Made by a program: the position numbers and the translations under genes
Notes under the pieces: generated by a model
Databases searched by the model: none
Seen by the model: only the letters and a program-made list of their open reading frames with translations
Told to the model about the DNA's origin: nothing
NCBI GenBank assembly: GCA_041663025.1
Contig: JBAZRE010000001.1
Span: 5,912-69,911, forward strand
Direction of reading: 5' to 3'
From: Minisyncoccota bacterium
GTDB lineage: Bacteria; Patescibacteriota; Minisyncoccia; Phycocordibacterales; Phycocordibacteraceae
Length of the DNA: 64,000 nucleotides
Shown here: one piece after another, positions 1-64,000 of the stretch
Layout: the number at the start of each line of letters is the position of its first letter
Numbering within the stretch: position 1 is the first letter of the stretch

Positions 1-228
1 CATCGCAACATTGATGATGCCGTAGGCACCGAAGATGATCACGAGACCGATGATGCCCCAGAACATCGCCTTGTGACCCTCCTCGCGCTTCGTTGCGTCC
101 CCTGCATGCGCGACAAACTCAAACACGCCCCAGAGGAAGACGACAAAGGCACCCGCGGAGAGAAGCAGAATAATCGGATTGATAATCTGCGTGACGACCT
201 TGTCGAGAAATGAGTTGAGAACGGGCAT
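1..228 (-). CDS. pilin-like small membrane protein, paralog 1 of tandem array; partial, with the C-terminus beyond the window start
   Basis: Reverse-strand ATG at 226-228 translates to MPVLNSFLDKVVTQIINPIILLLSAGAFVVFLWGVFEF...EGHKAMFWGIIGLVIIFGAYGI. This is the same two-helix motif (…FLWG…EG….WGIIG…) as the downstream paralogs. It is not in the ORF track because it runs off the window edge. Confidence 0.5.
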   Translation of the reverse strand, partial: MPVLNSFLDKVVTQIINPIILLLSAGAFVVFLWGVFEFVAHAGDATKREEGHKAMFWGIIGLVIIFGAYGIINVAM

Positions 229-232
229 TTAA

Positions 233-610
233 CTAGCCACCGACTCGGACACCAGCTGAAGGAGTGCCGCCAGCGGGACCGCTGCCACTACCGAAACCAA
301 CTGTGCCGGTTAGGATGTTCACCAAGCCCCAAACTGAAACCATCACAAAGAAACCAATAAGACCCCAAAGCATAAGATTCTTGCCCTTCTCCTTTACATC
401 AGCAGAATTAGCACCGAGGATGAAGGTCTGGAATGCGCCCCAGAGGAAGACGATGAAGGCGACGGCGAAGAGAACCGGGACGAAGACGTTGTTGATGGTG
501 TTGATAATAAACGAGCCAACGTCTGCGATGTTATTGATAGCGGCGAGAGAGACGAGCGGCACGGCGAATGCAGCGAGCGATATTGCGGTGAGGGTAAGGG
601 CTTTTTTCAT
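233..610 (-). CDS. VirB2/TrbC-like (T4SS-pilin-like) small membrane protein, paralog 2
   Basis: 125 aa with an N-terminal signal peptide (MKKALTLTAISLAAFAVPLVSLA). It then has two hydrophobic helices separated by a short charged loop (VPVLFAVAFIVFLWGAF…EKGKNLMLWGLIGFFVMVSVWGLV). The motif is shared with the neighbouring ORFs. Confidence 0.55.
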   Translation of the reverse strand: MKKALTLTAISLAAFAVPLVSLAAINNIADVGSFIINTINNVFVPVLFAVAFIVFLWGAFQTFILGANSADVKEKGKNLMLWGLIGFFVMVSVWGLVNILTGTVGFGSGSGPAGGTPSAGVRVGG

Positions 611-690
611 AAATTAAGTAATGATTAACAGGATAATTGTAGCTTTTCTGTAGACGTGGTCAATGCGGCTGTGGGCGGTGTGTGGATAGT

Positions 691-1875
691 CTAATTTTCT
701 ACCGGAGTATTCGAACAATCGCAACCTGTTGATGGATCATATGTGCACCCATCATTTATCATTTTACAATCAAGTTCCGCTTGTGAGGCTCCGCTATCGT
801 TGCTGCTGCTGGTATCAGTGATACATGTTCCTGGAGTACCTGAACACACGAGGCCGAGGCTGGTATTACATATGTCGTATTGTCCGGTACCACAAGTGCT
901 TCCAAGCGAACCGTCATTGACTGTGTAGCCTGTGAGACATGTACATAGCGACCAATCGTATTTATTGCCAGCTATTGATTCACAATCTATTATCTCGTCT
1001 CCTGTTGCCGCACATGTGTCAGTGCCACTTCCACTACTGCCAGTATTGGTACTGCCTGTTCTGGCACCACACCTAGAAACTCCAGAACTGGTAGCTCCGC
1101 ATGCTAGAGAGGGATCACAGTAATCATCATTGCAACACAGGGCTCCTTCTGTACCATCTCCACTGGCGCAATCAGCGCCACTTCCACTTCCACTTCCAGT
1201 ATCGCCACCACCGGTATTGGTACTGTCGTCGCAGTTACCAAAGATGGTACATGAGGTTACGCCTGGAGCGCAGACACTTTTAAAGAACGTGCCGCAAGTG
1301 ATAGTGCCACCACCTCCGCCACCAGGAACTACATAAACTTTTTGTGCGTTGCTATATGCGGTAGTTGCCGAGATGCATTGGCTGCTTGAACTGCCATATC
1401 GCGTACACGTAGTATTCTTGCTGGTATATAGATTATTCATCTGCGTCTGGGCTGCAGAGGTTCCACCGGGTCTCTGAGCACAGATTCCGTCAAAAAGTGA
1501 CCCGCCACTGCAATATCCGCTTGCACATTCAGGATGCGAAGTGCATGCTCCGCCGTTTGCCGTCAAGTCACCACCGCTGCTACCACCGATCGTCGGGAAT
1601 GGAGGCGCGTTCGTCGCGGAATTTAGGCCGAGTGTGCCCATGAAGATCTGCACAATGCCCCAGACTGAGAAGAGGAGCACAAAGCCGATGATGCCGTAGA
1701 GAGTGAAGACACGTCCTTCTGCACGTTTCTTTTCGTCGTCTGCTCCCTTGATGAAATAATTATAGATACCCCATAGGAATACGATGAACGCGACAGAAAT
1801 CAACGTTGGCACAAGAATGCCGTTGATAATGCCGGTTATGCTATTGGCATAGCCTTGGATGTAGGATGCGTCCAT
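691..1875 (-). CDS. pilin-like N-terminal domain fused to a long Cys/Gly/Ser/Thr-rich extracellular extension
   Basis: 394 aa. Residues 1-90 carry the same two-helix motif (VPTLISVAFIVFLWGIYNYF…EGRVFTLYGIIGFVLLFSVWGIV). Residues about 90-394 are low-complexity with about 38 Cys spaced irregularly, including GSGSGSG runs, suggesting a disulfide-rich surface domain. Confidence 0.5.
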   Translation of the reverse strand: MDASYIQGYANSITGIINGILVPTLISVAFIVFLWGIYNYFIKGADDEKKRAEGRVFTLYGIIGFVLLFSVWGIVQIFMGTLGLNSATNAPPFPTIGGSSGGDLTANGGACTSHPECASGYCSGGSLFDGICAQRPGGTSAAQTQMNNLYTSKNTTCTRYGSSSSQCISATTAYSNAQKVYVVPGGGGGGTITCGTFFKSVCAPGVTSCTIFGNCDDSTNTGGGDTGSGSGSGADCASGDGTEGALCCNDDYCDPSLACGATSSGVSRCGARTGSTNTGSSGSGTDTCAATGDEIIDCESIAGNKYDWSLCTCLTGYTVNDGSLGSTCGTGQYDICNTSLGLVCSGTPGTCITDTSSSNDSGASQAELDCKMINDGCTYDPSTGCDCSNTPVEN

Positions 1876-1886
1876 AGAGGTGATGA

Positions 1887-2282
1887 TTAATACGACGTCG
1901 GGAGCGGCGGTGCGTAGTATCCCGAGAGACCGAATGTGTTGGCGACGACATTCACTAGCCCCCAGATAGAGATCATGATGGCGAATGCGACGATGCCCCA
2001 GAGGACAAGGTGATGGCCCTCCGCAACCTTCGTGGTGTCGCCATAAGAGAAGATGTATGCCTTCGCGATGCCGTAGAGGAAGACGATGAAGGCGATGGCG
2101 AAGAGTACCGGCACCAAGACCGAATTGATAATGTTGAGAATCATCCCACCGAGCCAGCAGATGTAGACATCACAGCCATCGATGGAGGAGTAGCTCAAAT
2201 AGCCGCTAGCTGCAAAAGCGAACGACGGAGCAAGAAGTGTTGTAAGAATAAGTGCGGCACGGGTTATTTTTTTCATTTTCAT
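1887..2282 (-). CDS. VirB2/TrbC-like small membrane protein, paralog 4
   Basis: 131 aa with a signal peptide (…LLAPSFAFAAS). It has the conserved core IINSVLVPVLFAIAFIVFLYG…EGHHLVLWGIVAFAIMISIWGLV. Confidence 0.55.
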   Translation of the reverse strand: MKMKKITRAALILTTLLAPSFAFAASGYLSYSSIDGCDVYICWLGGMILNIINSVLVPVLFAIAFIVFLYGIAKAYIFSYGDTTKVAEGHHLVLWGIVAFAIMISIWGLVNVVANTFGLSGYYAPPLPTSY

Positions 2283-2302
2283 ATAGTTAAGAGTATGACA
2301 CG

Positions 2303-2587
2303 TTATGCGCCTGGTGCGATACCGAGCGTGGATAACAATAGATTCACGAATCCCCAGACCGAGAAGAACACCACCATCCCGAGAATGCCCCAGAAGATGA
2401 AATCTCGGCCCTCTTTCAACTTCGCTTCATCGCCATTATTACTGAAGAAGAAATACTTCACCACACCCCAGATGAAAACTGCGAAGATAAACGCGCCGAT
2501 GAGCGGTACGACAATTGTGTTGATGATGCCGATAATGCCGGTCGTGCCACTGCCGACAAATTGAGCGAAGGTCATACTAGCCGCCAA
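2303..2587 (-). CDS. VirB2/TrbC-like small membrane protein, paralog 5
   Basis: 94 aa with no signal peptide. Core is IINTIVVPLIGAFIFAVFIWG…EGRDFIFWGILGMVVFFSVWGFV. The probable start is the internal Met of MTFAQF. Confidence 0.5.
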   Translation of the reverse strand: MAASMTFAQFVGSGTTGIIGIINTIVVPLIGAFIFAVFIWGVVKYFFFSNNGDEAKLKEGRDFIFWGILGMVVFFSVWGFVNLLLSTLGIAPGA

Positions 2588-3014
2588 GCGCCTGCACAGT
2601 CGCGGTGATACTTATTTGTATCGCCTGCGCTCCGAGCAATATCAAAGCACCAATAACTGTCCAGAGGAGCGCCTTGTGTGCCTCTTCTAGTTTCCCAGGA
2701 TTACCCTGCGCCTTGACATACAAGAAGCCGATATACACCAACATCAAGACAACGGCGATAGCGCCGATACGCACGACGAATTTCAGAATGCTATTGAGGA
2801 AGGCCATTAAGCAATCGCCATTACTGCTACTGCAGTCAATACCTTTGAGCGGGTTGATGAGGGTGACTTTTTGTCCTGAAGCGCCAATTATCGGTGTGGG
2901 CGTTACAGGCTTACCCGTCACTGGTGTTATCTGCGCGAGCGCCGTAGGCGCGAGCGTGAAGAAGACAAAAATGGCAATTAGAGCAAGACGCATACTATTG
3001 TTGCAAGAGTGCAC
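2577..3014 (-). CDS. TrbC/VirB2-type pilin-like protein, paralog 6 and the most canonical copy
   Basis: 145 aa. Signal peptide MRLALIAIFVFFTLAPTALA is followed by a mature region ending IAVVLMLVYIGFLYVKAQGNPGKLEEAHKALLWTVIGALILLGAQAI. This helix, small polar loop, helix layout is typical of conjugative VirB2/TrbC pilins. Confidence 0.55.
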   Translation of the reverse strand: MHSCNNSMRLALIAIFVFFTLAPTALAQITPVTGKPVTPTPIIGASGQKVTLINPLKGIDCSSSNGDCLMAFLNSILKFVVRIGAIAVVLMLVYIGFLYVKAQGNPGKLEEAHKALLWTVIGALILLGAQAIQISITATVQALGG

Positions 3015-4302
3015 TCAAGGATCGCCCAGCAGAGACAAGAGCGGTGGCGAGACCTGAACGACCGGTTATCACATCTGTAATCATACCCGAGAAGACCGCG
3101 TCAGTGTCAGCTGGCATTGGGGACAGCCAACCGCTTGTGTAGAGTGCTTCAGCATACGCAACTGCAGCGACAGGGTCGGCGGGAGCTGTCGCAAGCTCGC
3201 TCAATACTGCGGGCGCGAGCCCTGTGAGAGATGCCGCTTCTTCCTGCGCGACAGGATTAGTTAGAAGTGCGGCGGCCTGATATGCACCAGAAGAGTTCTG
3301 CGTACCAATAGGGATCATAAAAGCATATACGAGACCATACGCGCTCTTTGTCGTGGCGATTGCCGGCTGTGGCACAGGCGAAACACCGAAATCAAGATTT
3401 GGATTTGCTGATACAAGGAAGTGCGCTTCAGAAGCGTAGCCGAGATAGAGTGCGAGGTCTCCTGCAAGAAATGCTTGTTGAGAATCACGCAAAGAAGCAT
3501 TCCAGGTGTACGAGATCTTCGATGGGTCGGCAAATTGTGTGTAGAAGCCGAGCACGGCTTCTCCAGCTGACACACCACTCCCTGTGGCGGATCTCTCGCC
3601 AAGATTTGCACTAAGAACACCGCCTGAAGAATATGAAGAAAGCTGGGTGCCCGTTTGTAGGAATAGTGTTGAGAGTATGCCGCGACTATTGTGAACATTG
3701 TCATAAGAACCGAGAGCAATGAGCCCGCGTGTGATTTGTCGTGCTGGTGTCATGATCGCCACATTCGGCACAAGACCAGTGAGAGCCTCCCAGGTCGTCG
3801 GCGGCTTCGCGATACCGTCAGAAGAGAGGATTGTGTGGTTTGAGAATAGGACAAGCGGATCGACAAGAAATGGTATGCCGTAGTATCCGTCTGCTGCCGC
3901 GAAGAGCTGTCCTTCTCCAACGAACGTGCTGGTGAAGGTTGCCGCGGAGAGCGTGGTCGACGGTATTGGAGTGATGAACTTCGCAATGGTATGCAGCTCC
4001 TCTTGTGAAGCGAGCACTAGGTCAGGCCCCGATCCTGTCGCTATCGCTGTGGCAAGGTCATTGGGAAGAGTTGCGGGATCTTTTTGCACATACGAAACAT
4101 TCTTGAGACCCGTCTCGGTTTTTGCAACGGCCGTGAGCATGCTCTGCATTCCCTCTTTCGGTAACGTACCCCAAATAACAACGGTGCCGACTGCACTTCC
4201 ACCGCCACTGTTACTCGTGTAGGTTGCGAAGACAAATAGACCGATAATGGCGGCGAGACCGAAGACTCCGAACAAAATGCCTTGGAAGAGAGAGACTTTC
4301 AT
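2995..4302 (-). CDS. extracellular solute-binding protein (ABC transporter SBP family 1-like), N-terminally membrane anchored
   Basis: 435 aa. N-terminal TM helix, then VVIWGTLPKEGM…VSYVQKDPATLPNDLATAIATGSGPDLVLASQEEL, which resembles the sugar-binding SBP_bac_1 N-terminal region. Confidence 0.55.
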   Translation of the reverse strand: MKVSLFQGILFGVFGLAAIIGLFVFATYTSNSGGGSAVGTVVIWGTLPKEGMQSMLTAVAKTETGLKNVSYVQKDPATLPNDLATAIATGSGPDLVLASQEELHTIAKFITPIPSTTLSAATFTSTFVGEGQLFAAADGYYGIPFLVDPLVLFSNHTILSSDGIAKPPTTWEALTGLVPNVAIMTPARQITRGLIALGSYDNVHNSRGILSTLFLQTGTQLSSYSSGGVLSANLGERSATGSGVSAGEAVLGFYTQFADPSKISYTWNASLRDSQQAFLAGDLALYLGYASEAHFLVSANPNLDFGVSPVPQPAIATTKSAYGLVYAFMIPIGTQNSSGAYQAAALLTNPVAQEEAASLTGLAPAVLSELATAPADPVAAVAYAEALYTSGWLSPMPADTDAVFSGMITDVITGRSGLATALVSAGRSLSALLQQ

Positions 4303-4305
4303 AAG

Positions 4306-4884
4306 TTATGGTGCTGTAAAAATAATCCCGTAATGGTGCGACCCCGCGCGAAATGACTTCACCTTATGGAAGCCGTTATTGATAAAAAATTCTTCTGCTT
4401 CATGTTCAGTTATGACCTGCTCTGGCGAAGGACCCATACCCCCGTAACTTCCCGCCCAGTCGACAAGAAGGAGTTTGCCGCCAGACTTCAGCACGCGCCG
4501 TATCTCCTTCAAGAGTTCTGGGCGATTCTCGATTTGGAAGAGCGTGTTCGCAAGCATGACGGCATCAAGCGATGCGTCGCGCAAATGGGTGCCACCAAGC
4601 TTTTCGATATCGCCCCAAACCGTATCGATGATGCTCCGATGGTGTTCGTGTGAATTGAGTTTGAGATGCTTCAACACATCTTCTTGTATATCGATTGCGT
4701 AGACTCTGCCACTTGGCCCGACTACTGCAGCAGCCATGCGCGAATAGTGACCAGAGCCGGCGCCAAAGTCTCCCACCTGCATCCCCTCGCGGAGTCCTAG
4801 CTGGAGGACGTTATCTCTAGGAGAACTGAATTGCGCATCCATACCATATAAAATACCACGTGCGGCCCGCAGCGGGCCGCACAA
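4306..4884 (-). CDS. class I SAM-dependent methyltransferase
   Basis: 192 aa. SAM-binding motif I VGDFGAGSGHYS, an acidic loop AIDIQED, and post-motif LKSGGKLLLVDW. Confidence 0.75.
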   Translation of the reverse strand: MCGPLRAARGILYGMDAQFSSPRDNVLQLGLREGMQVGDFGAGSGHYSRMAAAVVGPSGRVYAIDIQEDVLKHLKLNSHEHHRSIIDTVWGDIEKLGGTHLRDASLDAVMLANTLFQIENRPELLKEIRRVLKSGGKLLLVDWAGSYGGMGPSPEQVITEHEAEEFFINNGFHKVKSFRAGSHHYGIIFTAP

Positions 4885-4961
4885 TCAACAGAATATGCTA
4901 TTCTCTACCTCAGAGGCTTACAGGAACTAAACGGCTAGACTGCTCTTTTAAGGAGGCAACT

Positions 4962-5156
4962 ATGACAGTCATGAGTGAGGAGGAAAAACGGAAAAGAAAT
5001 GAGGATCTCCGCATTTTTGCCAGCACCGGTGTAGCGTCGCCGGAGCTACAAGCATCAAACGACGCTTTCTTTGCGAGAAATCGTGAGGCAATCAGAGGAG
5101 CGCTCAAGATGCTGGGAGAACATCCCTACGCAGACAAAATCCGATGGTCGAACTAG
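4962..5156 (+). CDS. small hypothetical protein (about 64 aa)
   Basis: Strong SD AAGGAGG sits 5 nt upstream of ATG at 4962 (MTVMSEEEKRKRNEDLRIF…). It is followed by a hairpin plus T-tract terminator. Confidence 0.4.
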   Translation: MTVMSEEEKRKRNEDLRIFASTGVASPELQASNDAFFARNREAIRGALKMLGEHPYADKIRWSN

Positions 5157-5171
5157 TTTTTACTTACGTGC

Positions 5172-5206
5172 AAATGCCCGGCAATTCCCCGGGCATTTCT
5201 TTTTTC
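5172..5206 (+). terminator. rho-independent terminator
   Basis: Hairpin ATGCCCGG-loop-CCGGGCAT followed by TTCTTTTTTC. Confidence 0.6.
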
Positions 5207-5210
5207 ACAC

Positions 5211-5253
5211 TATATCCTTATCTTTACCGACCGGTATTTATAAGAATATTCAG
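5211..5253. repeat. copy-specific direct repeat A1, downstream flank of wHTH-Cas2-like paralog 1
   Basis: ATATCCTTATCTTTACCGACCGGTATTTATAAGAATAT. It is about 80 percent identical over about 40 bp to 5857-5898, and 22 of the first 23 bp match. Confidence 0.6.
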
Positions 5254-5256
5254 AAG

Positions 5257-5838
5257 TTACATTAAAGGAAGATTGAATTGCCGTCGGATACCTTTGTCGT
5301 GTTCTATTGTATCGGCAATTGCATAGAGAACATCCTTGCCTATCTTGAGTTCTGCTTTGAGAAGCGCGATGAAATCTTCGCAATCATAAGGGTAGACCCA
5401 CACGCTATCTTGCAAACGAATGAATCCCACTTCGCGCATGACAGCACATAGACGAAATCTCACTCGGCTTCTTCGTTCGGGAATATCAAAGACGATCATT
5501 CGCCAACGCTTATCCCATTTCTTTTTCTGATTTTTAATAGCAACTTTCGCTTGCTCAAGAGCAACCGCTTTGCGTCCTTTAGGGGTTATTCGTAAAAATT
5601 TCTTTCCATCTCTTTCGATCCAGTTTGCATATCCTTTGGTTACTAAACGCCCTGATGCTGACTTTGCTCTATACCTCAAGTTGTATTTTTCATTTGGCAG
5701 GTATTTGAGGAGCTGAAGAGCGTTCCCAGCGATGGCCGCTACAGCAATAAAGCCCGTGACTGCGACGGCAGCAAGCACTGCGTGTTGGATATCTCGTTTC
5801 TTTTTCCTTTTTCGCGACGTCTCTTCGAGTTTCCCCAT
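5257..5838 (-). CDS. membrane-anchored winged-helix + Cas2-like domain protein (paralog 1 of 3)
   Basis: 193 aa with a basic N-terminus (RKRKKKR) and a TM helix (AVLAAVAVTGFIAVAAIAG). A wing-like segment (GRLVTKGYANWIERDGKKFLRITPKG) follows. The C-terminus WRMIVFDIPERRSRVRFRLCAVMREVGFIRLQDSVWVYPYDCEDFIALLKAELKIG matches the Cas2 pattern by eye (lVvYDI…rR.k..k.l..yG.RvQnSVFec…). Confidence 0.5.
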   Translation of the reverse strand: MGKLEETSRKRKKKRDIQHAVLAAVAVTGFIAVAAIAGNALQLLKYLPNEKYNLRYRAKSASGRLVTKGYANWIERDGKKFLRITPKGRKAVALEQAKVAIKNQKKKWDKRWRMIVFDIPERRSRVRFRLCAVMREVGFIRLQDSVWVYPYDCEDFIALLKAELKIGKDVLYAIADTIEHDKGIRRQFNLPLM

Positions 5839-5856
5839 TAGCTTTAGTATAAATCA

Positions 5857-5898
5857 AATATCCCTATCTTTACCGACCGATTGTTGATAAGGATACGA
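5857..5898. repeat. copy-specific direct repeat A2, upstream flank and promoter region of paralog 1
   Basis: ATATCCCTATCTTTACCGACCGATTGTTGATAAGGATAC. It contains the dyad ATCAA…TTGAT. Confidence 0.6.
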
Positions 5899-6104
5899 CT
5901 TCTAGGACGACGCCTCAGATGAGCGAATTGGCTTTTATTTGGTCCGCCAATTTATTTCAAAACAAAGGGAGTATTTGTTCGGAATATTCCATCTCGAGAA
6001 TCGAAGCCAGAAAAATTGGAACTTGTTATCACTAATCTTCCCGAAACCAAATCGGTTAAGCGTGAGCTCAATATCTATGGACATACTTGATTTATCGCTT
6101 ATTT

Positions 6105-8573
6105 CTATAACGCAACCATGCTGGCGATGGAGTCGCCCTCGCGCATTTTCATGATACGGACACCTTGAGTCGCGCGGGAAAGGAGCGAAATTTCGGCAAC
6201 GCCGGTACGGATCACTTGCCCTTTCTTAGAAACAACCACCAATTCTTCTTCTTTGAGGTCGCCAATGCAGACGCGCGCGCCGATAATCTCGCCCGTCTTC
6301 GGTGTCACTTCTGCCGTCTTGATACCCGAACCGCCGCGACCCTGCACCTTATATTCAGACAGCTTGGTGCGCTTGCCGTAACCTTTGCTCATAATAACGA
6401 GGAGTGATGCCTCACGAGCCGCAGCAGAGATCACTTCTGCCGAAACCACCTTGTCGCCTTTCTTCACACTCATACCGCGCACACCACCGGCCGTGCGCCC
6501 CATCTCTCGCACTTCTTCAGTATCAAAACGAATCGACTGCCCTTTTGACGTCACGATCGAGACCGTGTCGCCCTCTGCCGAGTGATGAGCCGAGACGAGT
6601 TTGTCACCCTTCTTCAAATTAATCGCGATGATGCCCGAGCGCCGCACATCAGAGAACGACTTCGCTGCCACGCGCTTCACGACACCCTGCTCGGTTACAA
6701 AAACGACTGACGAGGCATCGAGCGCAGCACCCTTCGGCACCGGCAATATTGAAGTAACATTCTCATCTCCCGCGAGCGCGAGGAAGTTCATAATGCTCTT
6801 GCCCTTGGTCGCGCGCTTCCCTTCTGGGATCTCATACATCTTGAGCTGATACGCCTTACCGAAGTCGGTGAAGAAGAGAAGATCGCTGTGTGCATTGGTC
6901 ACCAAGAAGTGCGTCACAATGTCTTCTTCTTTGGTCGCGATATCCACGACACCCACACCGCCGCGCTTCTGCTTCTTATATTCATTTGGATTCGTTCGCT
7001 TGATGTATCCGCCCTGCGTCATAATCAACATCGACTCTTCATCGGGCACAAGATCTTCGGCAGAGATGTTCTGCACGCCGCCACGTACAATCTTGGTACG
7101 TCGATCATCGCCATATTTCAGGGCGAGCTCGGCGAGTTCGCTCTTCACCACCGCGAGAATCTTCTTGGGCGAGGAGAGAATTTCTTTAAGCTTCTTGATG
7201 AGTGTCTGAATCTCGGAGAGCTCGTCTTCTAGCTTCTTGCGTTCGAGACCAGCAAGCTTCGAGAGACGCATTTCGAGAATCGCCGCTGCCTGCAAAGATG
7301 AGAAGCCAAATTTCTTTTGGAGCGCGAGACTCGCCGATGGCACATCAGCCGCCTTCTTAATGATCGCAATAACCTCGTCGATATGATCGAGCGCCTTGCA
7401 GAGCCCGAGGAGGATGTGCTCGCGCGCCTCGGCCTGTCGCAGATCGTATTCAGTACGGCGCTTCACTACCTCTTGACGATGATGCACAAAGTGACCGAGC
7501 ATTCCCGAGAGTGAGAGCATCTCTGGCACGCCGTCGACGAGCGCGAGCATGTTGTAGTGGAAAGTGCTCTCGAGCTCGGTGTGTTTATACAAAGCGTTCA
7601 AGACCGCCTGCGGATGCGCTGTGCCTTTGAGCTCAACCACCACTCGAATGTCTGAGGTAGACTCGTCACGCAAGTCGCGAATGCCTTCAAGCTTCTTCTC
7701 TTGTACCAGCTCAGCGATACGCGTGATGAGCTCGCTCTTATTCACGCGATATGGAATAGAAGTGATAACGATGTGAGTGTCCTTTTTGCTGTCGTCAATA
7801 ATCTCCGCTTCGCCGCGCACTACCACCGGCCCCTTGCCCGAGCCATAGGCATGTTTGATATCCGTATGATTAAAGGCGACGCCGCCGAGCGGGAAATCGG
7901 GGCCTTTTACAAACTGCAGAAGATCATCGGTTGTTGCATCAGGATTATCGATAAGATGTATCGCTGCGGCAACAACCTCGCGGAGATTGTGTGGCGGGAT
8001 GTTCGTCGCCATGCCGACTGCGATGCCGAGCGTACCGTTCAAGAGCAGGTTTGGCAACGCTGCAGGGAGGACGTTCGGCTCTTCGCGCGTCGCGTCATAG
8101 TTTGGATTCCACGCGACAGTCTCCTTCTCAAGATCAAGGAGGAGCGCTTCGGCGATGCGCGACATCTTCGCCTCGGTGTAGCGCATGGCGGCTGGACTAT
8201 CGCCGTCAATGGAGCCGAAGTTGCCCTGCCCAAGCACGAGCGGATATCGGTGAGAGAAGTCTTGCGCCATCTTCGCCATCGAGTCGTAGACCGCAACATC
8301 GCCGTGCGGGTGATATTTACCGAGCACTTCGCCGACGACTGTGGCCGACTTGCGGAATTTCGCACCCGGCACGAGTCCCATGTCCTTCATCGCATAAAGG
8401 ATGCGGCGGTGCACCGGCTTCAAGCCGTCACGTACATCTGGTAGAGCGCGACTCGTGATGACAGACATCGCGTAGTCGAGATATGAAGTGCGCATCTCCG
8501 AGACGATCGGTTGATCAATGACGTTTGCCGCCACGATAGATACTCCTCCAGGATTTTTATCTTTTGAAGCCAT
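6105..8573 (-). CDS. gyrA: DNA gyrase subunit A
   Basis: 822 aa. N-terminal [33 protein letters not shown] with the catalytic Tyr region, and C-terminal beta-pinwheel repeats. Confidence 0.95.
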
Positions 8574-8576
8574 TAT

Positions 8577-8933
8577 TTAAAACGGGAGGATTGTCTGCTC
8601 TGCCTGCTTCACAGGAAGCTTTGATGGCGAAGTGTCTACAATCTCGATATGCGCGGGTACGTCCCCGTCTTGAAGCGCCGCCGCGGCGCCAGCAATCCCG
8701 CCGACGGCGGGATGTGAGTTAGAACCTGTATCGGTCGTGATTGCTGGTTCCTGACTCGTACTCTCGGCAAATGTGCTTCCCTGAATAGCAAATTTCCCAG
8801 ACGAGAGTGTACCTACGAACCACACTAGAGCGATAAGAGAGGTTCCAATCCCGGCAACGCCGAAGACGATCCTCTTCCGGATGTGGTGCGGCTTTCCTTT
8901 TGCGTATTCAATATGTTCAAAAATGGTTTTCAT
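8577..8933 (-). CDS. hypothetical membrane protein
   Basis: 118 aa with a single TM segment (IVFGVAGIGTSLIALVWFVGTL). It lies directly downstream of gyrA. Confidence 0.45.
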   Translation of the reverse strand: MKTIFEHIEYAKGKPHHIRKRIVFGVAGIGTSLIALVWFVGTLSSGKFAIQGSTFAESTSQEPAITTDTGSNSHPAVGGIAGAAAALQDGDVPAHIEIVDTSPSKLPVKQAEQTILPF

Positions 8934-8950
8934 GCGAGTTAGGCAAGATC

Positions 8951-9592
8951 TTATGGCTGCATCACAATTATACTCCCATCGCGACCAATGAGATCCTTCT
9001 TTTTCAATGTTAATTTATCAACTGTATCGCTCCCGTTCCCGGTCGCTTTCAAGAATGCTTCAAGTGCTTTCGGCTGACCGATACCACTCCAGTGCATCGG
9101 GATGATGATCTTCGGCTCGAGCGAGACCGCGAGCTCATGCGCTTTTGATGGGGAGAGGACACCATCGCCTCCAACTGGAACGAAAAGCACATCAACCTCG
9201 CCCATGTTCTCGCGCGCCTCCTTAGAGAGCTCGGCATCAGCGAGAGCTCCTAGATGCACGAGTGTCATGTCTTCAAGCTCAACACTATAGATAGTATTCA
9301 CCGCTTCTTCCTGACCTTTTGCAAGACCATATTTAGATTTAGAGAGAAATCCTTGAATATTAATGCCTTGTTTTTCGTATTCACCGGGGCCAGTGATTGC
9401 AAATGGCTTCTTCTCGCCGTAGGTCACTTCTTCAACACCATTCATATCTGCATGATCGCGTGAGACGAGAGCGATGTCCGCGCCGAAGCGTACCGGAGGC
9501 AAACTTGCACCTTTGGCAATTGGATCAAATACAAGCGTTAAGTCACCAAAAGTGACTTTAAAACACTGCCCGCCGTGGTGGGTTATGACCAT
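8951..9592 (-). CDS. MBL-fold metal-dependent hydrolase (UPF0173-like)
   Basis: 213 aa. MVITHHGGQCFKV…DPI…LVSRDHADM…VDVLFVPVGG…IIPMHW is typical of the metallo-beta-lactamase superfamily. Confidence 0.7.
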   Translation of the reverse strand: MVITHHGGQCFKVTFGDLTLVFDPIAKGASLPPVRFGADIALVSRDHADMNGVEEVTYGEKKPFAITGPGEYEKQGINIQGFLSKSKYGLAKGQEEAVNTIYSVELEDMTLVHLGALADAELSKEARENMGEVDVLFVPVGGDGVLSPSKAHELAVSLEPKIIIPMHWSGIGQPKALEAFLKATGNGSDTVDKLTLKKKDLIGRDGSIIVMQP

Positions 9593-10056
9593 AATTTAGG
9601 CTTATTCTATCATAAAACGCCTCTATCCACAACGGGTTTTATAGACTCTTGCGAAGAAAACTGGCTCTGCTATATTCATATTCAGACAAGTTCCTTGGAT
9701 CGGCGTGTTGCCGAGGCGCTCATGTCTTCACTGGGCCGGTTGGCTAAACTAAAGGAGATTGCTCTATGATTGCTTTTACATGCAGTACAACGTTTTGAAC
9801 CTTGTGAAATCATGATGTAGTAATCTGGTCGTCTCGCCTGACCTTAGTCAGCGAGACCGTTAGAAGGATTAACTCGGCCGGATGGCCACAACTAGATGCC
9901 CGCTTCCTCTCGGAGGACCGGGCATTTACCTTTTTCATACTTTCTGCTATAGTCCCTCTGTTGCGTGCTGAGAAGTAGATTCTGGCTAACACTGATGTTC
10001 TAAGGTTTAACCTCAGAACCAGCACCGGATTCGAAAATCTGCATAGCTTTATATAA

Positions 10057-11181
10057 ATGTCCGAGGAAAAATCCGGAGCAAAAGCTGCTCCAGTGCCAAC
10101 TATTCATTTAACCGAAGGCCATCCGATGGAAGGTCTGATTGATAGTATCCCGACGCCGCCATCAACCGGCGACTTGGTCGATGGCACTATCATCGCGATG
10201 AATCGTGGGCGCGTCTATGTCGACCTGCCACCCTTCGGCACAGGCATCATCTATGGTCGCGAATACCTCAACGCCGCTGATGTATTGCGCAAGGCGAATC
10301 CAGGAGACTCTATCAGCGCAAAAGTTATTGATCCGGCCGGTCGCGAAGGATACTTCGAGCTCTCACTCAAGGAAGCTCGCCAGGCAGCTATCTGGGGAGA
10401 GGCAGAAACTGCAATTCTCTCACAGACGCCATATTCACTCATCGTCGAAGAGGCGAACAAGGGCGGTTTAATTCTCTCGTGGCAGGGCATTGCCGGGTTC
10501 CTCCCCGCTTCACAACTCTCTAAGGATCATTATCCGCGCGTGCCAGAAGGTGATAAGGACAAGATTCTTGGTGAGCTCATGAATCTCATTGGTAAGCCGC
10601 TCTCAGTGCGCATTATCACTGCCGACGCGAAGGAGGGCAAACTTATTTTCTCAGAGCGCACCGGTAATGAGGCAGAAGAAAAGGCATCACTCATTGATAA
10701 GTATCAGGTTGGCGACACAGCGACCGGAGAAGTGACCGGCGTTGTTGATTTCGGCGTCTTCGTGAAGCTGGAGCAAGGGCTTGAAGGCCTTGCTCACATC
10801 AGCGAGCTTGATTGGGGACTTGTTGAAGATCCTCATGCACTCTTTACTGTTGGTGACGCGGTCAAGGTGAAGATTATTGAAATAAAGGAGGGCAAGATCT
10901 CGCTCTCGATCAAGGCACTCAAGGAGAACCCTTGGCACACCGCCGCTGATCGTTATAAGAAAGACATGGAGGTGCCCGGTGTCATCATCAAGTACAACAA
11001 ACATGGCGCGCTCGCTTCTATTGAAGAAGGTGTTGCTGGCTTGGTGCATGTGAGCGAGTTTGAGACTCCTGCGGCACTTCGCGAGGCGCTCGAGCTCGGC
11101 AAGACGTATCCATTCACAATCTCCCTCTTTGAGCCGAAGGAACAGCGCATGACGCTGACGTATAACGGAAAGAAGAAGTAG
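10057..11181 (+). CDS. rpsA: S1 RNA-binding domain protein (ribosomal protein S1-like, four S1 repeats)
   Basis: 374 aa with repeated S1 motifs (GDLVDGTIIAMNRGRVYVDL, GDTATGEVTGVVDFGVFVKL, GDAVKVKIIEIKEGKISLSIK). Confidence 0.75.
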   Translation: MSEEKSGAKAAPVPTIHLTEGHPMEGLIDSIPTPPSTGDLVDGTIIAMNRGRVYVDLPPFGTGIIYGREYLNAADVLRKANPGDSISAKVIDPAGREGYFELSLKEARQAAIWGEAETAILSQTPYSLIVEEANKGGLILSWQGIAGFLPASQLSKDHYPRVPEGDKDKILGELMNLIGKPLSVRIITADAKEGKLIFSERTGNEAEEKASLIDKYQVGDTATGEVTGVVDFGVFVKLEQGLEGLAHISELDWGLVEDPHALFTVGDAVKVKIIEIKEGKISLSIKALKENPWHTAADRYKKDMEVPGVIIKYNKHGALASIEEGVAGLVHVSEFETPAALREALELGKTYPFTISLFEPKEQRMTLTYNGKKK

Positions 11182-11192
11182 GAAAACAAATA

Positions 11193-11230
11193 AAAAAACA
11201 CCCTCGTAAGAACGAGGGTGTTTTTTTATT
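11193..11230. terminator. bidirectional rho-independent terminator between rpsA and pth
   Basis: AAAAAAACACCCTCG-TAAGAA-CGAGGGTGTTTTTTTATT. Confidence 0.7.
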
Positions 11231-11825
11231 AGCGGGTATTCGCGAATTGGGTTGCGGATTCGATACCTTCGGTCGCGAAGAGGCACACGGACTCGGCAAC
11301 TTTTTTCATGACTTTTTTCACTATCGCCTCTTCACTCGGCTTCCACTTCCCTATCACATGCTTGATGACCTTCTCGTCACCTGAAACTTTCTTTGCCTGA
11401 TTCTTTTTGCCTGCTGCACTGATGCCGATGCGGATGCGCGCGAAGTTTTCAGTCTTGAGCGCGCGCATGATGCTCTCGACACCTTTGTGCCCGCCGCTCC
11501 CACGCCCAAACACCATTTTTATCGTCCCAAGTGGCAAATCTAAGTCATCATGAATCACGAGCAAGCTTTTTGCGGCTTTAGGCGACTTAACAAACGCACT
11601 CACTGCCTTCCCCGAGAGATTCATCATGGTCTCTGGCAAGACGAGTGTTGCGTTTTCTTCGTCAATCGCGCCTTTGCTTACGAGGGCATTGCTCGTTTTG
11701 TTGAAAGTAAACTCATCAAAGCTCTGGTTCTTAGCAACAAGCATGACTGCACTTCTGCCGGCGTTGTGTCGTGTCTTTTCGTATTCTTTTCCCGGATTCC
11801 CAAGCCCGACGATGATGAGTGTCAT
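11229..11825 (-). CDS. pth: peptidyl-tRNA hydrolase
   Basis: 198 aa. MTLIIVGLGNPGKEYEKTRHNAG…DDLDLPLG…GHKG. Confidence 0.9.
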   Translation of the reverse strand: MTLIIVGLGNPGKEYEKTRHNAGRSAVMLVAKNQSFDEFTFNKTSNALVSKGAIDEENATLVLPETMMNLSGKAVSAFVKSPKAAKSLLVIHDDLDLPLGTIKMVFGRGSGGHKGVESIMRALKTENFARIRIGISAAGKKNQAKKVSGDEKVIKHVIGKWKPSEEAIVKKVMKKVAESVCLFATEGIESATQFANTR

Positions 11826-11873
11826 GCGAGAATCGTATCACAAACTTGCATGCTGCAAACAGACGAGTACACT

Positions 11874-12467
11874 ATGCATATGTCTGACACTTGGAAGGGT
11901 CTGCTGAAGGATCTTTTCACGCTTGCACTCCTTGTTATTGTCGTTGTTATCCCGATTCGTGTCTTCGTCATTTCTCCTTTTGTTGTTGATGGTGAATCAA
12001 TGCATCCAACCTTTGAGAATCTCGACTATCTTATTGTTGACGAGTTTCTCTACATCTTCCAAACACCCGCCCGCGGTGATGTGGTCGTCTTCCGCTACCC
12101 AGACAATCCATCTATTTTTTATATCAAGCGCGTTATCGGACTCCCAGGCGAGACTGTCTCTATCAATAGAGGCGCGGTGACCATTATCAAAGCCGATGGG
12201 AGCGAGCTAACGCTAGCCGAGCCATACATTGTGAACGAAGACGCGACGTACACAAAAAACACTTCGCTCAACTCTGGTGAATATTTTGTTATGGGAGACA
12301 ATCGTCCGAACAGTTCTGACTCACGCATTTGGGGTCCATTGCAAAGGAAGAATATTATCGGTCGCGTCGACCTCCGGCTCCTCCCTATTTCAAAAAGTAG
12401 TTTCTTCCCAGGTGCAACGACTTATTCATCTATCACTGCAAGTTCGACAAAATCCCTTGCACCATGA
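11874..12467 (+). CDS. lepB: signal peptidase I
   Basis: ATG at 11874 (MHMSDTW…) is chosen over the longer ORF-track start. TM helix, then VVDGESMHPTF (Ser box), YIKRVIGLPGETV (Lys box) and FVMGDNRPNSSDSR. Confidence 0.85.
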   Translation: MHMSDTWKGLLKDLFTLALLVIVVVIPIRVFVISPFVVDGESMHPTFENLDYLIVDEFLYIFQTPARGDVVVFRYPDNPSIFYIKRVIGLPGETVSINRGAVTIIKADGSELTLAEPYIVNEDATYTKNTSLNSGEYFVMGDNRPNSSDSRIWGPLQRKNIIGRVDLRLLPISKSSFFPGATTYSSITASSTKSLAP

Positions 12468-13609
12468 TGCGCGATATTATCCCAGGAGAAGAGCTTTTGA
12501 GTAAATCACACGCTATTGGTCAGTATTACGGTTTCACTCCACTCTCCACGCTCACCGATAAAACGCGCGGCGCCGCCCGTCCAAAAAAAAATATTCCCGA
12601 TGCCGATATTGATTTCGGGAATGATCCGGTAGCTGACACCGTCGTAAACTTTTTGAAACAGTGCCGAAACTCTGAGTGCGTACCCTCTTCGCGGCGACCA
12701 CTCTTTATCTGGCATACGAACATTACCCCAGGGCGTCCAGTGCAGAAAAAAACAATCATACAATTCCACGCGCTCGGCACCGATCGCGCGATTGCAGATG
12801 CGGTTGTCATTCGCGCGCTCGTCGCCCTCTCGCGCGACCTCTTCCGTACTGAGCCCGTGGTGCGTATCAATTCAATGGGCGATAAGGAGACCCGCGCGCG
12901 CTACGCGCGCGAGCTCGGGTGTTATTTCAAAAAACGCGCGAACTCACTCCCCGATGAGTGTGCAGTGTGTGCGAAACGTGATGTGATTGAAGCTGCAGAG
13001 ATGGTTATTGCGCGTGGCTGGGCAGAGGATCTCCCGGCACCGACCGAGCATCTTTCTGATGCGAGCCGTAAACGTTTTGAAGATTTGCTCGAGTATCTTG
13101 AAATGACCGAAACACCCTATGAACTCGCACGCCACCTCATTAGCCGTAGCAATGCATGGAACGATATCTGTTTCGAAGTCATGGTTGGTGAACGACGTGT
13201 AGCATGGGGCTCGCGCTATGGTGATCTCACGAAGCACTTCTTCCCTGGTGCGCCATTCGCCGCAACGGGCGCAGTATTCCAAATCGCGAGTGAAGGTGCC
13301 GTGGTGAAGAAAACGTCACCATCGCGATTCCGCTTCTCCTTTATCCATATTGGCGACGAGGCAAAGCGGCACTCGATCCGCCTCGCTGAAGAATTCCGCA
13401 AAGCGCGCGTCCCGCTCACTCAAGATATCGGTGTCGAATCGCTAGCCGAACAGCTCTATCTCGCCGAGAAGCGCGACAGCCCCTATCTCCTCATTATGGG
13501 CCGCAAAGAGGCGCTTGAGAATTCGGCGATCCTCCGCAATCGCCAAACGCAACAAGAAACCATCCTCCCCCTCCTCGGCCTCGTCGACCGCCTAAAGTCG
13601 TTTGCATAA
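12464..13609 (+). CDS. hisS: histidyl-tRNA synthetase-like class II aaRS (divergent catalytic motifs)
   Basis: 381 aa. QFHALGTD resembles the HisRS motif 2 region and GSRYGDL resembles HisRS GGRYDxL. The C-terminal class II anticodon-binding domain reads FSFIHIGDEAKRHSIRLAEEFRKARVPLTQD…YLLIMGRKEAL. The N-terminal third aligns poorly. Confidence 0.5.
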   Translation: MMRDIIPGEELLSKSHAIGQYYGFTPLSTLTDKTRGAARPKKNIPDADIDFGNDPVADTVVNFLKQCRNSECVPSSRRPLFIWHTNITPGRPVQKKTIIQFHALGTDRAIADAVVIRALVALSRDLFRTEPVVRINSMGDKETRARYARELGCYFKKRANSLPDECAVCAKRDVIEAAEMVIARGWAEDLPAPTEHLSDASRKRFEDLLEYLEMTETPYELARHLISRSNAWNDICFEVMVGERRVAWGSRYGDLTKHFFPGAPFAATGAVFQIASEGAVVKKTSPSRFRFSFIHIGDEAKRHSIRLAEEFRKARVPLTQDIGVESLAEQLYLAEKRDSPYLLIMGRKEALENSAILRNRQTQQETILPLLGLVDRLKSFA

Positions 13610-13612
13610 CTA

Positions 13613-13633
13613 CCGTAAGGTGTCACCTTACGG
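13613..13633. repeat. REP-like hairpin, solitary copy of family 1
   Basis: Perfect palindrome CCGTAAGGTGTCACCTTACGG. The same unit occurs at 40057, 40098 and 40830-40874 next to a RAYT gene. Confidence 0.8.
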
Positions 13634-13720
13634 ATTTACATCGGATGTCTAATTTGCTACCCTGCTCTACGGATATTTTGTTCCGTAACCTTAAGCCAGA
13701 ACACCAGAAAGGGGGTTCAT

Positions 13721-14464
13721 ATGCCACGAGAATTACAGAAAGTTACGCAGTATGAGTTCGATATGTTGGGCGCCGCGCTTGCGCAAGAGGGTTGGCAGAT
13801 TGAATGCCAATATTCGGTAAACGATATTGAGCCGATAATGCTCAACATCCTTGATTTCAAACTTACTCCTTTTGACACCGGAAAGGTGCAACTCGCTCTA
13901 ACCCTCCGAGAGAAAGGCGACTTGTTTAGGGAGGAGTTCGAGATTGAAGTCAAAAGAGTCTTTGCCGAAGGACAGCTCGGAATAGCGACCGGTGAACTAC
14001 GACGATTTACTGTCGCGGTCCGCAACCTACCGAGAATGCACCGCCCTGGTGCACGTTTAGGATTTGGTTATTGGCGCGTGCTTAAACCGAACACTTTCGG
14101 ACTTCTCTTCACCCGAAGCAAAGCAGCTCTGCCAGGGTGGCCGCTTCACAAACATCTTCAGCACCACCAACATCCTACGTACGGATTTGAAGAACATCTG
14201 AAGAGATACGGAAATGGTGACAATCTTCTCCGCACTGCGCGCTTTGCGCAATCACAAGCTCTTCAAGTCGGCGATATTCTCGCAACTGGTGACAAAGTTC
14301 TCTCTCCTCCGCGGAGAGGATTCAACGGTTCGGTTCTCATTCACCTAACCGGAGGATTCAACGGTCATTGGATTGATGTTGCGTCTCGACTCCCGATTGC
14401 CCTGCTAACTGCGGAAGATCATGCCCCTGCGGAAATCTGGAATCGAATCTGGAACCAAACGTGA
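13721..14464 (+). CDS. hypothetical protein
   Basis: 247 aa with a good SD (AGAAAGGGGG) before ATG. No recognisable motifs. Confidence 0.45.
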   Translation: MPRELQKVTQYEFDMLGAALAQEGWQIECQYSVNDIEPIMLNILDFKLTPFDTGKVQLALTLREKGDLFREEFEIEVKRVFAEGQLGIATGELRRFTVAVRNLPRMHRPGARLGFGYWRVLKPNTFGLLFTRSKAALPGWPLHKHLQHHQHPTYGFEEHLKRYGNGDNLLRTARFAQSQALQVGDILATGDKVLSPPRRGFNGSVLIHLTGGFNGHWIDVASRLPIALLTAEDHAPAEIWNRIWNQT

Positions 14465-14481
14465 TACCCCAAGCCTACGAA

Positions 14482-14514
14482 GAGCCCTCCCGCTCCTTGT
14501 GGGCTTTTTGTTTA
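14482..14514 (+). terminator. rho-independent terminator
   Basis: GAGCCCTCCCGCTCCTTGTGGGCTTTTTGTTT. Confidence 0.6.
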
Positions 14515-14516
14515 TC

Positions 14517-14558
14517 CACTATTTATAACGGTCGTAGATACTTTTTGATATTACTTCA
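14517..14558. repeat. copy-specific direct repeat B1, downstream flank of paralog 2
   Basis: …TTTATAACGGTCGTAGATACTTTTTGATATTAC. The core ACGGTCGT..ATA.TTTTTGATA is shared with 15143-15170. Confidence 0.55.
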
Positions 14559-15132
14559 GACCGAAATGTTCGCGCAGATGCTTATCGTTTTCAATTTCTT
14601 CAACAACCATATACAACACAGCAGACCCAATCTTTAACTCTGCTTTTAACAATGCAACGAAATCCTCACAATCGTATGGAAAGACCCATACGCTATCCTG
14701 TAGACGAACGAAGCCAATTTCCTGCATAAGAATTCGCAATCGATCGCGTGTCTTGCGGCGACGCTCCGGCACGTCAAAGATAACCACGCGCCACCTGCCA
14801 TTCCAGCGGCGTTTTTTGGAGAGATCTAATTTCTTTTTCTCGAGTTCGAAAGTAAGTTTCTTCTGTCCCGCATCCGTGATTTGCGCATATGATTTGCCAT
14901 CCCTTTTTTGAAACGTAACAAGTCCGAGCACTGCAAGCCTCCCAAGTGCAGTACGGTATTGGTAACGTAATTTCGCTCGTTGTAACGGAGGTAGTTTCGC
15001 AAGCGCTCCCGGCAGACCAGGCGCTATGGCCGCGACAAGTACGACACCCGATAGAGCAACAGCGGCAAGCAAACCAGCTTGGACATTTGTACGTATTCTC
15101 TTTTTCTTCGCTCCTGATTCTACATTCCCCAT
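14551..15132 (-). CDS. membrane-anchored winged-helix + Cas2-like domain protein (paralog 2 of 3)
   Basis: 193 aa with a basic N-terminus, a TM helix (AGLLAAVALSGVVLVAAIAPG) and a wing segment (GLVTFQKRDGKSYAQITDAGQKKL). The C-terminus is WRVVIFDVPERRRKTRDRLRILMQEIGFVRLQDSVWVFPYDCEDFVALLKAELKIG. Confidence 0.5.
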   Translation of the reverse strand: MGNVESGAKKKRIRTNVQAGLLAAVALSGVVLVAAIAPGLPGALAKLPPLQRAKLRYQYRTALGRLAVLGLVTFQKRDGKSYAQITDAGQKKLTFELEKKKLDLSKKRRWNGRWRVVIFDVPERRRKTRDRLRILMQEIGFVRLQDSVWVFPYDCEDFVALLKAELKIGSAVLYMVVEEIENDKHLREHFGLK

Positions 15133-15175
15133 ATCAAAAATATACCACGGTCGTGTATAGTTTTTGATACAGAGG
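15130..15175. promoter_or_regulatory. palindromic site B2 in the divergent promoter region between paralog 2 and the 81-aa ORF
   Basis: catATCAAAAAtataccacggtcgtgtatagTTTTTGATacag. It has 8-9 bp inverted arms around a spacer of about 20 bp, and is a diverged direct repeat of 14517-14558. Confidence 0.5.
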
Positions 15176-15264
15176 TGGTGCTTGCGGTATGGCTTGTGGG
15201 GTGGTATAAAAACCTCGGAGTTTTTGTTGTTTAACTGAAATCAACCGGAAGAAAGGAGCAGCCT

Positions 15265-15510
15265 ATGGAAAAAGAATGGAGAAATATCTTTGTTGTAATC
15301 GACCGGAAAAAGAAGATAGATCCTGTCAATACTCTGTCAATTTTTTTGAACATCTACGGCATTAAGCCAACGGAAGTGGTTATTGTGCAGACAACAAACC
15401 GCGGGGGCATTGATGATGTTTGCAATGTAGATGAAGTAAGAATTGATATGCTGATTTATGTTACAAAGGCGGCACTAATCCCGAACGGAAGGACATTGTT
15501 GGGGTTCTGA
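15265..15510 (+). CDS. small hypothetical protein (81 aa), divergent from paralog 2
   Basis: SD GAAAGGAG sits 6 nt before ATG, and a terminator hairpin follows at 15521-15565. Confidence 0.45.
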   Translation: MEKEWRNIFVVIDRKKKIDPVNTLSIFLNIYGIKPTEVVIVQTTNRGGIDDVCNVDEVRIDMLIYVTKAALIPNGRTLLGF

Positions 15511-15520
15511 AATCTCCAAG

Positions 15521-15565
15521 CTCACGAAAGCCCACACGCTTCTCGTGGGCTTTTCGTTTTTATTA
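15521..15565 (+). terminator. rho-independent terminator
   Basis: AAAGCCCACACGCTTCTCGTGGGCTTTTCGTTTTT. Confidence 0.6.
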
Positions 15566-15588
15566 TGATGTGCTAGAGTGGCGGAATC

Positions 15589-15849
15589 ATGTCAGCAGAC
15601 ACAAGAGTCGAAGTATCACGCGGGAAGAACGAGAGCGCGACCGCGCTTATTCGCCGCTTTACCCGCCGCGCGCAGGGGCTTGGCCTCGTGCGCGAGATGC
15701 GCGACCGCCGCTACTTCAAGCGGACGAAATCTAAGAATGTTGGCCTCAAGCGCGCCCTCATCAGCAAGGTTCGCCGCGAAAATTACAACGAGCTCGTGAA
15801 GCTCGGCAAGATTGATCCTGCAGCGAAGAAGGTTCGCGGGAAGCACTAG
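15589..15849 (+). CDS. rpsU: 30S ribosomal protein S21-like
   Basis: 86 aa, basic. ALIRRFTRRAQGLGLVREMRDRRYFKRTKSKNVGLKRA fits the S21 pattern (RRF.R…G…..R.R.YF.KP). Confidence 0.65.
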   Translation: MSADTRVEVSRGKNESATALIRRFTRRAQGLGLVREMRDRRYFKRTKSKNVGLKRALISKVRRENYNELVKLGKIDPAAKKVRGKH

Positions 15850-15856
15850 TTTAATA

Positions 15857-16309
15857 ATGAGTGTCGATATAAAAAACCTCACCCGCCGACATCATGAAGT
15901 TGGGGCGGGTTCTGTGTTTTCTACCATTGCAGCTGACGTACTTCCCGACTGGGATATCTCACTCGTTTTTGTCGGGCCGAAGCAAGCGCAAGAATTAAAT
16001 AAAAAATTACGCGATAAGACCTACATACCCAATGTGCTTTCTTACACCGTTGGCGAGAAGAGTGGCGAGATATTTATTTGCCCGAGTGAGGCAGACAAAC
16101 AAGCGTCTGACTTCAAGCTTCCTGCATCCAGCTTCCTGCTCCTACTCTTTATCCACGGTTTACTTCATATAAAGGGAATGGCGCATGGTGCTACTATGGA
16201 GGCATGCGAGCAAAAACTCCTGAGCTTTTATGGCACGACGCATAGCGACCGGAATCGACATCGGCACGTACCAGATCAAGATGGTCGTCGTCGAGGAGCT
16301 CACCGATAA
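15857..16309 (+). CDS. ybeY: endoribonuclease YbeY (rRNA maturation factor)
   Basis: Internal Met MSVDIKNL… is the probable start. The zinc motif IHGLLHIKGMAHG matches H..LH..G.DH. The 3' end overlaps the ftsA start by about 80 nt in another frame. Confidence 0.75.
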   Translation: MSVDIKNLTRRHHEVGAGSVFSTIAADVLPDWDISLVFVGPKQAQELNKKLRDKTYIPNVLSYTVGEKSGEIFICPSEADKQASDFKLPASSFLLLLFIHGLLHIKGMAHGATMEACEQKLLSFYGTTHSDRNRHRHVPDQDGRRRGAHR

Positions 16310-17390
16310 GCGCACGGGCGTACGGCAGGTGCGTATTCTTGGCACGGGCCTCGCTGAGTCGAAGGGCTTGCGGCATGGCTACATCGTCAATAAAGAAGAA
16401 GTATCTGTCTGCATCCAGAGAGCGAAGAAACAAGCGGAGTCGGTCGCACACGTGCCTATACGAGCTGGGTTCCTCGCCGTCGGCGGTATCTCTCTTGATG
16501 AAGCACGTGCAACTGGCTCTGCAATCATCTCACGCGCTGATCAAGAAATAACTACGCTCGATATCGAAAAGGCCGGAAAGGCAGCGCGTGAAGTTGCTGC
16601 ACCTGGTTTTCTTAATCGACATGTCCTGCACAGCATCCCCCTTGAATATCGAATTGATGGTTCCAAGGTACTTGGCGATCCGCTCGGTATGAAAGGTATA
16701 AAACTCGAGGTCGACTATCTATTTGTTACATGCCTCGCTCAGCATGAAGAGGCACTCTCAAAAGCGGTTGAAGATGCGGATATTGAAATAATTGATCAGA
16801 TGGCTTCCCCACTCGCTGGTTCGTATGTCCTCTTGGAGGGTGACCAGAAGATGAAGGGATGCGTGCTGGCGAACATCGGTGCCGAAACTGTTTCTATTGT
16901 TGTCTATGATGAGGGCATCCCAGTTTCTGTCAAAGTGTTCCCAATGGGTTCGAGCCACATCACAGATGATATTGCACTCGGATTCCGCATCTCACTCGAA
17001 GAAGCTGAACGTGTGAAGCTCGGGCGACTCTCGGGACAGATGTATCCGCGAAAAAAAGTTGATGATCTTGTCGGCAATCGCCTCACTGCGATGTTTGCGC
17101 TCGTTGATAAACATCTCAAATCGCTCGGTCGTCGTGGACCACTGCCGGCCGGCATTATTATTTCTGGTGGCGGTGCTGGCATCGGCTCGGTAAGTGATAT
17201 CGCGAGAGGGTCTCTGAAGCTCCCTTCACGCCTCGCAGAGCTGCGCATCTCTGCTGATACAAAAATTCGTGATGCGACCTGGGCGGTTGCATATGGCCTC
17301 GCGATCTGGGGACTCACTGGCGACACGAATGCTCCAAAAAAGAATTTTCTTGCCTCACTATCAAAATTCTTTCGCCAGTTCTTGCCATAG
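16230..17390 (+). CDS. ftsA: cell division protein FtsA
   Basis: 386 aa with an actin-like fold. GIDIGTYQIKMVVVEE…, …IISGGGAGIGSV…, and a C-terminal amphipathic tail. Confidence 0.85.
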   Translation: MARRIATGIDIGTYQIKMVVVEELTDKRTGVRQVRILGTGLAESKGLRHGYIVNKEEVSVCIQRAKKQAESVAHVPIRAGFLAVGGISLDEARATGSAIISRADQEITTLDIEKAGKAAREVAAPGFLNRHVLHSIPLEYRIDGSKVLGDPLGMKGIKLEVDYLFVTCLAQHEEALSKAVEDADIEIIDQMASPLAGSYVLLEGDQKMKGCVLANIGAETVSIVVYDEGIPVSVKVFPMGSSHITDDIALGFRISLEEAERVKLGRLSGQMYPRKKVDDLVGNRLTAMFALVDKHLKSLGRRGPLPAGIIISGGGAGIGSVSDIARGSLKLPSRLAELRISADTKIRDATWAVAYGLAIWGLTGDTNAPKKNFLASLSKFFRQFLP

Positions 17391-17506
17391 ACAAAATAAA
17401 TAGATTTTGTGTTGACTTTTTGTTGCCTAGCTAGTATAGATGAGTTCGTGAGGTTTTGATCTCACGGGGTGTTCTTTCCATTAACCTATAACGATGGAGG
17501 TGTGAA

Positions 17507-18268
17507 ATGGCTTCGGTCAAAGATCCAAAAACTAAGGCCCAAGAAATGCTCGAGATTGCTCTCGGGAAGAAACGAATCTGCTTCGGTAAATTGTCCAAGA
17601 CAGAGGTTGACGAATTATTGAGGTCGGTGCTGTCAGAAGTCCGTCTCCGGGAGCTACGCGGATTCAAGCCCCTCAGAGAACTTCTCACTTTCCGACCAGG
17701 AAGTGTTGTCTACGGTGGACCGACTCGGCATACCCTTGATGTGGAAGTGCTCGACTTGAGTGAGGATGTTTTGCTCCTAGCTAACGGATTTAAAGATTCT
17801 CCCCCAATCACTTTAGACACACATGTCATGAGTCTGTCTCGTAATGCGGGAAAATGGACAGCCACTTTCAAACGGAACGAATCGGATGAGGAAACTGAAG
17901 ATTACGGAACAGCGTCTTCTTGGGGCCGATCAGCGTACCGTTACAAAGGGAGCGGTGAGGTTTTGACACTCCGGCGATCCCACAATCACACGAGGGCGGA
18001 TGAGAATCTAATCATCACAAAGTTCTCGTACGTTAAGGTTCCACTGAAGCAGAGGTACGTGATTACGAAGATGGAACTACAGCCATTTCCTCTTGAGAAG
18101 TTTCGTCAACATTACGGTTCATCGTATGCTCGAGTAGCCGTTGAGCTCATCCGAGAGCTCGGAAGCGTCTACCGACGAACATCGGACGAACTTGCGTTTC
18201 AATCGGACTCCATGCGCAAAAAAGTCACCGAGTTTGAGAGATTGTCAGAAGCACTTTCGTTCAGATAA
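17507..18268 (+). CDS. hypothetical protein inserted between ftsA and ftsZ
   Basis: 253 aa. SD GGAGGTG before ATG, and a terminator at 18285-18318. No recognisable motifs. Confidence 0.5.
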   Translation: MASVKDPKTKAQEMLEIALGKKRICFGKLSKTEVDELLRSVLSEVRLRELRGFKPLRELLTFRPGSVVYGGPTRHTLDVEVLDLSEDVLLLANGFKDSPPITLDTHVMSLSRNAGKWTATFKRNESDEETEDYGTASSWGRSAYRYKGSGEVLTLRRSHNHTRADENLIITKFSYVKVPLKQRYVITKMELQPFPLEKFRQHYGSSYARVAVELIRELGSVYRRTSDELAFQSDSMRKKVTEFERLSEALSFR

Positions 18269-18284
18269 AATTGTTATTTCTTGT

Positions 18285-18318
18285 AAACCCCACTGAGATT
18301 CGCTCCGGTGGGGTTTTT
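18285..18318 (+). terminator. rho-independent terminator
   Basis: AAACCCCACTGAGATTCGCTCCGGTGGGGTTTTT. Confidence 0.65.
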
Positions 18319-18411
18319 CATATGAAAATAATGAGTCATGTGCATTAGTTGTCAATATTTGCATAACCCAGCGTTCTGCTATCATGGCAGAAACACCTTA
18401 TTTATATTTAT

Positions 18412-19659
18412 ATGTCAAAGCGCATTGAACCAGAGGTTGAGACGTTCGCACGGATTCGGGTGGTTGGCGTCGGTGGCTCGGGCAAAAATGCAGTGAATCA
18501 CATGATCGATTCGAAGGTGCGTGGCGTTGAGTTCATCGCGGTCAACTCTGATGCGCAAGATCTCCACCGGTCGCTCGCCAAGCGCAAGATCCACATCGGA
18601 AAGAATCTCACGAGAGGGCTCGGCACAGGGATGAATCCTGAGCTCGGCAAGCGCGCCGCCGAGGAGACCCGTCAAGAGATCCAAGAAGCACTCTCGGGCA
18701 GCGACATGGTCTTCATCACCTGCGGCATGGGTGGTGGCACCGGCACTGGAGCCTCTGCGATTATTGCAAAAATAGCGAAAGAGGTCGGTGCACTCGTCAT
18801 CGCGGTCGTGACGAAACCATTTTCCTTTGAGGGTGCACAGCGCAAAGATATCGCCGAGCGCGGTCTCGCCGAATTGAAGAAAGAGGTTGATGCATTCATA
18901 GTCATCCCAAATGACAAACTACTCGCGATTGTCGATAAGGATACGTCAGCAAAAAGCGCCTTCGCGATGTGTGACGAGATCTTGCGCCAAGCGGTCGAGG
19001 GCGTCTCCGACATTATTACGACTCCTGGTGATATCAATACCGACTTTAACGACATCAAGGCAATTATGGAGGGTGCCGGCCCTGCTCTCATGGGTATCGG
19101 CATCGCTGAAGGTGACGAACGAGCTCGTGAGGCCGCACGCCAGGCGGTCAATTCCCCACTCCTTGATGTTTCTATTAGTGGTGCAAAAGGCATTCTCTTC
19201 GTCGTGGCTGGATCTGATGATCTCGGCATCATGGAGGTACAAGAGGCCGCAAAGGTTATAAGTGAATCTATCGACAAGAGCGCGAAGGTTATCTTCGGCA
19301 TTATGCGCGATGAGAAACTTAAGAAGGGCCAGATTCGCATTATCGTCATCGCAACTGGTTTCCCAGAGGGAGCGATACACACATCTACAGTCGAGCGTTC
19401 TCTATTCTCGATGCCGGTAGAAAAACATGAGGAAGAACGTGGTCGCATTTATCATGAGATTCTAAAGCGTGAAGAAAAAGAAGAGAAACCGGAGGTTAAG
19501 GTTGAGAAAAACTTGACTGTCGAAAGCACTCCTTTTGGCGGAAAGGAAGAACCTATCGTCACGGCACTGCCGCACAAGCGCGAGGTGATTCCTGTTGTTC
19601 CAGAAGATGATGAATCCTGGGGCGCAATTCCGGCATTTTTGCGCCGTCATAAAAAGTAG
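18412..19659 (+). CDS. ftsZ: cell division protein FtsZ
   Basis: 415 aa. GVGGSGKNAV…, the tubulin signature GGGTGTG and the T7 loop are all present. Confidence 0.95.
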   Translation: MSKRIEPEVETFARIRVVGVGGSGKNAVNHMIDSKVRGVEFIAVNSDAQDLHRSLAKRKIHIGKNLTRGLGTGMNPELGKRAAEETRQEIQEALSGSDMVFITCGMGGGTGTGASAIIAKIAKEVGALVIAVVTKPFSFEGAQRKDIAERGLAELKKEVDAFIVIPNDKLLAIVDKDTSAKSAFAMCDEILRQAVEGVSDIITTPGDINTDFNDIKAIMEGAGPALMGIGIAEGDERAREAARQAVNSPLLDVSISGAKGILFVVAGSDDLGIMEVQEAAKVISESIDKSAKVIFGIMRDEKLKKGQIRIIVIATGFPEGAIHTSTVERSLFSMPVEKHEEERGRIYHEILKREEKEEKPEVKVEKNLTVESTPFGGKEEPIVTALPHKREVIPVVPEDDESWGAIPAFLRRHKK

Positions 19660-19671
19660 TTTTGTTTTGAA

Positions 19672-19703
19672 TGGAAAAAGGCAGATTCTCATCTGCCTTT
19701 TTT
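19672..19703 (+). terminator. rho-independent terminator
   Basis: GGAAAAAGGCAGATTCTCATCTGCCTTTTTT. Confidence 0.65.
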
Positions 19704-19725
19704 GATGCTTCACGCGTCAAGAAGA

Positions 19726-20502
19726 TTACCCCTCAACTAACGGCTTCATCCTCGGCCAGCAATCCCGTGATGGCACCCCTTCTGAGGAATGAGGAGGCCA
19801 CTCTTGTACATAACCCCAGCAGAGTTTGGGTCGCCCACCAAAGTTTTTTTCGGCAGAGACAGCCATCCGCTTATCTCTGTTTTCGTTTCCCCCAAAACGC
19901 GACCCGAGTGCTGAAATGTAGCCGATCCTTGAGAGAACGTCTGTGTGCACACAAAGCGCGACAACTTCTGTGATGGTCAGCGGAAATCGATTTTGTTTCG
20001 CAAGGAGCTTCTCAGCATTTTTCTCGTTTGCCTCGATTGATGTCGTTCCGTCATTTATGTCGAAGATGTAGCTCAGCGCACTTGTCTTTTCAACATCCTC
20101 AACCGAATAACTGTGGTCGGCATAACCGACTTTACCATCGGTGGTTCGTATCATAGCCATGAGATCATAGACGGTGCGCTGATCTAATGAAATGACCGGC
20201 AAGAACGGGATATTCCATTTGCCCAAAGTCATTTCCATCGCATGCCGCATAACATCTCCTTTGCTGTTACGAAGCCATCTCCTAATCGGTTCGGGAACAC
20301 CGCGTTCTATGAGAGTCGCGATTTGACTCTCAAAAAGTTTGTCGAACTCCTTCCATCTGGTGATCTCACTGTTGGCGTGTGCCACGGTAGCATCGATTTT
20401 TTCTCTGAAATCATCAATGGTTTCGAACGGTTCCATAATTGCTTTGACTAACTTATTGTCTGTCTCTATTCTTTCTTTCATCTCCCACCTCCCTATAAAC
20501 AC
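19726..20502 (-). CDS. hypothetical protein, downstream partner of paralog 3
   Basis: 258 aa with no recognisable motifs. The palindromic site C1 (20591-20649) lies about 90-150 bp upstream of its start. Confidence 0.45.
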   Translation of the reverse strand: MFIGRWEMKERIETDNKLVKAIMEPFETIDDFREKIDATVAHANSEITRWKEFDKLFESQIATLIERGVPEPIRRWLRNSKGDVMRHAMEMTLGKWNIPFLPVISLDQRTVYDLMAMIRTTDGKVGYADHSYSVEDVEKTSALSYIFDINDGTTSIEANEKNAEKLLAKQNRFPLTITEVVALCVHTDVLSRIGYISALGSRFGGNENRDKRMAVSAEKNFGGRPKLCWGYVQEWPPHSSEGVPSRDCWPRMKPLVEG

Positions 20503-20590
20503 AGTTATTTGTTATATCTCAAACACCCTAATCCGCCGTAAGTTAACTCCTTTGTCGCCGAAAAGTCAAAGTGATTGTACTAAGCCGGCT

Positions 20591-20649
20591 CATGTATCAA
20601 TTTTCATCCTATAGGATAAGAATTGAGACAACTTACTTTCACAAGTCAT
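20591..20649. promoter_or_regulatory. repeat C1: palindromic TCCTATAGGA-centred site upstream of 19726..20502 and downstream of paralog 3
   Basis: CATGTATCAATTTTCATCCTATAGGATAAGAATTGAGACAACTTAC. It is a near-duplicate of 21225-21276. Confidence 0.55.
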
Positions 20650-21227
20650 AGGAGTCGGAAGTGTTCCCGAAGTCGGCGATCTGATTCAAGTGCCTCGGCA
20701 ACGAATGAGAGCATTTCGCCCGTACCGCTCTTGAGGTGTGCGCGGACAAGCCCGATGAATTCATCACAGGGATATGGATATATCCAGACACTGTCCTGAA
20801 GCCTCAAGAAACCAGCGCCCATGAGAAGAGTCCGTAGTTGCGAACGAGCTCGCCTGCGCTTCTCGCGGATATCAAACATAACGACGCGCCACTTGCCATC
20901 CCAGAATACTGGTGCAGGAATGCGGTATTCGTTTGCGTACACCGTTCCAATCACCGCACGACCCTTTTCGGTCAACGAGGCATTGCGGTGTCCATACTTT
21001 CCTGATGTCTTTACGAGACCGGCGTACTCGAGACGGGTTATTGCCTGCGTGATACGACGGTACAAATCTTTCCGATTCGCCACACCACGATCAAGTTTTT
21101 TCAGAATGGTCAGTACCCTCGGAGCGACGAGTGCGACACCGAGCGCCCCACTCACTGCTAGCGTTCGCAAAATGAGATTGCGCATTGGCAGATATTTCCC
21201 GCGCGTTTCCGTCCGCATTTTCTTCAT
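20646..21227 (-). CDS. membrane-anchored winged-helix + Cas2-like domain protein (paralog 3 of 3)
   Basis: 193 aa with a hydrophobic helix (LAVSGALGVALVAP) and a recognition helix plus wing (ITRLEYAGLVKTSGKYGHRNASLTEKG). The C-terminus is WRVVMFDIREKRRRARSQLRTLLMGAGFLRLQDSVWIYPYPCDEFIGLVRAHLKSG. Confidence 0.5.
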   Translation of the reverse strand: MKKMRTETRGKYLPMRNLILRTLAVSGALGVALVAPRVLTILKKLDRGVANRKDLYRRITQAITRLEYAGLVKTSGKYGHRNASLTEKGRAVIGTVYANEYRIPAPVFWDGKWRVVMFDIREKRRRARSQLRTLLMGAGFLRLQDSVWIYPYPCDEFIGLVRAHLKSGTGEMLSFVAEALESDRRLREHFRLL

Positions 21228-21276
21228 GTATCAAATTATATCCTATAGGACAGAAATTGAGACATGTTATTAACAA
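21225..21276. promoter_or_regulatory. repeat C2: roughly 42 bp imperfect palindrome overlapping the paralog 3 start codon and promoter
   Basis: CATGTATCAA-attata-TCCTATAGGA-cagaaa-TTGAGACATG. The outer arms match 9/10 as inverted repeats around a perfect 10-bp core palindrome. Confidence 0.6.
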
Positions 21277-21322
21277 TAGGTAGAAATTCTGTTCAATGCA
21301 TAGAAAGTGATAGAATAGGGCG

Positions 21323-22246
21323 ATGTACGATTTAATAATCATCGGCGGGGGGCCGGCGGGGGTGGCTGCAGGCATTTATGCAGCACGGAAACATCTAAAA
21401 GCGGTTCTGATTGCTGAAGAGATCGGCGGACAATCTGTTGTCTCAAGCGGCATAGAGAATTGGATCGGTATGCCGAAGATCAGTGGTGCAGATTTTGCGA
21501 AGTCTATGAGAGAGCATCTCGAGGTGGTGAAGGGCGATATTGTCACGCTCGCCATCGGCGAGCGTGTCGTCTCGCTTGAATCCCAACTTGGCGGTTTCAC
21601 CGCCAAAACAAAATCAGGCAAAGAATTTTCTGCAAAAGCTGTCCTCATTGCTTCTGGTGCCAGCCGCCGCAAGCTTGATATCCCGGGCGCAGATAAGTTT
21701 GAACATAAGGGTGTCACCTACTGCGCCTCCTGCGACGGCCTCCTCTTCTCGGGTATGGACGTCGCGGTGGTCGGTGGCGGTAATGCCGGTTTTGAGACGG
21801 CACTCCAACTTCTCGCGTATGCGAAATCGGTCACCCTTATTCATCGTCATGCAGAATTCAAGGCTGATCAGATAACAATAGAGAAAACGCGTGCTCATCC
21901 CAACATGCACATTATTGCTCATGCCGAGCCGACTGAAGTCATCGGCGAACAGTTTGTCACTGGTTTAAAATATAAAGACAAAGGGTCTGATGAAATAAGA
22001 GAAGTGAGTGTGTCTGGTATATTTGTCGAAGCGGGCGTTGTACCGAATACACAGTTTGCCGAAGGGTTTGTTGAGCTTGATGCGGTAAAAAGAGTGAAGA
22101 CCGATCCTCATAACCAACACACGAGCGTTGAGGGCATCTGGGCTGCCGGTGACTGCACCGACGAGCTCTACCATCAGAACAACATCGCCGCCGGCGACGG
22201 CGTTAAAGCAGCAGAAGATATTTATCTTTGGATCAAGAAGCAATAA
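21323..22246 (+). CDS. trxB: thioredoxin-disulfide reductase
   Basis: 307 aa. FAD motif DLIIIGGGPAG, redox-active CASCDG, and NAD(P) motif VAVVGGGNAG. Confidence 0.9.
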   Translation: MYDLIIIGGGPAGVAAGIYAARKHLKAVLIAEEIGGQSVVSSGIENWIGMPKISGADFAKSMREHLEVVKGDIVTLAIGERVVSLESQLGGFTAKTKSGKEFSAKAVLIASGASRRKLDIPGADKFEHKGVTYCASCDGLLFSGMDVAVVGGGNAGFETALQLLAYAKSVTLIHRHAEFKADQITIEKTRAHPNMHIIAHAEPTEVIGEQFVTGLKYKDKGSDEIREVSVSGIFVEAGVVPNTQFAEGFVELDAVKRVKTDPHNQHTSVEGIWAAGDCTDELYHQNNIAAGDGVKAAEDIYLWIKKQ

Positions 22247-22980
22247 GCTTTATGCCGCCAACCATCTCAATCATCATCCCGACGCTGAAGGAGGAACAGT
22301 TTTTGGAGCGGACACTAGAGAATCTGAAGACGCTCCAATTACCGCACGAGATTGTCATCAGCGACGGCGGCAGCACTGATCATACACTCGATATCGCGCG
22401 GCGGTATACCGATAAGATTGTTGTCTGGGACCAGCCACGCCGACAAACGTTTGGTGAGGCGAAGAATACGGGAGCAGCGATTGCGAGTGGGAAATATTTG
22501 GTATTCATCGATGCCGATGTAATCATCCCTGAGCCAGAGGCTTTTTTTGAAGAGGTCATTGCCGCGTTTGATAAAAATCCGAAGCTCGCTGGCATCACTG
22601 CCCCACTTAAGCCATTAGTTGAAAATAGTTCGCTCACTGACGCATTCTTCTGCGCGCCGCTTAATTGGTTCTATGTCGTGTCGAACAACATGTTCCATTC
22701 GGGCAATTCATCCGGTGAGTTCCAGATGATGCGTGCCGACATCTTCAAAAGCATTGGCGGGTTCGGCGAACATCTCGCCGCCGGTGAAGATAACGAGATG
22801 TTCCGCCGCCTCGCGGCGCACGGCCGCACACTCTCCTATCGCAAGCTCTGTGTGCGTCATTCGCTGCGCCGCGCTCACAAGCTCGGCTGGCTGCGCACCT
22901 ATGGCATTTGGATTAAGAACGGCCTCTCTATCATGTTCCGCGACAAAGCCGCGTATAAGGAGTGGACGGTGGTGCGCTAA
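22228..22980 (+). CDS. family 2 glycosyltransferase
   Basis: ISIIIPTLKEE…VISDGGSTDHT…FIDADV fit GT-A/DXD motifs. The probable start is MPPTISIIIPT, slightly inside the track ORF. Confidence 0.8.
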   Translation: MDQEAISFMPPTISIIIPTLKEEQFLERTLENLKTLQLPHEIVISDGGSTDHTLDIARRYTDKIVVWDQPRRQTFGEAKNTGAAIASGKYLVFIDADVIIPEPEAFFEEVIAAFDKNPKLAGITAPLKPLVENSSLTDAFFCAPLNWFYVVSNNMFHSGNSSGEFQMMRADIFKSIGGFGEHLAAGEDNEMFRRLAAHGRTLSYRKLCVRHSLRRAHKLGWLRTYGIWIKNGLSIMFRDKAAYKEWTVVR

Positions 22981-22986
22981 CATACT

Positions 22987-23583
22987 ATGAGCGTCTCCGC
23001 TGTCATTGCACTCTTTCTCCAATATAAATACCCCGCGCTGGTGGTGCTTTCTTTTTTTGAGGGTCCGTACATGATGATGATGTCCGGCTTTCTTATTAAG
23101 CTCGGCGTGCTCACGATTATTCCCACTTACATTGCCCTCTCAATTGGCGATCTCCTCGCCGATACGGTTTGGTACTACGTCGGATACTTTTTTGGGAATA
23201 AGTTTGTACATCGATTTGGAAAGTTTTTTGATATCAATGCCACAAGCATCGAGAATGCAAAAGAGCTTTTTTCAAAACACCGGAAGAAGATTCTTTTAGG
23301 ATCTAAGATGACCGCCGGCTTCGGGCTCTCACTCGCGACGCTTATCACCGCGGGGATTGTTCGAGCGCCTTTTGGAGAATATATCGTTTTAAACTTCTTC
23401 GGCCAGCTCGTCTGGACGACCGTGATGCTCGCGGTTGGATACTTCTTCGGAAATCTTTATGTAGTCATTGATAATGTCGCTGGAAAAATATTCATCATTG
23501 CCATTGCGCTTCTCGCTCTCTATCTCCTGCTTCGCCTAAGCAGACGCCTTGGAAGAAAAGCGAAAGAAGCTATTGGTGAATAA
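22987..23583 (+). CDS. DedA/SNARE-associated family membrane protein
   Basis: 198 aa polytopic protein. GDLLADTVWYYVGYFFG … F.G.L.W resemble the DedA motifs. Confidence 0.75.
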   Translation: MSVSAVIALFLQYKYPALVVLSFFEGPYMMMMSGFLIKLGVLTIIPTYIALSIGDLLADTVWYYVGYFFGNKFVHRFGKFFDINATSIENAKELFSKHRKKILLGSKMTAGFGLSLATLITAGIVRAPFGEYIVLNFFGQLVWTTVMLAVGYFFGNLYVVIDNVAGKIFIIAIALLALYLLLRLSRRLGRKAKEAIGE

Positions 23584-24583
23584 AAGCGAGGTTTTGAAGA
23601 AAGAGGTCTGTTGAGTGTTCCCAAGTATACTGCCCTGCTTTCTTCCGGCAATCTGCTGGAGATAACTCTAGGCATTTTATAGCGACTTCTTGAAGATCTT
23701 CGCCTAGGTAACCATCCTTCCCTTCTGTGACACTGTCGCGCGGGCCCATGGCGTCATGTGCCGCGACCCTGAGGCCACAGGCGAGCGCCTCGAGGACGAC
23801 GAGACCGAAGGTCTCAGTGCGCGAGGGGAAGACGAACACATCACAGAGCGAGAGCCAATCTACTAACTCTTGGCCATGCTTATAGCCGATAAACGTATTT
23901 TTCTTCCCGTACTTTTCTTCTAATCTCTTTCTATCGGGGCCATCCCCTATGACCAGCTTCGTCCCAGGCAAATCAAGTTTTAAAAATTCTTCAGGACTCT
24001 TTTCTGGTGCGAGACGGCTGAAGTAGACGAAGACCGGTTTCGGTAGGGGGGGCAGAGGTGGTGTTGGATTGCGCGTGAAGAGTTTGGTATCGACGCCTAG
24101 TGGCACCACCACTACATTTTTAAAACCTTCTGACTCTAATTCTTTTTTTAAACTCTCAGTTGAGACCATCGTGCACATTGCTCGAGAATGGAAGTGCCGT
24201 AAGAAAGCATGTGCGGGGCGCAGAAGACCGCGGAAGCGCATATCCACATAGAGCTGGTATCTGGTGTGATACTGCGTCGTGAATGGTATTCCATTCTTGA
24301 TGCAAACGGCCCGCGCCGCCCAGCCGAGCGGCCCTTCGGTCGGGAGATGCACGGCATCTGGTTGAAACTCCTCGATCATCTGTCGAACGCGGCGACGCGG
24401 GAAGAGCGCCAAGCGGATCTCTGGATACGTCGGCATCGGATAGGTCATCTTAAATTGCCCCGGCTCTATCACATCAACAATATACCCACGTTCTTCGAGA
24501 CAACGCTTATGGGCCAAAAGCACTCGTGGCACGCCGTTGACCTGTGGCGCCCACGCATCCGTCACGATCAGTATTTTTTTCAT
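23570..24583 (-). CDS. family 4 glycosyltransferase (GT-B)
   Basis: 337 aa. N-terminal KILIVTDAWAPQVNGV and C-terminal EALACG… are typical of GT4. Confidence 0.8.
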   Translation of the reverse strand: MKKILIVTDAWAPQVNGVPRVLLAHKRCLEERGYIVDVIEPGQFKMTYPMPTYPEIRLALFPRRRVRQMIEEFQPDAVHLPTEGPLGWAARAVCIKNGIPFTTQYHTRYQLYVDMRFRGLLRPAHAFLRHFHSRAMCTMVSTESLKKELESEGFKNVVVVPLGVDTKLFTRNPTPPLPPLPKPVFVYFSRLAPEKSPEEFLKLDLPGTKLVIGDGPDRKRLEEKYGKKNTFIGYKHGQELVDWLSLCDVFVFPSRTETFGLVVLEALACGLRVAAHDAMGPRDSVTEGKDGYLGEDLQEVAIKCLELSPADCRKKAGQYTWEHSTDLFLQNLAFIHQ

Positions 24584-24799
24584 CTAGTAGCCCTACGGAG
24601 AGTCGGACTCCGATTATCGGCTTGAAAAGCCGGCGTCCTAACCGTTAGACGATAGGGCCATGTTGCTTGCACATGGCCATACACTCTTCGCCTCACTCGG
24701 AACAGATGAAAATCCCATCTGTTCACTCGTTCGGCTTGATTGTAGGGCCTCGCATAAACCTTATCATTTTTGCTCTGAAATGCTAGGATGACGAGCAAC

Positions 24800-24886
24800 G
24801 GAGACGTGGCAGAGTGGTCGATCGCGCTTGTTTCGAAAACAAGTATGTCCGAAAGGGCATCGGGGGTTCGAATCCTCCCGTCTCCG
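24800..24886 (+). tRNA. tRNA-Ser (anticodon CGA)
   Basis: Cloverleaf by eye. Acceptor GGAGACG/CGTCTCC, anticodon stem CTTGT/ACAAG with loop TTCGAAA, a long variable arm, and T-loop TTCGAAT. Confidence 0.85.
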
Positions 24887-24910
24887 CAAATTGTGTTATA
24901 GTCTTGATAC

Positions 24911-24983
24911 GCGCGGTTAGCTCAATTGGTAGAGCGCCACATTGACGTTGTGGATGTTATAGGTTCAAGTCCTGTACCGCGCA
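24911..24983 (+). tRNA. tRNA-Val (anticodon GAC)
   Basis: Acceptor GCGCGGT/ACCGCGC, anticodon stem CCACA/TGTGG with loop TTGACGT, and T-loop TTCAAGT. Confidence 0.85.
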
Positions 24984-24984
24984 C

Positions 24985-25812
24985 ATGAGATCAAAAAAAT
25001 ATAGCCCGCGTGTTAAACATGCGGTGCGACGCCCGAGCGGACACAGCAAAGCCTCTGCAAGCGGCAAGGTATATGTCTATGGCAAACACGCGCTTATGGA
25101 AGCGTTGCGACATGCACCAAAAGTTATTCGCAAAGTTTTTCTTGCGCCTGATTTGAAAGATGCTGAGCTGCGCGTGCTGCTGACAAAAAATAATATCCCG
25201 ACTGCTGAACTCGCATCGGGTAAAGGCAAAGAGCTTGTGGGCAAAGATGCGGTACATCAGGGTGTTATCGCCGTCATGGATCCCACTGCCCTACTTATAT
25301 CGTTTGATGATTTTCTGGCGACTCTCCCAACAGGATCCGCCAAAATTGCTGTAGCGATTTTGGCTGAGGTGCAGGATCCTCACAACGTGGGCGCCGTTAT
25401 CCGCTCAGCGGCCGCCTTCGGCCTCTCGGCCGTTCTCATTCCTGAACACAACCAGGCACCCATCACCGGCACAGTAGTGAAGAGTTCTGCCGGCATGGCG
25501 TTCCGCGTGCCGCTCGTCTCTATCGGCAATGTGAACAACACCATCAAGACACTCAAAGAAAAAGGTTTTTGGATCTATGGTCTCGCGATGGATGGAGCGA
25601 CAGCGCTTGGCAGTGAGGTATTCGATGCACCGACGGCTTTCGTGATCGGAAATGAGGGTGCCGGCATCAGAGAGAAGACACTCGTCGCCTGCGACGTTAC
25701 ACTCGCTATCCCTATGCACGCACGCACCGAATCACTTAACGCGGCTGCCTCGGCTGCGGTCGTCTTCTACGAATGGTCACGGAAACATCCAGAGGCGCTT
25801 GGAAAAGTATGA
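24985..25812 (+). CDS. SpoU/TrmH-family rRNA 2'-O-methyltransferase (RlmB-like)
   Basis: 275 aa. N-terminal substrate-binding VYVYGKHALMEAL and the SPOUT motifs LAEVQDPHNVGAVIRSAAAFG, …FVIGNEGAGI…, PMHARTESLNAAASAAV. Confidence 0.8.
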   Translation: MRSKKYSPRVKHAVRRPSGHSKASASGKVYVYGKHALMEALRHAPKVIRKVFLAPDLKDAELRVLLTKNNIPTAELASGKGKELVGKDAVHQGVIAVMDPTALLISFDDFLATLPTGSAKIAVAILAEVQDPHNVGAVIRSAAAFGLSAVLIPEHNQAPITGTVVKSSAGMAFRVPLVSIGNVNNTIKTLKEKGFWIYGLAMDGATALGSEVFDAPTAFVIGNEGAGIREKTLVACDVTLAIPMHARTESLNAAASAAVVFYEWSRKHPEALGKV

Positions 25813-26672
25813 GTGAAAAACAAACGGTTATTCTTTATCATGGTGGATGCCCCGATGGCTTCGGGAGCGCCTATGCCGCATGGAAAAAATTTGGCGACAC
25901 GGCAGAATATATTCCATTAAAATTACATGAGCGGCCCATCCCAGAAGGACTCGAGGGTAAACATCTCTTTTTTATCGACTTCACCTATCCGCAGGACATC
26001 ATGGATGAGATTGTGAAGACTGCTGCGTCTGTGACGGTTCTCGATCACCATCTCGGCATACAAGAGGTTGTGGAGAGTATGCCGGATCATGTGTTTGATG
26101 AAAAACGATCTGGTGCAACTATTGCATGGAGCTATTTTCATCCCGATGTTCCCATCCCGTTCTTGTTAAAATATGTTGAAGATGCGGATCGGTATGTTTT
26201 CTTACTTCCTGATTCTCGCGCGGTGATCGCCTACGCGTATGCGCAGCGATTTACTTTTGAAGATTGGGATCATCTCGTGCAAGAATTTGAAAATGAACAA
26301 ACGCGCGCAACATTGATAGAGAAGGGTAAGGTATATGCAGAATATTTTGCAATCTTAGTCGAACAAATCTCCAAAAAGGCGATACTCGTGTCGTTTGAAG
26401 GACACACCTGTTATCTCTCAGCCGCGACTGACATGTTCAAATCGGACGTGGGGAACAATCTTGCTCACCTACATCCACCGCTTGCCATTATCGCAAACCT
26501 GCATGGCGACGTCATAAACGTGTCACTCCGGAGTGACTCCAGCGTTGATGTATCAGTTATTGCACGGAAATATGGAGGAAATGGACATCCTCATGCGGCC
26601 GCCTTTCGATTGAAGTGGGGAGACCCACTCCCTTGGGTAGTGTTAGATGAAAATGAAAATCCTAGCCATTGA
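25809..26672 (+). CDS. DHH-family phosphoesterase (NrnA-like)
   Basis: VILYHGGCPDGFGSAYA and VLDHH (the DHH motif), plus a DHHA1-like C-terminus (…GGNGHPHAAAF). Confidence 0.7.
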   Translation: MSEKQTVILYHGGCPDGFGSAYAAWKKFGDTAEYIPLKLHERPIPEGLEGKHLFFIDFTYPQDIMDEIVKTAASVTVLDHHLGIQEVVESMPDHVFDEKRSGATIAWSYFHPDVPIPFLLKYVEDADRYVFLLPDSRAVIAYAYAQRFTFEDWDHLVQEFENEQTRATLIEKGKVYAEYFAILVEQISKKAILVSFEGHTCYLSAATDMFKSDVGNNLAHLHPPLAIIANLHGDVINVSLRSDSSVDVSVIARKYGGNGHPHAAAFRLKWGDPLPWVVLDENENPSH

Positions 26673-27891
26673 AACCTCGTGTGACGAGACCGCAATTGCG
26701 ATACTCGAGTGCACTGGAGATGAAACGCATGCTGAGTTTAAAGTACTTGGGAACGCACTCCTCTCACAAATAGAAATTCACAAACAATATGGCGGCGTCT
26801 TCCCTGCCCTCGCAAAACGCGAGCACGCGAAGAATCTCGTGCCGATTCTCGAGGCAGCACTCGAGGAAGCAGAGCTATTGCATGAAGACACCCAAGCAAT
26901 CGCGGATGAGACCCGCGCCAAAATTTCAGAAATTTTGGCGCGTGAGCCCGGTCTCACTGAAACGTTTTTCGAATTCATTTCTGAATGTGAGCCTCCTGCG
27001 ATCGACGAAATCGCCGTCACGGCCGGCCCCGGCCTCGAGCCGGCGCTCTGGGTCGGTATTAATTTTGCAAAGGCGCTCGCGCTCGTTTGGCAGAAGCCGC
27101 TAGTCGCGGTGAACCATATGGAGGGACACATACTCGCCGCACTTGCTCGGCAAGAAGCACGAAGCACGAAGCACGAAGAACCAAACGAATCTCAAACAGA
27201 AAAATTGGAAATTAAAAATGTGCAATTCCCCATACTCGCCCTCCTGATTTCTGGTGGACACACGCAGCTCGTCTTGATGCGTGAATGGCTTCAGTACGAG
27301 CTTATTGGAGAGACGCGTGATGATGCTGTTGGCGAGGCCTTCGATAAGGTTGCGCGCATGCTCGCACTCCCCTACCCTGGCGGTCCTGAGATCTCCAAGC
27401 TTGCAGAAGAAGTTAGGACATCGAATGTCCTAGTTTCTGAAATAGGACATTCGATGTCCAGACCCGAATTCAAACTCCCGAGGCCAATGATCAATGAAAA
27501 CAGCTGCGACTTCTCATTTGCCGGACTAAAAACTGCGGTGTTAAATTTATTGAAAAAGATCCCCGACATAAGTGACGATGATAAGAAACACATAGCGCAC
27601 GAATTCGAAAATGCCGTCACTGATGTTTTGTGGAAGAAGACTGCGCGTGCACTTGAAGAAACTGGCGCCCAAACACTCATCATCGGTGGTGGCGTCTCGG
27701 CCAACACTCACATCAAGCGGACTTTCCAAGAAAATGTCTCCCAAGAATTTTCTGAAGTTGCACTCAAGATACCGGCGGCATCGCTCTCAACCGATAACGC
27801 TATTATGATTGCCATCGCTGGCTACTATCGTGCCTTGCGCAAAGAATTTTCAAATGATTTTGTTGCAAATGGCAACCTCCCTCTTATCTGA
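26647..27891 (+). CDS. tsaD: tRNA N6-adenosine threonylcarbamoyltransferase TsaD (Kae1/YgjD family)
   Basis: MKILAIETSCDETAIAI…NHMEGHILA…ISGGHTQL…GGGVSAN. It carries two in-frame insertions. Confidence 0.9.
   Translation: MKMKILAIETSCDETAIAILECTGDETHAEFKVLGNALLSQIEIHKQYGGVFPALAKREHAKNLVPILEAALEEAELLHEDTQAIADETRAKISEILAREPGLTETFFEFISECEPPAIDEIAVTAGPGLEPALWVGINFAKALALVWQKPLVAVNHMEGHILAALARQEARSTKHEEPNESQTEKLEIKNVQFPILALLISGGHTQLVLMREWLQYELIGETRDDAVGEAFDKVARMLALPYPGGPEISKLAEEVRTSNVLVSEIGHSMSRPEFKLPRPMINENSCDFSFAGLKTAVLNLLKKIPDISDDDKKHIAHEFENAVTDVLWKKTARALEETGAQTLIIGGGVSANTHIKRTFQENVSQEFSEVALKIPAASLSTDNAIMIAIAGYYRALRKEFSNDFVANGNLPLI
27413..27462. repeat. in-frame palindromic element inside tsaD
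   Basis: GGACATCGAATGTCC – 14 nt – GGACATTCGATGTCC. Each 15-mer is self-complementary and the two are reverse complements. It encodes RTSNVLVSEIGHSMSRP. Confidence 0.8.
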
Positions 27892-27904
27892 TATATTTTA
27901 AATA

Positions 27905-30076
27905 ATGGACGATAAATTTCTCAAACCATACAACTCCTCCGCGACCGAGTCGCGCATCTACACAGCATGGGAGAAGAGTGGCCTCTTCAACCCAGATGAG
28001 TGTGTGAAGCGAGGTTTTGCAAAAACAGATTCGCCAAAGTATTCAATAGTGCTCCCGCCACCAAACGTCACTGGGCGACTACACATGGGTCACGCGCTCA
28101 TGCTCGCTGTCGAAGACATTTTTGTTCGCTATAAGCGCATGTGCGGTTATCGCACACTCTGGACTCCAGGCACTGATCACGCAGCTATCGCGACACAATC
28201 GGTTGTTGAGAAACAAATAAAAAAAGAAGAAAACAAAAGTCGTCACGATCTCGGACGCGAAGAATTACTCAAGCGCATTGGGGTATTCGCAAACGAAAGT
28301 CACGACACTATCGTGAGCCAATTAAAGACGATGGGTGCCTCGCTCGATTGGTCGCGCGAGGCCTTCACGCTTGATGAGACGCGGAGCCGTGCAGTTCGTA
28401 CCGTCTTCAAGCGTATGTATGATGCCGGTCTTATTTATCGAGGACTACGTATTGTGAATTGGGACCCAAAAGGCCAAACAACTATTTCTGATGATGAGAT
28501 TGTATATGAAGAACGTGCCGCAAAACTCTATACCTTTCGCTACAGTAAGGACTTCCCTATTTCTATCGCGACCACACGGCCTGAGACCAAGGTAGGTGAT
28601 GTTGCTGTGGCGGTGCATCCAGATGACGCGCGCTATACGGCCTTCGTCGGCAAAGAATACGATGCGGTTTTTTGTGATGTACCGATACACATAAAAATTG
28701 TTGCTGATAAAGAAGTCGACCCAACCTTTGGCACTGGTGCCGTCGGTCTCACGCCCGCCCATAGTCATGTTGACTGGGAGATTGCTGATCGGCATCTGCT
28801 CTCGCATGAAGTAATTATCATAAACGAGTACGCGAGGATGACAGTCGCTGGGCGCCTATTGGATAAGAAAACCACTGAAGCGAGAGAGGTGGTTATTGAA
28901 TGGCTGAAGGAAGAAGGCCTGTTGGAAAAGACAGAAGATACCGTGCAAAATATCGCAACCGCCGAACGTACCAGTGGCATCATCGAACCTCTGCCGAAAT
29001 TGCAATGGTGGATCGAGGTGAATAAGCCAATTCCTGGTCGTGGAAAGACACTGAAAGAGCTCATGCTTGAGCCGGTACGTTCAGGAGCCATTAAGATCAT
29101 TCCAGAATATTTTGAAAAAACGTATTTTCACTGGATAGAAAATCTTCGTGACTGGTGCATCAGCCGGCAGATCTGGTATGGGCATCGTATCCCCGTCTGG
29201 TATCGAGGTGAAGAAATCAGTGTCGGTATTGAACCTGCTGAAGCTGGTTGGACGCAAGATGAAGATACACTCGATACATGGTTTTCATCAGGACTTTGGA
29301 CCTTCTCTACTTTAGGCTGGCCAGACGACACCGATGATTTCAAAAACTACCATCCGACCGATTTGCTCGAGACTGGCTACGATATTCTCTTCTTCTGGGT
29401 CGCCCGCATGATACTCATGACCGAATTCACGATTGGTGATATCCCTTTTAAAACAGTGTATCTCCACGGAATGGTTCGCGATGCCCAAGGGCGCAAAATG
29501 TCAAAGTCACTCGGCAATAACCTTGATCCGCTTGATATCACGGCAAAGTTCGGTGCGGATGCTGCGCGTATGGCACTTGTTGTCGGCAATACGCCGGGAA
29601 CCGACATGCGAATAAGTGAGGATAAAGTGAAGGGCTACAAGCACTTCTCAAACAAACTCTGGAATATCGCTAGGTTTATTCTAGAAAACACCGTGGATAC
29701 GCCACAAAATCATGTAGGACGTACTACGTCCTACATGAGTGATAGTGACAAAAAGATTCTTTCTGAACTTGATGTTCTCACAAAAGAAATTACAAATGAT
29801 ATTGATGAATATCGCATCTATCTAGCCGCAGAAAAAATATATCACTACGCGTGGCACGAGCTTGCAGATAAAATTATTGAAGAATCAAAACCGATTCTCG
29901 CTGGCAGTGATGTGGCCGCAAAAGAATCGCGTGCTATCCTGCTCATACTCCTGCTCACTCGCGTTCTGAAGCTCCTCCACCCCTTCATGCCCTTCATTAC
30001 CGAAGAGATCTGGCAATCTATGCCGACAAAAGATTCTGAATTCCTAATGGTTGCCCCTTGGCCAGTGGTAGAATAA
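27905..30076 (+). CDS. valS: valine--tRNA ligase (compact form)
   Basis: 723 aa. PPPNVTGRLHMGHAL (HIGH) and KMSKSLGN (KMSKS). Confidence 0.9.
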   Translation: MDDKFLKPYNSSATESRIYTAWEKSGLFNPDECVKRGFAKTDSPKYSIVLPPPNVTGRLHMGHALMLAVEDIFVRYKRMCGYRTLWTPGTDHAAIATQSVVEKQIKKEENKSRHDLGREELLKRIGVFANESHDTIVSQLKTMGASLDWSREAFTLDETRSRAVRTVFKRMYDAGLIYRGLRIVNWDPKGQTTISDDEIVYEERAAKLYTFRYSKDFPISIATTRPETKVGDVAVAVHPDDARYTAFVGKEYDAVFCDVPIHIKIVADKEVDPTFGTGAVGLTPAHSHVDWEIADRHLLSHEVIIINEYARMTVAGRLLDKKTTEAREVVIEWLKEEGLLEKTEDTVQNIATAERTSGIIEPLPKLQWWIEVNKPIPGRGKTLKELMLEPVRSGAIKIIPEYFEKTYFHWIENLRDWCISRQIWYGHRIPVWYRGEEISVGIEPAEAGWTQDEDTLDTWFSSGLWTFSTLGWPDDTDDFKNYHPTDLLETGYDILFFWVARMILMTEFTIGDIPFKTVYLHGMVRDAQGRKMSKSLGNNLDPLDITAKFGADAARMALVVGNTPGTDMRISEDKVKGYKHFSNKLWNIARFILENTVDTPQNHVGRTTSYMSDSDKKILSELDVLTKEITNDIDEYRIYLAAEKIYHYAWHELADKIIEESKPILAGSDVAAKESRAILLILLLTRVLKLLHPFMPFITEEIWQSMPTKDSEFLMVAPWPVVE
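29711..29737. repeat. perfect 13-1-13 palindrome in frame inside valS
   Basis: CATGTAGGACGTA C TACGTCCTACATG, encoding HVGRTTSYM. The core GGACGT…ACGTCC resembles the tsaD and recG elements. Confidence 0.7.
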
Positions 30077-30080
30077 ACTG

Positions 30081-30785
30081 GTGACTCTCACGACACTCGG
30101 CTATGCATTCCTCGGCGGTCTGCTGCCTTCTTTTATCTGGCTTTATTTCCTTTTGAAAGAGGATGCCAGCCATCCGGAGCCGCGTTCTCTTATTGCACTC
30201 ACCTTCATTGCCGGCATGATTGCGGTACCGCTCGCACTCCCTCTAGAACAGTACGCGAAGGATCATTTGGTAGGCGACATCTCCATCTTTACCGCGTGGG
30301 CGCTTATTGAGGAGATGCTGAAATATATAATGGTAGCGGGCCTCATATTGTGGCGAAATGCAGTCGACGAAGCACCTGATTATGTTATCTACATGATCAC
30401 AGTGGCACTTGGCTTCGCAGCCGCAGAGAATATGCTCTTTCTAATTACACCTCTTATGGACGGTGGTATTGCCAGCAGTCTATTTACGGGTAATGTGCGT
30501 TTCCTTGGCTCATCATTGCTTCATGTAGTCGCTTCTGCGACAATCGGATTTTCTCTTGCTTTCTCTGTCAGGAGTCGTCCGTCTGTACGCATGACTGCCG
30601 CTTGGCTTGGACTTATCCTCGCCATCGTGTTGCACACTGCCTTCAATACGCTTATTATCAGTCAAGGTACTTCGACCACGTTCTATGCATTTTTTCTTGT
30701 CTGGACGGTCGCCGTTGTTTTCTTCGCGGCGTTTGAAGTACTCAAATATTTCCAGTACCGTAATTTTCCTAACACCACTTTCTAA
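30081..30785 (+). CDS. PrsW-family intramembrane protease-like protein
   Basis: 234 aa polytopic protein. EEMLK (the EExxK motif), FAAAENMLF (FxxxEN) and the His in LHVVASATIG. Confidence 0.6.
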   Translation: MTLTTLGYAFLGGLLPSFIWLYFLLKEDASHPEPRSLIALTFIAGMIAVPLALPLEQYAKDHLVGDISIFTAWALIEEMLKYIMVAGLILWRNAVDEAPDYVIYMITVALGFAAAENMLFLITPLMDGGIASSLFTGNVRFLGSSLLHVVASATIGFSLAFSVRSRPSVRMTAAWLGLILAIVLHTAFNTLIISQGTSTTFYAFFLVWTVAVVFFAAFEVLKYFQYRNFPNTTF

Positions 30786-30787
30786 TT

Positions 30788-31285
30788 ATGGCTCTCAAAC
30801 ACTCATTCTTTGAACGTCTCTCTGGTAGCCCAGCAGTTGGTGACACATTCGATTCGTTTGATGACGAATTGCCAACTACACCAATACCTACGCGCAAAGA
30901 ATCGCGTGAACGTGCTGCTCGCCCAGCACCGCTTGATGACGAGCCTTCTGGTGGCGAAGGACAACTCCCAGTTGATGTACACCAGACCTCTAGCGATATT
31001 ATTATTCGCGCTTTTGTCGCAGGAGTACGTCCTGACGAACTCAGTATTTCTATAAGCCGTGACATGGTTGAGATCGAGGGTTCGCGCATTGAACGTGAAC
31101 AAACCTCAGGCTCCGATTATTTCACCAGAGAACTTTTTTGGGGTTCATTCTGTCGCACGATTATGCTCCCACAAGAAGTGGATGTTGAAGCCTCCTCTGC
31201 AAGTGCCAAAGACGGTCTCTTGACCATCATCCTCCCGAAGCTTGATAAGGCAAAGCAGACGAAATTGCGCGTGAAGGCAGGCTGA
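30788..31285 (+). CDS. Hsp20/alpha-crystallin family small heat-shock protein
   Basis: 165 aa. Alpha-crystallin domain …DVHQTSSDIIIRAFVAGV…DGLLTIILPK. Confidence 0.8.
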   Translation: MALKHSFFERLSGSPAVGDTFDSFDDELPTTPIPTRKESRERAARPAPLDDEPSGGEGQLPVDVHQTSSDIIIRAFVAGVRPDELSISISRDMVEIEGSRIEREQTSGSDYFTRELFWGSFCRTIMLPQEVDVEASSASAKDGLLTIILPKLDKAKQTKLRVKAG

Positions 31286-31348
31286 ACAAAAAACAAGATC
31301 TAACCTTTAAGTCAGATTCCCAAGGTTGAACCTTGTTTTTTGTTCGTG

Positions 31349-31425
31349 TGGTGCTTGGGCCCGGAAGTGCGCCGGGGACCTTCGCTTCTTCAGAGCGACG
31401 CTCTAACTAACTGAGCTACCCAAGC
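31349..31425 (-). tRNA. tRNA-Phe (anticodon GAA) with a non-canonical T-loop; CCA encoded
   Basis: Reverse complement is GCTTGGGTAGCTCAGTTAGTTAGAGCGTCGCTCTGAAGAAGCGAAGGTCCCCGGCGCACTTCCGGGCCCAAGCACCA. The acceptor, D-arm and anticodon arm are canonical. The T-stem CCCGG/CCGGG encloses the loop CGCACTT rather than TTCRANY. Confidence 0.6.
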
Positions 31426-31433
31426 AATGCGGG

Positions 31434-31727
31434 CTACTTCCCCGCTGTATAAGAGTTTATCAGCTTTTGCAGCTCAGCGGAAGTCGGGAGACCAAGGAAT
31501 CCGGAGGTCGTTGTGGTGGACATCCCAGCGGCCGAAGAAATCTTCGTGACGATTGGCTCGAGGTATTCGCGATAAAGATAGAGTGGTAGGGCGAGCACAA
31601 CAATCCATACGATAATCGTGCTAAAAAAGCCCATCCACTGCCCGCGTCTGATGGCACGAAGCATTCGGTGATTATCTTTTGCAAGTGCGTGGGTCTCATC
31701 TAACAATCGTCGTGTTTCTTCATCCAT
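31434..31727 (-). CDS. hypothetical small membrane protein
   Basis: 97 aa with one TM helix (MGFFSTIIVWIVVLALPLYLY). Confidence 0.4.
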   Translation of the reverse strand: MDEETRRLLDETHALAKDNHRMLRAIRRGQWMGFFSTIIVWIVVLALPLYLYREYLEPIVTKISSAAGMSTTTTSGFLGLPTSAELQKLINSYTAGK

Positions 31728-31794
31728 ATATCCAGTATTCTATCATTGAAAAAGAAAGGGCGGCCGCCGGTTATTCACCAGTGACCGCCATCAT

Positions 31795-32331
31795 CTAATC
31801 CTTCGGAAGCGGAATCCTGTAGACAGCTTCGGGATCGAAGATTCCTCTCTCGCAACCAAAAGTCCTTGCTTCCATGAATTTTTCTTCCCATAATGCTTTT
31901 GCTTCCTTGACAGCCTTAACTCCATCATTAGCGGTGGTTGCCGTTTTCATAGGGATTCTCTCATCTTCGGAAAGATGGCTAACAAAGCCATCTCCCGACA
32001 GGAGTCTGTGTTTGTGTTCCAGATACCATTTCCCATTCCCCATACTTTCGTCTTTCTTCTCCGTTTTTTCTTGTACTTCAGGTTCGATGTCCTGCCCGAG
32101 AAGCCATGTCTTGATCTTCTCTGCATCCTCGGCAGTGTAGTGACCGACAAAAGATTGAGGATTCGATGTACAGAACGTACCTCTGCTAAGTCCCGACCAC
32201 TCGTAGATACCCTCAACTGATACGAAGTAATAGAGTTCGTCGAGAAGTCCTCTTCCGTCAGATTTACACTCTTCTTCAATTTCGATAAGTATCTGCACTA
32301 TCGGGTTGATCGAACATTTTATTTTTGCCAT
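31795..32331 (-). CDS. hypothetical protein
   Basis: 178 aa, acidic, with no recognisable motifs. Confidence 0.4.
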   Translation of the reverse strand: MAKIKCSINPIVQILIEIEEECKSDGRGLLDELYYFVSVEGIYEWSGLSRGTFCTSNPQSFVGHYTAEDAEKIKTWLLGQDIEPEVQEKTEKKDESMGNGKWYLEHKHRLLSGDGFVSHLSEDERIPMKTATTANDGVKAVKEAKALWEEKFMEARTFGCERGIFDPEAVYRIPLPKD

Positions 32332-32426
32332 TTTATACTCCTTTCTGTTGATGGTTTAGCTTCTACAAAAGACCCTTCCAATCCGAAAAGACGTTAGCAC
32401 GAGCTATATATAAAGTAAAGGTTTTG

Positions 32427-32499
32427 TGCCCCCTCCGGGAGTCGAACCTGGATCAGCTCGTTAGGAGTGAGCCGTTCTATCCATTGAACTAAGAGGGCA
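32427..32499 (-). tRNA. tRNA-Arg (anticodon CCU)
   Basis: Reverse complement GCCCTCTTAGTTCAATGGATAGAACGGCTCACTCCTAACGAGCTGATCCAGGTTCGACTCCCGGAGGGGGCA. T-loop TTCGACT and anticodon loop CTCCTAA. There are A-C mismatches at 31-39 and in the T-stem. Confidence 0.6.
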
Positions 32500-32502
32500 A
32501 TT

Positions 32503-32739
32503 TTAGATACCGAGTGTGCTGGCGAGCTTCTCTCTATCAAAACCGACGATTAGCGTATCACCAACTGAGATGACCGGCACACCCATCTGACCAGACTTCT
32601 GGATCATCTCCTGTCGCCTCTCCAGATCGTGTGCCACGTCATATTCAGTATAGGTAATTCCCTTCTCCTTCAAGAAGTCCTTGGCGAGCTGGCAGAAGTG
32701 GCAGGTCGGTGTGCTATAGATAGTGACGGTTTTGTCCAT
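32503..32739 (-). CDS. glutaredoxin-like protein (NrdH-type redoxin)
   Basis: 78 aa. VTIYSTPTCHFCQLAKDFL…GVPVI, a CxxC thioredoxin fold. Confidence 0.75.
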   Translation of the reverse strand: MDKTVTIYSTPTCHFCQLAKDFLKEKGITYTEYDVAHDLERRQEMIQKSGQMGVPVISVGDTLIVGFDREKLASTLGI

Positions 32740-32931
32740 AATATTTGAGTTAGTGTGCTGAGTATATCACTTTGTGCGGAATATGAGAACCGGCGATTAC
32801 GCCTTCGTTCGTCTGTACAGGGTTAAAGAAAACAGGCAAAATTAGTAATACACCAATACCTCCCCTCTTCATGAAACCCTCCTTGTGTGAGTCACACCTA
32901 AATTAAGGCTGGTTATATCCCTCTATAAATA

Positions 32932-33528
32932 CTATTGTCCCTCTATGAAGTTGAAAGTTGAGATAATTTTATTATGGATATCACTGTTTACACCTCTTAA
33001 CTTATAACTAATATCATTCTTTCGTAAAAAATAGAAAAGGTCATCAACTCCAATAGCATTGGTTAAAACTAATTTAAACGCTTTGACACCTCCTAAGTAA
33101 ATTTCTTTTTCTTCTAAAACCGTAGTTAAACTATCTCTACTTTTTAGGCTTCTTATCTCTTCTTCCAATTTATTATTTAGCACTCTCACAAAAACACCCG
33201 TTGCCCTATATTCCGAATTCGCACCCATAAAAACATTACCCAGGTCCGTCTGGTCTATTTGGTAATTATTGGGATATTTAATCTCGTAACCATATTTTTC
33301 ATTCCGATAAACATTCCAGTTTGAAGTATCTATCCCCGAAGTTTCATCTTTTATGGGTTCTGTTGTGCTTGCAGTTGGACCTTCTTTCGGCGTTTCTTTA
33401 CCGTTAAACGAAATTTGGTTTGGCTGAAAATTAACTTTTTGGGTCTCATACCAAACTCCGACAACGATAACCGACAACGTGAGAATGGAAATTACTAAAA
33501 CTGGTGCTTTTGAAGGGTATGCTGTCAT
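32932..33528 (-). CDS. hypothetical secreted/anchored protein
   Basis: 198 aa with an N-terminal TM or signal anchor, then a Thr/Asn-rich region. Confidence 0.4.
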   Translation of the reverse strand: MTAYPSKAPVLVISILTLSVIVVGVWYETQKVNFQPNQISFNGKETPKEGPTASTTEPIKDETSGIDTSNWNVYRNEKYGYEIKYPNNYQIDQTDLGNVFMGANSEYRATGVFVRVLNNKLEEEIRSLKSRDSLTTVLEEKEIYLGGVKAFKLVLTNAIGVDDLFYFLRKNDISYKLRGVNSDIHNKIISTFNFIEGQ

Positions 33529-33617
33529 GGGTTTATTTATTTTAAATATAGGTCCAAATCACAAAGAAGTCAAAATGTACCAGGGATGGGAGAATTTAGC
33601 TATTTAGACAATATTTG

Positions 33618-33689
33618 TGCGGGTACCGGGAATCGAACCCGGGTCTCAACCTTGGGAAGGTCGCGTTCTGCCACTAAACCATACCCGCT
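33618..33689 (-). tRNA. tRNA-Gly (anticodon CCC)
   Basis: Reverse complement GCGGGTATGGTTTAGTGGCAGAACGCGACCTTCCCAAGGTTGAGACCCGGGTTCGATTCCCGGTACCCGCA. Confidence 0.85.
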
Positions 33690-34030
33690 TATTTGAACCA
33701 ATTAATAACTCTTTGCCACCATGAGGGCACTGTGGTGGGTGCGCTCGTTGCCGGTGGCACCACCACAATAACCTCTTCTCCAGGTCGTGCAACACCGAAG
33801 GCCGATCGGACGGCAGCATCCTCGCCACGTTCCGTAGCAATTGCGGCGAGATTCGCCTCAAGCATCTTCTTGCGCTCTTCGAGCGCCTGATACTGTCGTT
33901 CTGCGCTGTTCGCTTGCGATACGGCCACCTCAGCCTTCCCTGCAAGCCCCCAGATAAGTGACGCCAACCAAAAAATGACCAACAAAAGGACACTTATCAG
34001 AACACCTTGCCGTAATTGCTTCGCGCGCAT
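33689..34030 (-). CDS. septum-formation-initiator-like protein (FtsB/DivIC-like: TM plus coiled coil)
   Basis: 113 aa with an N-terminal TM helix, then a heptad-like region (ERQYQALEERKKMLEANLAAI). Confidence 0.4.
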   Translation of the reverse strand: MRAKQLRQGVLISVLLLVIFWLASLIWGLAGKAEVAVSQANSAERQYQALEERKKMLEANLAAIATERGEDAAVRSAFGVARPGEEVIVVVPPATSAPTTVPSWWQRVINWFK

Positions 34031-35820
34031 TACGACGATTGTACCATCTTCATGAAAACTTCTTCAGGAATGTTTACCTTGCCTCTACCATGCTCCAGTA
34101 GCTTCTTCTTGCCTCGTTTCTGCTTATCAAGCAACTTATTTTTGCGCGTAACATCACCGCCATAGAGATAGCCCGTGACATCCTTACGCATCGCAGAGAG
34201 TGTCTTTGAAGCAATGATACGTCCCTGCATCCGAGCTTGAATCTTCGTAACAAAGAGTTGCTTCGGCAAATTGCCGTGGAGCTTCTCCACCATCTTCTCT
34301 GCTTCTTCTTGTACCCTCCTGCGTGCGATCATACGTGCGAACGCGGGTACCGGCTCTTCGGCAACAAGGATATCAAGCCGCACGACATCCGCCGGCCGTT
34401 CGTCCATAATCTCGTATGAGAGCGAGGCGTATCCTGCAGAAATACTTTTTAGTGTGTCAAAGAAACCGCGCATCAATTCCCGGAGTGGCATCTCTACGGT
34501 CATTTCGATACGACCGTCATGATACGTCTCGGTCGCGAGTGTGTGTGCCTCGTGCTCATAGAGCAATTGCACCAGTGCACTGACCGCGTCTGGAGGCGTG
34601 ATAATAATAACCTTTGCCCACGGCTCTTCTATTTTCATAATATCACCATGCTCGGGGAATTTTGCAGGTGTGTATATGATCTCGCGTACGCCATTCGTCT
34701 TCGTGACGATATATGAGATTGTCGGGATAGTAACGATAAGCGAGAGGTCGAACTCACGTCTCAAACGCTCAGTGACAATCTCGAGATGTAAGAGCCCAAG
34801 GAAGCCGCAGCGGAATCCGCGCCCCAAAACACCTGATGACTCCTCTTCAAAAGAGAGTGATGAATCAGAGAGCCGCAATCGCCCAAGTGATTGTCTCAAG
34901 AGAGGTAGATCATCTTGGCTCTCTGGATACACCGAGGCCCAGACGACCGGTCGTGGTTTTGCGTATCCTTCAAGAGCAGCGAGAGATCCTCCAGTTTTAC
35001 CAATAGTGTCACCAACGCCAACGATGCCCGGTTCCTTTATACCCGTAACGATGTAGCCAATCTCGCCAGCAGAAAGCGAATCAGCAGGCGTTTCTTCTGG
35101 AGTGAAGATACCGACCTCAAGCGCAGTGAAATTTTTTCCTGCGGCATGAAATGAGAGCGACTGGCCTTTTTTAAACGTACCGTTGAACACACGCAGATAC
35201 ACGGCAATGCCCCTGTGGGTTGAGTAGGAAAAGTCGAAAACCAGACCTCGCGCTTCGCCATCTGTAGTTTTATGCGAAGGAGGGGCTGGGATGCGCGTGA
35301 CTATCGCCTCAAGAAGCTCATCAACGCCCACACCTGTCTTCCCCGACACGCCAATCACATTCTCTGGTGAAACAGATAAGAGCTGTGCGAGCTCCAGGCG
35401 CACTTCATCAACCCGCGCTGCCGGAGAATCAACCTTTGAAATAACAGGGATGATAGTACACTTCTGCGCTCTTGCCGCTGCAAGCGTCGTGAGGGTCTGG
35501 GCTTGTACTCCTTGTGTTGAATCTACGAGAAGAAGCACACCTTCGACTGCCTTGAGTGCACGTGAGACTTCATACGAAAAATCAATGTGTCCGGGTGTGT
35601 CTATCAAGTTCAAAATATAATTTCCATATTGCATTCTGACGGGTTGCATTTTTATTGTGATTCCGCGCTCGCGTTCGAGATCCATACGATCAAGGACCTG
35701 ATCGCGCATCTTGCGTACCGGAATTGTTCCCGTGCGTTCAAGGAGTCGGTCAGCGAGCGTTGATTTGCCGTGGTCAACGTGCGCGACGATAGAAAAATTG
35801 CGAATATTTTCAGAGTTCAC
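34030..35820 (-). CDS. lepA: elongation factor 4
   Basis: 596 aa. NFSIVAHVDHGKSTLADRLL…DTPGHIDF…, and the LepA-specific C-terminus. Confidence 0.95.
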   Translation of the reverse strand: MNSENIRNFSIVAHVDHGKSTLADRLLERTGTIPVRKMRDQVLDRMDLERERGITIKMQPVRMQYGNYILNLIDTPGHIDFSYEVSRALKAVEGVLLLVDSTQGVQAQTLTTLAAARAQKCTIIPVISKVDSPAARVDEVRLELAQLLSVSPENVIGVSGKTGVGVDELLEAIVTRIPAPPSHKTTDGEARGLVFDFSYSTHRGIAVYLRVFNGTFKKGQSLSFHAAGKNFTALEVGIFTPEETPADSLSAGEIGYIVTGIKEPGIVGVGDTIGKTGGSLAALEGYAKPRPVVWASVYPESQDDLPLLRQSLGRLRLSDSSLSFEEESSGVLGRGFRCGFLGLLHLEIVTERLRREFDLSLIVTIPTISYIVTKTNGVREIIYTPAKFPEHGDIMKIEEPWAKVIIITPPDAVSALVQLLYEHEAHTLATETYHDGRIEMTVEMPLRELMRGFFDTLKSISAGYASLSYEIMDERPADVVRLDILVAEEPVPAFARMIARRRVQEEAEKMVEKLHGNLPKQLFVTKIQARMQGRIIASKTLSAMRKDVTGYLYGGDVTRKNKLLDKQKRGKKKLLEHGRGKVNIPEEVFMKMVQSS

Positions 35821-37502
35821 GGTTTTGGTGGTTCTCCAGCAGACGGAACAAGAGCGGCGGCGCGTTCGCTCGGTGTACGGATGAGCTTACTGATGGCATT
35901 GACTACGATACGAAATTCTTCGTTCTGGGTGAGATAGAGTGCGAACGCCGCCGCAATAAGACCGACCACCCCAGCAACCAACCCTTGTGTGAGGACTGAT
36001 GCAAGTGTTGTGAGTGGTGCGATGCCACCTTCAAAGGAGAGGGTTACATATGCCGCCGCGCCGCCAGCGATTGCAGCAATACAGCCGTCAAGGAGCGGTC
36101 GTGCAAGTGTACGCGCGAGAGCTGGAGAGACACTGCGAAGCGCCACGAGAGAAAGAACGGCTAAGAATATCTGGCCGAGTGTTGCCGCAAGTGCTAAAAG
36201 TAGGATGGCCGTCCCCGGTACATCACCGACGCGCAAGAGAGCGGCAAGCGAAGCAGGCATTCCTGCAGGCGGAAAAGAAAGAAACAGTACAGCGAGAAAT
36301 ACGGTGAGTAATGCTCCTGCAGATTGATACGCGAGCGGTCGCCATGATTGGCGTACTGCATACAATGCACGTGAGAATAGGAGCACGAGCCCTTGTGCGA
36401 CAAGCCCAACTGCAAGAATGGCCAGAAGTGCTGCAGTGAGTCGTGTCGCGTCCCAATCAAAGGCACCCGTTCCAAGAATCACGCGCACGATATGCGCACG
36501 CAGGACCGTGATGAGGCCGAGCGAAACAACGGACCAGAGGATAATATGCCGTGCGCTCGCAGATAGAATATTGGTAAACTCCTCACGTCGCTCAAGAGCT
36601 GATGCCTCAGAAAGTGCAGGAAACGCTGCAATGGCATACGAAGCCCCAATGAGCGAGAGCGGAACCGCCTCGAGATTACTAGCAAGAGTGAATACAGAGA
36701 CCGATCCTGAGCCAATCCTAGAAGCAAATGATGTTAAGAAAAGTGCGGTAATTGAGCCCATACCAAGCGCGAGCGAGCGAGGAATAGAGTCTCGAATGAC
36801 CGGCACCATAATAGCGAAGCTCGGTATACGGAAGTGTGGCACAACATCCGCTTCTATAAGCACAGGAATATTGACGGCGAGATAGGCAATCGCGCCAATC
36901 ACGACGCCCATTCCTATTCCAGGCAAACCAAAGTATGGATAAAGCAAAACTGCACCGAGAATAATGCCGAGGTTATATAGAACTGGCGATGTGGCGAAGA
37001 GCATAAAGCGCCGATGCACCTGCGTTACGCTCGAGAACACACCAGAAAGTCCCAACAAAATTGGTTGTATCAATAAGATACGTCCGAGAAGAATGAAATC
37101 GGACTGGTACGGAGAAGCAACAAGATTTGGATACAGAAGAGCTAAGAATTGAGGCATGAAGATAGCGAGGGCAACGCAGATCAAACCGCCAACACCGAAT
37201 AGAAATGTTGCTGATTCGGATAGGAGCCGACGCGTCGCTTCCCTATCCATTCCAGTAATGCGTGGAATGATGACATACGCGCTCACAAGCGAGGATACAA
37301 GGGCGAAGACAAGATCTGGCACACGAAATGCTGAGTAGTAGAGGTCGAGCACCTGCCCTGCACCAAAAGAATGTGCAAATACCCTGTCGCGCAAGAGCGC
37401 GAGAGCCTGAGAAGCAAGCGTGAGTCCGGCCAGCAAATACGCGGCCTGATGCAGGCCGCGTATTGGTGCCGCGATGCGCTCGAAGATTCGTCGAACCATC
37501 AC
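35817..37502 (-). CDS. murJ: lipid II flippase MurJ (MviN family)
   Basis: 561 aa with about 14 TM helices. The N-terminal region resembles MviN, and the C-terminal extension is hydrophobic. Confidence 0.75.
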   Translation of the reverse strand: MMVRRIFERIAAPIRGLHQAAYLLAGLTLASQALALLRDRVFAHSFGAGQVLDLYYSAFRVPDLVFALVSSLVSAYVIIPRITGMDREATRRLLSESATFLFGVGGLICVALAIFMPQFLALLYPNLVASPYQSDFILLGRILLIQPILLGLSGVFSSVTQVHRRFMLFATSPVLYNLGIILGAVLLYPYFGLPGIGMGVVIGAIAYLAVNIPVLIEADVVPHFRIPSFAIMVPVIRDSIPRSLALGMGSITALFLTSFASRIGSGSVSVFTLASNLEAVPLSLIGASYAIAAFPALSEASALERREEFTNILSASARHIILWSVVSLGLITVLRAHIVRVILGTGAFDWDATRLTAALLAILAVGLVAQGLVLLFSRALYAVRQSWRPLAYQSAGALLTVFLAVLFLSFPPAGMPASLAALLRVGDVPGTAILLLALAATLGQIFLAVLSLVALRSVSPALARTLARPLLDGCIAAIAGGAAAYVTLSFEGGIAPLTTLASVLTQGLVAGVVGLIAAAFALYLTQNEEFRIVVNAISKLIRTPSERAAALVPSAGEPPKP

Positions 37503-37558
37503 TCTATATTATCCTAATTGTTACTACCAAGCGAGTGAGGATAGGGATAGATTTTAGC

Positions 37559-39979
37559 TTATTGATTAACCGTGGTTGGAGATGCGGAGAGGAGATTTGC
37601 TGGAAATGGATTCTTCCCAGCGGTTAATTCGGCCAGTTGAGAAGCAACTGCTGTCGCATTTTCGCTCGACATTGCGGCGATTGCCTGCATTTGTTCGAGT
37701 GCTTGTGGCATATTGCCCTGTTTCGCATAGACCGCTGAGAGGAAATAACGCGCATTCGCGAACTGCGGGTTTGCAGTCACTGCCGCCCCGAGTGCGGCGA
37801 TAGCATTTGCGAGATCACCTTGTGCCGCATAGAGGATGCCAACTTGGAAGAGAATATCTGGGTTATTCGGCGTGAAGTAGGCAGCCGCTAGAGCGGAGGT
37901 AAGTGCCTCTTTCACATTACCGTCCTGCACCTGAAGTCTTGAGAGGAGGAAGATAGCGGCCGTGTAGTCCTGCTTCAGTGTTATAGCGGCCTTCAGATCT
38001 TCTTGAGCTGCCTTGGTGTTTTTGTTTGCGATATCGAGCTGCGCGAGGATATAGAGAATTTGTGGATTTGTCGGATTAAGTGCTTTTGCTTTGTCGTACG
38101 CTGTCTTAGCATTGTCGTAGGCACCAGAAACTCCAAGTGGCACTGCTTGGGCGTATAGATTTCCCAGGACGAGCCAATTCTGATAGTCAGAAGGGGCGAG
38201 ACTGGTCGCGGTTAATGCCGCGTTTATGCCTGACGAGAGTGCCGCTTGGAATGCGGCCTGTGCTGCGGCTGCAGGCATTGTTGAAGAAGCTGCTATTTGA
38301 TTGAGACGCGCGTTCGCAACGCCTGACTCAATTTGATAGGCAGCTGCGCTCGGTGCGAATGCTGTTGAATTTCGCGCCGCAGCATCAGCCGCATCAAGAT
38401 TCCCAGCAGCGAATGCTGCACCGGCGTTTGAGAGTTCAACGGCAGCAATAGAACGACCTACCAGCGCATAGGCGGCAACAACTGATGCGAGCAAGAGGAG
38501 TGTGAGTGAGAAAACGATCACGAAACCAATCCGTGGACTTCGTGAGAATATGATGCCCCACTGTCGACCTCTAGCGGCAAAGCGCATGGTAGAGATGAAT
38601 AGACCCGTGAAGACGAAAGCGAGCATTAGAGTAACCGAATTCGGCAAACCGAATATTGCAATAATGAAGAGGTAGAATGCTGCAACAAACGAGAGTATCG
38701 CAATGTAGCGAATAAACGCGTCTTGTGGCGCACGGAGGATAAGCATACGTAGACCGAACACGATAAGAACAGTGAGGAACGTGACCCACGCAAGTATTCC
38801 CACAATACCAGTTGTCACGAACGAAGTCGGAATAAATCCAATACCAGATGAGAAGTCAACATTCCAGAAGATAGTTGAATTCAGGGATACGTCACGATAC
38901 TTGAGCCACTCAACTCCGAACGTGCCGGGACCAGTGCCAAAGATAGGCGAGGTTGTATAGGCGTTGCGCGCAACAGAAAACGTTGACTGCCATGAAGGAC
39001 TCACCGAGAGCACGTTCACGTGGAGAGCATTCGCGAGAGCACTACCAAGCGTTCCCCCGATAAGGAAGAAGAGCGATACCGCGAGGACAAAGAGTGGGAG
39101 AACGAGTGAATGATTTGGTTCATCTATCTCGAGTGGCATTTCATCCACGGTACTTACTTCATCAAGATCAGTGTCAGAGGACTTCGGTCCGCGTTGCATC
39201 ACTGCTTCTACGAAGAGACCGAGTGATACTAATGCAATCAACACCCAAACTATAAAGGAGTTTGCGATGGCGAGAATGAAGAGCGCCAGAACACCACACG
39301 CAATAAGGGCGCGATGCGTACGCTGCTGAAGCTCGAGAAATCGTAATGTGATGAGGACGCACACGACTCCAAGCCCGAGAAGAAAAGCGAGATCTTGGAA
39401 GGAACCAACGATTGAAAACTCTGGTGAAATCGTTGACGAGAATTGTCCGCCAATGACGACGAGTGTTTCGAGAATGGCAGCAATCCCGAAAACAAAAGCT
39501 CCCCCACGCAGAAAGAGGTTGTAGTGTTCAGAGCGACGCAATGCGAGTGCTGTTAGAGTGCCAAGGACCGCTGCAACAAGCATAAAGCCGAGCGTATCAA
39601 CCTCAAGTGATGAACCCCACACTGCGCTAGCAATCGACACTCCAGAAAACGCGGACGAGAGTGCATATGCAATCACTGGCAACCAGAGTGCGCCAATAAG
39701 GATGCCTGGCGGTAGGATGATATTACCCCGCGCAAGACGCGCTAGTATGTAGAGCGCAAGCGTGATGAGCGCTCCAGCGGCGAGTAGATAGGTCTTTGCT
39801 GTTATGAGTGGAACTGCTGAGAACGGGACAAAAATAAATATGGACACTATAATTGTGGCGATAAGCGCCCAAATGCTCGTATTCTCAAGTGAACGACGCG
39901 GCTTGCTTTGAGTAACCTGTTCTGGGCTATACCGATTTGAATCGAACGATGGGACGGTTGTTGATTGTTGTTGAAACAT
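37559..39979 (-). CDS. large polytopic membrane protein (O-antigen-ligase/Wzy_C-like TM region) with C-terminal TPR repeats
   Basis: 806 aa with at least 10 TM helices in the N-terminal 450 aa. The C-terminal 300 aa contain repeated 34-aa TPR-like units (AYDKAKALNPTNPQILYILAQL…). Confidence 0.5.
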   Translation of the reverse strand: MFQQQSTTVPSFDSNRYSPEQVTQSKPRRSLENTSIWALIATIIVSIFIFVPFSAVPLITAKTYLLAAGALITLALYILARLARGNIILPPGILIGALWLPVIAYALSSAFSGVSIASAVWGSSLEVDTLGFMLVAAVLGTLTALALRRSEHYNLFLRGGAFVFGIAAILETLVVIGGQFSSTISPEFSIVGSFQDLAFLLGLGVVCVLITLRFLELQQRTHRALIACGVLALFILAIANSFIVWVLIALVSLGLFVEAVMQRGPKSSDTDLDEVSTVDEMPLEIDEPNHSLVLPLFVLAVSLFFLIGGTLGSALANALHVNVLSVSPSWQSTFSVARNAYTTSPIFGTGPGTFGVEWLKYRDVSLNSTIFWNVDFSSGIGFIPTSFVTTGIVGILAWVTFLTVLIVFGLRMLILRAPQDAFIRYIAILSFVAAFYLFIIAIFGLPNSVTLMLAFVFTGLFISTMRFAARGRQWGIIFSRSPRIGFVIVFSLTLLLLASVVAAYALVGRSIAAVELSNAGAAFAAGNLDAADAAARNSTAFAPSAAAYQIESGVANARLNQIAASSTMPAAAAQAAFQAALSSGINAALTATSLAPSDYQNWLVLGNLYAQAVPLGVSGAYDNAKTAYDKAKALNPTNPQILYILAQLDIANKNTKAAQEDLKAAITLKQDYTAAIFLLSRLQVQDGNVKEALTSALAAAYFTPNNPDILFQVGILYAAQGDLANAIAALGAAVTANPQFANARYFLSAVYAKQGNMPQALEQMQAIAAMSSENATAVASQLAELTAGKNPFPANLLSASPTTVNQ

Positions 39980-40056
39980 GGGAATTTCTACTGTTCAGTA
40001 ATAATATTGTCAGTATAGCCCGCTATCTTCCCTGCATATGCCTTTTCCCCACCTTT

Positions 40057-40118
40057 CCGTAAGGTGACACCTTACGGTTTTTGGTATTTCCCCAGCTCCG
40101 TAAGGTGACACCTTACGG
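40057..40118. repeat. two tandem REP-like hairpins (family 1) upstream of the RAYT gene
   Basis: CCGTAAGGTGACACCTTACGG at 40057-40077 and again at 40098-40118. Confidence 0.85.
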
Positions 40119-40155
40119 TTTCCCTCTAGGGCATGCTAGTATTAGCTCATTACAT

Positions 40156-40827
40156 ATGACAAAGAGAGATGCCCCGTTTGCTGTCGGCGAGTGGTACCAC
40201 TGCTACAACCGTGGTATTGAAAAGCGTACCGTGTTTGAAGATACCAGGGATTATCATCGCTTTCTCGAACTCCTTTACTTGGCAAATGATGAGTTCCCTC
40301 TCCGGCGTGAAGATATCGGCACATATAAATTTGAAGAAATATTAAAGATTCCCCGCGGCAAGAAATTGGTCGCCATTGGAGCGTTCTGCCTGATGCCTAA
40401 CCACTTCCATCTGGTGCTGAAGGAGATCTCGGAGGGAGGTATCACCGCATTTATGCGAAAAATCGGAACATCCTATACTTTGTATTTTAATGCACGGCAT
40501 GAGAGGACTGGAAACCTCTTCCTAAAGCCATTCCGATCCCTTCATGTATCTAACGACCGTTACTTCCAACACCTCATTAACTATGTTCACTGCAATCCAG
40601 CAGCTCTCTATGAACCTGGGTGGAAAACTAACCAGGTTGTGGACCCTCAATTCTTGGGAGAACAGATTGCAGCTTATCCATACTCAAGTCTTGGTGCCCA
40701 TACTGGTGCACACCCATCGACCAGACCCATCCTGGATGCAGAAGTATTCTCCATAACGCATACTGTTCGGATACAAAAGATGCTGCAAGAAGCACGACAG
40801 TATTACGCTGATTCTAATCTTCCGTAA
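40156..40827 (+). CDS. IS200/IS605-family Y1 (HUH) transposase-like protein, REP-associated (RAYT-like)
   Basis: ATG at 40156 (MTKRDAPF…) is preferred. The N-terminal part of the longer track ORF overlaps the REP hairpins. WYHCYNRG…, the HUH motif CLMPNHFHLVL, and the catalytic Tyr region YVHCNPAA. Confidence 0.75.
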   Translation: MTKRDAPFAVGEWYHCYNRGIEKRTVFEDTRDYHRFLELLYLANDEFPLRREDIGTYKFEEILKIPRGKKLVAIGAFCLMPNHFHLVLKEISEGGITAFMRKIGTSYTLYFNARHERTGNLFLKPFRSLHVSNDRYFQHLINYVHCNPAALYEPGWKTNQVVDPQFLGEQIAAYPYSSLGAHTGAHPSTRPILDAEVFSITHTVRIQKMLQEARQYYADSNLP

Positions 40828-40874
40828 GGCCGTAAGGTGTCACTTTACGTCAGGCGTAAAGTGACACCTTACGG
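40822..40874. repeat. compound REP-like hairpin (family 1) downstream of the RAYT gene
   Basis: CCGTAAGG + CCGTAAGGTGTCACTTTACG-tcaggc-CGTAAAGTGACACCTTACGG (a 20-bp stem). Confidence 0.8.
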
Positions 40875-40884
40875 AATATAGATG

Positions 40885-40893
40885 TGGTATAAT
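40885..40893 (+). promoter_or_regulatory. extended -10 promoter of rnpB
   Basis: TGGTATAAT (TGnTATAAT) sits 6-7 nt upstream of the P1 5' strand. Confidence 0.55.
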
Positions 40894-40898
40894 GTGCC

Positions 40899-41241
40899 CG
40901 GACTGAACTAAGCGATCGCCCGCCAACATCTGCGAAGTTGTGGCGGGAGGAAAGTCCGAACATACTCCTGCCGTAAGGCGGGAAAATAGGTAGCGGGTAA
41001 CGCCCGTCGTCCGTGAGGATAGAGGTGACCACAGAAACGTCCTGAGCGAAAGTGAAGGAATTCCCTCGTGGAATACGCCCGTCGCGAGATGGGAATGCAA
41101 CGACTAAATCCTTACCCGTATGCAAGGCCGTGCCCGACCACACTTCGAGTGTGACGGGAGTGACGCTTAAGGCGTTGAGTAATTAACGGCTCAGATAAAT
41201 GATCGCTCACGACAGAATTCGGCTTATCGGCTCAGTCCACA
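40899..41241 (+). ncRNA. rnpB: RNase P RNA (bacterial type A-like)
   Basis: P1 pairs GGACTGA (40900-40906) with TCAGTCC (41232-41238). The P4 5' strand is GGGAGGAAAGTCCGAACA, the P4 3' strand is ACAGAATTCGGCTTATCGG, and the internal sequence GCGAAAGTGAAGG is also present. Confidence 0.8.
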
Positions 41242-41248
41242 AAGATGC

Positions 41249-41279
41249 AATCGCCCGCGCTCCTGCGCGGGCGATTGCT
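41249..41279. terminator. bidirectional terminator hairpin (rnpB 3' end and RNR gene 3' end)
   Basis: GCAATCGCCCGCGC-TCCT-GCGCGGGCGATTGC. Confidence 0.55.
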
Positions 41280-43663
41280 TATATGACTTCGCACGTGCCG
41301 CCGGCGCAGGCAAGTTCTTTCTTCATCTCTGTCTCATCATGAAGCTCATAGGCAACGAGTTTTGAATAATCCACTTTCGGGAAGCGACTCATACGCTCTT
41401 CATATTCTTCTTTTGTAATCGTTTCATAGGGCGCGAGGCGGTAAACGTGATTCGCGCGTGGGAGGAAGGATAGTCCGCCGATGATATCCCAATTCTTCTG
41501 AATCCAATCCACAACACTGATCCACTCGTCCTCGCTCACCGATATTGTCGCCGAAGGATTGTGTTCAGTGTAATTCAGCTTCACTTGTCTCCAATACTCA
41601 AGCTGGGCGAGCGCTGTCAGATCATCCTTAAATCGTGCCTCCTTTGAGTGATCGGGTGCCTTAACCGGGAATTCAAACACGAATGTATTTGCCTCCTCCA
41701 TTGATTGCCCTACTTCTGGATAACACGGCACGCCCTGGTCGCGCATCAATTTAAATAATGAGTCAGTCACACTAATCCTAACACGACGAATATAGTAGGG
41801 TGCGTGGCGTGGATGAATACCTGATGCACAGTTAAAGGTCTGTGAGACGGTACCCGATGGTTTCACTGCCGTTACCGCCATTGATCGCTCAATGCCGAAG
41901 CGCTTCGCATAGGTTGCGTTTGTCTTAATCGCCATATCACGAACTTTACGCATCACCTCTGGCTGTCGCGCGACAGGTGAATCCCACTGACCAGTAATAG
42001 AGACACCTAGCAAACGTTCCGCACGGCAATGGTCTGTCCATTCTTTAGAAATGTAGCCGAACTTCGTGAGTGTTGACTGATACGTGCCGAGAATTGCTGC
42101 GAGGCGCGCCTTTCGGATGAGTGATGCCTCGGTGTCGTGTGCACGCGCGATAATTTCTGAAAGGTTACAGAATTGCTTTGACTGCAAAATGATCTCGGCA
42201 CACGGATTAGCACCAATAGATCCGTGTACGATGCCGTCTTCTTCGATAAAGCCGACTTTTTTAAAGTATTCTACACGCCGTTTGGACATGGTGACTGCGA
42301 GTGATCCACGATTGAAGATTCCGCGCTCACCAGAACCGCTCTTCATAAGTGCGACCCATTCGTCCATAAGCTCGGAGTTGGTTGGCTGCATCTCGTACAC
42401 GGCTGAGTTGTTCGCGATCGAGCGATGTGGATCAGTCATATAGAACTGACCTTTTTTAGCATCGCGCATCTCGACATCATCGAGGTCGGAGAGTGAGATC
42501 ATGGCCGTGCGACGAACACCGCCCGCCACGACACATTCACCGATCTTGCAGATGACATCATGAGCATCGATGGTGCGCAAGCGACGGCCTTGGCGTGCGA
42601 GTACACGCTCTCGAGCAAACGAGAGGAGAGAACGGAGTGGTTCAGGACCGCTCGCCTTCCCTCCCATCGTCTTAAGACGAGCACCCGCTGGGCGGATCTG
42701 TGAGAAGTCAAAACTTATATCTTTACCGGCATACCATGTTTGGAGGCCGAGAGTTAGAGCATCACACCATCCTTCTTTTGAATCAGCGATGATGTGCGTC
42801 TGGAGCTTCTGCCCTTTCTGTTTCATGATCTGCGGGAGCTGTTCAACATTTTGGCTCTCGACTGCGAAGCCGACACCGCATCCTTGCATAGAGAGGTACA
42901 TGATCTCAGCGAAGTCTTCAAGCTTCACCGGCGCGGTGAATGTGCAGTTATAGGCGCAGGTATTGCATCGACGTGCTGCGTCTCCAGAGAACTGCATAAG
43001 TCGCATTGAGGGCATTACTTCTTGTTTCAAAATACCCATGCGCACTTCGGCATACTCTTTTTCAGTTAATTTGTTGCCGAGATTCTCGCGCATGAAGCTG
43101 ATATAACGATCTACGGTCTCTACCCATGTTTCGCGACGACCTTCTTCAGGAATCCATTTTGCATACGTACGCAGATAGACAAATTCGCCGAGTGAATTGC
43201 CTTCAAAATATTTTTTACTCTCCGCAGCAAGTTTGCGTACATGTTCTGGAATCTCGATATGCGACGCACGCAGTTGTGCACGCTTATCGCGATAGAGGAT
43301 GTAGGCTTTTGCCGTCTTCACATAATCATTGAGGATGAGATATTTCTCTACTGAGTCCTGCTGACCCTCAACGGTCGGGAGGAAGTTCTTATATTTTTTC
43401 GCAAACCGCCCCAGCTCACCAGCGACTTGATGCGCCACGAGCACTGCATCATCCTGACTTCCCTCCTCTGCCGCGATCATCGCCTTCCATATAGCGGTAA
43501 CAATTTTATCAAAATCAAATGGGACGAGTCGTCCATCGCGTTTTTCTATCTGCGGAATCATTTCGCGATAACGTCGTGTTTCTTTTGAGATTGGTGCCTC
43601 AGGTGCGTGAACAGCAGGAGGAATTGATTTTACTCGAACGGAAACGTGAGCTGTTTTTGGCAT
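41279..43663 (-). CDS. ribonucleotide reductase catalytic subunit with N-terminal ATP-cone (class II/B12-dependent-like)
   Basis: 794 aa. ATP-cone DGRLVPFDFDKIVTAIWKAM, catalytic core …GANPCAEI… and …CNLSEI…, and a C-terminal Cys pair (ACAGGTC). No nrdB-like gene is in the window. Confidence 0.7.
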   Translation of the reverse strand: MPKTAHVSVRVKSIPPAVHAPEAPISKETRRYREMIPQIEKRDGRLVPFDFDKIVTAIWKAMIAAEEGSQDDAVLVAHQVAGELGRFAKKYKNFLPTVEGQQDSVEKYLILNDYVKTAKAYILYRDKRAQLRASHIEIPEHVRKLAAESKKYFEGNSLGEFVYLRTYAKWIPEEGRRETWVETVDRYISFMRENLGNKLTEKEYAEVRMGILKQEVMPSMRLMQFSGDAARRCNTCAYNCTFTAPVKLEDFAEIMYLSMQGCGVGFAVESQNVEQLPQIMKQKGQKLQTHIIADSKEGWCDALTLGLQTWYAGKDISFDFSQIRPAGARLKTMGGKASGPEPLRSLLSFARERVLARQGRRLRTIDAHDVICKIGECVVAGGVRRTAMISLSDLDDVEMRDAKKGQFYMTDPHRSIANNSAVYEMQPTNSELMDEWVALMKSGSGERGIFNRGSLAVTMSKRRVEYFKKVGFIEEDGIVHGSIGANPCAEIILQSKQFCNLSEIIARAHDTEASLIRKARLAAILGTYQSTLTKFGYISKEWTDHCRAERLLGVSITGQWDSPVARQPEVMRKVRDMAIKTNATYAKRFGIERSMAVTAVKPSGTVSQTFNCASGIHPRHAPYYIRRVRISVTDSLFKLMRDQGVPCYPEVGQSMEEANTFVFEFPVKAPDHSKEARFKDDLTALAQLEYWRQVKLNYTEHNPSATISVSEDEWISVVDWIQKNWDIIGGLSFLPRANHVYRLAPYETITKEEYEERMSRFPKVDYSKLVAYELHDETEMKKELACAGGTCEVI

Positions 43664-43751
43664 GAACGGGGCAGTTAAGTTATCCTCTAATAATTCGTAC
43701 TTCTTACTGATAAGTTTACTCCTGTATGTGGGAAATGCCCTGTGGACAGCG

Positions 43752-44207
43752 TTACTCTGAAATGCTTGGGGAGTTTTTCAACAAGAGTAGTGTGCCTGTC
43801 GCAACGTTATGTGCGCGGGCGAATCCTGCAACGGTCTCAAGGACATATCGTGCCGGCACCGATGGATAAAAGACATTTGGATAACTTGATGTGGCAACGA
43901 TTTCTGCAATAGAGACGACTTGTCCTTTATCATCAAGCCAGAAGATATCAATGGGTACGAGCATATCCTTCATCCAAAAACCATATTTGCCATCCAGTAG
44001 AAATACGAAGAGCATTCCGTAGTCCTTTGGTATGCTCTCACGACCTCCTAACCCTCTCTCCTGAGCCACCGTTGACGTCGCATACTCGATCCTTAAGGAC
44101 ACCCCACCGAACTCCGCCGTCGGCGTCGGTAATGTTTTATAAACAAACGAAATCGCGATAATCGCTATCATAACTATCAGCAATCCTTCATAAAGATATC
44201 TCTTCAT
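43752..44207 (-). CDS. DUF192-family protein
   Basis: 151 aa with an N-terminal anchor. GMLFVFLLDGKYGFWMKDMLVPIDIFWLDDKGQVV…YVLE fits the DUF192/COG1430 pattern. Confidence 0.55.
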   Translation of the reverse strand: MKRYLYEGLLIVMIAIIAISFVYKTLPTPTAEFGGVSLRIEYATSTVAQERGLGGRESIPKDYGMLFVFLLDGKYGFWMKDMLVPIDIFWLDDKGQVVSIAEIVATSSYPNVFYPSVPARYVLETVAGFARAHNVATGTLLLLKNSPSISE

Positions 44208-44330
44208 AACTCATGTATTCTACTTGTTTTTCGAGCACTTGACAAATTGACCTTGTGGGTGTATACTGGTAGCAGGTAGTAAGTTCTGTAAATACAGTAA
44301 ATAACCCATTGAAAAAATAGGAGGTGCGTT

Positions 44331-44633
44331 ATGAAGAGGTTTTTAGTTTGTTTTTTGGTGTTAGTGACGCTCGCTGCGCCGATGTCGGCTTCAGCACGCG
44401 GTGGATTCGGAGGAAGCGGTGAGGGTATCTGTTTGGGACTTGGACTCGGGGCTTTATTCGGCCTCGCGATGTCCCAGCCGCAACCAGTCTATGTGGCGCC
44501 GGTGCGACAACCAGCAATGTGCCTGACCCTGGTTCCCGTGTGGGGAATGCGATGGGATCCATACTCAGGTCGGTACGTTCAGGTACAGGTTGGAGAACGG
44601 TACGTCCGGATGTCCTGCCCTCCCGTCTACTAA
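44331..44633 (+). CDS. small secreted hypothetical protein
   Basis: 100 aa. SD AGGAGGTG, signal peptide MKRFLVCFLVLVTLAAPMSASA, and a terminator hairpin at 44659-44680. Confidence 0.45.
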   Translation: MKRFLVCFLVLVTLAAPMSASARGGFGGSGEGICLGLGLGALFGLAMSQPQPVYVAPVRQPAMCLTLVPVWGMRWDPYSGRYVQVQVGERYVRMSCPPVY

Positions 44634-44658
44634 CGGAACGCCAGCATAACAGTCTTAG

Positions 44659-44680
44659 CCACTTGGAAGTTTTCAAGTGG
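44659..44680. terminator. bidirectional terminator hairpin
   Basis: CCACTTGgaagttttCAAGTGG with T-runs on both sides. Confidence 0.55.
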
Positions 44681-44798
44681 CTATTCTTTTATTCGCCCGC
44701 GGAGTTTTTCGGCACTGAGGATTAAACCCTGAGCAAGGACTACCCTTGCTCAAATAAAAACAGAGGGATTGGCACACTGCCAATCCCTTCCTGCAATC

Positions 44799-44957
44799 CT
44801 AGTTACGGGCGAATCCGTATGAGAGGAATTCCTGTGACGACCTCCGGGCCATTTGAGCAATTGCGGCAAGCTCCTTTGCTTGAGCATTGCTTACTTGTGC
44901 CTTCAGGACTTTTCCTGTCTTCACATCGCGCAGGTTGTCAAAAACTATTGTCTTCAC
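44799..44957 (-). CDS. small protein (52 aa) on an inserted segment at the gdh 3' end
   Basis: Not in the ORF track because it starts with GTG and is shorter than 60 aa. A very strong SD (GGAGGAAAGGAGGTGG) sits 5 nt before GTG, giving (M)KTIVFDNLRDVKTGKVLKAQVSNAQAKELAAIAQMARRSSQEFLSYGFARN*. It is followed on its strand by the hairpin GGATTGGCA-GTG-TGCCAATCC plus a T-run. Confidence 0.35.
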   Translation of the reverse strand: MKTIVFDNLRDVKTGKVLKAQVSNAQAKELAAIAQMARRSSQEFLSYGFARN

Positions 44958-44993
44958 TTTTACCACCTCCTTTCCTCCCTTACTATATCACAA

Positions 44994-46224
44994 TTATTTA
45001 ATCCGGCCGCGGAGTTTTTCGGCGGAGAGAATACGGTTGACGGCGAGGATATAGGCCGCTTGGCGCAGGGTGACACTTCCCTTCTTCTCTTGGAATACTT
45101 CGTACATCCGCTGCCAATTGTCCTTCATCTTTTTTTCTAGCAAGCTGCGCAAGTAATCCTCCTCGAGAATCTGCCCAGTGCGATTCTGCGCCCATTCAAA
45201 ATAGCTTGCGATGACGCCGCCAGAGTTTGCGAGGATATCCGGGATCACCACTTTCTTGTTTGCTTCTAGAATGCCATCGGCATCATAATCAACTGGGCCA
45301 TTGGCTAATTCAATAATGTACTTTGCTTGAATGTTTCCTGCATTTGCTTTAGTTACCTGATTGCTTAAGGCCGCTAACACCAGAATGTCAGCTGGCAACT
45401 CAAGCAGCTCGGCATTGGTGACTTTTTCTCCTGCCTCATATTCGCAGACCTGCCGACCTTTTCTCTTACATTCGATAAGCCCAGGAATATTCAGACCTTT
45501 TTTATCGTAGATACCGCCCTTACTGTCAGAGACCGCGACGATCTTAAAGCCGTCTTGATGTAGCTTCTCTGCCATATAGAGCCCAGCGTTGCCAAACCCT
45601 TGAATAATGACACTTAGGTTCTTTTTGCCCGCCAAAAATGTCTCCACCATCTTCTTCGCTATTAAATAACCTCCCTGCGCTGTCGCGTCGCCGCGCATCG
45701 CGATACCGCCAAGCTCAACCGGCTTGCCGGTGATCATGCCTGGTTCATGATGCCCAACCTGCTTTTCAAATTCATCAAGCATCCACGACATGATCTGACT
45801 ATCGGTATAGACATCAGGAGCTGGGATATCTTTGTCCTGCCCAAGATAGGTATGAAATGCCTGAATATATTTGCGACTCACCTCCTCAAGCTCCGCCTTA
45901 TCAGCATCTTTTGGATTAAAACAAACACCTCCCTTCGCACCACCATATGGGATGTCTGCCAAAGAATTCTTCAATGCCATCCAGAAAGCGAGAGACTTCA
46001 CCTCGTCTTCGTCTACTTCAGGATGGAAGCGAATACCGCCCTTGCCTGGACCAAGAGCTCTATTGTAGACAATCCGCCACGCCGGATAGCGATTTCCCTT
46101 AATACTCAGCTCGGTGTAGTTAACCTGCACAGGGTCAAGCAACACCGCCATGTCGGTGTTGCTGATACTGGCTATCTTCTGGATATCATTCAAACGCTTC
46201 AGATTATCTTCAGTGATGCTCATT
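44994..46224 (-). CDS. gdhA: NAD(P)-dependent glutamate dehydrogenase
   Basis: Start at MSITEDNLKRL… (about 46224), giving about 410 aa. The track ORF extends about 107 aa further N-terminally through a terminator hairpin and promoter-like TATATACT, which is rejected. Catalytic GGAKGG and Rossmann GFGNAG motifs are present. Confidence 0.85.
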
Positions 46225-46620
46225 TCTTTGTTATTACGTATCAGTAAACTATTTCTTACAGAGTATATACCAAAAATTAAGAAGGGCGCGGATCCTCTGG
46301 TCCGCGCCCAATAAAAGTGATTCTTATTTAACTTGAGTAGACTACCTTTGGCCAGTGAACAATCTGTTTGGTTATAACCTGCTTTTCTGGATATGTCGGC
46401 TTTTGTTTTACCGATATTTCTCCCAAATAACAGATTATTCGATATTGTTTCCCGCAACTCTTGTTCTCGCACTGAACGTATGTAGCTTCTCGATGCTTGA
46501 CCGACTTTTTGCGAAAACCAATTACCACAATCTCCTCGCCACATCTACACTTCGGTATAGCATTGTGTGCTTCCTTGTACCCAACCTCCTTCCGCCACAG
46601 ACTATATCACAGCCAAAATG

Positions 46621-46705
46621 CGGAGGCGGAGAGATTCGAACTCTCGGTGAGTTTCCCCACACACGCTTTCCAAGCGTGCGCACTAGACCGCTATGCGACG
46701 CCTCC
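46621..46705 (-). tRNA. tRNA-Ser (anticodon GGA); CA encoded
   Basis: Reverse complement GGAGGCGTCGCATAGCGGTCTAGTGCGCACGCTTGGAAAGCGTGTGTGGGGAAACTCACCGAGAGTTCGAATCTCTCCGCCTCCG, with a long variable arm. Confidence 0.85.
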
Positions 46706-46732
46706 GTTCGCTCTGTTATATCAGAAAAACGT

Positions 46733-47641
46733 TTACTGCGCTCCTGTATTGAGAAGTGCTTTTATTCTGTCTGGGATTGGTGGATGGGTAGAGAAGAGCT
46801 TCTCGATCCAGCCAGCACTACCCGTGGACTTCACTCCGAATGGATCGCCAATGAAGAGATGCGCCGTGGCGAGATTCGCACTCTTCATTGGCGCCTGGTA
46901 ACTGCCGAGCTTCTGGAGTGCCGAAGCAAGTCCTTCTGGATAACGCGTGAGGAGCGCCCCCGAAGCATCGGCGAGAAATTCGCGACGGCGTGAGACGGCG
47001 AGCTGAATGAGCTTAGCAGCAATAGGCGCGAGGACAATACCAACGACCGCGAGAATCATGATCAGCGCGTTGCCCCCTTCACGATCATTATTACTTCGCC
47101 CGCCGCCCCAAAATGAGACGCGCAAGAAGATGTTCGCAACGATTGCGACGAATCCAGCAAGCACCACCGCCACAGTCATCAGGAGTATGTCGCGATTCTT
47201 GATATGCGAGAGCTCATGTGCGATGATGCCCTCTATCTCAGCTCTCGTCATCATTGCGAGCAGTCCGGTTGTCGCACATACCACCGCATGATCCTCATCG
47301 CGACCAGTCGCGAAGGCATTTGGTGCTGGATCGTCAATCACATAGAGCTTCGGCTTCGGCAGCCCCGCCGTGATTGCGAGGTTCTCGGTGACGGTATAGA
47401 AGTCAAAGAATTCTTCACGTGAGGCCGGTCGCGCATGATTGAGTGAGAGCACGAGCTTGTCTGACTGCCAGTAGGCGTAGAAGTTGGTTGCAATAGCGAT
47501 GACTGCTGCGAAGAAGAGAATTGTCGGATTTCCGTAATACCAAGAAATGGCATATCCAACTGCCATGACGACAACAACAAACCCGAGGATGAGCGCCCAG
47601 GTCCGGCGGACGTTACTCGCACGTTCGGCATAGAGATTCAT
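46733..47641 (-). CDS. htpX: M48-family zinc protease HtpX
   Basis: 302 aa. TM helices and HELSHIKNRD (HExxH). Confidence 0.9.
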   Translation of the reverse strand: MNLYAERASNVRRTWALILGFVVVVMAVGYAISWYYGNPTILFFAAVIAIATNFYAYWQSDKLVLSLNHARPASREEFFDFYTVTENLAITAGLPKPKLYVIDDPAPNAFATGRDEDHAVVCATTGLLAMMTRAEIEGIIAHELSHIKNRDILLMTVAVVLAGFVAIVANIFLRVSFWGGGRSNNDREGGNALIMILAVVGIVLAPIAAKLIQLAVSRRREFLADASGALLTRYPEGLASALQKLGSYQAPMKSANLATAHLFIGDPFGVKSTGSAGWIEKLFSTHPPIPDRIKALLNTGAQ

Positions 47642-48282
47642 ATTCCATCTCCATTATGTACCACGACTTGATTCTTCCCATTGCCTTTTGCAACATAAGC
47701 AGCTGCATCAGCGCGTTGGATAAGACTCTCTGGGTCTAGTGGATTCGCTACATCCGCCGATGAGACTCCGATACTTGCGGTGACATTAAACTCAGTGAGT
47801 TTGTCATCGTTCTCTAGATTTATTCGTATCTTGTCCGCAACGACTTTTCCTTCTTTTTCATTTGCACGCGGCAAGAGTACATAAAACTCATCCCCGCCAA
47901 AGCGCGCCACTACGTCTGCCTCACGAACCGATGTTGCCAAGATCTCTGCGACTTTCTTTAATACATTATCACCTTCGAGATGACCATGAGTATCATTCAC
48001 TTGCTTGAAGTTATCAAGATCAACAAAGATAAGAGAAATTTCTTCGAGTGGTTCGCTCTTCTTGCGCTGTGGTTCCCCACCCTCGCGAATCGCTTTGAGT
48101 GACTTCTCTAGTTCATTCTCAAATGCCTTACGGTTTTTCAATCCTGTCAGATGATCGATGCCCAATTGCTCTTCTTGATGTGCAATATGTTCAAGCAAAT
48201 ATTTATTGCGATCAAGCACAAATTCATTTTCTTCTTCGGGAGTCGTGGGTGGTCCACCGAATTTTAGCTTCTCAATGCTCAT
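47638..48282 (-). CDS. GGDEF-domain protein (putative diguanylate cyclase), no sensor domain
   Basis: 214 aa. …TGLKNRKAFE…VDLDNFKQVND…GH..GD…RFGGDEFYVLL contains the GGDEF signature itself. Confidence 0.8.
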   Translation of the reverse strand: MSIEKLKFGGPPTTPEEENEFVLDRNKYLLEHIAHQEEQLGIDHLTGLKNRKAFENELEKSLKAIREGGEPQRKKSEPLEEISLIFVDLDNFKQVNDTHGHLEGDNVLKKVAEILATSVREADVVARFGGDEFYVLLPRANEKEGKVVADKIRINLENDDKLTEFNVTASIGVSSADVANPLDPESLIQRADAAAYVAKGNGKNQVVVHNGDGI

Positions 48283-48286
48283 ACAG

Positions 48287-48850
48287 CTAGAACTGCACCT
48301 TCACTGGCTCAGCAGCTGCCGCATCAGCAGCAGTGAGCTCGAAGAGATCCATCGGCTTGAAGTCGAATGATGAAGCGATGATATTGCCTGGGAATGACTG
48401 CTCGGTGGTGTTGAGTGCCATTACGGTCGTGTTGTAGAAGCGGCGAGAAGCTTGAATCTTATCCTCAGTGTCACTGATTTCTTGTTGCAGCTGCATGAAG
48501 TTCTGGTTTGCTTTCAAGTCCGGATACGCTTCAGAAACAGCAAAGAGTGTCTTGAGTGCACCCGAGAGCTGATTCTCTGCCTGTGCTTTATCGGCAGTAC
48601 CGGTTGCGCCCATCGCGGCCGCACGCGCTTTGGTCACATTCTCAAACGCACTCGACTCGTGCGCTGCATAGCCCTTCACCGTCTCGACAAGATTCGGGAT
48701 GAGGTCATAGCGGCGTTTCAACTGCACTTGAATATCAGCCCATGCCTCCTTTGCACGATTGGTAAGCAGCACTAAGCGATTAAAGGCGAACACGATCCAG
48801 AGCACGATAACGGCGACTGCTATAAGAATGATTGTGGTTGTTGTAGACAT
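48287..48850 (-). CDS. lemA: LemA-family protein
   Basis: 187 aa with an N-terminal TM helix. …LKRRYDLIPNLVETVKGYA…EAYPDLKANQNF…. Confidence 0.85.
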   Translation of the reverse strand: MSTTTTIILIAVAVIVLWIVFAFNRLVLLTNRAKEAWADIQVQLKRRYDLIPNLVETVKGYAAHESSAFENVTKARAAAMGATGTADKAQAENQLSGALKTLFAVSEAYPDLKANQNFMQLQQEISDTEDKIQASRRFYNTTVMALNTTEQSFPGNIIASSFDFKPMDLFELTAADAAAAEPVKVQF

Positions 48851-48876
48851 ACCTTTTATTATACCCCAGAAGGGAT

Positions 48877-50013
48877 TTAACGCACGGCGCGCGCAACGGC
48901 CTTAACCACCCGCGAGTCGAGCAGATCGGGGATAATCTTGAGAGCCGTAGGTTTTGAGACGAGCGCCGCGAGCGCGCGAGCGGCACGTAACTTGGTGTTT
49001 TCTGTAATCTTTTTGACGCCCTTATCGAGCGCGCCTCGGAAGATACCTGGGAATACGAGCGCGTTATTGATCTGATTCGGGTAATCAGAGCGGCCGGTGG
49101 CGATAACTACCGCGTCTGCCGCCTTTGCCTCTTCTGGCAGAATCTCTGGATCAGGATTCGCCATCGCAAAAACTATTCCATTATCAGCCATCGATGCAAC
49201 ATGTTCTTTCTTGAGCAAACCCTTCCCCGAGACACCAATAAAAACATCTGCACCTTGCATCGCCTCGGCGAGACCGCCCACCACCATGCGAGGATTCGTG
49301 AGCACAGCGAGTTCGGCTTTGTGCACATTCAAACCGGCACGCTTCTTGTAAATCGTGCCCTCGCGATCAAGAAGAACGATATCTGTAATCCCAGCTGCCA
49401 GAAGAAGCTTCGCGATCGCAGTACCTGCCGCGCCAGCACCACTTATCACCACTTTTAATTTCTTGAAATTCTTTTTTACTACCTTTGTTGCGTTGATGAG
49501 TCCGGCAAGGACAACAATCGCTGTGCCATGTTGATCGTCGTGCATCACAGGTATCGCGAGTTCATCAACAAGCCGCTTTTCAATAGCAAAACAACGCGGC
49601 GCCGCAATATCCTCAAGATTGATACCACCCCATGCTGGCGCGATCGCCTTTACGATTTTTATGATTTCTTCTGAATCTTGTGTTGTAAGAACAATCGGCC
49701 ACGCATCAATGCCTGCCTTTTCTTTAAAAATAAGTGCCTTCCCTTCCATCACGGGCAGAGCGCCATAGGGGCCGATGTTGCCTAGACCAAGCACGGCCGA
49801 GCCATCTGAAATGACTGCGACACTATTTTTCTTCACAGACATCAGTCGCGCATCCTCGGGGTGTTTCGCGAGGTGCAAGGCAGCCGTGGCGACACCTGGC
49901 GTATACCAGAGCGAAAAATCCTTCTTCTCGCATAGCTTCACCCGCGCTTTCGTCTCTACACGTGCACCCTGCTTCTTGTAAGTGGCAAGTATCTTTTTGG
50001 TTTTGGTGTCCAT
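48877..50013 (-). CDS. NAD(P)-dependent malic enzyme (short form)
   Basis: 378 aa. …DFSLWYTPGVA…, …ISDGSAVLGLGNIGP…, …VISGAGAAGTAIAKLL…. Confidence 0.85.
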   Translation of the reverse strand: MDTKTKKILATYKKQGARVETKARVKLCEKKDFSLWYTPGVATAALHLAKHPEDARLMSVKKNSVAVISDGSAVLGLGNIGPYGALPVMEGKALIFKEKAGIDAWPIVLTTQDSEEIIKIVKAIAPAWGGINLEDIAAPRCFAIEKRLVDELAIPVMHDDQHGTAIVVLAGLINATKVVKKNFKKLKVVISGAGAAGTAIAKLLLAAGITDIVLLDREGTIYKKRAGLNVHKAELAVLTNPRMVVGGLAEAMQGADVFIGVSGKGLLKKEHVASMADNGIVFAMANPDPEILPEEAKAADAVVIATGRSDYPNQINNALVFPGIFRGALDKGVKKITENTKLRAARALAALVSKPTALKIIPDLLDSRVVKAVARAVR

Positions 50014-50045
50014 AATAGTAGTAGTACGCTAGTATACTACGAATA

Positions 50046-52292
50046 ATGACTCCTGGTGATCTGATAGAAAAGCACTTTACTCGGCTCAAGCCGGAGCAGA
50101 AGCGGGCGTTGCATAAGCTGAAGATTCGCACAGTTCGTGATCTGCTCTACCACTTCCCCGCGCGCTACGAGAACGCGGGTGCAACGGGAACGATTGCTGG
50201 GATAGCAGCAGGCGCCGAGGTAACGCTCTATGGCACCATCAGGAAGCCTGATATCAGGAAGACGTGGAAGAGCCGTCGACCGATCGCCGAGGCATGGCTC
50301 GAAGATGCCTCTGGGAAGATTAAGATGATGTGGTTCAGCCAGCCCTATATCGCGAAGACTCTTCACGATGGGATGGTGGTTAAAGTGAGTGGGAAGGTGG
50401 CAGGAGCAGGAGCGAAGATTTATTTGGCGAACCCAACGATCGATAAATCGCCAATAGCTCCAGACGCAGTGCATAATTCTTTATTCAATCAGAATGTTAG
50501 GACATCGGATGTCCAAGTCATCGGAGGACATCCGATGTCCCAGAGCCGAGGTGACTCCTCGCGTGAGAGAGGTGTCTCCTCGGCTTCGGCTCCGGGACTC
50601 TTTCCAGTATATCCGGAGAGCCAGGGAGTCTCTTCGCTCTGGTTCTTACATGCGGTAAAAAAGATTTTTGAGGCGGGAGTGCACGAACAAATTGAAGACC
50701 CGATTCCAGCTGAAATTCTCGCACGCTACAATCTCCCCTCGCTCTCTTCTGCGATTGTTTTTATACATGCACCAAAAAAACTTTCGGACGCAACGGCAGC
50801 GCGCAAACGATTCGCCTTTGAAGAAGTGTTCGCGCTCCAGATAGTGATGCAACAACGCCGTCGCCTCCTACTCTCTGAAAAGGCGCTGCCCGTCGCCGTC
50901 GATCGTTCTAAACTCGCTGATTTTATTGCCTCATTCCCCTTCCCTGCTACCGCCGCGCAGATGCACGCGATTGAAGCTATCGTGAGCGATTTTGAAAAAT
51001 CAAGTCCGATGTTGCGACTTCTTGAAGGCGATGTGGGTAGCGGCAAGACCGCTGTCGCAGCCGCCACTGCCTATTTAGTAGCGACATCTCTGCCAAAAGG
51101 CAGAATTGCCGGTACTTTGCAGGTTGCCTATCTCTGCCCGACTGAAATCCTCGCAAAACAGCATTTTTCAACTTTTGTTTCTTATTTTAAAGACCATCCG
51201 ATCCCCATTGGTCTTATTACCGGCAGTGAATGTCGTAAGTTCCCGTCAAAAGTGCGGTATGAAGAATCTGCGAAACTCTCAAAAGTAGCGTTTAAGAAGA
51301 TGGTAGCGAATGGTGAAATACCGATTGTTATCGGCACGCACGCCATCGTCGAAAAATCAGTCAGTTTTAAATATTTTGCCTACGCGATTATTGATGAACA
51401 GCATAGGTTTGGCACGATCCATCGACAGAAGCTCGCGACCAAGGGTGATATTGCGCCACACTTGCTATCAATGACCGCAACGCCAATTCCGCGCACACTC
51501 GCGCTCACGCTTTATGGCGATCTGGATTTAACTCTTCTTGATGAAATGCCAGTGGGACGCAAGCCAGTCATCACTGAGATACTTGTGCCAAAAGAGCGTG
51601 CGAGAGCATACGAGCGCGTGCGCGCCGAGCTCGCGGCCGGCCATCAGGCCTATGTGATCTGCCCCAGAATAGACGAACCAGATCCTGCTAAAGAACTCGC
51701 GCTCATCGCGAAATCAGTGAAGGCCGAGGCGGCGCGCCTTCAAAAAGACGTATTCCCCGAGGCGGAAATAGGAATATTGCACAGTAAAATGACGCCGTCA
51801 GAAAAAGAAGAGACGATGCGAGAATTTGAGAAAGGTAAAATAGATATTCTCGTCGCGACGTCAGTGGTTGAAGTGGGTGTGAACGTCGCGAATGCGACCG
51901 TGATTCTCATCGAGGGTGCCGAACGCTTCGGGCTCGCGCAGCTGCATCAGCTGCGCGGACGAGTTATTCGCTCAACGTATCAATCCTATTGTTTTGCCCT
52001 TCCAGAATCATCTGGCGATACGACACGTGAACGCATGAAAGCATTTAAGAATGCAAAAAACGGCTTCGAGCTCGCCGAATATGACCTCGCGCTTCGCGGC
52101 GCGGGCGAGCTCGCTGGCGGGCGGCAGTGGGGCGTCTCAGACATCGCGATGGAGGCGCTTAAAAATATAAAATTAGTTGAAGCCGCCCGCACCGAAGCGG
52201 CGACTCTTGTCGCCGCCGATCCCGACCTCCACAATCACCCTGTCCTTCTCCTCCGAGCTGCCACTGCGGATAAAGAGATGCATTTGGAGTGA
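50046..52292 (+). CDS. recG: ATP-dependent DNA helicase RecG
   Basis: 748 aa. Wedge/OB N-domain, helicase motif I GDVGSGKT, DEQHRFG, and motif VI QLRGRV. It carries an in-frame palindromic insertion near codons 150-165. Confidence 0.9.
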   Translation: MTPGDLIEKHFTRLKPEQKRALHKLKIRTVRDLLYHFPARYENAGATGTIAGIAAGAEVTLYGTIRKPDIRKTWKSRRPIAEAWLEDASGKIKMMWFSQPYIAKTLHDGMVVKVSGKVAGAGAKIYLANPTIDKSPIAPDAVHNSLFNQNVRTSDVQVIGGHPMSQSRGDSSRERGVSSASAPGLFPVYPESQGVSSLWFLHAVKKIFEAGVHEQIEDPIPAEILARYNLPSLSSAIVFIHAPKKLSDATAARKRFAFEEVFALQIVMQQRRRLLLSEKALPVAVDRSKLADFIASFPFPATAAQMHAIEAIVSDFEKSSPMLRLLEGDVGSGKTAVAAATAYLVATSLPKGRIAGTLQVAYLCPTEILAKQHFSTFVSYFKDHPIPIGLITGSECRKFPSKVRYEESAKLSKVAFKKMVANGEIPIVIGTHAIVEKSVSFKYFAYAIIDEQHRFGTIHRQKLATKGDIAPHLLSMTATPIPRTLALTLYGDLDLTLLDEMPVGRKPVITEILVPKERARAYERVRAELAAGHQAYVICPRIDEPDPAKELALIAKSVKAEAARLQKDVFPEAEIGILHSKMTPSEKEETMREFEKGKIDILVATSVVEVGVNVANATVILIEGAERFGLAQLHQLRGRVIRSTYQSYCFALPESSGDTTRERMKAFKNAKNGFELAEYDLALRGAGELAGGRQWGVSDIAMEALKNIKLVEAARTEAATLVAADPDLHNHPVLLLRAATADKEMHLE
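50499..50539. repeat. in-frame palindromic element inside recG
   Basis: GGACATCGGATGTCC – 11 nt – GGACATCCGATGTCC. The 15-mers are self-complementary and the peptide is VRTSDVQVIGGHPMSQSR, similar to the tsaD insert. Confidence 0.8.
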
Positions 52293-52306
52293 GCTTGAAA
52301 ACAAGA

Positions 52307-52346
52307 AAACAAGGGTGCCCCTTGCAGCAAGGGGCACCCTTGTTTT
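52307..52346. repeat. GC-rich REP-like hairpin (family 2) between recG and 52346..53182
   Basis: AAAACAAGGGTGCCCCTTG-cagca-AGGGGCACCCTTGTTTT (stem of at least 15 bp). It may also act as a bidirectional terminator. Confidence 0.8.
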
Positions 52347-53182
52347 TACTCCGCCGTTTCTTCTTTCCCCTTATCTCTCTCCGCAACAAACTTTTTTACT
52401 TCTTCATAACTCATCTGCTTGGGCCAACGAAGATCTCCTTCTTCATTATAAATGGGCAACAGCAATTCAGGTTTGTCTTTGTATGCCTCTATTTGAGCAT
52501 CAAGAGTTCCGTAATCACCAACAATCCCGCGGAAATAGCGTGGCGCTAAGCGATGACTAAGGGCAAAACCATCTTCGCTAGTTACGATGGTTGCACCTTC
52601 CTCATTCAATTGATCATCATGAAATCCATGCAAATTATCCATCGCACGATAGGTCCGACTCTTGCCTGGAAATAATTCCGAAGCTCTTTTGCTTTTGCCC
52701 ATCTCAACCCTTTCAGAAAACGATGATAGATCGAAAATTATAAAGACATTTGGATTGCGACGACTCATCCAGTGAGAGTCTTTTATTGATTGGGGTTGTT
52801 CATATTTATATGCGTCCATCCTCCCGAGAATATTGAAGAAAACATTCCCGCCCGATGACTCTCCATCCCTCAAATTTTTTGACCAATTTTCTTTGGATAT
52901 TTCTGTCTTTCCCCAAGTAAAATCTGGACATCCCAGCAATCCTTCACGATATATTTTCGCTAGAACTTCTTTTTTTAGACTATGTTCACCCCCGCCACCA
53001 GCATCTCTGGTTACGTTAATTTGAGTAAAAGCTGTTCCCTTTTTATTGATGTCCTGCACTTTCTCCATTATCTTCTCAATCGTTTCTGGTGAGAGATCTT
53101 TTTCTAGCTCTTCGAGACTCTTTTCTTCTGGCACACTCTCGACCTTTGGCGCTTCTGGCTTTTGCGGTCCTTCTAGGCTCAT
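52346..53182 (-). CDS. hypothetical protein bracketed by family-2 REP hairpins
   Basis: 278 aa, acidic N-terminus (…PEEKSLEELEKDLSPETIEKIMEK…). No recognisable motifs. Confidence 0.45.
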   Translation of the reverse strand: MSLEGPQKPEAPKVESVPEEKSLEELEKDLSPETIEKIMEKVQDINKKGTAFTQINVTRDAGGGGEHSLKKEVLAKIYREGLLGCPDFTWGKTEISKENWSKNLRDGESSGGNVFFNILGRMDAYKYEQPQSIKDSHWMSRRNPNVFIIFDLSSFSERVEMGKSKRASELFPGKSRTYRAMDNLHGFHDDQLNEEGATIVTSEDGFALSHRLAPRYFRGIVGDYGTLDAQIEAYKDKPELLLPIYNEEGDLRWPKQMSYEEVKKFVAERDKGKEETAE

Positions 53183-53222
53183 GGGAAGAATAATATCATC
53201 AAATCAACCGTTGCAAGCATTG

Positions 53223-53269
53223 CAAGGGTGCCCCTTGTATCTTGCACAAGCTTACAAGGGGCACCCTTG
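53223..53269. repeat. REP-like hairpin (family 2) upstream of the second RAYT gene
   Basis: CAAGGGTGCCCCTTG – 17 nt – CAAGGGGCACCCTTG. Confidence 0.8.
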
Positions 53270-53293
53270 TTAGGTTACGATAGTAAATAAGTT

Positions 53294-53923
53294 ATGAGAA
53301 AACGCGATTATAAAGAATTCGCTCCCGACACGTCCTATCACATCTATAACCGTGGAAACGGTAAAATGGACATTTTTCGTGATGAACAAGATTACTTGAA
53401 CTTTCTCAAGCGCCTTCGCCTCTTGCTCGGTAAAACAAGGGGCACCCTTGCATCGTCAATTCGAGTTACGCCATTTGAATCAGACGACTTCTCGCTTATT
53501 GCCTACTGTCTAATGCCAAATCACTTCCACTTGCAGGTAGAACAATGCGGAGAAGTGTCATTAAGTAGCCTCTTGCTTAAGGTGTGTACGAGTTATTCTA
53601 TGTATTTCAATCGTAAGTATGACCATGTCGGGCACGTGTTCCAAGATCAATTTAAAGCCATTCCGGTTGAGTCAGATAATCAAATGGCCGCATTGTCGGC
53701 ATACATACACCAAAATCCAAAAGTGGCAGGGTTAGTAGACACTCTCGACGCGTGGGTTTATAGCAGTTATCCGGATTATATTGGACTTCGGCAGGGCGAT
53801 CTTATTGATCCCGAATCAGTACTCGGTCAATTTCCAAATAAAGAAGCCTACAAAAGTTTCGTGGACGAGCAATACGAAGAAATTCTTGAACGAAAAAATA
53901 TCAGAGAACTCCTTCTTGATTAA
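53294..53923 (+). CDS. IS200/IS605-family Y1 (HUH) transposase-like protein, REP-associated (RAYT-like), second copy
   Basis: 209 aa. YHIYNRGNGKMDIF…, the HUH motif CLMPNHFHLQV, and the Tyr region YIHQNP. A family-2 REP half-site AAAACAAGGGGCACCCTTG lies in frame at 53433-53451 and encodes KTRGTLA. Confidence 0.75.
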   Translation: MRKRDYKEFAPDTSYHIYNRGNGKMDIFRDEQDYLNFLKRLRLLLGKTRGTLASSIRVTPFESDDFSLIAYCLMPNHFHLQVEQCGEVSLSSLLLKVCTSYSMYFNRKYDHVGHVFQDQFKAIPVESDNQMAALSAYIHQNPKVAGLVDTLDAWVYSSYPDYIGLRQGDLIDPESVLGQFPNKEAYKSFVDEQYEEILERKNIRELLLD

Positions 53924-53924
53924 C

Positions 53925-53969
53925 TGCAAGGGGCACCCTTGTAATTTAATTACAAGGGTGCCCCTTGCG
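53925..53969. repeat. REP-like hairpin (family 2) downstream of the RAYT gene
   Basis: CTGCAAGGGGCACCCTTG-taatttaat-TACAAGGGTGCCCCTTG. Confidence 0.8.
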
Positions 53970-53973
53970 ACTT

Positions 53974-54048
53974 GTCCGCCCCCTTGGACTCGAACCAAGA
54001 ACCGCAGAGGTATAAGCTCTGTGCTCTAACCAATTGAGCTAGGGGCGG
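53974..54048 (-). tRNA. tRNA-Ile with genomically encoded UAU anticodon
   Basis: Reverse complement CCGCCCCTAGCTCAATTGGTTAGAGCACAGAGCTTATACCTCTGCGGTTCTTGGTTCGAGTCCAAGGGGGCGGA. U8 is present, the D-arm is Ile/Met-like, the anticodon loop is CTTATAC, and the T-loop is TTCGAGT. Confidence 0.7.
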
Positions 54049-54057
54049 CTACTTAAT

Positions 54058-55989
54058 TTATACTACAACACTCTGGTCCTCTTCGCGCTTTTTGGGGGTG
54101 ATGCCGTTTGTTATGAGGAGTTTCTCAAATTCGCTACGTTCAACCGTTTCTTTTTCAATAAGCTCTTTTGCAATCGCGTCCAACGCGTCGCGATGCGTGG
54201 TGATAGCCTGCTTCGCTCGTACCTTAGCCTCTTCAACAATACGCGTCACTTCAGAATCAATCTCGGCGGCGATTCGGTCTGAGTATGGCTCGTTCCCCAG
54301 CATCCGATCGCCAAAGGCGATCGACCCAAGCTTCTCGCTCATGCCGTAACGCATCACCATGTCGCGTGCAATGGCAGTGACGACCATAAGGTCGTTGGAT
54401 GGGCCAGTCGTCACATCATTGAAAAGCATCTCCTCAGCCACATATCCGCCAAGCGTCGCTGCGATGTCATCAAGAAATTGTTTCTTTGAGAACATCTTCT
54501 TATCTTCAAACGGGAGCTTCAGTGTGTAGCCAGCCGCGCGACCGCGACTGATGATAGAGATTTTGTGCACAGGATCAGCGTGCTCCAGCACAGAAGAAAC
54601 GAGTGCGTGGCCGGCCTCATGATACGCAGTAATTTCTTTTTCTTTTTTTGAGAGCAGGTGGCTCTTGCGTTCGGGCCCCAACATCACTTTTTCTATTGAA
54701 CGAATCAGATCGTATTGAGTCACTTCAGTACGACTCTCGCGCGCAGCGAGAATCGCGCCCTCATTCATGAGCGAGTAAAGCTCGGCACCTGAGAAACCCG
54801 GTGTGCGTTCTGCTATTACCGATAGACGAACATCAGGCCCGAGTGGTTTCTTCCGCGCATGGATACCCAAAATTTCTTCGCGATCGCGGCGATCGGGCAA
54901 GTCAATGGTAACGCGCCTGTCAAAGCGGCCGGGGCGAAGTAGAGCTGAGTCGAGAACGTCTGGACGATTTGTTGCCGCCATGACCACCACTTTTTCAGTG
55001 GGTTCGAAACCGTCCATTTCAACGAGAATCTGATTGAGCGTCTGCTCGCGCTCGTCATTACCACCGCCCATTCCCGAACCACGCACACGACCGACGGCGT
55101 CAAGCTCGTCAACAAAGATGATCGCTGGTGCCGCCTTCTTCGCCATCTGGAAGAGGTCGCGCACGCGTGAGGCACCGACGCCGACAAACATCTCAACGAA
55201 CTCACTTCCCGAGATAGAGAAGAACGGTACGCCAGCTTCGCCCGCGACCGCGCGCGCTAGGAGTGTCTTCCCTGTCCCCGGTGCGCCCATAAGGATAATG
55301 CCCTTCGGGATGCGCGCGCCAATATCTAAAAACTTTTTTGGATTCTTCAAGAAATCTACAATTTCTAGAAGCTCTTCTTTTGCCTCGCGCGCACCGGCAA
55401 CATCAGCGAAGGTGACGCGTTGCGTCACATCGGCAGGATCGGTGATGCGCGCCTTTGACTGCCCGAAGCTGAATGCCTGCATCCCCGCGCCCTTTACTTG
55501 TCGCGAGAGAAACCAAAAGAGGAATATGACAAAGAGGAGAGTCAGGAGAGTTGGTGCGAGTGCGAGAAACCAGAATTGAAATCCAGACTGCCCTTGTATC
55601 GTAATCGCGACTTTCGCGAGCTCTGCAGGCGTGACGCCATAGGTCGCGAGCGTCTCTGGGAGACCTGCGACAGGATCCTTGCGCGAAGTTTTTACCGTCC
55701 CATCGACGTATGTCAGATCGAGCGAATCACCACCCACAATGATCGCACTCACCTTCCCCTCCGCAACATCAGCCGCAACAACCGAAAGTGGTACATCATT
55801 ACTTGGCTGCATGAAGCTCGCGACGAGCGAATACGCACTCATGAGAAGAAGAAATATAAGAATGGTGGTTGTGAGATTGCCAAGAAATGACGGACCGCCA
55901 AAGAACGCGCGCCAGCCGCGCTTTTTCTGCACAGTTTTTCCGTTCCCTGTGGGCTTATTTTTTGGTTTTTTTACTGGTGCAGTTGCCAT
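54058..55989 (-). CDS. ftsH: ATP-dependent zinc metalloprotease FtsH
   Basis: 643 aa. Two TM helices, Walker [12 protein letters not shown], and HEAGHAL (HExxH). Confidence 0.95.
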
Positions 55990-56025
55990 AAAAGATACTT
56001 CACCATAACACTAAAACACTAATTT

Positions 56026-56427
56026 GTGGAGGCGCGGGGAGTTGAACCCCGGTCCGAGAATGTTTATGAAAGCGATTCTACGACGCATAGTCAGCGTTAG
56101 ATTTAAGGCAGGATGCGAGGAACGCAGACGAAACCATTCCTGCCCGATCCCTTATTTAAATGTGCCGAGCGGGAGGTCGGACATCGATTCAACAGATAAT
56201 TCCGCCCCTGCCTCCGGCTGTAGAAACCCGAGAGGAGAGACGTCGCGCTAGGCGTGTGCCGTTAGGCTGCGTAGGCGAACGCGAAGTCAGACACACCGAA
56301 GTATGGAGACTTCACGCTTGCAAGAGTGTTCTTGGCAAGTTTGATTTCCCGCCAGTTTTAAGTGTTAGCGGGAGAGCACTGCGTCGCACGTCTTTCAAAG
56401 AACAGACCGTCAAAGCCGGTCACCCCC
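56026..56427 (-). ncRNA. ssrA: tmRNA (transfer-messenger RNA)
   Basis: The 5' end is GGGGGTGACCGGCTTTGACGG and the 3' end is …GGACCGGGGTTCAACTCCCCGCGCCTCCA, giving a tRNA-Ala-like acceptor with G3-U70 and a T-arm. An internal tag frame ends …FAFAYAA-TAA. It lies directly downstream of smpB on the same strand. Confidence 0.8.
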
Positions 56428-56486
56428 GAAAAATACAGAAAGCAGTTTGCAGAAGGCAGTAAGCAGACCTTCTGAACTTTTCGGGA

Positions 56487-56930
56487 CTACCGAGTTTTTA
56501 AGACTCGTTCTGCTTCGCGCGTCGCATCGCGCTTCTTCAAATCTTCGCGATGATCGGCTTTGTCTTTGCCGCGAACGATAGCGATGCGCGCCTTCACAAA
56601 CCTACCAGAAGTATACACTTCAAGTGGGATAATTGTCAAGCCCTTCTTGGACTCTGCATCGGCGAGCATCGCGATCTCTTTTTTATTAAGCAGAAGCCGG
56701 CGTGCTTTCTCTGCATCATAGCCCTTGAGCATATTGGCTGCCTGATAGGGCGGAATGGTCATGCCGACGATAAATGCCTCCCCTCCGCGTACCACCACAC
56801 GCGAACCATCGAGAGAACCGAGCTTCCCTCGTAGTGCCTTCACCTCTTGGCCAGACAGCTCTAATCCCGCCGCAAAACTCTCGAGCGGCGCGAAACGTAA
56901 CAGGGCTTTTTTGTACTCAACCAGAGTCAT
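56487..56930 (-). CDS. smpB: SsrA-binding protein SmpB
   Basis: 147 aa. …GLELSGQEVKALRGKL…PYQAANMLKGYDAEKARRLLLNKKEI…. Confidence 0.9.
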   Translation of the reverse strand: MTLVEYKKALLRFAPLESFAAGLELSGQEVKALRGKLGSLDGSRVVVRGGEAFIVGMTIPPYQAANMLKGYDAEKARRLLLNKKEIAMLADAESKKGLTIIPLEVYTSGRFVKARIAIVRGKDKADHREDLKKRDATREAERVLKTR

Positions 56931-57050
56931 AATTGAGAGTATACCGCACCATTGCGATTTATTGACATTCCTGTTAACCTCTTCTCCGGTAGTCAGCCCT
57001 GATAACTGGGTTGCAATTGTACATTTCGTTGATTAAAAAGGAGGTTAGAA

Positions 57051-57767
57051 ATGAGAACAGGGAAAGACAGAATCATTGTTGCGTTAGATGTAAACAGTTT
57101 AGACAAGGCGAAGCATCTTGTGGAAAAACTTGCTCCGTATGTTGGATGTTTCAAAGTTGGGCTGGAATTACTGACCTCAGCGGGAGCCCCACAGGTCGTC
57201 AAGGCCATTCATAAGCTCGGCGGTGAAGTGTTCTTTGACGGGAAGTTTAATGACATCCCGAACACGATTGGCGGTGCAACCAAAGCAGTTGCTATGCTAA
57301 ATGTGAAGATGTTTAATCTCCACGCGTCAGCTGGTATCGAAGGAATGATGGCTGCTGTCGCCAACAAAGGAAAGTCCATTGTTCTGGCCGTCACAGTGCT
57401 CACTTCGTTTGAAGAAAATAACGCGCATCTGATCTTCGGCGGACCTATCAAGGCAAAAGTTTTGCAGTTTGCGCGCAATGCGAAGCTCGCAGGATGCGAC
57501 GGCATCGTGTGCTCGCCGCAAGAACTTCTACTTCTCGGTAAACAGAAAGAACTGAGTGGTTTGTTAAAAGTCACTCCGGGAATCCGTTCTCTGACTAGTT
57601 TACCGGATGACCAGAAACGGACAATGACCGCGGACGAAGCTGTCAAAGCAGGAGCTGACTTCATCGTGGTCGGGCGTCCCATTATTGAGGCACCAGATCC
57701 TTTCGAAGCGGCAAAGAAAATGGCAGCAGAAATTGACGCAGTACTCAACGAAAAGGAGACAAAATGA
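57051..57767 (+). CDS. pyrF: orotidine 5'-phosphate decarboxylase
   Basis: 238 aa. IIVALDVNSLDKA…FKVG…DGKFNDIPNT…IVVGRPI. Confidence 0.85.
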   Translation: MRTGKDRIIVALDVNSLDKAKHLVEKLAPYVGCFKVGLELLTSAGAPQVVKAIHKLGGEVFFDGKFNDIPNTIGGATKAVAMLNVKMFNLHASAGIEGMMAAVANKGKSIVLAVTVLTSFEENNAHLIFGGPIKAKVLQFARNAKLAGCDGIVCSPQELLLLGKQKELSGLLKVTPGIRSLTSLPDDQKRTMTADEAVKAGADFIVVGRPIIEAPDPFEAAKKMAAEIDAVLNEKETK

Positions 57768-58426
57768 AATCAGCAGGAGAATTTATTCGGAGCTCGTTAG
57801 CGATTGGCGCCCTCGAGCTTGTCCCGGAGGGACGAGCACTGAAGAGCGGGCGAATCTCGCCCTACTTCTTCAACTCAGGCCTGTTCAACAGCGGCGCACG
57901 TATAAACTTGCTCGCGAAGGCTTATCTTGGGGCAATTATGGACGTGGATTGGAGTATGGGGGTAGAGGTGTTTTTTGGCCCTGCATACAAGGGTATTCCC
58001 CTTGTGGTGGCGATAGCAATGATGTCGTGGCATCAGAACAACTTTGACATCGGCTACTCCTTCAATCGCAAAGAAGCAAAAGATCATGGAGAAGGTGGCA
58101 TCATCATCGGACACCCCATGGAGGGTAGAGATGTTCTCATCATTGATGATGTTATGACCACAGGATCATCTTCAGGTGAAGCAGTTGAGCTGGTCCTCGC
58201 AAACGGTGGAACCCCCGTAGGGTGCGTGATTGGCTTCGACCGACAAGAGAGGGGTTTAAAAACTGACCTTTCTGCTGTGCAAGAATTCGAAAAGAATTAC
58301 GGTATTCCCGTATGCGCCGCCGCGACTCTCACAGACCTTATCTCGATACTCAAGGTGTCCAAAGATAAGAATAGGAGAGCAACCCTAAAAAAAATCTTGA
58401 AGTACCAAGAAACGTACGGCGTTTGA
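57764..58426 (+). CDS. pyrE: orotate phosphoribosyltransferase
   Basis: 220 aa. PRPP motif VLIIDDVMTTGSS and a flexible loop KEAKDHGEGG. Confidence 0.85.
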   Translation: MKSAGEFIRSSLAIGALELVPEGRALKSGRISPYFFNSGLFNSGARINLLAKAYLGAIMDVDWSMGVEVFFGPAYKGIPLVVAIAMMSWHQNNFDIGYSFNRKEAKDHGEGGIIIGHPMEGRDVLIIDDVMTTGSSSGEAVELVLANGGTPVGCVIGFDRQERGLKTDLSAVQEFEKNYGIPVCAAATLTDLISILKVSKDKNRRATLKKILKYQETYGV

Positions 58427-58569
58427 TTTGTATACAAGAGCCAGCAACCTATCGAGGTTGCTGGCTCTTCTTTTTGCTTTTTTGTCCTATGTCCGCTAAG
58501 GTGAGTTCAGAAAACAGTTGGGTTGGCTGGCTGTTTATTTTGTACATTCTAAACAAGAAGGAGGGCGAC

Positions 58570-59088
58570 ATGCTGAATGATCTCATCAGAATTGGGGCTG
58601 TTACAAAAGGCCATCCGATGAAATACAACAGACGCGTTGTATATCTGCACACAAGCACAATGTTTAGTTTGTGCGATGCGATTGCGAACAAGTTCAAGTA
58701 CGACGGCGTGGAGGTGGTTATTGCCGCCTCAGAAAGAAATGCGGTTATCTCGCAGTGGGTTGCCTATTTCCTCACCTTGTCCTCTGCGGGAAGAAAAGTG
58801 CCCGGAATCTACGCCGAGAGGTCAATGAGGATGGGAACTATCCTTTGGTGCATTTGGAAAGCTCTGCACGGACACGCCTCGTTTGAGTACGAAAAACTCG
58901 TCAGGGGCAAGAAGGTCCTCGTTGTAGAAGAATTTCTGCACTCCGACGGCTCTGCACAGGAGATCGTTGAGGTCGTGCGCTATCTTGGTGCACACATCAT
59001 TGGTCTCGGAGCCTTTTGTGCTGACTCCAAAGAAGTCTCAAGTCGCATCGACGTTCCCAAAATCGCGACGCTCGTCTCAGTCATCTAG
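58570..59088 (+). CDS. phosphoribosyltransferase-fold protein with degenerate PRPP motif
   Basis: SD AAGGAGGG before ATG at 58570 (MLNDLIRIG…). KKVLVVEEFLHSDGS occupies the PRPP-loop position but has EE in place of DD. Confidence 0.45.
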   Translation: MLNDLIRIGAVTKGHPMKYNRRVVYLHTSTMFSLCDAIANKFKYDGVEVVIAASERNAVISQWVAYFLTLSSAGRKVPGIYAERSMRMGTILWCIWKALHGHASFEYEKLVRGKKVLVVEEFLHSDGSAQEIVEVVRYLGAHIIGLGAFCADSKEVSSRIDVPKIATLVSVI

Positions 59089-59149
59089 CCACTTACCACA
59101 AGAGCCGTAATGCCAAACACCGAGTGTTTGACATTGTGGCTCTTCTTTT

Positions 59150-60946
59150 TTAGCGACGCGATTTGGCACGATCGTTTTGAGTCAAAGCTTGTTTACGCAG
59201 ACGCACCGACTTCGGCGTGATTTCCAAATACTCATCATCCGACATTATTTCCATAGCGCGTTCAATCGTGAGGTCGAATATTGGCACAAGCGTGAGCGCT
59301 TCATCCATGCCCGAGGAGCGGACGTTTGACTGATTCTTCCCTTTTGTCGGGTTTGCGAGCATCTCTTCGCCCTTTGAGGTATTACCGATGACCATACCCT
59401 CATACACTTCAGTCGCTGGTTTGATATAGAGCTGACCGCGGTCTTGCAGAGACCAGAGTGAGTAACCAAGCGCTTTGCCGGCTGCCATCGAGATCATCGA
59501 GCCGACGATGCGACGGCGAATCTCACCAGCATAGGGCTTAAAGCCGATCACGCGCGATGAGAGAATCCCCTCACCCTTCGTATCAATGATGAACATGTTT
59601 TTATAACCAAGCAGTCCGCGCGTCGGGCCCTCGAGTGTGAGGCGCACAATATTCCCGAGCTGCGTGAGATTCTGAAGCACGAATGCGCGCTGACCCAACT
59701 TCTCAATCACTGCGCCCTGAAATTCTGACGGGGTATCAATAATGACTTCTTCAAACGGCTCGAGCTTCACCCCATTTTCTTCACGAATGATGACGTGTGG
59801 CTGCGAGACCTGCATCTCATACCCTTCGCGACGCATGTTCTCAAGAAGTACCGCTATGTGGAGCTCTCCGCGGCCAGACACATGGAAGGAGTCGGTGCCT
59901 GAAAAATCCACTTTCAAACCAACGTTCACCTCAAGTTCTTTCTCGAGTCGATCGCGAATCTGACGACTGGTCACATACTTCCCTTCTCGCCCCGCAAACG
60001 GCGAATTATTGATAACGAAGTTGAGTGCGATAGTCGGCTCGTCAACTGCGATCGCCGGTAGCGGTGCCGCACTTTCGTTCGTCGTCACTGTTTCACCAAT
60101 ATAGATGTCAGGTAAACCGGCAATAAGAGCGATATCTCCAGCCAACGCTTCTGTTGCTTCGACACGCTCGAGACCCTTGAAGGTAAAAACCTTCGTGGTG
60201 CGGCCTGTGCGCGTCTCGCCGTCTGGCTTCTTTATAAAAACAGTCTGATTTGGGCGAACCGTTCCTTCATAGATGCGGCCGATCGCAAGACGACCCATGA
60301 AATTATCGTAGGCGAGATTGAATGGCTGGAGCATGAGGGGCGCGGCTGCATCGGCACCCGCATTTGCTGGTGGCACTTTCTCAAGAATGAGATCGAGAAG
60401 TGGTGAGAGATCCTTTTCCGCACCCATGAGGAGATCATCGGGATTCAGTGACGCACGACCATCGCGCCCAATTGCGTACACAACTGGGAAATTAGACTGC
60501 TCATCGGTCGCGCCAAGCTCAAGGAAAAGTTCAAGAACTTGTTCCTCAGAGCGTGCTGGATCGGCTGCTGGCTTGTCGATCTTATTGAGAACGACGATCG
60601 GCTTCAGGCCCAGCTCCAGTGACTTCTTCAACACAAAGCGCGTCTGCGGCATAGGACCCTCTTGAGCATCGACGACGAGAAGTACTGAATCAATAGAGCG
60701 CAACACACGCTCAACCTCACTACCGAAGTCTGCATGCCCGGGGGTATCCACGATATTGATCTTGGTACCCTTATACTCCACTGCGGCATTCTTGGCATAA
60801 ATAGTGATGCCGCGCTCACGTTCAAGCGCGTTGGTGTCCATCGTGGTGCCCTCAGCCGCGGCATGCGTCTGCTTCAAAATGGCGTCAGTCAACGCCGTCT
60901 TCCCGTGGTCGACGTGCGCGATGATAGCGATGTTACGAATTTCCAT
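59150..60946 (-). CDS. typA: translational GTPase TypA/BipA
   Basis: Start is probably [17 protein letters not shown], 11 codons inside the track ORF. G-domain motifs and the BipA-specific C-terminus are present. Confidence 0.9.
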
Positions 60947-60997
60947 AAAAAATAAAAGCCCTGCGGGCAATGCATTCAATATACAATAAGGAGACTT

Positions 60998-61816
60998 TTA
61001 TGCAAGCAGAGTACCGCCGTCAACGACAATTTGTGAGCCAGTCATATAGGAGGAGAGATCCGAGGCGAGGAAGAGCGCGACCTTAGCAATTTCGTCAGCA
61101 TCTGCCATGCGATGCATAGGGATCTTCGCAATGAAAGGTTCCATTATTTTCGCGAGTGCTGGATCCACCGGCTTCCCGAGCCCTGTGCCGGGCGTCGAGA
61201 CGCCGCCAGGCGCAATAGCGTTTACCCATATCTTATGTGGCGCTAGCTCAAGCGCAAGATTTTTGGTAAAGCCCCAGAGGCCGTGTTTTGAAGCATCGTA
61301 GAATGCAAGGCCGATTGAAGAAGGGTGGAGTGCATCAATCGAAGTGATATTGATGATAGAGCCACCCCTGCCCTGCTCGATCATCTGCTTCGCCGCAGCT
61401 TGCGCACAGAGGAATGCGCCTTTGAGATTTATCGCGAGAATCTTCTCAAAATCTGCGAGTGATGCGTCCATCACCGATACTTCGGGATAGATCCCTGCAT
61501 TGTTGATGAGGATATCCACGCCGCCGAGCTCACTCACAGCTTTTGTAATCATCGATTCAACTTGTGATTCATCAGAAACATCAACAGCGAATGCGGTAGA
61601 GCCATTGATTTTTGCCGCGGCCGCCTCGGCGGCCGCGGTGTCTTTATCGGCAATGAGTACTTTTGCGCCTGCCTCTGCGAGCCTGCTCGCAATCGCAAAG
61701 CCAATCCCCATTGCACCGCCCGTCACAATCGCGACCTTCTCTGAGAGATCCATACATTCTGAAATGGTTTTTTGTTCCATGATCTTAGTATACCAACGAA
61801 ATGATAGCGGCGACAC
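60998..61816 (-). CDS. short-chain dehydrogenase/reductase (SDR) family oxidoreductase
   Basis: VAIVTGGAMGIGFAIA (TGxxxGxG), NAG, and Y…K in SIGLAFYDASKHGL. The probable start is MDLSEK… at about 61753. Confidence 0.8.
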   Translation of the reverse strand: MSPLSFRWYTKIMEQKTISECMDLSEKVAIVTGGAMGIGFAIASRLAEAGAKVLIADKDTAAAEAAAAKINGSTAFAVDVSDESQVESMITKAVSELGGVDILINNAGIYPEVSVMDASLADFEKILAINLKGAFLCAQAAAKQMIEQGRGGSIINITSIDALHPSSIGLAFYDASKHGLWGFTKNLALELAPHKIWVNAIAPGGVSTPGTGLGKPVDPALAKIMEPFIAKIPMHRMADADEIAKVALFLASDLSSYMTGSQIVVDGGTLLA

Positions 61817-63062
61817 CAGAGATCGCCATCACGCCGATAGTTACCCAACCCATAGTTGAAATGAGTGGATGATTAATATGTTCACCCATAATATGTTTAT
61901 TACTCGAGAGTCGTACCACAAAAAATAAGATGAATGGCGCAATGATGCCATTTGCAACAGCGGCATAAATAAGGCCTTTGATTGGATCCAGGTGCAAGAA
62001 GTTTGCGGCAATGCCGAGGAGCATTGAAACAATAATGACACCGTAAAAAGAGTGTGCTTGCTTCAACTTCCGATACAAGCCAAATTTCCAACCGAAACTT
62101 TCACTCAGTGCATACGCCGTGGAGCCAGCAAGCACTGGTATCGAAAGGAGTCCTGTCCCTACAATGCCAAGAGCAAAGAGGAGAAAGGCGAATTCACCAA
62201 AGGGTCGGAGTGCAAGTGCCGCTTGATCGGCGGTCGCAATATTCGTGATGCCATTTACGTAGAGCGTGCCAGCGCATGCAGCGAATATGAAGAAGGTAAT
62301 GAGGTTCGAGAAGGCCATTCCACTCCACACATCTGTACGCATATTGCGCACAGATTGTGTGCTCACTTGTGCTTGCCGGGCCCGAATCGTTGTCTCGCCA
62401 TGTAGGATCTCTTCTTCAACCTCCTGTGATGTCTGCCAAAAGAAGAGGTAGGGAGAAATGGTGGTGCCGAGTATGGCGCACACGAGGAAAATCTGATCTT
62501 TAGAGAAAGTTAGAGATGGAATAAGCGTATGACTGAAGACGTCACCCCAATCTAGCCCAACTGAAAGAGCGACGACGACATACGAGAGTAGTGCGAGGGT
62601 TAGGTATTTCAGATATTTTGCATAGCGCGCATAGGTGGTGAATATCTGAAGCAGTAAGCTCATCAACGCAAAACCAACAACAAATATTTCAAGTCCGACC
62701 ATTGGGAACAAGAGCTGAGTCCCAGCCGCCATCGCGCCGAGATCTGCCGCAATGTTGAGCGTATTCGCGAAGAAGAGAAGCCCGGTTACCACGTACAGTG
62801 CGCGAGTAGAATAGTGACGGCGAATGTTCGCCGCGAGGCCGCGGCCTGACACAAGACCAATGCGCGCACACATCTCCTGAACCACGGCCATGAATGGATA
62901 TGTAAAAAGCGCCGTCCAGATGAGCTGAAGTCCGTATTTGGCACCTGCCTGTGAATACGTCGCTATGCCCGATGGGTCATCATCGGCAGCGCCAGTGGTA
63001 AGTCCAGGCCCTAGTTTTTCCCAATATTCTTCTGCTTCTTCTTCAAGCTTCTTGATTCCCAT
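61785..63062 (-). CDS. mntH: NRAMP-family divalent metal transporter
   Basis: 425 aa with about 11 TM helices. GPGLTTGAADDDPSGIATYSQAGA carries the DPGN-type motif. Confidence 0.85.
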   Translation of the reverse strand: MGIKKLEEEAEEYWEKLGPGLTTGAADDDPSGIATYSQAGAKYGLQLIWTALFTYPFMAVVQEMCARIGLVSGRGLAANIRRHYSTRALYVVTGLLFFANTLNIAADLGAMAAGTQLLFPMVGLEIFVVGFALMSLLLQIFTTYARYAKYLKYLTLALLSYVVVALSVGLDWGDVFSHTLIPSLTFSKDQIFLVCAILGTTISPYLFFWQTSQEVEEEILHGETTIRARQAQVSTQSVRNMRTDVWSGMAFSNLITFFIFAACAGTLYVNGITNIATADQAALALRPFGEFAFLLFALGIVGTGLLSIPVLAGSTAYALSESFGWKFGLYRKLKQAHSFYGVIIVSMLLGIAANFLHLDPIKGLIYAAVANGIIAPFILFFVVRLSSNKHIMGEHINHPLISTMGWVTIGVMAISGVAAIISLVY

Positions 63063-63120
63063 TACCCTTTAGTATACCCCGGGCACTAACAGTTAGTGCT
63101 GGGTATACGTGATGTGCTAC

Positions 63121-64000
63121 CTATTCGTACCGCAATGCATCAATAGGATTCTTGCGCGCGGCTTGGCGGGCGGGATAGATGCCGAAGGCGATACCAGAGA
63201 TACCTGACACCGCGAGCCCAAGGATGACGGCAGAGATCGGGAAAGCAAATACCCAGCCGATAGAAAAGAAGTTGGACAAGACAAAAGACACAAGGCCAAC
63301 AACCCCAGCACCGAGGGCAATGCCGATAACACCACCCGCGAAGGTTAGCAGCACCGACTCGATAAGAAATTGTTGCAAGATATCGTTATCCGTCGCGCCG
63401 ACCGCCTTGCGAAGGCCTATCTCGCGAGTGCGTTCAGTAACAGAGACTAGCATGATGTTCATGATTCCGATGCCGCCAACGATAAGTGATATAGAAGCAA
63501 TCGCGGCTAAGAATATGGTGAGAATCGACATGATATTACCTAGAGTATTAAGCGTCTCGTCCATAGATGTAACCATGAAGTCGTCTTTCGTCGGATCCGT
63601 AATCTGGTGGGATGTTCTTAAAATAGAGATAATCCTTGTCTTGACGAACGCTGTGTCGTACGTTGGATCAATCTGGATGTTCAGCTCTTGATAATAATCA
63701 ATACCGCGAATTTGCTTTTGTCCAACAGAAATCGGAATCAGTGCATACCCGTCCATACTAAACATTCCGGAACCCTTCGGTTCTAGAACTCCAATAACAC
63801 GGAAAGTAATGTCTTCGAAACGAACAGTCTTCCCGACAGGTTCAATGTTATACCCGAACAGGTCTTCTGCTAACTTCGAACCAAGGACGACAACGTGTTT
63901 GTATGCAGTCTCATCTGCACTGGTGAACCCATACCCACTGGAGAAATTAAGGTTTGTCATCCTGAATATGTTTGCTGTCGTCGCAATCCAAAGAGTCGAC
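63121..64000 (-). CDS. ABC transporter permease (FtsX/MacB-like), partial; N-terminus beyond the window end
   Basis: The C-terminal four-TM FtsX-like domain ends …ARKNPIDALRYE. The ORF is open at the window edge. Confidence 0.75.
   Translation of the reverse strand, partial: STLWIATTANIFRMTNLNFSSGYGFTSADETAYKHVVVLGSKLAEDLFGYNIEPVGKTVRFEDITFRVIGVLEPKGSGMFSMDGYALIPISVGQKQIRGIDYYQELNIQIDPTYDTAFVKTRIISILRTSHQITDPTKDDFMVTSMDETLNTLGNIMSILTIFLAAIASISLIVGGIGIMNIMLVSVTERTREIGLRKAVGATDNDILQQFLIESVLLTFAGGVIGIALGAGVVGLVSFVLSNFFSIGWVFAFPISAVILGLAVSGISGIAFGIYPARQAARKNPIDALRYE

Follow-up and report, generated by a model that had tools for sequence, protein, structure and literature searches.

The tsaD gene in the DNA analyzed here carries a conspicuous palindrome within its reading frame, which raises the question of what this element is, how it came to lie in a housekeeping gene and whether it serves the protein that it interrupts. 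The window, i.e., the whole stretch of DNA that was analyzed, comprises 64,000 nucleotides, and all gene calls in it are stop-to-stop open reading frames (ORFs). tsaD (26647-27891, plus strand) is an intact ORF for 414 amino acids with a match to the Pfam TsaD family. Its product matches, with 100% identity, a TsaD-annotated protein of a Patescibacteria MAG at NCBI (P0001), and its closest homologues stem from Patescibacteria/CPR. The RecG protein encoded in the window is identical to an entry for a Candidatus Paceibacterota bacterium.

The first-pass annotation had located a palindromic element at 27413-27462. This position was confirmed and corresponds to a 44-nt hairpin plus three flanking bases on each side. 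The hairpin itself (27416-27459; no strand is assigned to this or any of the hairpin features mentioned below) is a REPIN-like doublet, consisting of the unit GGACATCGAATGTCC (27416-27430), the 14-nt spacer tagtttctgaaata and the inverted unit GGACATTCGATGTCC (27445-27459). As already noticed on first reading, both 15-mers are self-complementary, with a 6-bp stem and a 3-nt centre, and the second arm is the exact reverse complement of the first. An equivalent description of the unit is a GGAC stem enclosing an ATCGAAT loop. As single-stranded DNA the 44-nt element folds into one hairpin (17+2 bp, ΔG -20.5 kcal/mol) with a z score of -10.3 compared with dinucleotide shuffles, while the RNA fold of the loop region, taken as the element with about 15 nt of flank on either side, amounts to about -31 kcal/mol. 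The doublet reads in frame and without a stop as VRTSNVLVSEIGHSMSRP, the peptide specified by 27416-27459 being RTSNVLVSEIGHSMS and the predicted tryptic peptide that spans it TSNVLVSEIGHSMSR. The ORF stays open throughout, in full agreement with the initial description of an in-frame insertion. The 15-mer pattern GGACATNNNATGTCC occurs four times in the 64-kb window, where 0.11 matches are expected and none of 100 shuffles reached four, and there are two GGACAT doublets, one in tsaD and one in recG. The flanks of the GGACAT units are T-rich (TTT directly before GGACAT) or read GTTA in this subfamily, and neither GTAG nor CGTC terminal tags were present in these flanks. Three trivial candidates were rejected: an intein or intron, as there are no such features and the ORF is continuous; a CRISPR repeat, as there is no array; and an assembly artefact, as the element recurs in many independent assemblies.

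Comparison with other TsaD proteins identifies the element peptide as an insertion, as had been suspected from the DNA. The 14-15 residues between the AEEV and PEFKLPRPM motifs have no counterpart in TsaD structures in the PDB. Among 120 CPR orthologues (69-79% identity) the loop is hypervariable in both length and sequence. The shortest forms have 11 residues at this site compared with 21 in the window, and many others exhibit variants of VRTSDV..GHPMS or decayed halves of it, e.g., VRTSGELGSSTSKF. An AlphaFold2 model built with 58 orthologues has a mean pLDDT of 86.8 and falls below 50 in residues 173-183, which belong to another insertion, in 262-271, which are the element peptide, and in the C-terminal tail (409-414). 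That other insertion (residues about 168-187) is not a hairpin at the DNA level but a tandem AAGCACG repeat (z = -0.4). In other lineages different perfect hairpins occupy the loop of tsaD, such as one with a 23-bp stem at locus L119, and orthologous loops display differing stems around one common TCTG loop. A neighbour-joining tree of 120 TsaD proteins (70-79% identity) calculated without the loop, which was meant to tell one ancient insertion from recurrent ones, proved star-like with the element types interleaved. In principle, the residues could be a native, functional TsaD peptide, for instance a metal- or partner-binding motif of the form GHxMS, and VRTSDV..GHPMS is indeed common to several orthologues at this position. 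However, none of the solved TsaDs contains the segment, many CPR orthologues lack it as well, it is modelled with a pLDDT below 50, a corresponding peptide is found in RecG, and other hosts read the same DNA in the other two frames (see below), so that we give this explanation next to no credence.

The near-identical copy that had been noted in recG was found at 50500-50540. It consists of GGACATCGGATGTCC (50500-50514), an 11-nt spacer and GGACATCCGATGTCC (50526-50540) and reads in the same frame as the tsaD copy as VRTSDVQVIGGHPMS, also given as RTSDVQVIGGHPMS, such that both proteins read VRTS[N/D]V...GH[S/P]MS. The centre triplets are CGG/CCG in recG and CGA/TCG in tsaD, i.e., the change in one arm is compensated in the other. 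recG (50046-52292, plus strand) encodes 748 amino acids, about 27 more than the commonest orthologue length. This extra length is due to a second hairpin that follows directly 3' of the doublet at 50544-50585. The second hairpin is imperfect (GCCGAGG...CCTCGGC, ΔG -16.7, z = -2.8), unrelated to the doublet and encodes SRGDSSRERGVSS; in some RecG orthologues this segment is present alone, without the doublet. RecG forms of 720-721 residues, which share 80-86% identity with the window protein and represent the commonest length among 120 orthologues, lack the element. In the DNA, L122 has an empty site; L123, L030 and the window share the GGACAT doublet there, and L124 has another doublet of the same 6-3-6 design, CAAGGTTCGACCTTG-caa-CAAGGTCGAACCTTG. 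Empty and GGACAT-filled alleles of recG exist at 80-86% protein identity. Note that neither a clean empty site nor an exact empty/filled junction nor a target-site duplication was found at tsaD or recG. Alleles that appear empty hold remnants or single units, and the net gain in length at the two sites, 24-36 nt, falls short of the length of the element. The sites therefore look as if they had been repeatedly re-occupied, with decay in between. Such apparent hot spots may arise because elements survive only in permissive loops or because new copies insert into earlier hairpins. A doublet of a different (CAAGGG) family lies just past the recG stop codon (52306-52346), where it is intergenic and resembles a terminator.

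The palindrome is by no means restricted to this genome. A search for the perfect GGACAT doublet, on which all counts in this paragraph are ascertained, in 185,579 species-representative GTDB genomes (596 Gb) yielded at least 118 loci, compared with about 0.06 expected by chance according to an arithmetic estimate, and five more matches were obtained in a scan of viral contigs. Among the matches listed, 93 loci come from genomes named as CPR (Paceibacterota, Moran-, Kaiser-, Saccharibacteria, Falkow-, Nealson-, Nomura-, Jorgensen- and Niyogibacteria), 16 belong to MAGs without a taxon name and nine to other phyla; several genomes contribute 5-10 doublet loci each. Doublets occur in both head-to-head and tail-to-tail arrangement. 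In CPR, the hairpin sits mostly inside housekeeping genes. Of the 123 doublets among the matches listed, 77% fall within ORFs of 150 amino acids or more, compared with 85% for random positions in the same loci, and the 87 host ORFs with 200 or more residues match 120 Pfam families, all with ordinary housekeeping functions. These include TsaD (six times), class I and class II tRNA synthetases, helicases, UvrA, Mur ligases, MnmA and Dus. Among the matches listed, the first palindrome yields GHxMS in 24, TSxV in 41 and DIxCP in 30 host ORFs, so that every reading frame is represented. Clearly, this is an element that exists at the DNA level and not a protein motif, and the use of all three frames excludes a selected peptide motif.

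What could be under selection instead is the hairpin itself, either as an mRNA structure that sets the pace of translation or governs decay, as a DNA cruciform or as a protein-binding site, with its spread being secondary. The arms indeed stay complementary despite changes, as seen for tsaD and recG and more generally in 98 of 125 doublets, whose centre triplets are complementary (about 1/64 by chance, again an arithmetic estimate) and, among the doublets listed, chiefly CGG/CCG or CGA/TCG. The varying stems around the common TCTG loop in orthologous tsaD genes, the RNA fold calculated for the loop region of tsaD and the compensatory substitutions, accompanied by amino acid covariation, in another tsaD palindrome (26914-26942, see below) point in the same direction. 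On the other hand, identical 15-mers reside in 120 unrelated host families, in three frames, in intergenic DNA and beside transposase genes, many TsaD and most RecG orthologues have no hairpin at all at the site, and an Rfam scan of the window returned no family at the tsaD element. Complementarity of the arms would be equally expected from REPINs or from correction by template switching. We therefore regard a selected structure as an unlikely explanation for the element.

The connection to transposase genes begins within the window, where two genes for RAYT-like Y1 (IS200-like) transposases are both bracketed by palindromic doublets. The first (40156-40827, plus strand; PF01797, 26.5 bits compared with a gathering score of 23; HUH and Tyr motifs) has a doublet of CCGTAAGGTGACACCTTACGG upstream (40057-40118), a doublet of the same family directly downstream (40830-40874) and CCGTAAGG as its own hairpin. 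The second (53294-53923, plus strand; PF01797, 39.3 bits) follows a CAAGGGTGCCCCTTG / CAAGGGGCACCCTTG doublet (53223-53269), precedes a doublet of the CAAGGGTGCCCCTTG family (53926-53968) and contains one unit of its own palindrome in frame (53436-53450). Both proteins thus exceed the gathering score of the Pfam family Y1_Tnp. Their sole match in NCBIfam is NF047646, the REP-associated tyrosine transposase, with 22-48 bits, which is below the cut-off of 80. No TnpB partner was seen beside either gene. Both are associated with palindrome families other than that of tsaD, and there is no RAYT-like gene flanked by GGACAT units in the 64-kb window. The GGACAT copies in this genome could therefore be relics.

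Such genes do exist in relatives. At locus L056, a Y1 gene has GGACAT doublets on both sides, and at L046 a doublet of the exact tsaD 15-mer lies 3' of a Y1 gene that contains another one in frame, while a different palindrome is located upstream. The Y1 protein of L056 has 4,204 homologues at E <1e-20; the best 120 of these all belong to PF01797, and those with a taxon name are from CPR. For all four further Y1 homologues that were looked up (L130, L132, L133 and L134), matching hairpins are present about 10-75 nt from the gene ends. In L130, L132 and L134, ..GAC-ATCGCAA-GTC.. is located upstream and ..GAC-TTGCGAT-GTC.. downstream of the gene, and L133 has the reverse complement of the former upstream and again ..GAC-TTGCGAT-GTC.. 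downstream. The stems at these four loci differ and yet remain paired (TAAGGAC, GTACGAC, TCTCTTGAC), i.e., they covary. In sequence CP129473.1, the Y1 gene is flanked by TAAGGACATCGCAAGTCCTTA. Taken together, hairpins related to GGAC-ATCGNAW-GTCC bracket Y1 genes on both sides in five CPR genomes, while a sixth has one on a single side along with an in-frame copy. The GGAC-ATCGAAT-GTCC unit of the window represents a variant of this hairpin at CPR Y1 gene ends. The tsaD element of L120, GGACATCGGAAGTC-acacatctgatgtg-GGACTTCCGATGTCC, is exactly what results when the left and the right end of such a Y1 gene are joined.

Palindromes are frequent in the window as a whole. Perfect inverted repeats with arms of 11 nt or longer occur 17 times in it, eight of them in genes, compared with about 0.15 in shuffled sequence. 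One of these (26914-26942, CGCGCCAAAATTTC-a-GAAATTTTGGCGCG) lies in tsaD itself and encodes the confidently predicted helix RAKISEILAR in a CPR-specific TsaD insertion. Orthologues retain the palindrome and read RANISEMLAR, RDKIAAILSR or RTKISEILVR, the compensatory changes in the DNA being reflected by covariation of amino acids. In six DNA sequences both sides have changed in 2 of 14 pairs, and 3 of 500 shuffles attained the covariation score that was observed. Another palindrome (29710-29738) is located in a length-variable stretch of ValS. These observations suggest that this lineage may have drawn protein segments from palindromic insertions quite generally and for a long time.

Abundance of perfect inverted repeats may also be read as the signature of a local process, in which palindromes are made and perfected by template switching of the replication machinery at quasi-palindromes, without any transposase. 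Mutations of this kind perfect hairpins in E. coli, and single units occur beside doublets in alleles of recG (HQGSTLDT versus QGSTLQQGRTLD), which resembles local duplication. Template switching cannot, however, place one and the same 15-mer in tsaD and recG, in dozens of further genes from different CPR classes and beside Y1 genes. At best, it accounts for the matching of the arms, and as an origin of the tsaD element we consider it very unlikely.

The explanation that we favour, with a probability of roughly three in four, is that tsaD harbours a copy of a non-autonomous, dispersed element of the REP-dimer or REPIN type, which would be mobilized in trans and translated as a loop of its host protein. 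Two short units, each with a ..GGAC stem, an ATCGNAW loop and a GTCC.. stem, would be joined in inverted orientation and so form one hairpin of 40-50 nt. The units would represent the end structures that HUH/Y1 transposases of the IS200-like, RAYT-like kind recognize on single-stranded DNA hairpins. The doublet would then correspond to both ends of a transposase cassette minus the gene, copied or moved in trans, and its origin would lie in the end hairpins of a clade of RAYT-like Y1 transposases that extends throughout CPR. IS200/IS605 and RAYT enzymes recognize hairpins in single-stranded DNA and act by HUH/Tyr chemistry. Given this known chemistry, mobilization in trans is the likely mechanism, and a Y1 transposase is the probable agent for elements of the tsaD type. 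In CPR, the elements would land or persist in protein-coding genes, where copies with an open frame in tolerant surface loops survive. In TsaD, such a copy would yield a disordered loop at residues about 257-271, presumably transcribed and translated and probably without a function of its own in the protein. Complementarity of the arms might be maintained because only hairpin-competent copies propagate or because one arm corrects the other by template switching.

A broader picture is conceivable, and we put it forward tentatively, as something quite possible but short of probable. REPIN-type hairpins of CPR may reside mainly in essential genes, re-occupy the same loops (tsaD, recG, valS, uvrA and tRNA synthetase genes) and continually supply new protein segments. 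Among the old palindromes, some, like that encoding the RAKISEILAR helix, may have become fixed parts of the protein structure, with the DNA hairpin being kept by compensatory substitutions that force amino acid covariation. Conserved CPR proteins contain lineage-specific insertions and hypervariable loops, for which the elements offer a concrete origin at the DNA level. They extend REP/RAYT biology to CPR, a huge radiation of reduced genomes for which it is new, and they reveal an unusual case of a class of elements named "extragenic" that lives mainly within genes. There are practical consequences, too. The hairpins disturb alignments of marker proteins such as TsaD, RecG, tRNA synthetases and UvrA, and assemblies are probably broken by them, given that contigs of only 1-3 kb hold many of the transposase homologues. 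At the same time, they constitute a natural catalogue of sites that tolerate insertions. With a conserved core hairpin and an abundant transposase family at hand, mobilization is directly testable in vitro.

How does the element relate to known systems? The first-pass annotation had likened it to the Rickettsia palindromic elements (RPEs), and the similarity holds as an analogy. Both are palindromic repeats placed in frame in conserved genes of a reduced-genome, host-dependent bacterium and tolerated in surface regions, RPE insertions are translated, and the tsaD and recG copies are in-frame insertions in conserved ORFs that are absent from orthologues. Membership in the RPE family, or in another family of classical MITEs, is highly improbable, though. 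RPE-1 is about 100-150 bp in size, much longer than the 44 nt observed here, a relation at the sequence level is lacking, and the host belongs to the Patescibacteria and not to the Rickettsiales. Inverted arms as in classical MITEs are present at tsaD and recG, but no duplication was seen at the junctions. To our knowledge, no transposase is associated with RPEs, in contrast to the Y1-linked elements described here. RPE-4 and RPE-6 have been reclassified as REPs of the CGTC type, which could be taken to speak for an RPE affiliation; CGTC REPs, however, are without an associated transposase (PMC3733652), and the CPR units carry neither a CGTC nor a GTAG tag. RPEs are thus an apt analogy but not the family, and REP dimers or REPINs are the closer known kind, considering the length of 44 nt, the missing link to Rickettsia and the RAYT-like Y1 genes with the same flanking hairpin.

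With IS200/IS605 elements and their palindrome-associated derivatives, the CPR system shares a Y1 HUH transposase, sub-terminal hairpins at either end and, by analogy, probably the single-strand "peel and paste" chemistry. It differs in that the tsaD element contains no gene and that the Y1 proteins are longer (about 210-225 amino acids) and RAYT-like. The closest relatives are REP dimers or REPINs with their RAYTs, the "REPtrons" and TIR-associated Y1 transposases (PMC3116915, PMC2817692, PMC3733652), of which REPs, REPINs and RAYTs have been well described (PMC2817692, PMC3116915). Common features are short palindromic units able to form a stem-loop, inverted pairs that fold into one larger hairpin with co-varying arms, dimers in head-to-head and tail-to-tail arrangement, single Y1/HUH genes flanked by the same units, as found in the CPR relatives, and the pairing of different transposase genes with different palindromes within one genome. 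Intragenic dimers, which are occasional in known REPs, likewise affect repair and tRNA-related genes in both cases. There are differences as well. With 15-21 nt the CPR units and with 33-60 nt their dimers are shorter and untagged, one core hairpin is common to many CPR classes, and the transposases are divergent, falling below the NCBIfam cut-off for RAYTs and sometimes carrying their own element in frame. About three quarters of the CPR copies lie inside long ORFs and are thus not "extragenic", with a near-random occupancy of coding DNA, whereas most REPs in the data set of PMC3733652 are intergenic. The initial impression that nothing like this had been reported for such genomes agrees with our literature search, which found nothing specific on REPs, RAYTs or palindromes in CPR. 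It does not extend to other phyla, where intragenic REPs and REP dimers encoding 20-30 residues in uvrA, recB, a tRNA synthetase gene and other genes were described by Di Nocera et al. in 2013 (PMC3733652). What is new about the CPR elements is thus not the intragenic dimer as such but the host in which it occurs, and what is unusual is its mostly intragenic habit.

Counted over the whole window, perfect inverted repeats number 17 per 64 kb, against about 0.15 expected. Several of these, with arms of 11-15 nt, are found within ORFs or at ORF edges at positions 4860-4882, 37436-37464, 46846-46893, 58436-58469 and 61615-61638. Two similar imperfect palindromes that share the centre CCTATAGG (20593-20630 and 21225-21266) lie on either side of an ORF on the minus strand (20646-21227). 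They could serve as a pair of operators or promoters, or represent another repeat family.

The gene tsaD carries a perfect palindrome with two arms of 14 nt around a single central nucleotide (CGCGCCAAAATTTC-a-GAAATTTTGGCGCG, 26914-26942). The peptide read from it, RAKISEILAR, is modeled by AlphaFold2 as a confident helix within a TsaD insertion specific to the candidate phyla radiation (CPR). In orthologues the hairpin is retained via compensatory substitutions, and these are reflected in amino-acid covariation, with K/I changing to N/M and A/A to D/S or T/V. A tandem heptamer, AAGCACG, present three times at 27160-27185 in the same gene, was considered as a hairpin and rejected, as it does not constitute one. 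It falls into another hypervariable loop of TsaD (residues about 168-187), for which the predicted structure has a pLDDT below 50. This loop also differs widely among orthologues, where it sometimes contains peptides of the QGRTL/SSQG type that are typical of CAAGGT palindromes. Positions 29710-29738, in valS, form a perfect palindrome (TCATGTAGGACGTA-c-TACGTCCTACATGA, z = -5.8). Of five ValS orthologues used for comparison, three (L001, L120 and L121) are shorter by 6-13 residues in the stretch that holds it.

In recG, a second, imperfect hairpin encoding SRGDSSRERGVSS (50544-50585) follows directly 3' of the GGACAT doublet, a REPIN-like pair of inverted 15-mers. Some RecG orthologues possess only the part corresponding to this hairpin and lack the doublet part, which indicates that two different elements adjoin at one recG site.

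Palindrome units also occur in and around Y1 transposase genes. The gene flanked by the CAAGGGGCACCCTTG palindrome family contains one CAAGGGGCACCCTTG unit in frame (53436-53450). The Y1 gene of locus L046 has the same arrangement, with a GGACAT doublet placed in the corresponding loop ahead of the HUH motif. A single unit of CGTAAGGTGTCACCTTACG, the family flanking the first Y1 gene, resides 26 kb from that gene at 13614-13632, just past an ORF end at 13609. Directly after the downstream doublet of the first Y1 gene follows the class A RNase P RNA (40900-41242); tmRNA is encoded on the minus strand (56024-56427). The window also contains eight tRNA genes.

GGACAT doublets were also found outside the genomes with a CPR name, at nine non-CPR loci, two of which (L081 and L102) come from a MAG that bears the label Gammaproteobacteria. 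Centres are non-complementary at most of the remaining seven. Those at L081 and L102 are complementary (CCG/CGG) and CPR-like, which could be due to mis-binning or transfer.

Follow-up and report, generated by a model that had tools for sequence, protein, structure and literature searches.

The locus lies in the genome of an uncultivated member of the Patescibacteria, of the Paceibacterota/Kaiserbacteria type, and was analyzed within a stretch of 64,000 nt, referred to below as the window. Among the related loci the gene order htpX, tRNA-Ser(GGA), a small Zn-ribbon ORF, gdh, DUF192, and class II RNR is conserved. In the window, the region at the 3' end of gdh carries additional DNA, in which two versions of the terminal gdh coding sequence flank a small gene. 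The features are as follows, where the terms resident, imported, displaced, and donor-type anticipate the ancestry that we propose for them.

44331 to 44633, plus strand: convergent ORF for a 100-aa secreted protein, putatively part of the resident backbone and common to L166 (as orf99) and L002
44656 to 44683, plus strand: predicted terminator hairpin (terminator scan) of the convergent 100-aa ORF, the presumed ancestral neighbor of the gdh stop
44683 to 44722, minus strand: copy A, reading ILSAEKLRGRIKE with a TAG at 44681 to 44683, the putative displaced and noncoding relic of the resident gdh tail
44723 to 44730, no strand assigned: proposed right-hand junction, formed illegitimately, at which imported DNA meets resident DNA; minus-strand sequence AGGGTTTA
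44731 to 44751, no strand assigned: solitary REP-like hairpin, GAGCAAGG-N5-CCTTGCTC, probably part of the imported tract
44754 to 44788, minus strand: predicted intrinsic terminator of the small gene (terminator scan), consisting of a hairpin (44764 to 44788) and a T-run
44799 to 44957, minus strand: orphan small gene of 52 aa with a GTG start and the SD sequence GGAGGTG at 44964 to 44970
44981 to 44992, minus strand: spacer TGTGATATAGT directly after the gdh stop, the putative donor-type native gdh flank
44993 to 45032, minus strand: copy B, the functional gdh tail, reading ILSAEKLRGRIK with the stop codon TAA at 44994 to 44996
44994 to 46223, minus strand: gdh, encoding a Glu/Leu/Phe/Val dehydrogenase of 409 aa (Pfam ELFV_dehydrog and ELFV_dehydrog_N)

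Here and below, L-numbers denote related loci, most of which are oriented with gdh on the plus strand, and WIN denotes the genome of the window.

Two versions of the gdh tail

Copies A and B align in register and without gaps, 310 nt apart, with 32 of 40 nucleotides identical (44683 to 44722 and 44993 to 45032), which bears out the description of two nearly identical gdh-tail segments around a small gene in the first-pass annotation of this DNA. Both encode ILSAEKLRGRIK on the minus strand, the full reading of copy A being ILSAEKLRGRIKE. The alignment contains an exact core of 17 nt, CCGCGGAGTTTTTCGGC, at 44697 to 44713 and 45007 to 45023, and this core is the sole secondary match of the segment from 44640 to 45040 in the 64-kb window (blastn-short, E = 0.001). 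Copy A has no start codon and is placed behind a terminator. No terminal inverted repeats were found between 44300 and 45500.

The repeat structure is genuine. Two further assemblies agree with the window at 100% identity, insert included: an ENA contig of 61 kb (L164), compared over 6.3 kb, and a contig assembled by Logan from a different run (L165), compared over 3.1 kb. The check comprises three assemblies from different samples. Because both contigs match the whole structure at 100%, an assembly error, against which the first-pass annotation had advised a check, is excluded. Likewise, we attach a negligible probability to a reading in which the repeat reflects chance similarity or an assembly chimera: its short length is all that would favor this, whereas the 17-nt core is part of an in-register match of 40 nt, over which the conserved GDH C terminus is encoded, and the three assemblies are identical at the locus.

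The nature of the differences between the copies is informative. Over the 12 codons that they share (36 nt), copies A and B differ at seven nucleotides, and all seven differences are synonymous, including a serine codon that reads TCC in one case and AGT in the other (mismatches T/C, T/A, C/G, C/T, C/G, G/A, and T/A, all silent). In simulations, the peptide was kept by seven random substitutions with a p of ~1e-5, by four with a p of ~0.003, and by three with a p of ~0.015 to 0.016. The stop codons are also positioned differently, since copy A ends in K-E-stop and copy B in K-stop. The K-X-stop ending of A resembles that of L004 to L007 (KS, KA, KD, and KG before the stop), and the K-stop ending of B resembles that of L002 and L166.

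Two other explanations for the repeat were considered and rejected, namely, a diversity-generating retroelement, or DGR (there is no reverse transcriptase among the neighbors and the mismatches are not A specific) and a tandem duplication (the intervening DNA has no local homologue).

The small gene between the copies

The small gene with a very strong SD that had been noted at 44799 to 44957, together with two hairpins (44764 to 44788 and 44731 to 44751), stood up to closer analysis. It starts 37 nt downstream of the gdh stop. Among 5.8 billion and 1.84 billion proteins, its product has one clear homologue, P0002 (76% identity), which is encoded on L001; when 1.84 billion representatives were searched exhaustively with a profile, the only additions were a weak 56-aa match, P0004 (E = 5e-4), whose gene neighborhood consists of unannotated small ORFs, and a repeat protein. 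Compared with the orthologue on L001, the small gene shows 78% nucleotide identity and a dN/dS of 0.16, and the stem of its terminator is kept in L001 by compensatory change (GGGACTGGC/GCCAGTCCC versus GGGATTGGC/GCCAATCCC). Taken together, this pattern argues for a real gene with its own terminator that is under purifying selection. As no promoter-like site was found between gdh and the small gene, read-through from gdh is probable, and the small gene is probably cotranscribed with gdh up to its own terminator.

An AF2 model of the small protein (pLDDT, 82) consists of a beta-hairpin and a long helix and has no fold match in the PDB. The protein has no match in Pfam, where only subthreshold noise was obtained (KELAA and PurS), or in PHROG, and a scan of GTDB species genomes yielded no further copies of the gene. 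Searches by exact sequence returned no record for P0001 and the 55-aa product, and Rfam returned nothing but the tRNA. We also considered that the SD region of the small gene might be paralogous to the flank of the tRNA-Ser gene, given an 11-mer from TGTGATATAGT that occurs both at 44981 to 44991 and at 46601 to 46611, but rejected this, as the sequence on the tRNA side, GGAAGGAGGT, is coding sequence of the conserved Zn-ribbon ORF.

An empty site in the closest relative

The closest relative, L166/L167, shares 89% amino acid identity in gdh and 81.6% nucleotide identity in the RNR gene with the window. It has a single gdh end, ...ATACTCATTGCCGAAAAACTCCGTGGGCGAATAAAGTAA, which is followed directly by TAGCCACTTGGGGGTCGGACCCCTAAGTGGCTA; in L166 the orthologous terminator hairpin, TAGCCACTTG...AAGTGGCTA, abuts the gdh stop, and beyond the hairpin come a homologue of the 100-aa ORF (orf100), DUF192, RNR, a RAYT-like gene, and a TPR gene. 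This arrangement, with one gdh end running into the same terminator hairpin, is the empty site that the first-pass annotation had predicted for a related genome. It supports the view that, relative to the ancestral arrangement, the window contains an additional ~310 nt, in which the small gene lies, which agrees well with the ~300-bp insertion proposed at the outset. The hairpin itself had been described as a bidirectional terminator at 44659 to 44680. It is indeed present (44656 to 44683), but it does not appear to be bidirectional: the T-run is found on the plus strand only, and the hairpin would therefore terminate the convergent 100-aa ORF.

L166 also allows the two copies to be told apart. 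Copy A matches the L166 gdh end at 32 of 36 nucleotides and copy B at 27 of 36, and copy A combined with the hairpin at 44656 to 44683 is 90% identical to the L166 gdh end plus terminator over 49 nt, so that the comparisons involving copy A span 36 to 49 nt. Because copy A and the hairpin align to the L166 end and copy B matches it at only 27 of 36 positions, we take copy A to be the resident, ancestral tail, displaced by 310 nt from its gene, and we infer that copy B was imported together with the small gene.

Mosaic ancestry of gdh

In neighbor-joining bootstrap analysis, WIN and L166 were sisters in 97% of cases for codons 1 to 225 and in 1% for codons 226 to 409, where WIN grouped with L002 (66%) or fell outside L002 plus L166 (31%). 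A maximum chi-square analysis with three taxa placed a breakpoint near nt 705 of gdh (permutation p = 0.016), and the nucleotide identity between WIN and L166 is 81 to 85% in the 5' part of the gene and ~75% in the 3' part. The signal was seen only once L166 was included, a sliding-window breakpoint search against distant relatives being uninformative, and breakpoints are blurred by synonymous sites that are near saturation between all relatives.

From these data, gdh appears to be a mosaic in which the 5' ~225 codons are L166-like and the 3' part derives from another lineage. The resemblance between L166 and L002, if anything, increases in the 3' part of gdh and is unusually high at nt 931 to 1100, and part of the mosaic signal may stem from recombination in the L166 or L002 lineage rather than in WIN. 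Nevertheless, when the mosaic signal and the ancestry of copy A are combined, import of the 3' part of the window gdh would be the simplest reading.

The first-pass annotation had instead interpreted the repeats as the product of an insertion that duplicated its target. A transposition-like event that copied ~40 nt of the gdh end, with later divergence of the two copies, would account for direct repeats that bracket an insert absent from the closest relative. In that case copy A would have been neutral, yet seven of seven differences keep the peptide (p of ~1e-5, or 0.003 to 0.016 if only three to four of the changes occurred in A), and the silent-only divergence therefore makes a neutral copy generated at insertion very unlikely. 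Moreover, the L166 tail is much closer to copy A than to copy B, the two stops are at different positions, and the gdh body upstream of copy B appears, in its 3' half, to be foreign to the L166-like backbone. Neither terminal inverted repeats nor a transposase was found, there is no second copy of the insert in the window or the related loci, and the only ORF in the insert is the 52-aa orphan. We conclude that this reading is close to refuted and consider it extremely unlikely; copies A and B would rather represent two different gdh alleles than one target that was copied upon insertion.

The suggestion that this genome employs an unusual insertion mechanism with long target duplications does not hold up either. 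A downstream copy of the gene's own C terminus was found for none of the 148 other open frames of at least 100 aa in the window (149 including gdh), and the search for the same two copies in relatives, which the first-pass annotation had proposed as a check, revealed a second gdh tail at none of 157 related gdh loci. The displacement of the tail is a one-off event, not a genome-wide mode of insertion. A parallel had also been drawn with repeat-flanked Cas2-like paralogs; no Cas2-like genes bracketed by repeats were found in the window, where the only genes found between long repeats are two IS200-like Y1_Tnp (RAYT-like) genes, a different phenomenon.

The gap between gdh and DUF192 in other relatives

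The distance between gdh and DUF192 is only ~20 to 30 nt in L004, L006/L083, L082, and L085. Elsewhere the gap is occupied by an NT5C gene in L005/L008, by a Y1_Tnp (RAYT-like) gene in L007/L084, by an unrelated ORF in L003/L168, and by genes for convergent secreted proteins in L002, L166/L167, and the window. With at least six different occupants among the relatives, it appears to be a variable hotspot of gene turnover.

In L001, gdh has been lost, and a frameshifted relic of its last ~8 codons, followed by the spacer TGTGATAT, lies directly upstream of the small gene; relic and spacer line up with the corresponding window sequences, copy B and the spacer next to it, in collinear order. Downstream of the small gene, L001 has no second gdh tail, and no REP was found at this locus. 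Because the relic and spacer of L001 are collinear with copy B and its spacer, the left junction, comprising gdh tail, spacer, SD, and small gene, is common to L001 and the window and predates the window's event. On the right, the junctions are not the same, since neither the second tail nor the REP is present in L001. The module in L001 has one version of the post-gdh spacer on each side, TGTGATATGATAG and TTGTCGTGATACAG. The spacer sequence TGTGATATAG, 3' of copy B, recurs after or inside the gdh end of L003 and L001; in L003 it forms the very end of gdh, and the gdh of L003/L168 ends in RIKGVI before the stop.

Conceivably, the insert might have arrived as a circular cassette of ~310 nt, comprising the 52-aa gene and its terminator along with the REP and a surrogate gdh tail of 40 nt, by a single Campbell-type or site-specific crossover in the 17-nt core that left hybrid repeats on both sides. 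The sharp edges of the repeat and its exact core would fit such an event, as would the replacement gene end that is carried, in the manner of integrative elements targeting gene 3' ends, and the position of the L001 module between two versions of the post-gdh spacer. However, there is no integrase or recombinase within or beside the unit, the neighbors being gdh, the secreted 100-aa ORF, and DUF192, and the core coincides with a conserved AEKLRG coding stretch (16 of 17 nucleotides matched in L166 and 15 of 17 in L006), so that it seems to reflect clade-wide conservation of these codons, not a crossover site. The cassette would also predict a resident-like upstream arm for copy B, whereas it is the upstream arm of A that is nearer to L166 (8/10 versus 6/10); this comparison of A and B (8/10 versus 6/10 and 14/16 versus 11/16) involves very few sites and favors a resident origin for all of A. 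In addition, the entire 3' half of gdh is non-L166-like, L001 lacks a second gdh tail, and no other copies of the unit were found in the window or in 169 loci. On balance, we regard a circular intermediate as unlikely. The structure does resemble those left by integrative elements in gene 3' ends (phage or ICE att sites in tRNA or protein genes) in its direct repeats with an identical core and in a replacement tail that keeps the gene intact. Unlike those elements, it lacks a recombinase and has an insert of only 310 nt; moreover, conservation of codons can account for the core, and the gene body upstream appears to be foreign as well. An integron-like arrangement was rejected separately, as there is neither an attC site nor an integrase.

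The REP-like hairpin

REPs are reportedly repetitive extragenic palindromes associated with IS200-like Y1 transposases (RAYTs). The hairpin at 44731 to 44751 occurs once in the window, against a chance expectation of 0. Its 23-nt core, TGAGCAAGGGTAGTCCTTGCTCA, is matched at every position (100%) by the first of two REP hairpins in L007/L084, which bracket a Y1_Tnp (RAYT-like) gene directly after gdh and of which the second has a different loop. Outside the insert, this REP family was found only in L007/L084. The two Y1_Tnp genes of the window are accompanied by REP hairpins of other families; a RAYT cognate to the solitary hairpin was not seen in the window, and the cognate gene was seen only in L007/L084. 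We take the solitary REP as a probable marker of foreign DNA from a lineage that harbors this REP family.

The REP may also have had a causal role at the junction. The REP, 7 nt from copy A, could mark a break or a Y1 (HUH) cleavage that created or captured the end of the insert, with the small gene as REP cargo. The perfect identity of the 23-nt core to the REP bracketing the Y1_Tnp gene after gdh in L007/L084, the presence in the window of two other Y1_Tnp genes with REPs of their own, and the position of the junction right at the REP flank would be in keeping with this. On the other hand, the window contains one REP of the family and no visible cognate RAYT, and the module in L001 has no REP at all. 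Also, insertion of the IS200/IS605 type is not known to make duplications or to carry host gene ends, and neither the synonymous-only divergence of the copies nor the mosaic structure of gdh is explained. A REP/RAYT-driven event thus strikes us as quite improbable. The insert resembles known REP/RAYT systems in that it holds one hairpin whose family members, in a relative, lie on either side of a Y1_Tnp gene, but here the hairpin is solitary and has no cognate transposase in the window, and it looks like a passenger or marker, not an agent of insertion.

A further, less ordinary reading is that the 310-nt unit is a miniature, nonautonomous mobile cassette that would use the surrogate gdh tail for homing and attachment and the REP as a handle for a Y1 (RAYT-type) enzyme acting in trans, and that would move between Patescibacteria genomes specifically into the gdh end. 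L001 and the window would then represent two independent insertions. We consider this scenario very unlikely.

Discussion

The best explanation for the locus, and in our judgment probably the correct one, is that the 3' end of gdh was displaced when DNA of a diverged relative recombined homologously on one side only, in a process resembling homology-facilitated illegitimate recombination (HFIR). The resident state was that seen in L166, with gdh ending in ILSAEKLRGRIK(E)-stop, followed by the terminator hairpin, the convergent gene for a small secreted protein, DUF192, and RNR. The donor would have been a linear piece of DNA from another lineage of the Paceibacterota/Kaiserbacteria type, with the 3' part of gdh, the TGTGATATAGT spacer, the 52-aa gene with its terminator, and the REP hairpin as its cargo. 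At its left end, this piece would have undergone homologous recombination inside gdh, between about codon 225 and codon 397, the length of the tract being uncertain. At its right end, it would have been joined illegitimately at 44723 to 44730, 36 nt upstream of the resident stop codon. As a result, gdh now ends with the presumed donor tail (copy B), and the last 13 resident codons (copy A) survive as a noncoding relic in front of the old terminator.

Both sides of the insert look as one would expect from such an event. Upstream, the gene that would have served as the one-sided homologous anchor appears to switch donor lineage; downstream, the sequence appears to be orthologous to the intact gdh end of a relative that is free of the insert. 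The similarity to L166 and to copy B ends at 44723 to 44730, as does that to the REP flank of L007, CTCAG(T)GGTT. Homology to every relative stops at this point; in HFIR, the illegitimate junction typically shows a few nucleotides of microhomology between donor and recipient.

If correct, the event has left a footprint, resolved to the base, of a gene gained through one-sided homologous recombination by an uncultivated lineage of the Patescibacteria (Paceibacterota), with donor and resident tails side by side, an empty site in one relative, and the donor-type arrangement in a second lineage. It would imply that orphan small genes can hitchhike on a conserved housekeeping gene into the compact intergenic spaces of reduced genomes, and it would fit with lineages that are fairly diverged (~20% at the nucleotide level) taking up DNA and recombining with one another. 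Natural competence has been shown within the Patescibacteria for Saccharibacteria (PMC10633639). The value of the case is illustrative and not conceptual, since it concerns a known kind of recombination footprint and no new insertion mechanism. It does carry a warning: when a gene end shows a long, imperfect "target duplication," the two copies should be checked for divergence at synonymous sites only before transposition is invoked.

The proposed event is reminiscent of C-terminal displacement, in which orphaned 3' ends are left behind by a documented mechanism (PMC5361080) and which is known from Rhs, CDI, and T6SS effector-immunity loci as "orphan 3' ends" (Kirchberger et al. 2017, PMC5361080); the same paper cites Jackson et al. 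2009 on this displacement pattern. As in those loci, a conserved 5' anchor is combined with a new 3' end and a new downstream gene, and a relic of the resident 3' end persists downstream. In contrast, the gene concerned here encodes a housekeeping dehydrogenase and not a polymorphic toxin, the displaced piece is 13 codons long and specifies the same peptide as its replacement, the passenger is a 52-aa orphan without a known toxin or immunity role, and there is a single event and no array.

HFIR, finally, is known from Streptococcus pneumoniae, Acinetobacter baylyi, and Pseudomonas stutzeri (reviewed in PMC3240628). Unlike in those organisms, the process is deduced here from comparative genomics in an uncultivated Patescibacteria lineage. 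Furthermore, whereas the usual outcome of HFIR is a deletion, a 40-nt overlap would have been retained as a duplicate in the present case, the illegitimate end having landed upstream of the point homologous to the end of the donor. In its essentials, however, the locus conforms to HFIR: one homologous anchor, here gdh, would be paired with one illegitimate junction, over a short tract of hundreds of nucleotides in which insertion is combined with replacement.

Gene turnover between gdh and DUF192

The intergenic gap between gdh, the Glu/Leu/Phe/Val dehydrogenase gene, and its downstream neighbour DUF192 (44208-44993 in the window) is a hotspot of gene turnover in this clade. We compared it in the window and in related loci L002, L003/L168, L004, L005/L008, L006, L007/L084, L082, L085, and L166, and the states encountered were an empty gap of about 25 nt, an NT5C gene with a REP hairpin (a palindromic element), an IS200-like Y1 transposase (RAYT-like) gene with REPs, an unrelated ORF of 80-175 aa, one or two secreted-protein genes convergent to gdh, and the 52-aa orphan gene. 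The convergent genes encode small, fast-evolving secreted proteins or lipoproteins and are located as follows:

window 44331-44633, plus strand: one small gene
L166 6287-6792, minus strand: two small genes
L002 1776-2009, minus strand: small gene

Between genomes, their promoter, SD, and signal-peptide regions are alike, while the mature parts are highly divergent.

Loss of gdh and its upstream ORF

Between tRNA-Ser and gdh lies a further small ORF:

46328-46590, minus strand: Cys-rich, zinc-ribbon-like ORF

This ORF gave no Pfam match in the window, and its frame continues there into a 516-aa "extended gdh" ORF that is reported by some gene callers (e.g., on L165, an assembly identical to the window over 3.1 kb). 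It is kept in L002 and L006, with two repeats as against just one left in the window. In L001, both gdh and the zinc-ribbon ORF are wholly deleted; at 6190-6265 of that locus, a frameshifted remnant of gdh, covering its last ~8 codons, lies no more than 5 nt past tRNA-Ser, and the homologue of the 52-aa gene comes next.

An exact 11-mer, ACTATATCACA (minus strand, TGTGATATAGT), occurs twice in the window, directly past the gdh stop (44981-44991) and directly past the 3' end of tRNA-Ser (46601-46611), and therefore brackets the block of zinc-ribbon ORF and gdh. Judging from the sequences of L003 and L006, either copy looks native to its own site. The pairing could be due to chance, or else it could serve as a substrate for gdh deletion.

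Repeats associated with other genes in the window

Two RAYT-like genes and a pilin-like cluster carry repeats of their own:

127-3014, minus strand: five tandem type IV secretion system pilin-like genes (PF18895/TrbC)
40081-40827, plus strand: RAYT-like gene 1 (PF01797), within region 40056-40877
53294-53923, plus strand: RAYT-like gene 2 (PF01797), within region 52306-53974

The pilin-like paralogs have a conserved 72-nt stretch in common, repeat family D1. Each RAYT-like gene has its own palindromic REP-like hairpins on either side, in four copies per family: CCGTAAGGTGACACCTTACGG (at 40056, 40097, 40829, and 40853) with gene 1 and GCAAGGGTGCCCCTTGC (at 52306, 53219, 53923, and 53949) with gene 2. 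Gene 1 and its REPs are also kept in the closest relative (L166/L167), downstream of RNR. These two REP-bracketed genes may be what the first-pass annotation had described as Cas2-like paralogs flanked by long direct repeats.

Follow-up and report, generated by a model that had tools for sequence, protein, structure and literature searches.

REPINs of Pseudomonas and Enterobacteria consist of two inverted REPs and a spacer, which together form a long hairpin (Bertels and Rainey 2011, PMC3116915; PMC3337134). The genes for the REP-associated tyrosine transposases (RAYTs) occur in single copy and are flanked by their own REPs, and where a genome has more than one REP family, each is paired with a RAYT of its own (PMC3116915; PMC3337134). 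A survey of REPs that carry a GTAG/CGTC tag placed most of them between genes and described the intragenic ones as short hairpins, often inverted dimers, lying in frame in genes for known proteins; many of these genes serve replication or repair (uvrA, uvrB and dnaE, for example), and flexible linkers or loops were proposed to house the element (Di Nocera et al. 2013, PMC3733652). Rickettsia palindromic elements (RPEs), as far as they are cited there, are in-frame palindromes in genes for likely functional proteins of a reduced genome (cited in PMC3733652). Intragenic REPs and RPEs are thus already known, and such behaviour is known from a few other bacteria; REP-type intragenic elements have apparently not yet been described in Patescibacteria, and in our literature search neither REP nor RAYT was ever meaningfully paired with Patescibacteria or CPR.

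The stretch of DNA analysed here (the window) comprises 64 kb from a tiny, as yet uncultured member of the Patescibacteria. Its recG gene (50046..52292, + strand, 748 aa in the ORF list; Pfam RecG_wedge, DEAD, Helicase_C and RecG_dom3_C) encodes a protein that matches a database entry called RecG, from a Candidatus Paceibacterota MAG, at 100% identity. Codons 152–165 contain a 41-base element core at 50500–50540; an earlier note on this DNA had read the sequence of the repeat correctly and had set its coordinates one base too low, at 50499–50539. The core is made up of a first REP arm, GGACATCGGATGTCC (50500..50514), a 7-bp palindrome around a central G; an 11-nt spacer, AAGTCATCGGA (50515..50525, + strand), predicted to be the loop of a long hairpin; and a second REP arm, GGACATCCGATGTCC (50526..50540), which is the exact reverse complement of the first. 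Comparison with the related gene L120 and listings of flanking sequence add a 5' tail, AATCAGAATGTTA (50487..50499, + strand); many copies of the window's subtype have GTTA, or often AAGTTA, ahead of the first hairpin. The recG doublet is translated as NQNVRTSDVQVIGGHPMSQ.

A sister element lies in tsaD (26647..27891, + strand, 414 aa; Pfam TsaD, E = 4e-80, and alignments to solved structures), where positions 27409..27459 of the + strand read as a GAAGTTA tail followed by GGACATCGAATGTCC, TAGTTTCTGAAATA and GGACATTCGATGTCC. Without its tail, this doublet spans 27416–27459 (codons 257–271, with 14 nt between the arms) and is read as EVRTSNVLVSEIGHSMS, in the same relative frame as the recG copy; the peptides spanning the elements are VRTSDVQVIGGHPMS in RecG and VRTSNVLVSEIGHSMS in TsaD. 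When the window was searched for the 15-mer with up to two mismatches, it yielded four hairpins, exactly those of the two doublets, against a chance expectation of 0.10, and 0 of 100 shuffles gave four. That a single repeat family occupies both genes for reasons other than coincidence, as the earlier note had proposed, is therefore well supported. Folded as single strands of DNA, the doublets reach −17.7 kcal/mol (z = −6.8) in recG and −20.5 kcal/mol (z = −10.9) in tsaD, and in the minimum-energy fold arm 1 pairs with arm 2.

Directly 3' of the first recG doublet is a second that the earlier note does not mention (50544..50585; CGAGGTGACTCCTCG / AGAGGTGTCTCCTCG, in frame SRGDSSRERGVSSAS). This doublet, GCCGAGGTGACTCCTCGCGTGAGAGAGGTGTCTCCTCGGC (−16.7 kcal/mol, z = −4.8), is unrelated to the first and belongs to a different family with a single copy in the 64-kb window, so that the RecG loop holds two palindromic inserts in tandem.

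Comparison with orthologs indicates that the segments in both genes are insertions. The corresponding RecG loop has 11–12 aa in 64 of 120 close orthologs, the doublet peptide is present in 14 of the 120, and the nearest relative, L117 (91% identity), is without the doublet; the outcome that the earlier note had named as refuting its reading, namely conservation of the segment among RecG orthologs, is not what we found, as most close orthologs are without it. RecG could not be aligned to 1gm5 across residues 119–184, where 66 query residues face 26 in the structure, and the TsaD element falls opposite a gap of 15 residues in 8iey and of 14 in 4wq5. Relative to L120, whose recG (88% identical at the DNA level) has the second doublet only, the window is a net 54 nt longer, a surplus that we would place at 50487–50540. 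Because the neighbour-joining tree of RecG is star-like at ~80% identity, we used a nearest-neighbour permutation test instead, in which the doublet state was common to 1 of 13 nearest neighbours (permutation mean 2.3). Among the 11 recG genes with a doublet, the 19-nt arm is 94.5% identical and the third codon positions of the flanks, which are near saturation, 42.5%. Both results count in favour of recG doublets that are not vertical relics. (A palindrome in the ValRS gene, at 29710–29738, was also considered as an insertion and was set aside as unclear, since the difference from 1gax is only ~5 residues.)

A search for the doublet pattern over reference contigs, with one genome per species, found the GGACAT repeat at no fewer than 116 loci, where our own estimate for chance matches is about 0.1. 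Of these, 87 are labelled as Patescibacteria lineages, and the family is thus strongly enriched in that group. One Moranbacteria MAG (MFSE01) contributed at least 13 loci, and several other MAGs contributed several each among the matches listed; as for REPs and REPINs, a short palindromic unit recurs at many loci of one genome. The IMG/VR collection gave only 5 matches, which argues that the family is not phage-borne. The recG spacer of the window is near-identical to spacers in the recG genes of L125 and L024, and the spacers of the window's tsaD, of the L143 recG and of L083 are 1–2 bases apart (TAGTTTCTGAAATA / TAGTTTCTGAACTA); such likeness between spacers in different genes would favour a unit that moves as a whole.

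Consistent with a mobile element, as the earlier note had argued, the repeat accompanies RAYT genes in three other genomes. In L048 and in L105, a MAG labelled Gammaproteobacteria, GGACAT hairpins lie on both flanks of a RAYT homolog, and in L039 one copy lies on the 3' side of the RAYT gene and another in frame within the RAYT ORF. At the level of the family, then, there are RAYT genes with this same REP at their flanks, and the family behaves as mobile DNA. The sole NCBIfam hit of all five RAYT-like proteins that we identified is REP_Tyr_transpos, at 22–48 bits against a curated cut-off of 80.

Two of these RAYT-like genes are in the window. The first (53294..53923, + strand; Pfam Y1_Tnp, E = 8e-10; REP_Tyr_transpos, E = 1e-12, below the cut-off) is that of an IS200-like Y1 transposase, with the HUH motif NHFHL and YIHQNP in its translation; the second (40156..40827, + strand; found by tblastn, 36% identity to the first; REP_Tyr_transpos, E = 1e-8) has NHFHL and NYVHCNP. 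Both would thus possess the HUH and catalytic-tyrosine motifs of RAYTs, as judged from their translations. A REP doublet, CAAGGGTGCCCCTTG ... CAAGGGGCACCCTTG, lies 5' of the first gene (53223..53270) and another of that family directly 3' of its stop codon (53926..53968); a further doublet of this CAAGGG family lies between convergent ORFs, 14 nt past the recG stop (52306..52346). The second gene has two CCGTAAGGTGACACCTTACGG copies on its 5' side (40057..40118) and is directly followed by an inverted CCGTAAGG-family doublet (40830..40874). Each RAYT in the window, as well as those in L142 and L126, has its own flanking palindrome family, which is the REPtron architecture. No GGACAT-flanked RAYT was seen in the 64-kb window; its RAYTs being flanked by CAAGGG and CCGTAAGG palindromes, the GGACAT copies of the source genome may be relics. 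(Hairpins of the form CAAGG..CCTTG in the recG loops of relatives have in common with the CAAGGG repeats a 5-bp stem only, and on that basis we do not assign them to the same family.)

We put at roughly three in four the probability that the GGACAT doublet is a non-autonomous mobile element of the REP/REPIN type that is moved in trans and survives in tolerant loops. The element would comprise two inverted 15-nt REP hairpins (core GGACAT-NNN-ATGTCC) and a short spacer, all folding into one long hairpin when single-stranded; a REP-associated tyrosine (HUH/Y1, IS200-like) transposase would recognise copies and move them in trans, on single-stranded DNA and without target-site duplication. As Patescibacteria genomes have almost no intergenic space, copies would land in genes, and those that persist would be a multiple of three bases in length, stop-free in the frame of the host and situated in tolerant surface loops, such as the RecG linker between wedge and helicase or the TsaD loop between GGPxIS.LA and LPRP, where they would be translated as 12–18 extra residues. 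We infer that a RAYT moves the GGACAT copies (and likewise which RAYT, if any, serves the source genome) and that intragenic copies are translated. Against this reading we counted the shortness of the unit (15–21 nt), the lack of a GTAG/CGTC tag and a location that is not extragenic; the Gammaproteobacteria label of L105 and the RAYT-like scores below the curated cut-off; the window's want of a RAYT flanked by GGACAT repeats and recG loops that appear replaced, with no clean insertion; and a conservation of the arms strong enough that it could reflect selection on a host function.

Set beside the known systems, the GGACAT family resembles the intragenic REPs of the survey in its hosts, which include RecG, UvrA, UvrB, PriA, TsaD and aminoacyl-tRNA synthetases, LeuRS among them. 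It differs from the REPs of that survey, most of which are intergenic, in that about 71–74% of the listed copies are inside long ORFs, about as often as random positions: stop-free stretches of ≥600 nt surround 76 of 103 copies (80% for random positions) and 62 of 87 have ≥150 nt open on both sides (65%). It differs also in its shorter unit and Patescibacteria hosts and, in place of the super-family tag, arm 1 is preceded by (A)AGTTA in the window's subtype and the palindrome is simply extended in others. Classical REPINs are about 100 nt long, extragenic and present in hundreds of copies, whereas GGACAT units have 35–54 nt, are mostly intragenic and number at least around ten exact-arm copies per MAG; the presence of two RAYT genes and two palindrome families in the window is in turn as in REPIN-RAYT systems. 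The doublet is inserted in frame in genes for functional proteins (Pfam domains flank it in nine host proteins), as are RPEs, although in a different host lineage. RPE-1 is reportedly roughly 100–150 bp long and encodes about 30–50 aa, so that the 41–54-nt GGACAT element is set apart from it by size as well as by host, and we know of no cognate RAYT shown for RPEs. The Y1_Tnp family, hairpin ends and lack of a target-site duplication are also those of IS200/IS605 'peel and paste' elements (TnpA, Y1 HUH); unlike them, the GGACAT element contains no transposase and has no definable target tetra- or pentanucleotide. The terminal inverted repeats plus target-site duplication of DDE-type MITEs were not found.

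The arms of the family co-vary as one long hairpin, in keeping with the inverted REPs and spacer of a REPIN. Among the 121 copies listed, which have 11 types of centre triplet, 91 have triplets in the two arms that are reverse complements of each other (shuffles: mean 20.8, maximum 33). Changes that preserve pairing occur in L118 (GGACACCCGGTGTCC) and, in both arms, in L171. These compensatory changes leave room for a role in the host, as DNA or as RNA, and an alternative that we consider unlikely is that the doublet is a cis element selected by the host for such a role and found in genes only for want of intergenic space. It might bind a nucleoid protein or a gyrase-like one, cause a pause in translation or transcription, or act as an RNase site, and could even have originated as a REP (domestication). 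The near-identity of the arms between flanks whose third positions have diverged is as this alternative would have it, as are the very stable fold of the two recG doublets together as RNA (−58.5 kcal/mol) and the recurrent occupation of the same loops in RecG, TsaD, LeuRS and UvrA. Weighing against it, most orthologs have no hairpin at all at the site, the host genes are functionally unrelated, and a loop that accepts unrelated palindrome families fits tolerance better than a specific signal. In addition, an Rfam search of the whole window matched only RNase P, tmRNA and tRNAs, and no family at 50500–50585 or 27409–27459.

The recG loop is a hotspot with different palindrome families in close relatives; doublets related to the second family, for instance, lie in the same loop in L120, L160 and L195. 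When a clean empty site was sought by pairing recG genes that have the element with their closest counterparts that do not (L118/L128 and window/L117), the whole loop was found replaced instead, so that neither boundaries nor a target can be defined there. Nor could we demonstrate the common target motif that the earlier note had raised: flank listings contained only subtype-specific extensions of the palindrome and the (A)AGTTA tail, part of the flank conservation stemming from orthologous copies (four LeuRS loci), and direct repeats at the boundaries were no commoner than at random positions, which gives no sign of a target-site duplication. These loops raise the possibility, in our view an improbable one, that the doublets arose and were perfected in situ, when replication switched template at quasi-palindromes within loops that tolerate mutation, with no transposition. 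Single perfect palindromes are indeed present in unchanged loops of 11–12 aa (CAAGGTTCGACCTTG in L128, L130, L146 and L178; GTAAAGAGGTTAAACCTCTTTAC in L167), doublet and singlet differ by a clean addition of 18 or 30 nt, the same recG loop contains tandem 7-nt repeats in L126 and L179, and template switching would yield complementarity between arms. However, this origin leaves unexplained why the same 15-mer, 5' tail and nearly the same spacers are found in unrelated genes of more than 80 genomes, and why hairpins lie on both flanks of RAYT genes. Template switching may well contribute to arm complementarity after insertion.

The frame of the two window copies bears on a third alternative, that of an ancestral loop or a peptide module (VRTSDV...GHPMS) selected in the protein, with palindromy incidental. 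The earlier note had taken the common frame and orientation of the recG and tsaD copies as telling and had concluded that the element preserves frame. We arrive at a different reading, in which apparent frame preservation reflects selection on copies and is not a property of the element. In particular, the 82 intragenic copies listed from other genomes use all three frames (41/25/16), giving the peptides RTSDV, DIGCP or GHPMS; the other + strand frames contain stop codons (both in tsaD, one of two in recG), so that the common frame is largely forced by survivorship; and the core is 73–86% identical to its own reverse complement, so that orientation carries little information. The same peptide does occur at the same RecG site in the 14 orthologs noted above, and six loci have it at one and the same place in TsaD. 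Yet selection on a peptide is very hard to reconcile with its absence from most orthologs and unclustered distribution in the RecG tree, with unrelated peptides made elsewhere from the same DNA, and with conservation at the nucleotide level that includes synonymous sites. The AlphaFold model of RecG, which is poor because the alignment is shallow (44 close homologs; mean pLDDT 54.8), likewise gives its lowest confidence to residues 135–203, which are predicted without secondary structure. The last alternative, an assembly artefact in which metagenome contigs were wrongly joined across short repeats, for which one might cite L118 and L128 (~98% identical 3' of the loop and ~80% 5' of it, from a chimeric join or a recombination breakpoint), is scarcely credible given that long ORFs stay open in more than 60 independent assemblies from many studies, that an identical window RecG protein is found on two contigs and that a 41–54-nt element is shorter than the largest k-mers common in metagenome assembly.

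REPs are defined as extragenic, and the GGACAT family, if of the REP type, would be a REP-like family that is intragenic as often as chance allows in genomes from which intergenic DNA is nearly absent, extending REPIN/RAYT biology to a large uncultured radiation. Its doublets would give a concrete origin to part of the extra loops in Patescibacteria proteins that have lacked an explanation, and would naturally mark where RecG, TsaD, LeuRS and UvrA tolerate insertions; for annotators and structure predictors, they are a caution that such loops may be selfish DNA and not functional motifs. The recurrent replacement of palindrome families at one loop offers a tractable case of how hairpins choose and retain a site. 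Tentatively, and at somewhat short of even odds, we suggest that Patescibacteria (CPR) have lineage-wide populations of miniature, RAYT-associated hairpin doublets, located, in contrast to classical REPs, mainly in essential genes, that keep settling in, and displacing each other from, a small set of permissive protein loops (the RecG wedge-helicase linker, the TsaD loop, the LeuRS editing domain and UvrA). If so, residence in essential genes could shield the doublets from imprecise deletion, and they would continually supply otherwise streamlined proteomes with variation in loop length.

Codons 152–165 of the 748-aa recG ORF in the window (50046–52292, plus strand; RecG_wedge, DEAD and Helicase_C domains) consist of a doublet of two inverted 15-nt hairpins, in which arm 1 (GGACATCGGATGTCC, 50500–50514) is followed by the spacer aagtcatcgga (50515–50525) and by arm 2 (GGACATCCGATGTCC, 50526–50540), the reverse complement of arm 1. 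The palindrome that the earlier note reported inside recG is therefore present as described, but at 50500–50540, one base to the right of where it had been placed. A second doublet, GGACATCGAATGTCC-14 nt-GGACATTCGATGTCC (27416–27459), occupies codons 257–271 of tsaD (26647–27891). With up to two mismatches allowed, the GGACAT 15-mer has no matches in the 64-kb window beyond these four hairpins; 0.10 would be expected by chance, and none of 100 shuffled sequences got to four, which bears out the claim that recG and tsaD have one repeat family in common. As DNA, each doublet folds into one long hairpin (−17.7 kcal/mol, z = −6.8 in recG; −20.5 kcal/mol, z = −10.9 in tsaD). The recG doublet is followed directly on its 3′ side by another, of a different sequence family (50544–50585; fold z = −4.8), and the RNA fold of both recG doublets together comes to −58.5 kcal/mol.

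Comparison with orthologs indicates that the recG element is an insertion. In particular, the T. maritima RecG structure 1gm5 aligns with the window RecG only at query residues 14–118 and 185–719, leaving 66 query residues opposite 26. (The predicted RecG structure model was of poor quality.) Among the 120 closest cluster representatives (79–100% identical), 64 have 11–12 aa in the loop that separates SLF from YP(I/V)YPES, 14 have the doublet peptide VRTSDV...GHPMS there, 4 have a lone RTSDV, and in the remaining 38 the loop is long for other reasons; at 39 aa, the window loop is the longest. The segment is not conserved in RecG orthologs, and the insertion reading therefore stands. Within a set of 75 recG loci, L120 (88% identical) has the second doublet only, its net difference of 54 nt from the window gene being assigned to 50487–50540, and neither doublet is found in L117 (91%), the nearest relative. 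Opposite the tsaD element, solved TsaD structures have gaps of 15 residues (8iey) and 14 residues (4wq5).

A scan of one genome per species (596 Gb) for GGACAT-NNN-ATGTCC, 5–30 nt and GGACAT-NNN-ATGTCC found the doublet at at least 116 loci, where we estimate that about 0.1 would be expected by chance for this 24-base pattern; exact arms were demanded, so that counts are lower bounds biased to well-kept copies. Tallied from record titles, which may err for binned MAGs (L105 is titled Gammaproteobacteria), the matches listed comprise 87 loci from Patescibacteria (Kaiserbacteria, Paceibacterota, Moranbacteria, Saccharibacteria, Nealson-, Jorgensen- and Falkowbacteria), 17 unlabelled and 12 from other phyla. 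The TsaD of L001, labelled Saccharibacteria, closely resembles that of the window. Subfamilies are distinguished by the centre triplet, the spacer and the way the palindrome is extended outwards, and the arms covary. Among the matches listed, 91 of 121 copies, spanning 11 triplet types, have a centre triplet in arm 2 that is reverse-complementary to the one in arm 1 (shuffled triplets: mean 20.8 complementary pairs, maximum 33), whereas centres pair within each arm in only 72; the conserved feature is therefore the hairpin between arms, as in REPINs. In L171 the two arms have changed in matching fashion, and in L118 a base pair inside one arm is compensated. Spacers that differ by only 1–2 bases in the window tsaD, the recG of L143 and L083 indicate that the doublet travels, or is copied, as one piece. 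No target-site duplication was seen at the doublets, which rules out a DDE-type MITE; an Rfam RNA identity was ruled out by the lack of a match at the elements, and a phage-borne family was rejected by a check of viral contigs.

The intragenic habit of the family is evident from nine hosts with Pfam domains on both sides of the element (LeuRS, UvrA, TsaD, UvrB, PriA, PheT, AlaRS, Mur ligase and MnmA), these nine checks being combined with stop-free stretches in judging coding status. Among the matches listed, 76 of 103 doublets are embedded in 600 nt or more without a stop, compared with 80% of positions drawn at random from those loci; a stricter version, which demanded at least 150 nt of open sequence to either side and dropped loci with non-Patescibacteria titles, was passed by 62 of 87 doublets (71%) and by 65% of random positions. 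The TsaD site GGPxIS.LA-[insert]-LPRP is filled by different subtypes in the window and in L001, L009, L029, L031 and L049, and, among the matches listed, four loci have the same LeuRS site filled and three the same UvrA site. LeuRS is also occupied repeatedly at another site, close to the anticodon-binding domain (L042 and L107; …VEKLGHPMSSADLD… and …IERLGHPMSKSAEDIGCP…), besides the one in the editing domain. A single MnmA gene in L022 (5955–6480) carries two identical 49-nt doublets at different sites, both in frame. The earlier note had taken the common frame and orientation in recG and tsaD as a sign of a frame-preserving element. Intragenic doublets, however, use all three frames (41, 25 and 16 copies among the matches listed), and stops are present in both other plus-strand frames of the tsaD doublet and in one of the two of the recG doublet. 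The shared frame is thus what survivorship would predict and not a property of the element, and orientation is nearly uninformative because doublet cores are 73–86% identical to their own reverse complement.

The recG loop has accommodated a variety of repeats. The GGACAT doublet is present in 13 loci and a single GGACAT hairpin in one (L154); other loci have CAAGGTTCGACCTTG singlets with loop length unchanged, to which correspond doublets, exactly 18 nt longer and in both orders, in L123 and L127. These two have the same CAAGG doublet in opposite internal order (QQGRTLQQGSTL versus QGSTLQQGRTL), either flipped or independently inserted in both orientations. The loop also hosts a 23-nt palindrome (singlet in L167, doublet in L134 and L135), a 19-nt inverted repeat (L137 and others), CGAGG-type doublets (L120, L160, L195 and the window) and tandem 7-nt repeats (L126 and L179). 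Close relatives do not tend to share the GGACAT state (it recurs in only 1 of 13 nearest neighbours; permutation mean 2.3). The recG genes of L118 (doublet) and L128 (no doublet) are 95% identical, at ~98% 3′ of the loop versus ~80% 5′, a shift due either to recombination at the hairpin loop or to an assembly join there. In 11 doublet-bearing genes, identity is 42.5% at third codon positions of the flanks versus 94.5% in the 19-nt arm; the copies are therefore not passive relics of one old event, and recurrent insertion, arms kept by selection and homogenisation are three possibilities.

The window encodes two IS200-like Y1 proteins resembling REP-associated tyrosine transposases, RAYT 1 (53294–53923; Pfam Y1_Tnp E = 8e-10) and RAYT 2 (40156–40827; 36% identical to RAYT 1), whose sole NCBIfam match, REP_Tyr_transpos, is significant but under the curated cut-off. 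Each has its own palindrome on both sides, CAAGGGTGCCCCTTG for RAYT 1 and CCGTAAGGTGACACCTTACGG for RAYT 2 (two copies 5′, an inverted doublet 3′; 40057–40874), which is REPtron architecture. RAYT 2 and its hairpins lie immediately upstream of the RNase P RNA gene (40900–41242), and a further CCGTAAGGTGACACCTTACGG copy is at 13613–13633. RAYT 1 and its hairpins adjoin a tRNA gene (53975–54048); an ortholog in L142 (77% identical) has the same palindrome and the same tRNA neighbour, which fits vertical inheritance of a single-copy RAYT 1. L126 has a RAYT with yet another palindrome. In other genomes, among the loci found with the doublet pattern, RAYT homologs directly adjoin GGACAT hairpins themselves, on both sides in L048 and L105; the RAYT of L039 (Moranbacteria; 555–1286, minus strand) has an in-frame doublet (…QEKKWTSNVHYGHSMSISSK…) shortly before its HUH motif and a second directly after its stop codon. 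Together with the near-identical spacers across loci, this flanking upholds the view of a mobile family.

Palindromes inside genes seem characteristic of the window's genome as a whole. Perfect hairpins with stems of 8 bp or more number 36 across the whole window, compared with 8–12 in Markov shuffles, and many of the 36 lie inside long ORFs (for example 21544–21606, 37436–37464, 46138–46309, 58436–58469 and 61615–61638). A CAAGGG-family doublet at 52306–52346, a 41-nt perfect hairpin with a 20-bp stem between convergent ORFs, begins 14 nt past the recG stop, so that recG has palindromic elements both inside and just after it; this is the classical REP position, and the doublet looks terminator-like. 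In tsaD, a 29-nt perfect palindrome (CGCGCCAAAATTTCAGAAATTTTGGCGCG, 26914–26942; peptide RAKISEILAR) is probably a second, different hairpin insert; it lies within a ~37-residue stretch (81–117) that is unaligned to solved TsaD structures and is also found in the L001 TsaD. The ValRS palindrome TCATGTAGGACGTACTACGTCCTACATGA (29710–29738) has TAGGAC...GTCCTA in common with the GGACAT family but was rejected as a clear insertion, with only ~5 extra residues relative to T. thermophilus ValRS. Also rejected was CGCGCAGCTGCATCAGCTGCGCG (51935–51957; 10-bp stem), which encodes the conserved RecG motif AQLHQLR, a peptide that dictates the repeated CAGCTG.

We infer that the GGACAT doublet is a REP/REPIN-type element that would be mobilised in trans by a RAYT acting on single-stranded DNA, and that selection would then spare only copies that add 3n bases, are free of stops and lie in tolerant loops. 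The inserts are probably translated in their host proteins, and recurrence at certain loops could reflect either tolerance or the targeting of pre-existing hairpins. The earlier interpretation, a mobile repeat family in two essential genes, was thus right in substance and wrong in calling the element frame-preserving. Rickettsia RPEs are the classic case of in-frame palindromic insertion. Intragenic REP dimers encoding 20–30 aa have been described in Opitutus, Thioalkalivibrio, Thauera and Rickettsia, many in replication and repair genes, with linker or loop positions proposed (Di Nocera et al. 2013, PMC3733652). Compared with these, the GGACAT unit is smaller, is intragenic at chance-level frequency and has Patescibacteria as hosts; unlike tagged REPs, it has no GTAG or CGTC. 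The literature searched contained no description of REPs or RAYTs of Patescibacteria. Intragenic REPs being already documented, the GGACAT doublets appear to extend a known kind of element to the Patescibacteria.
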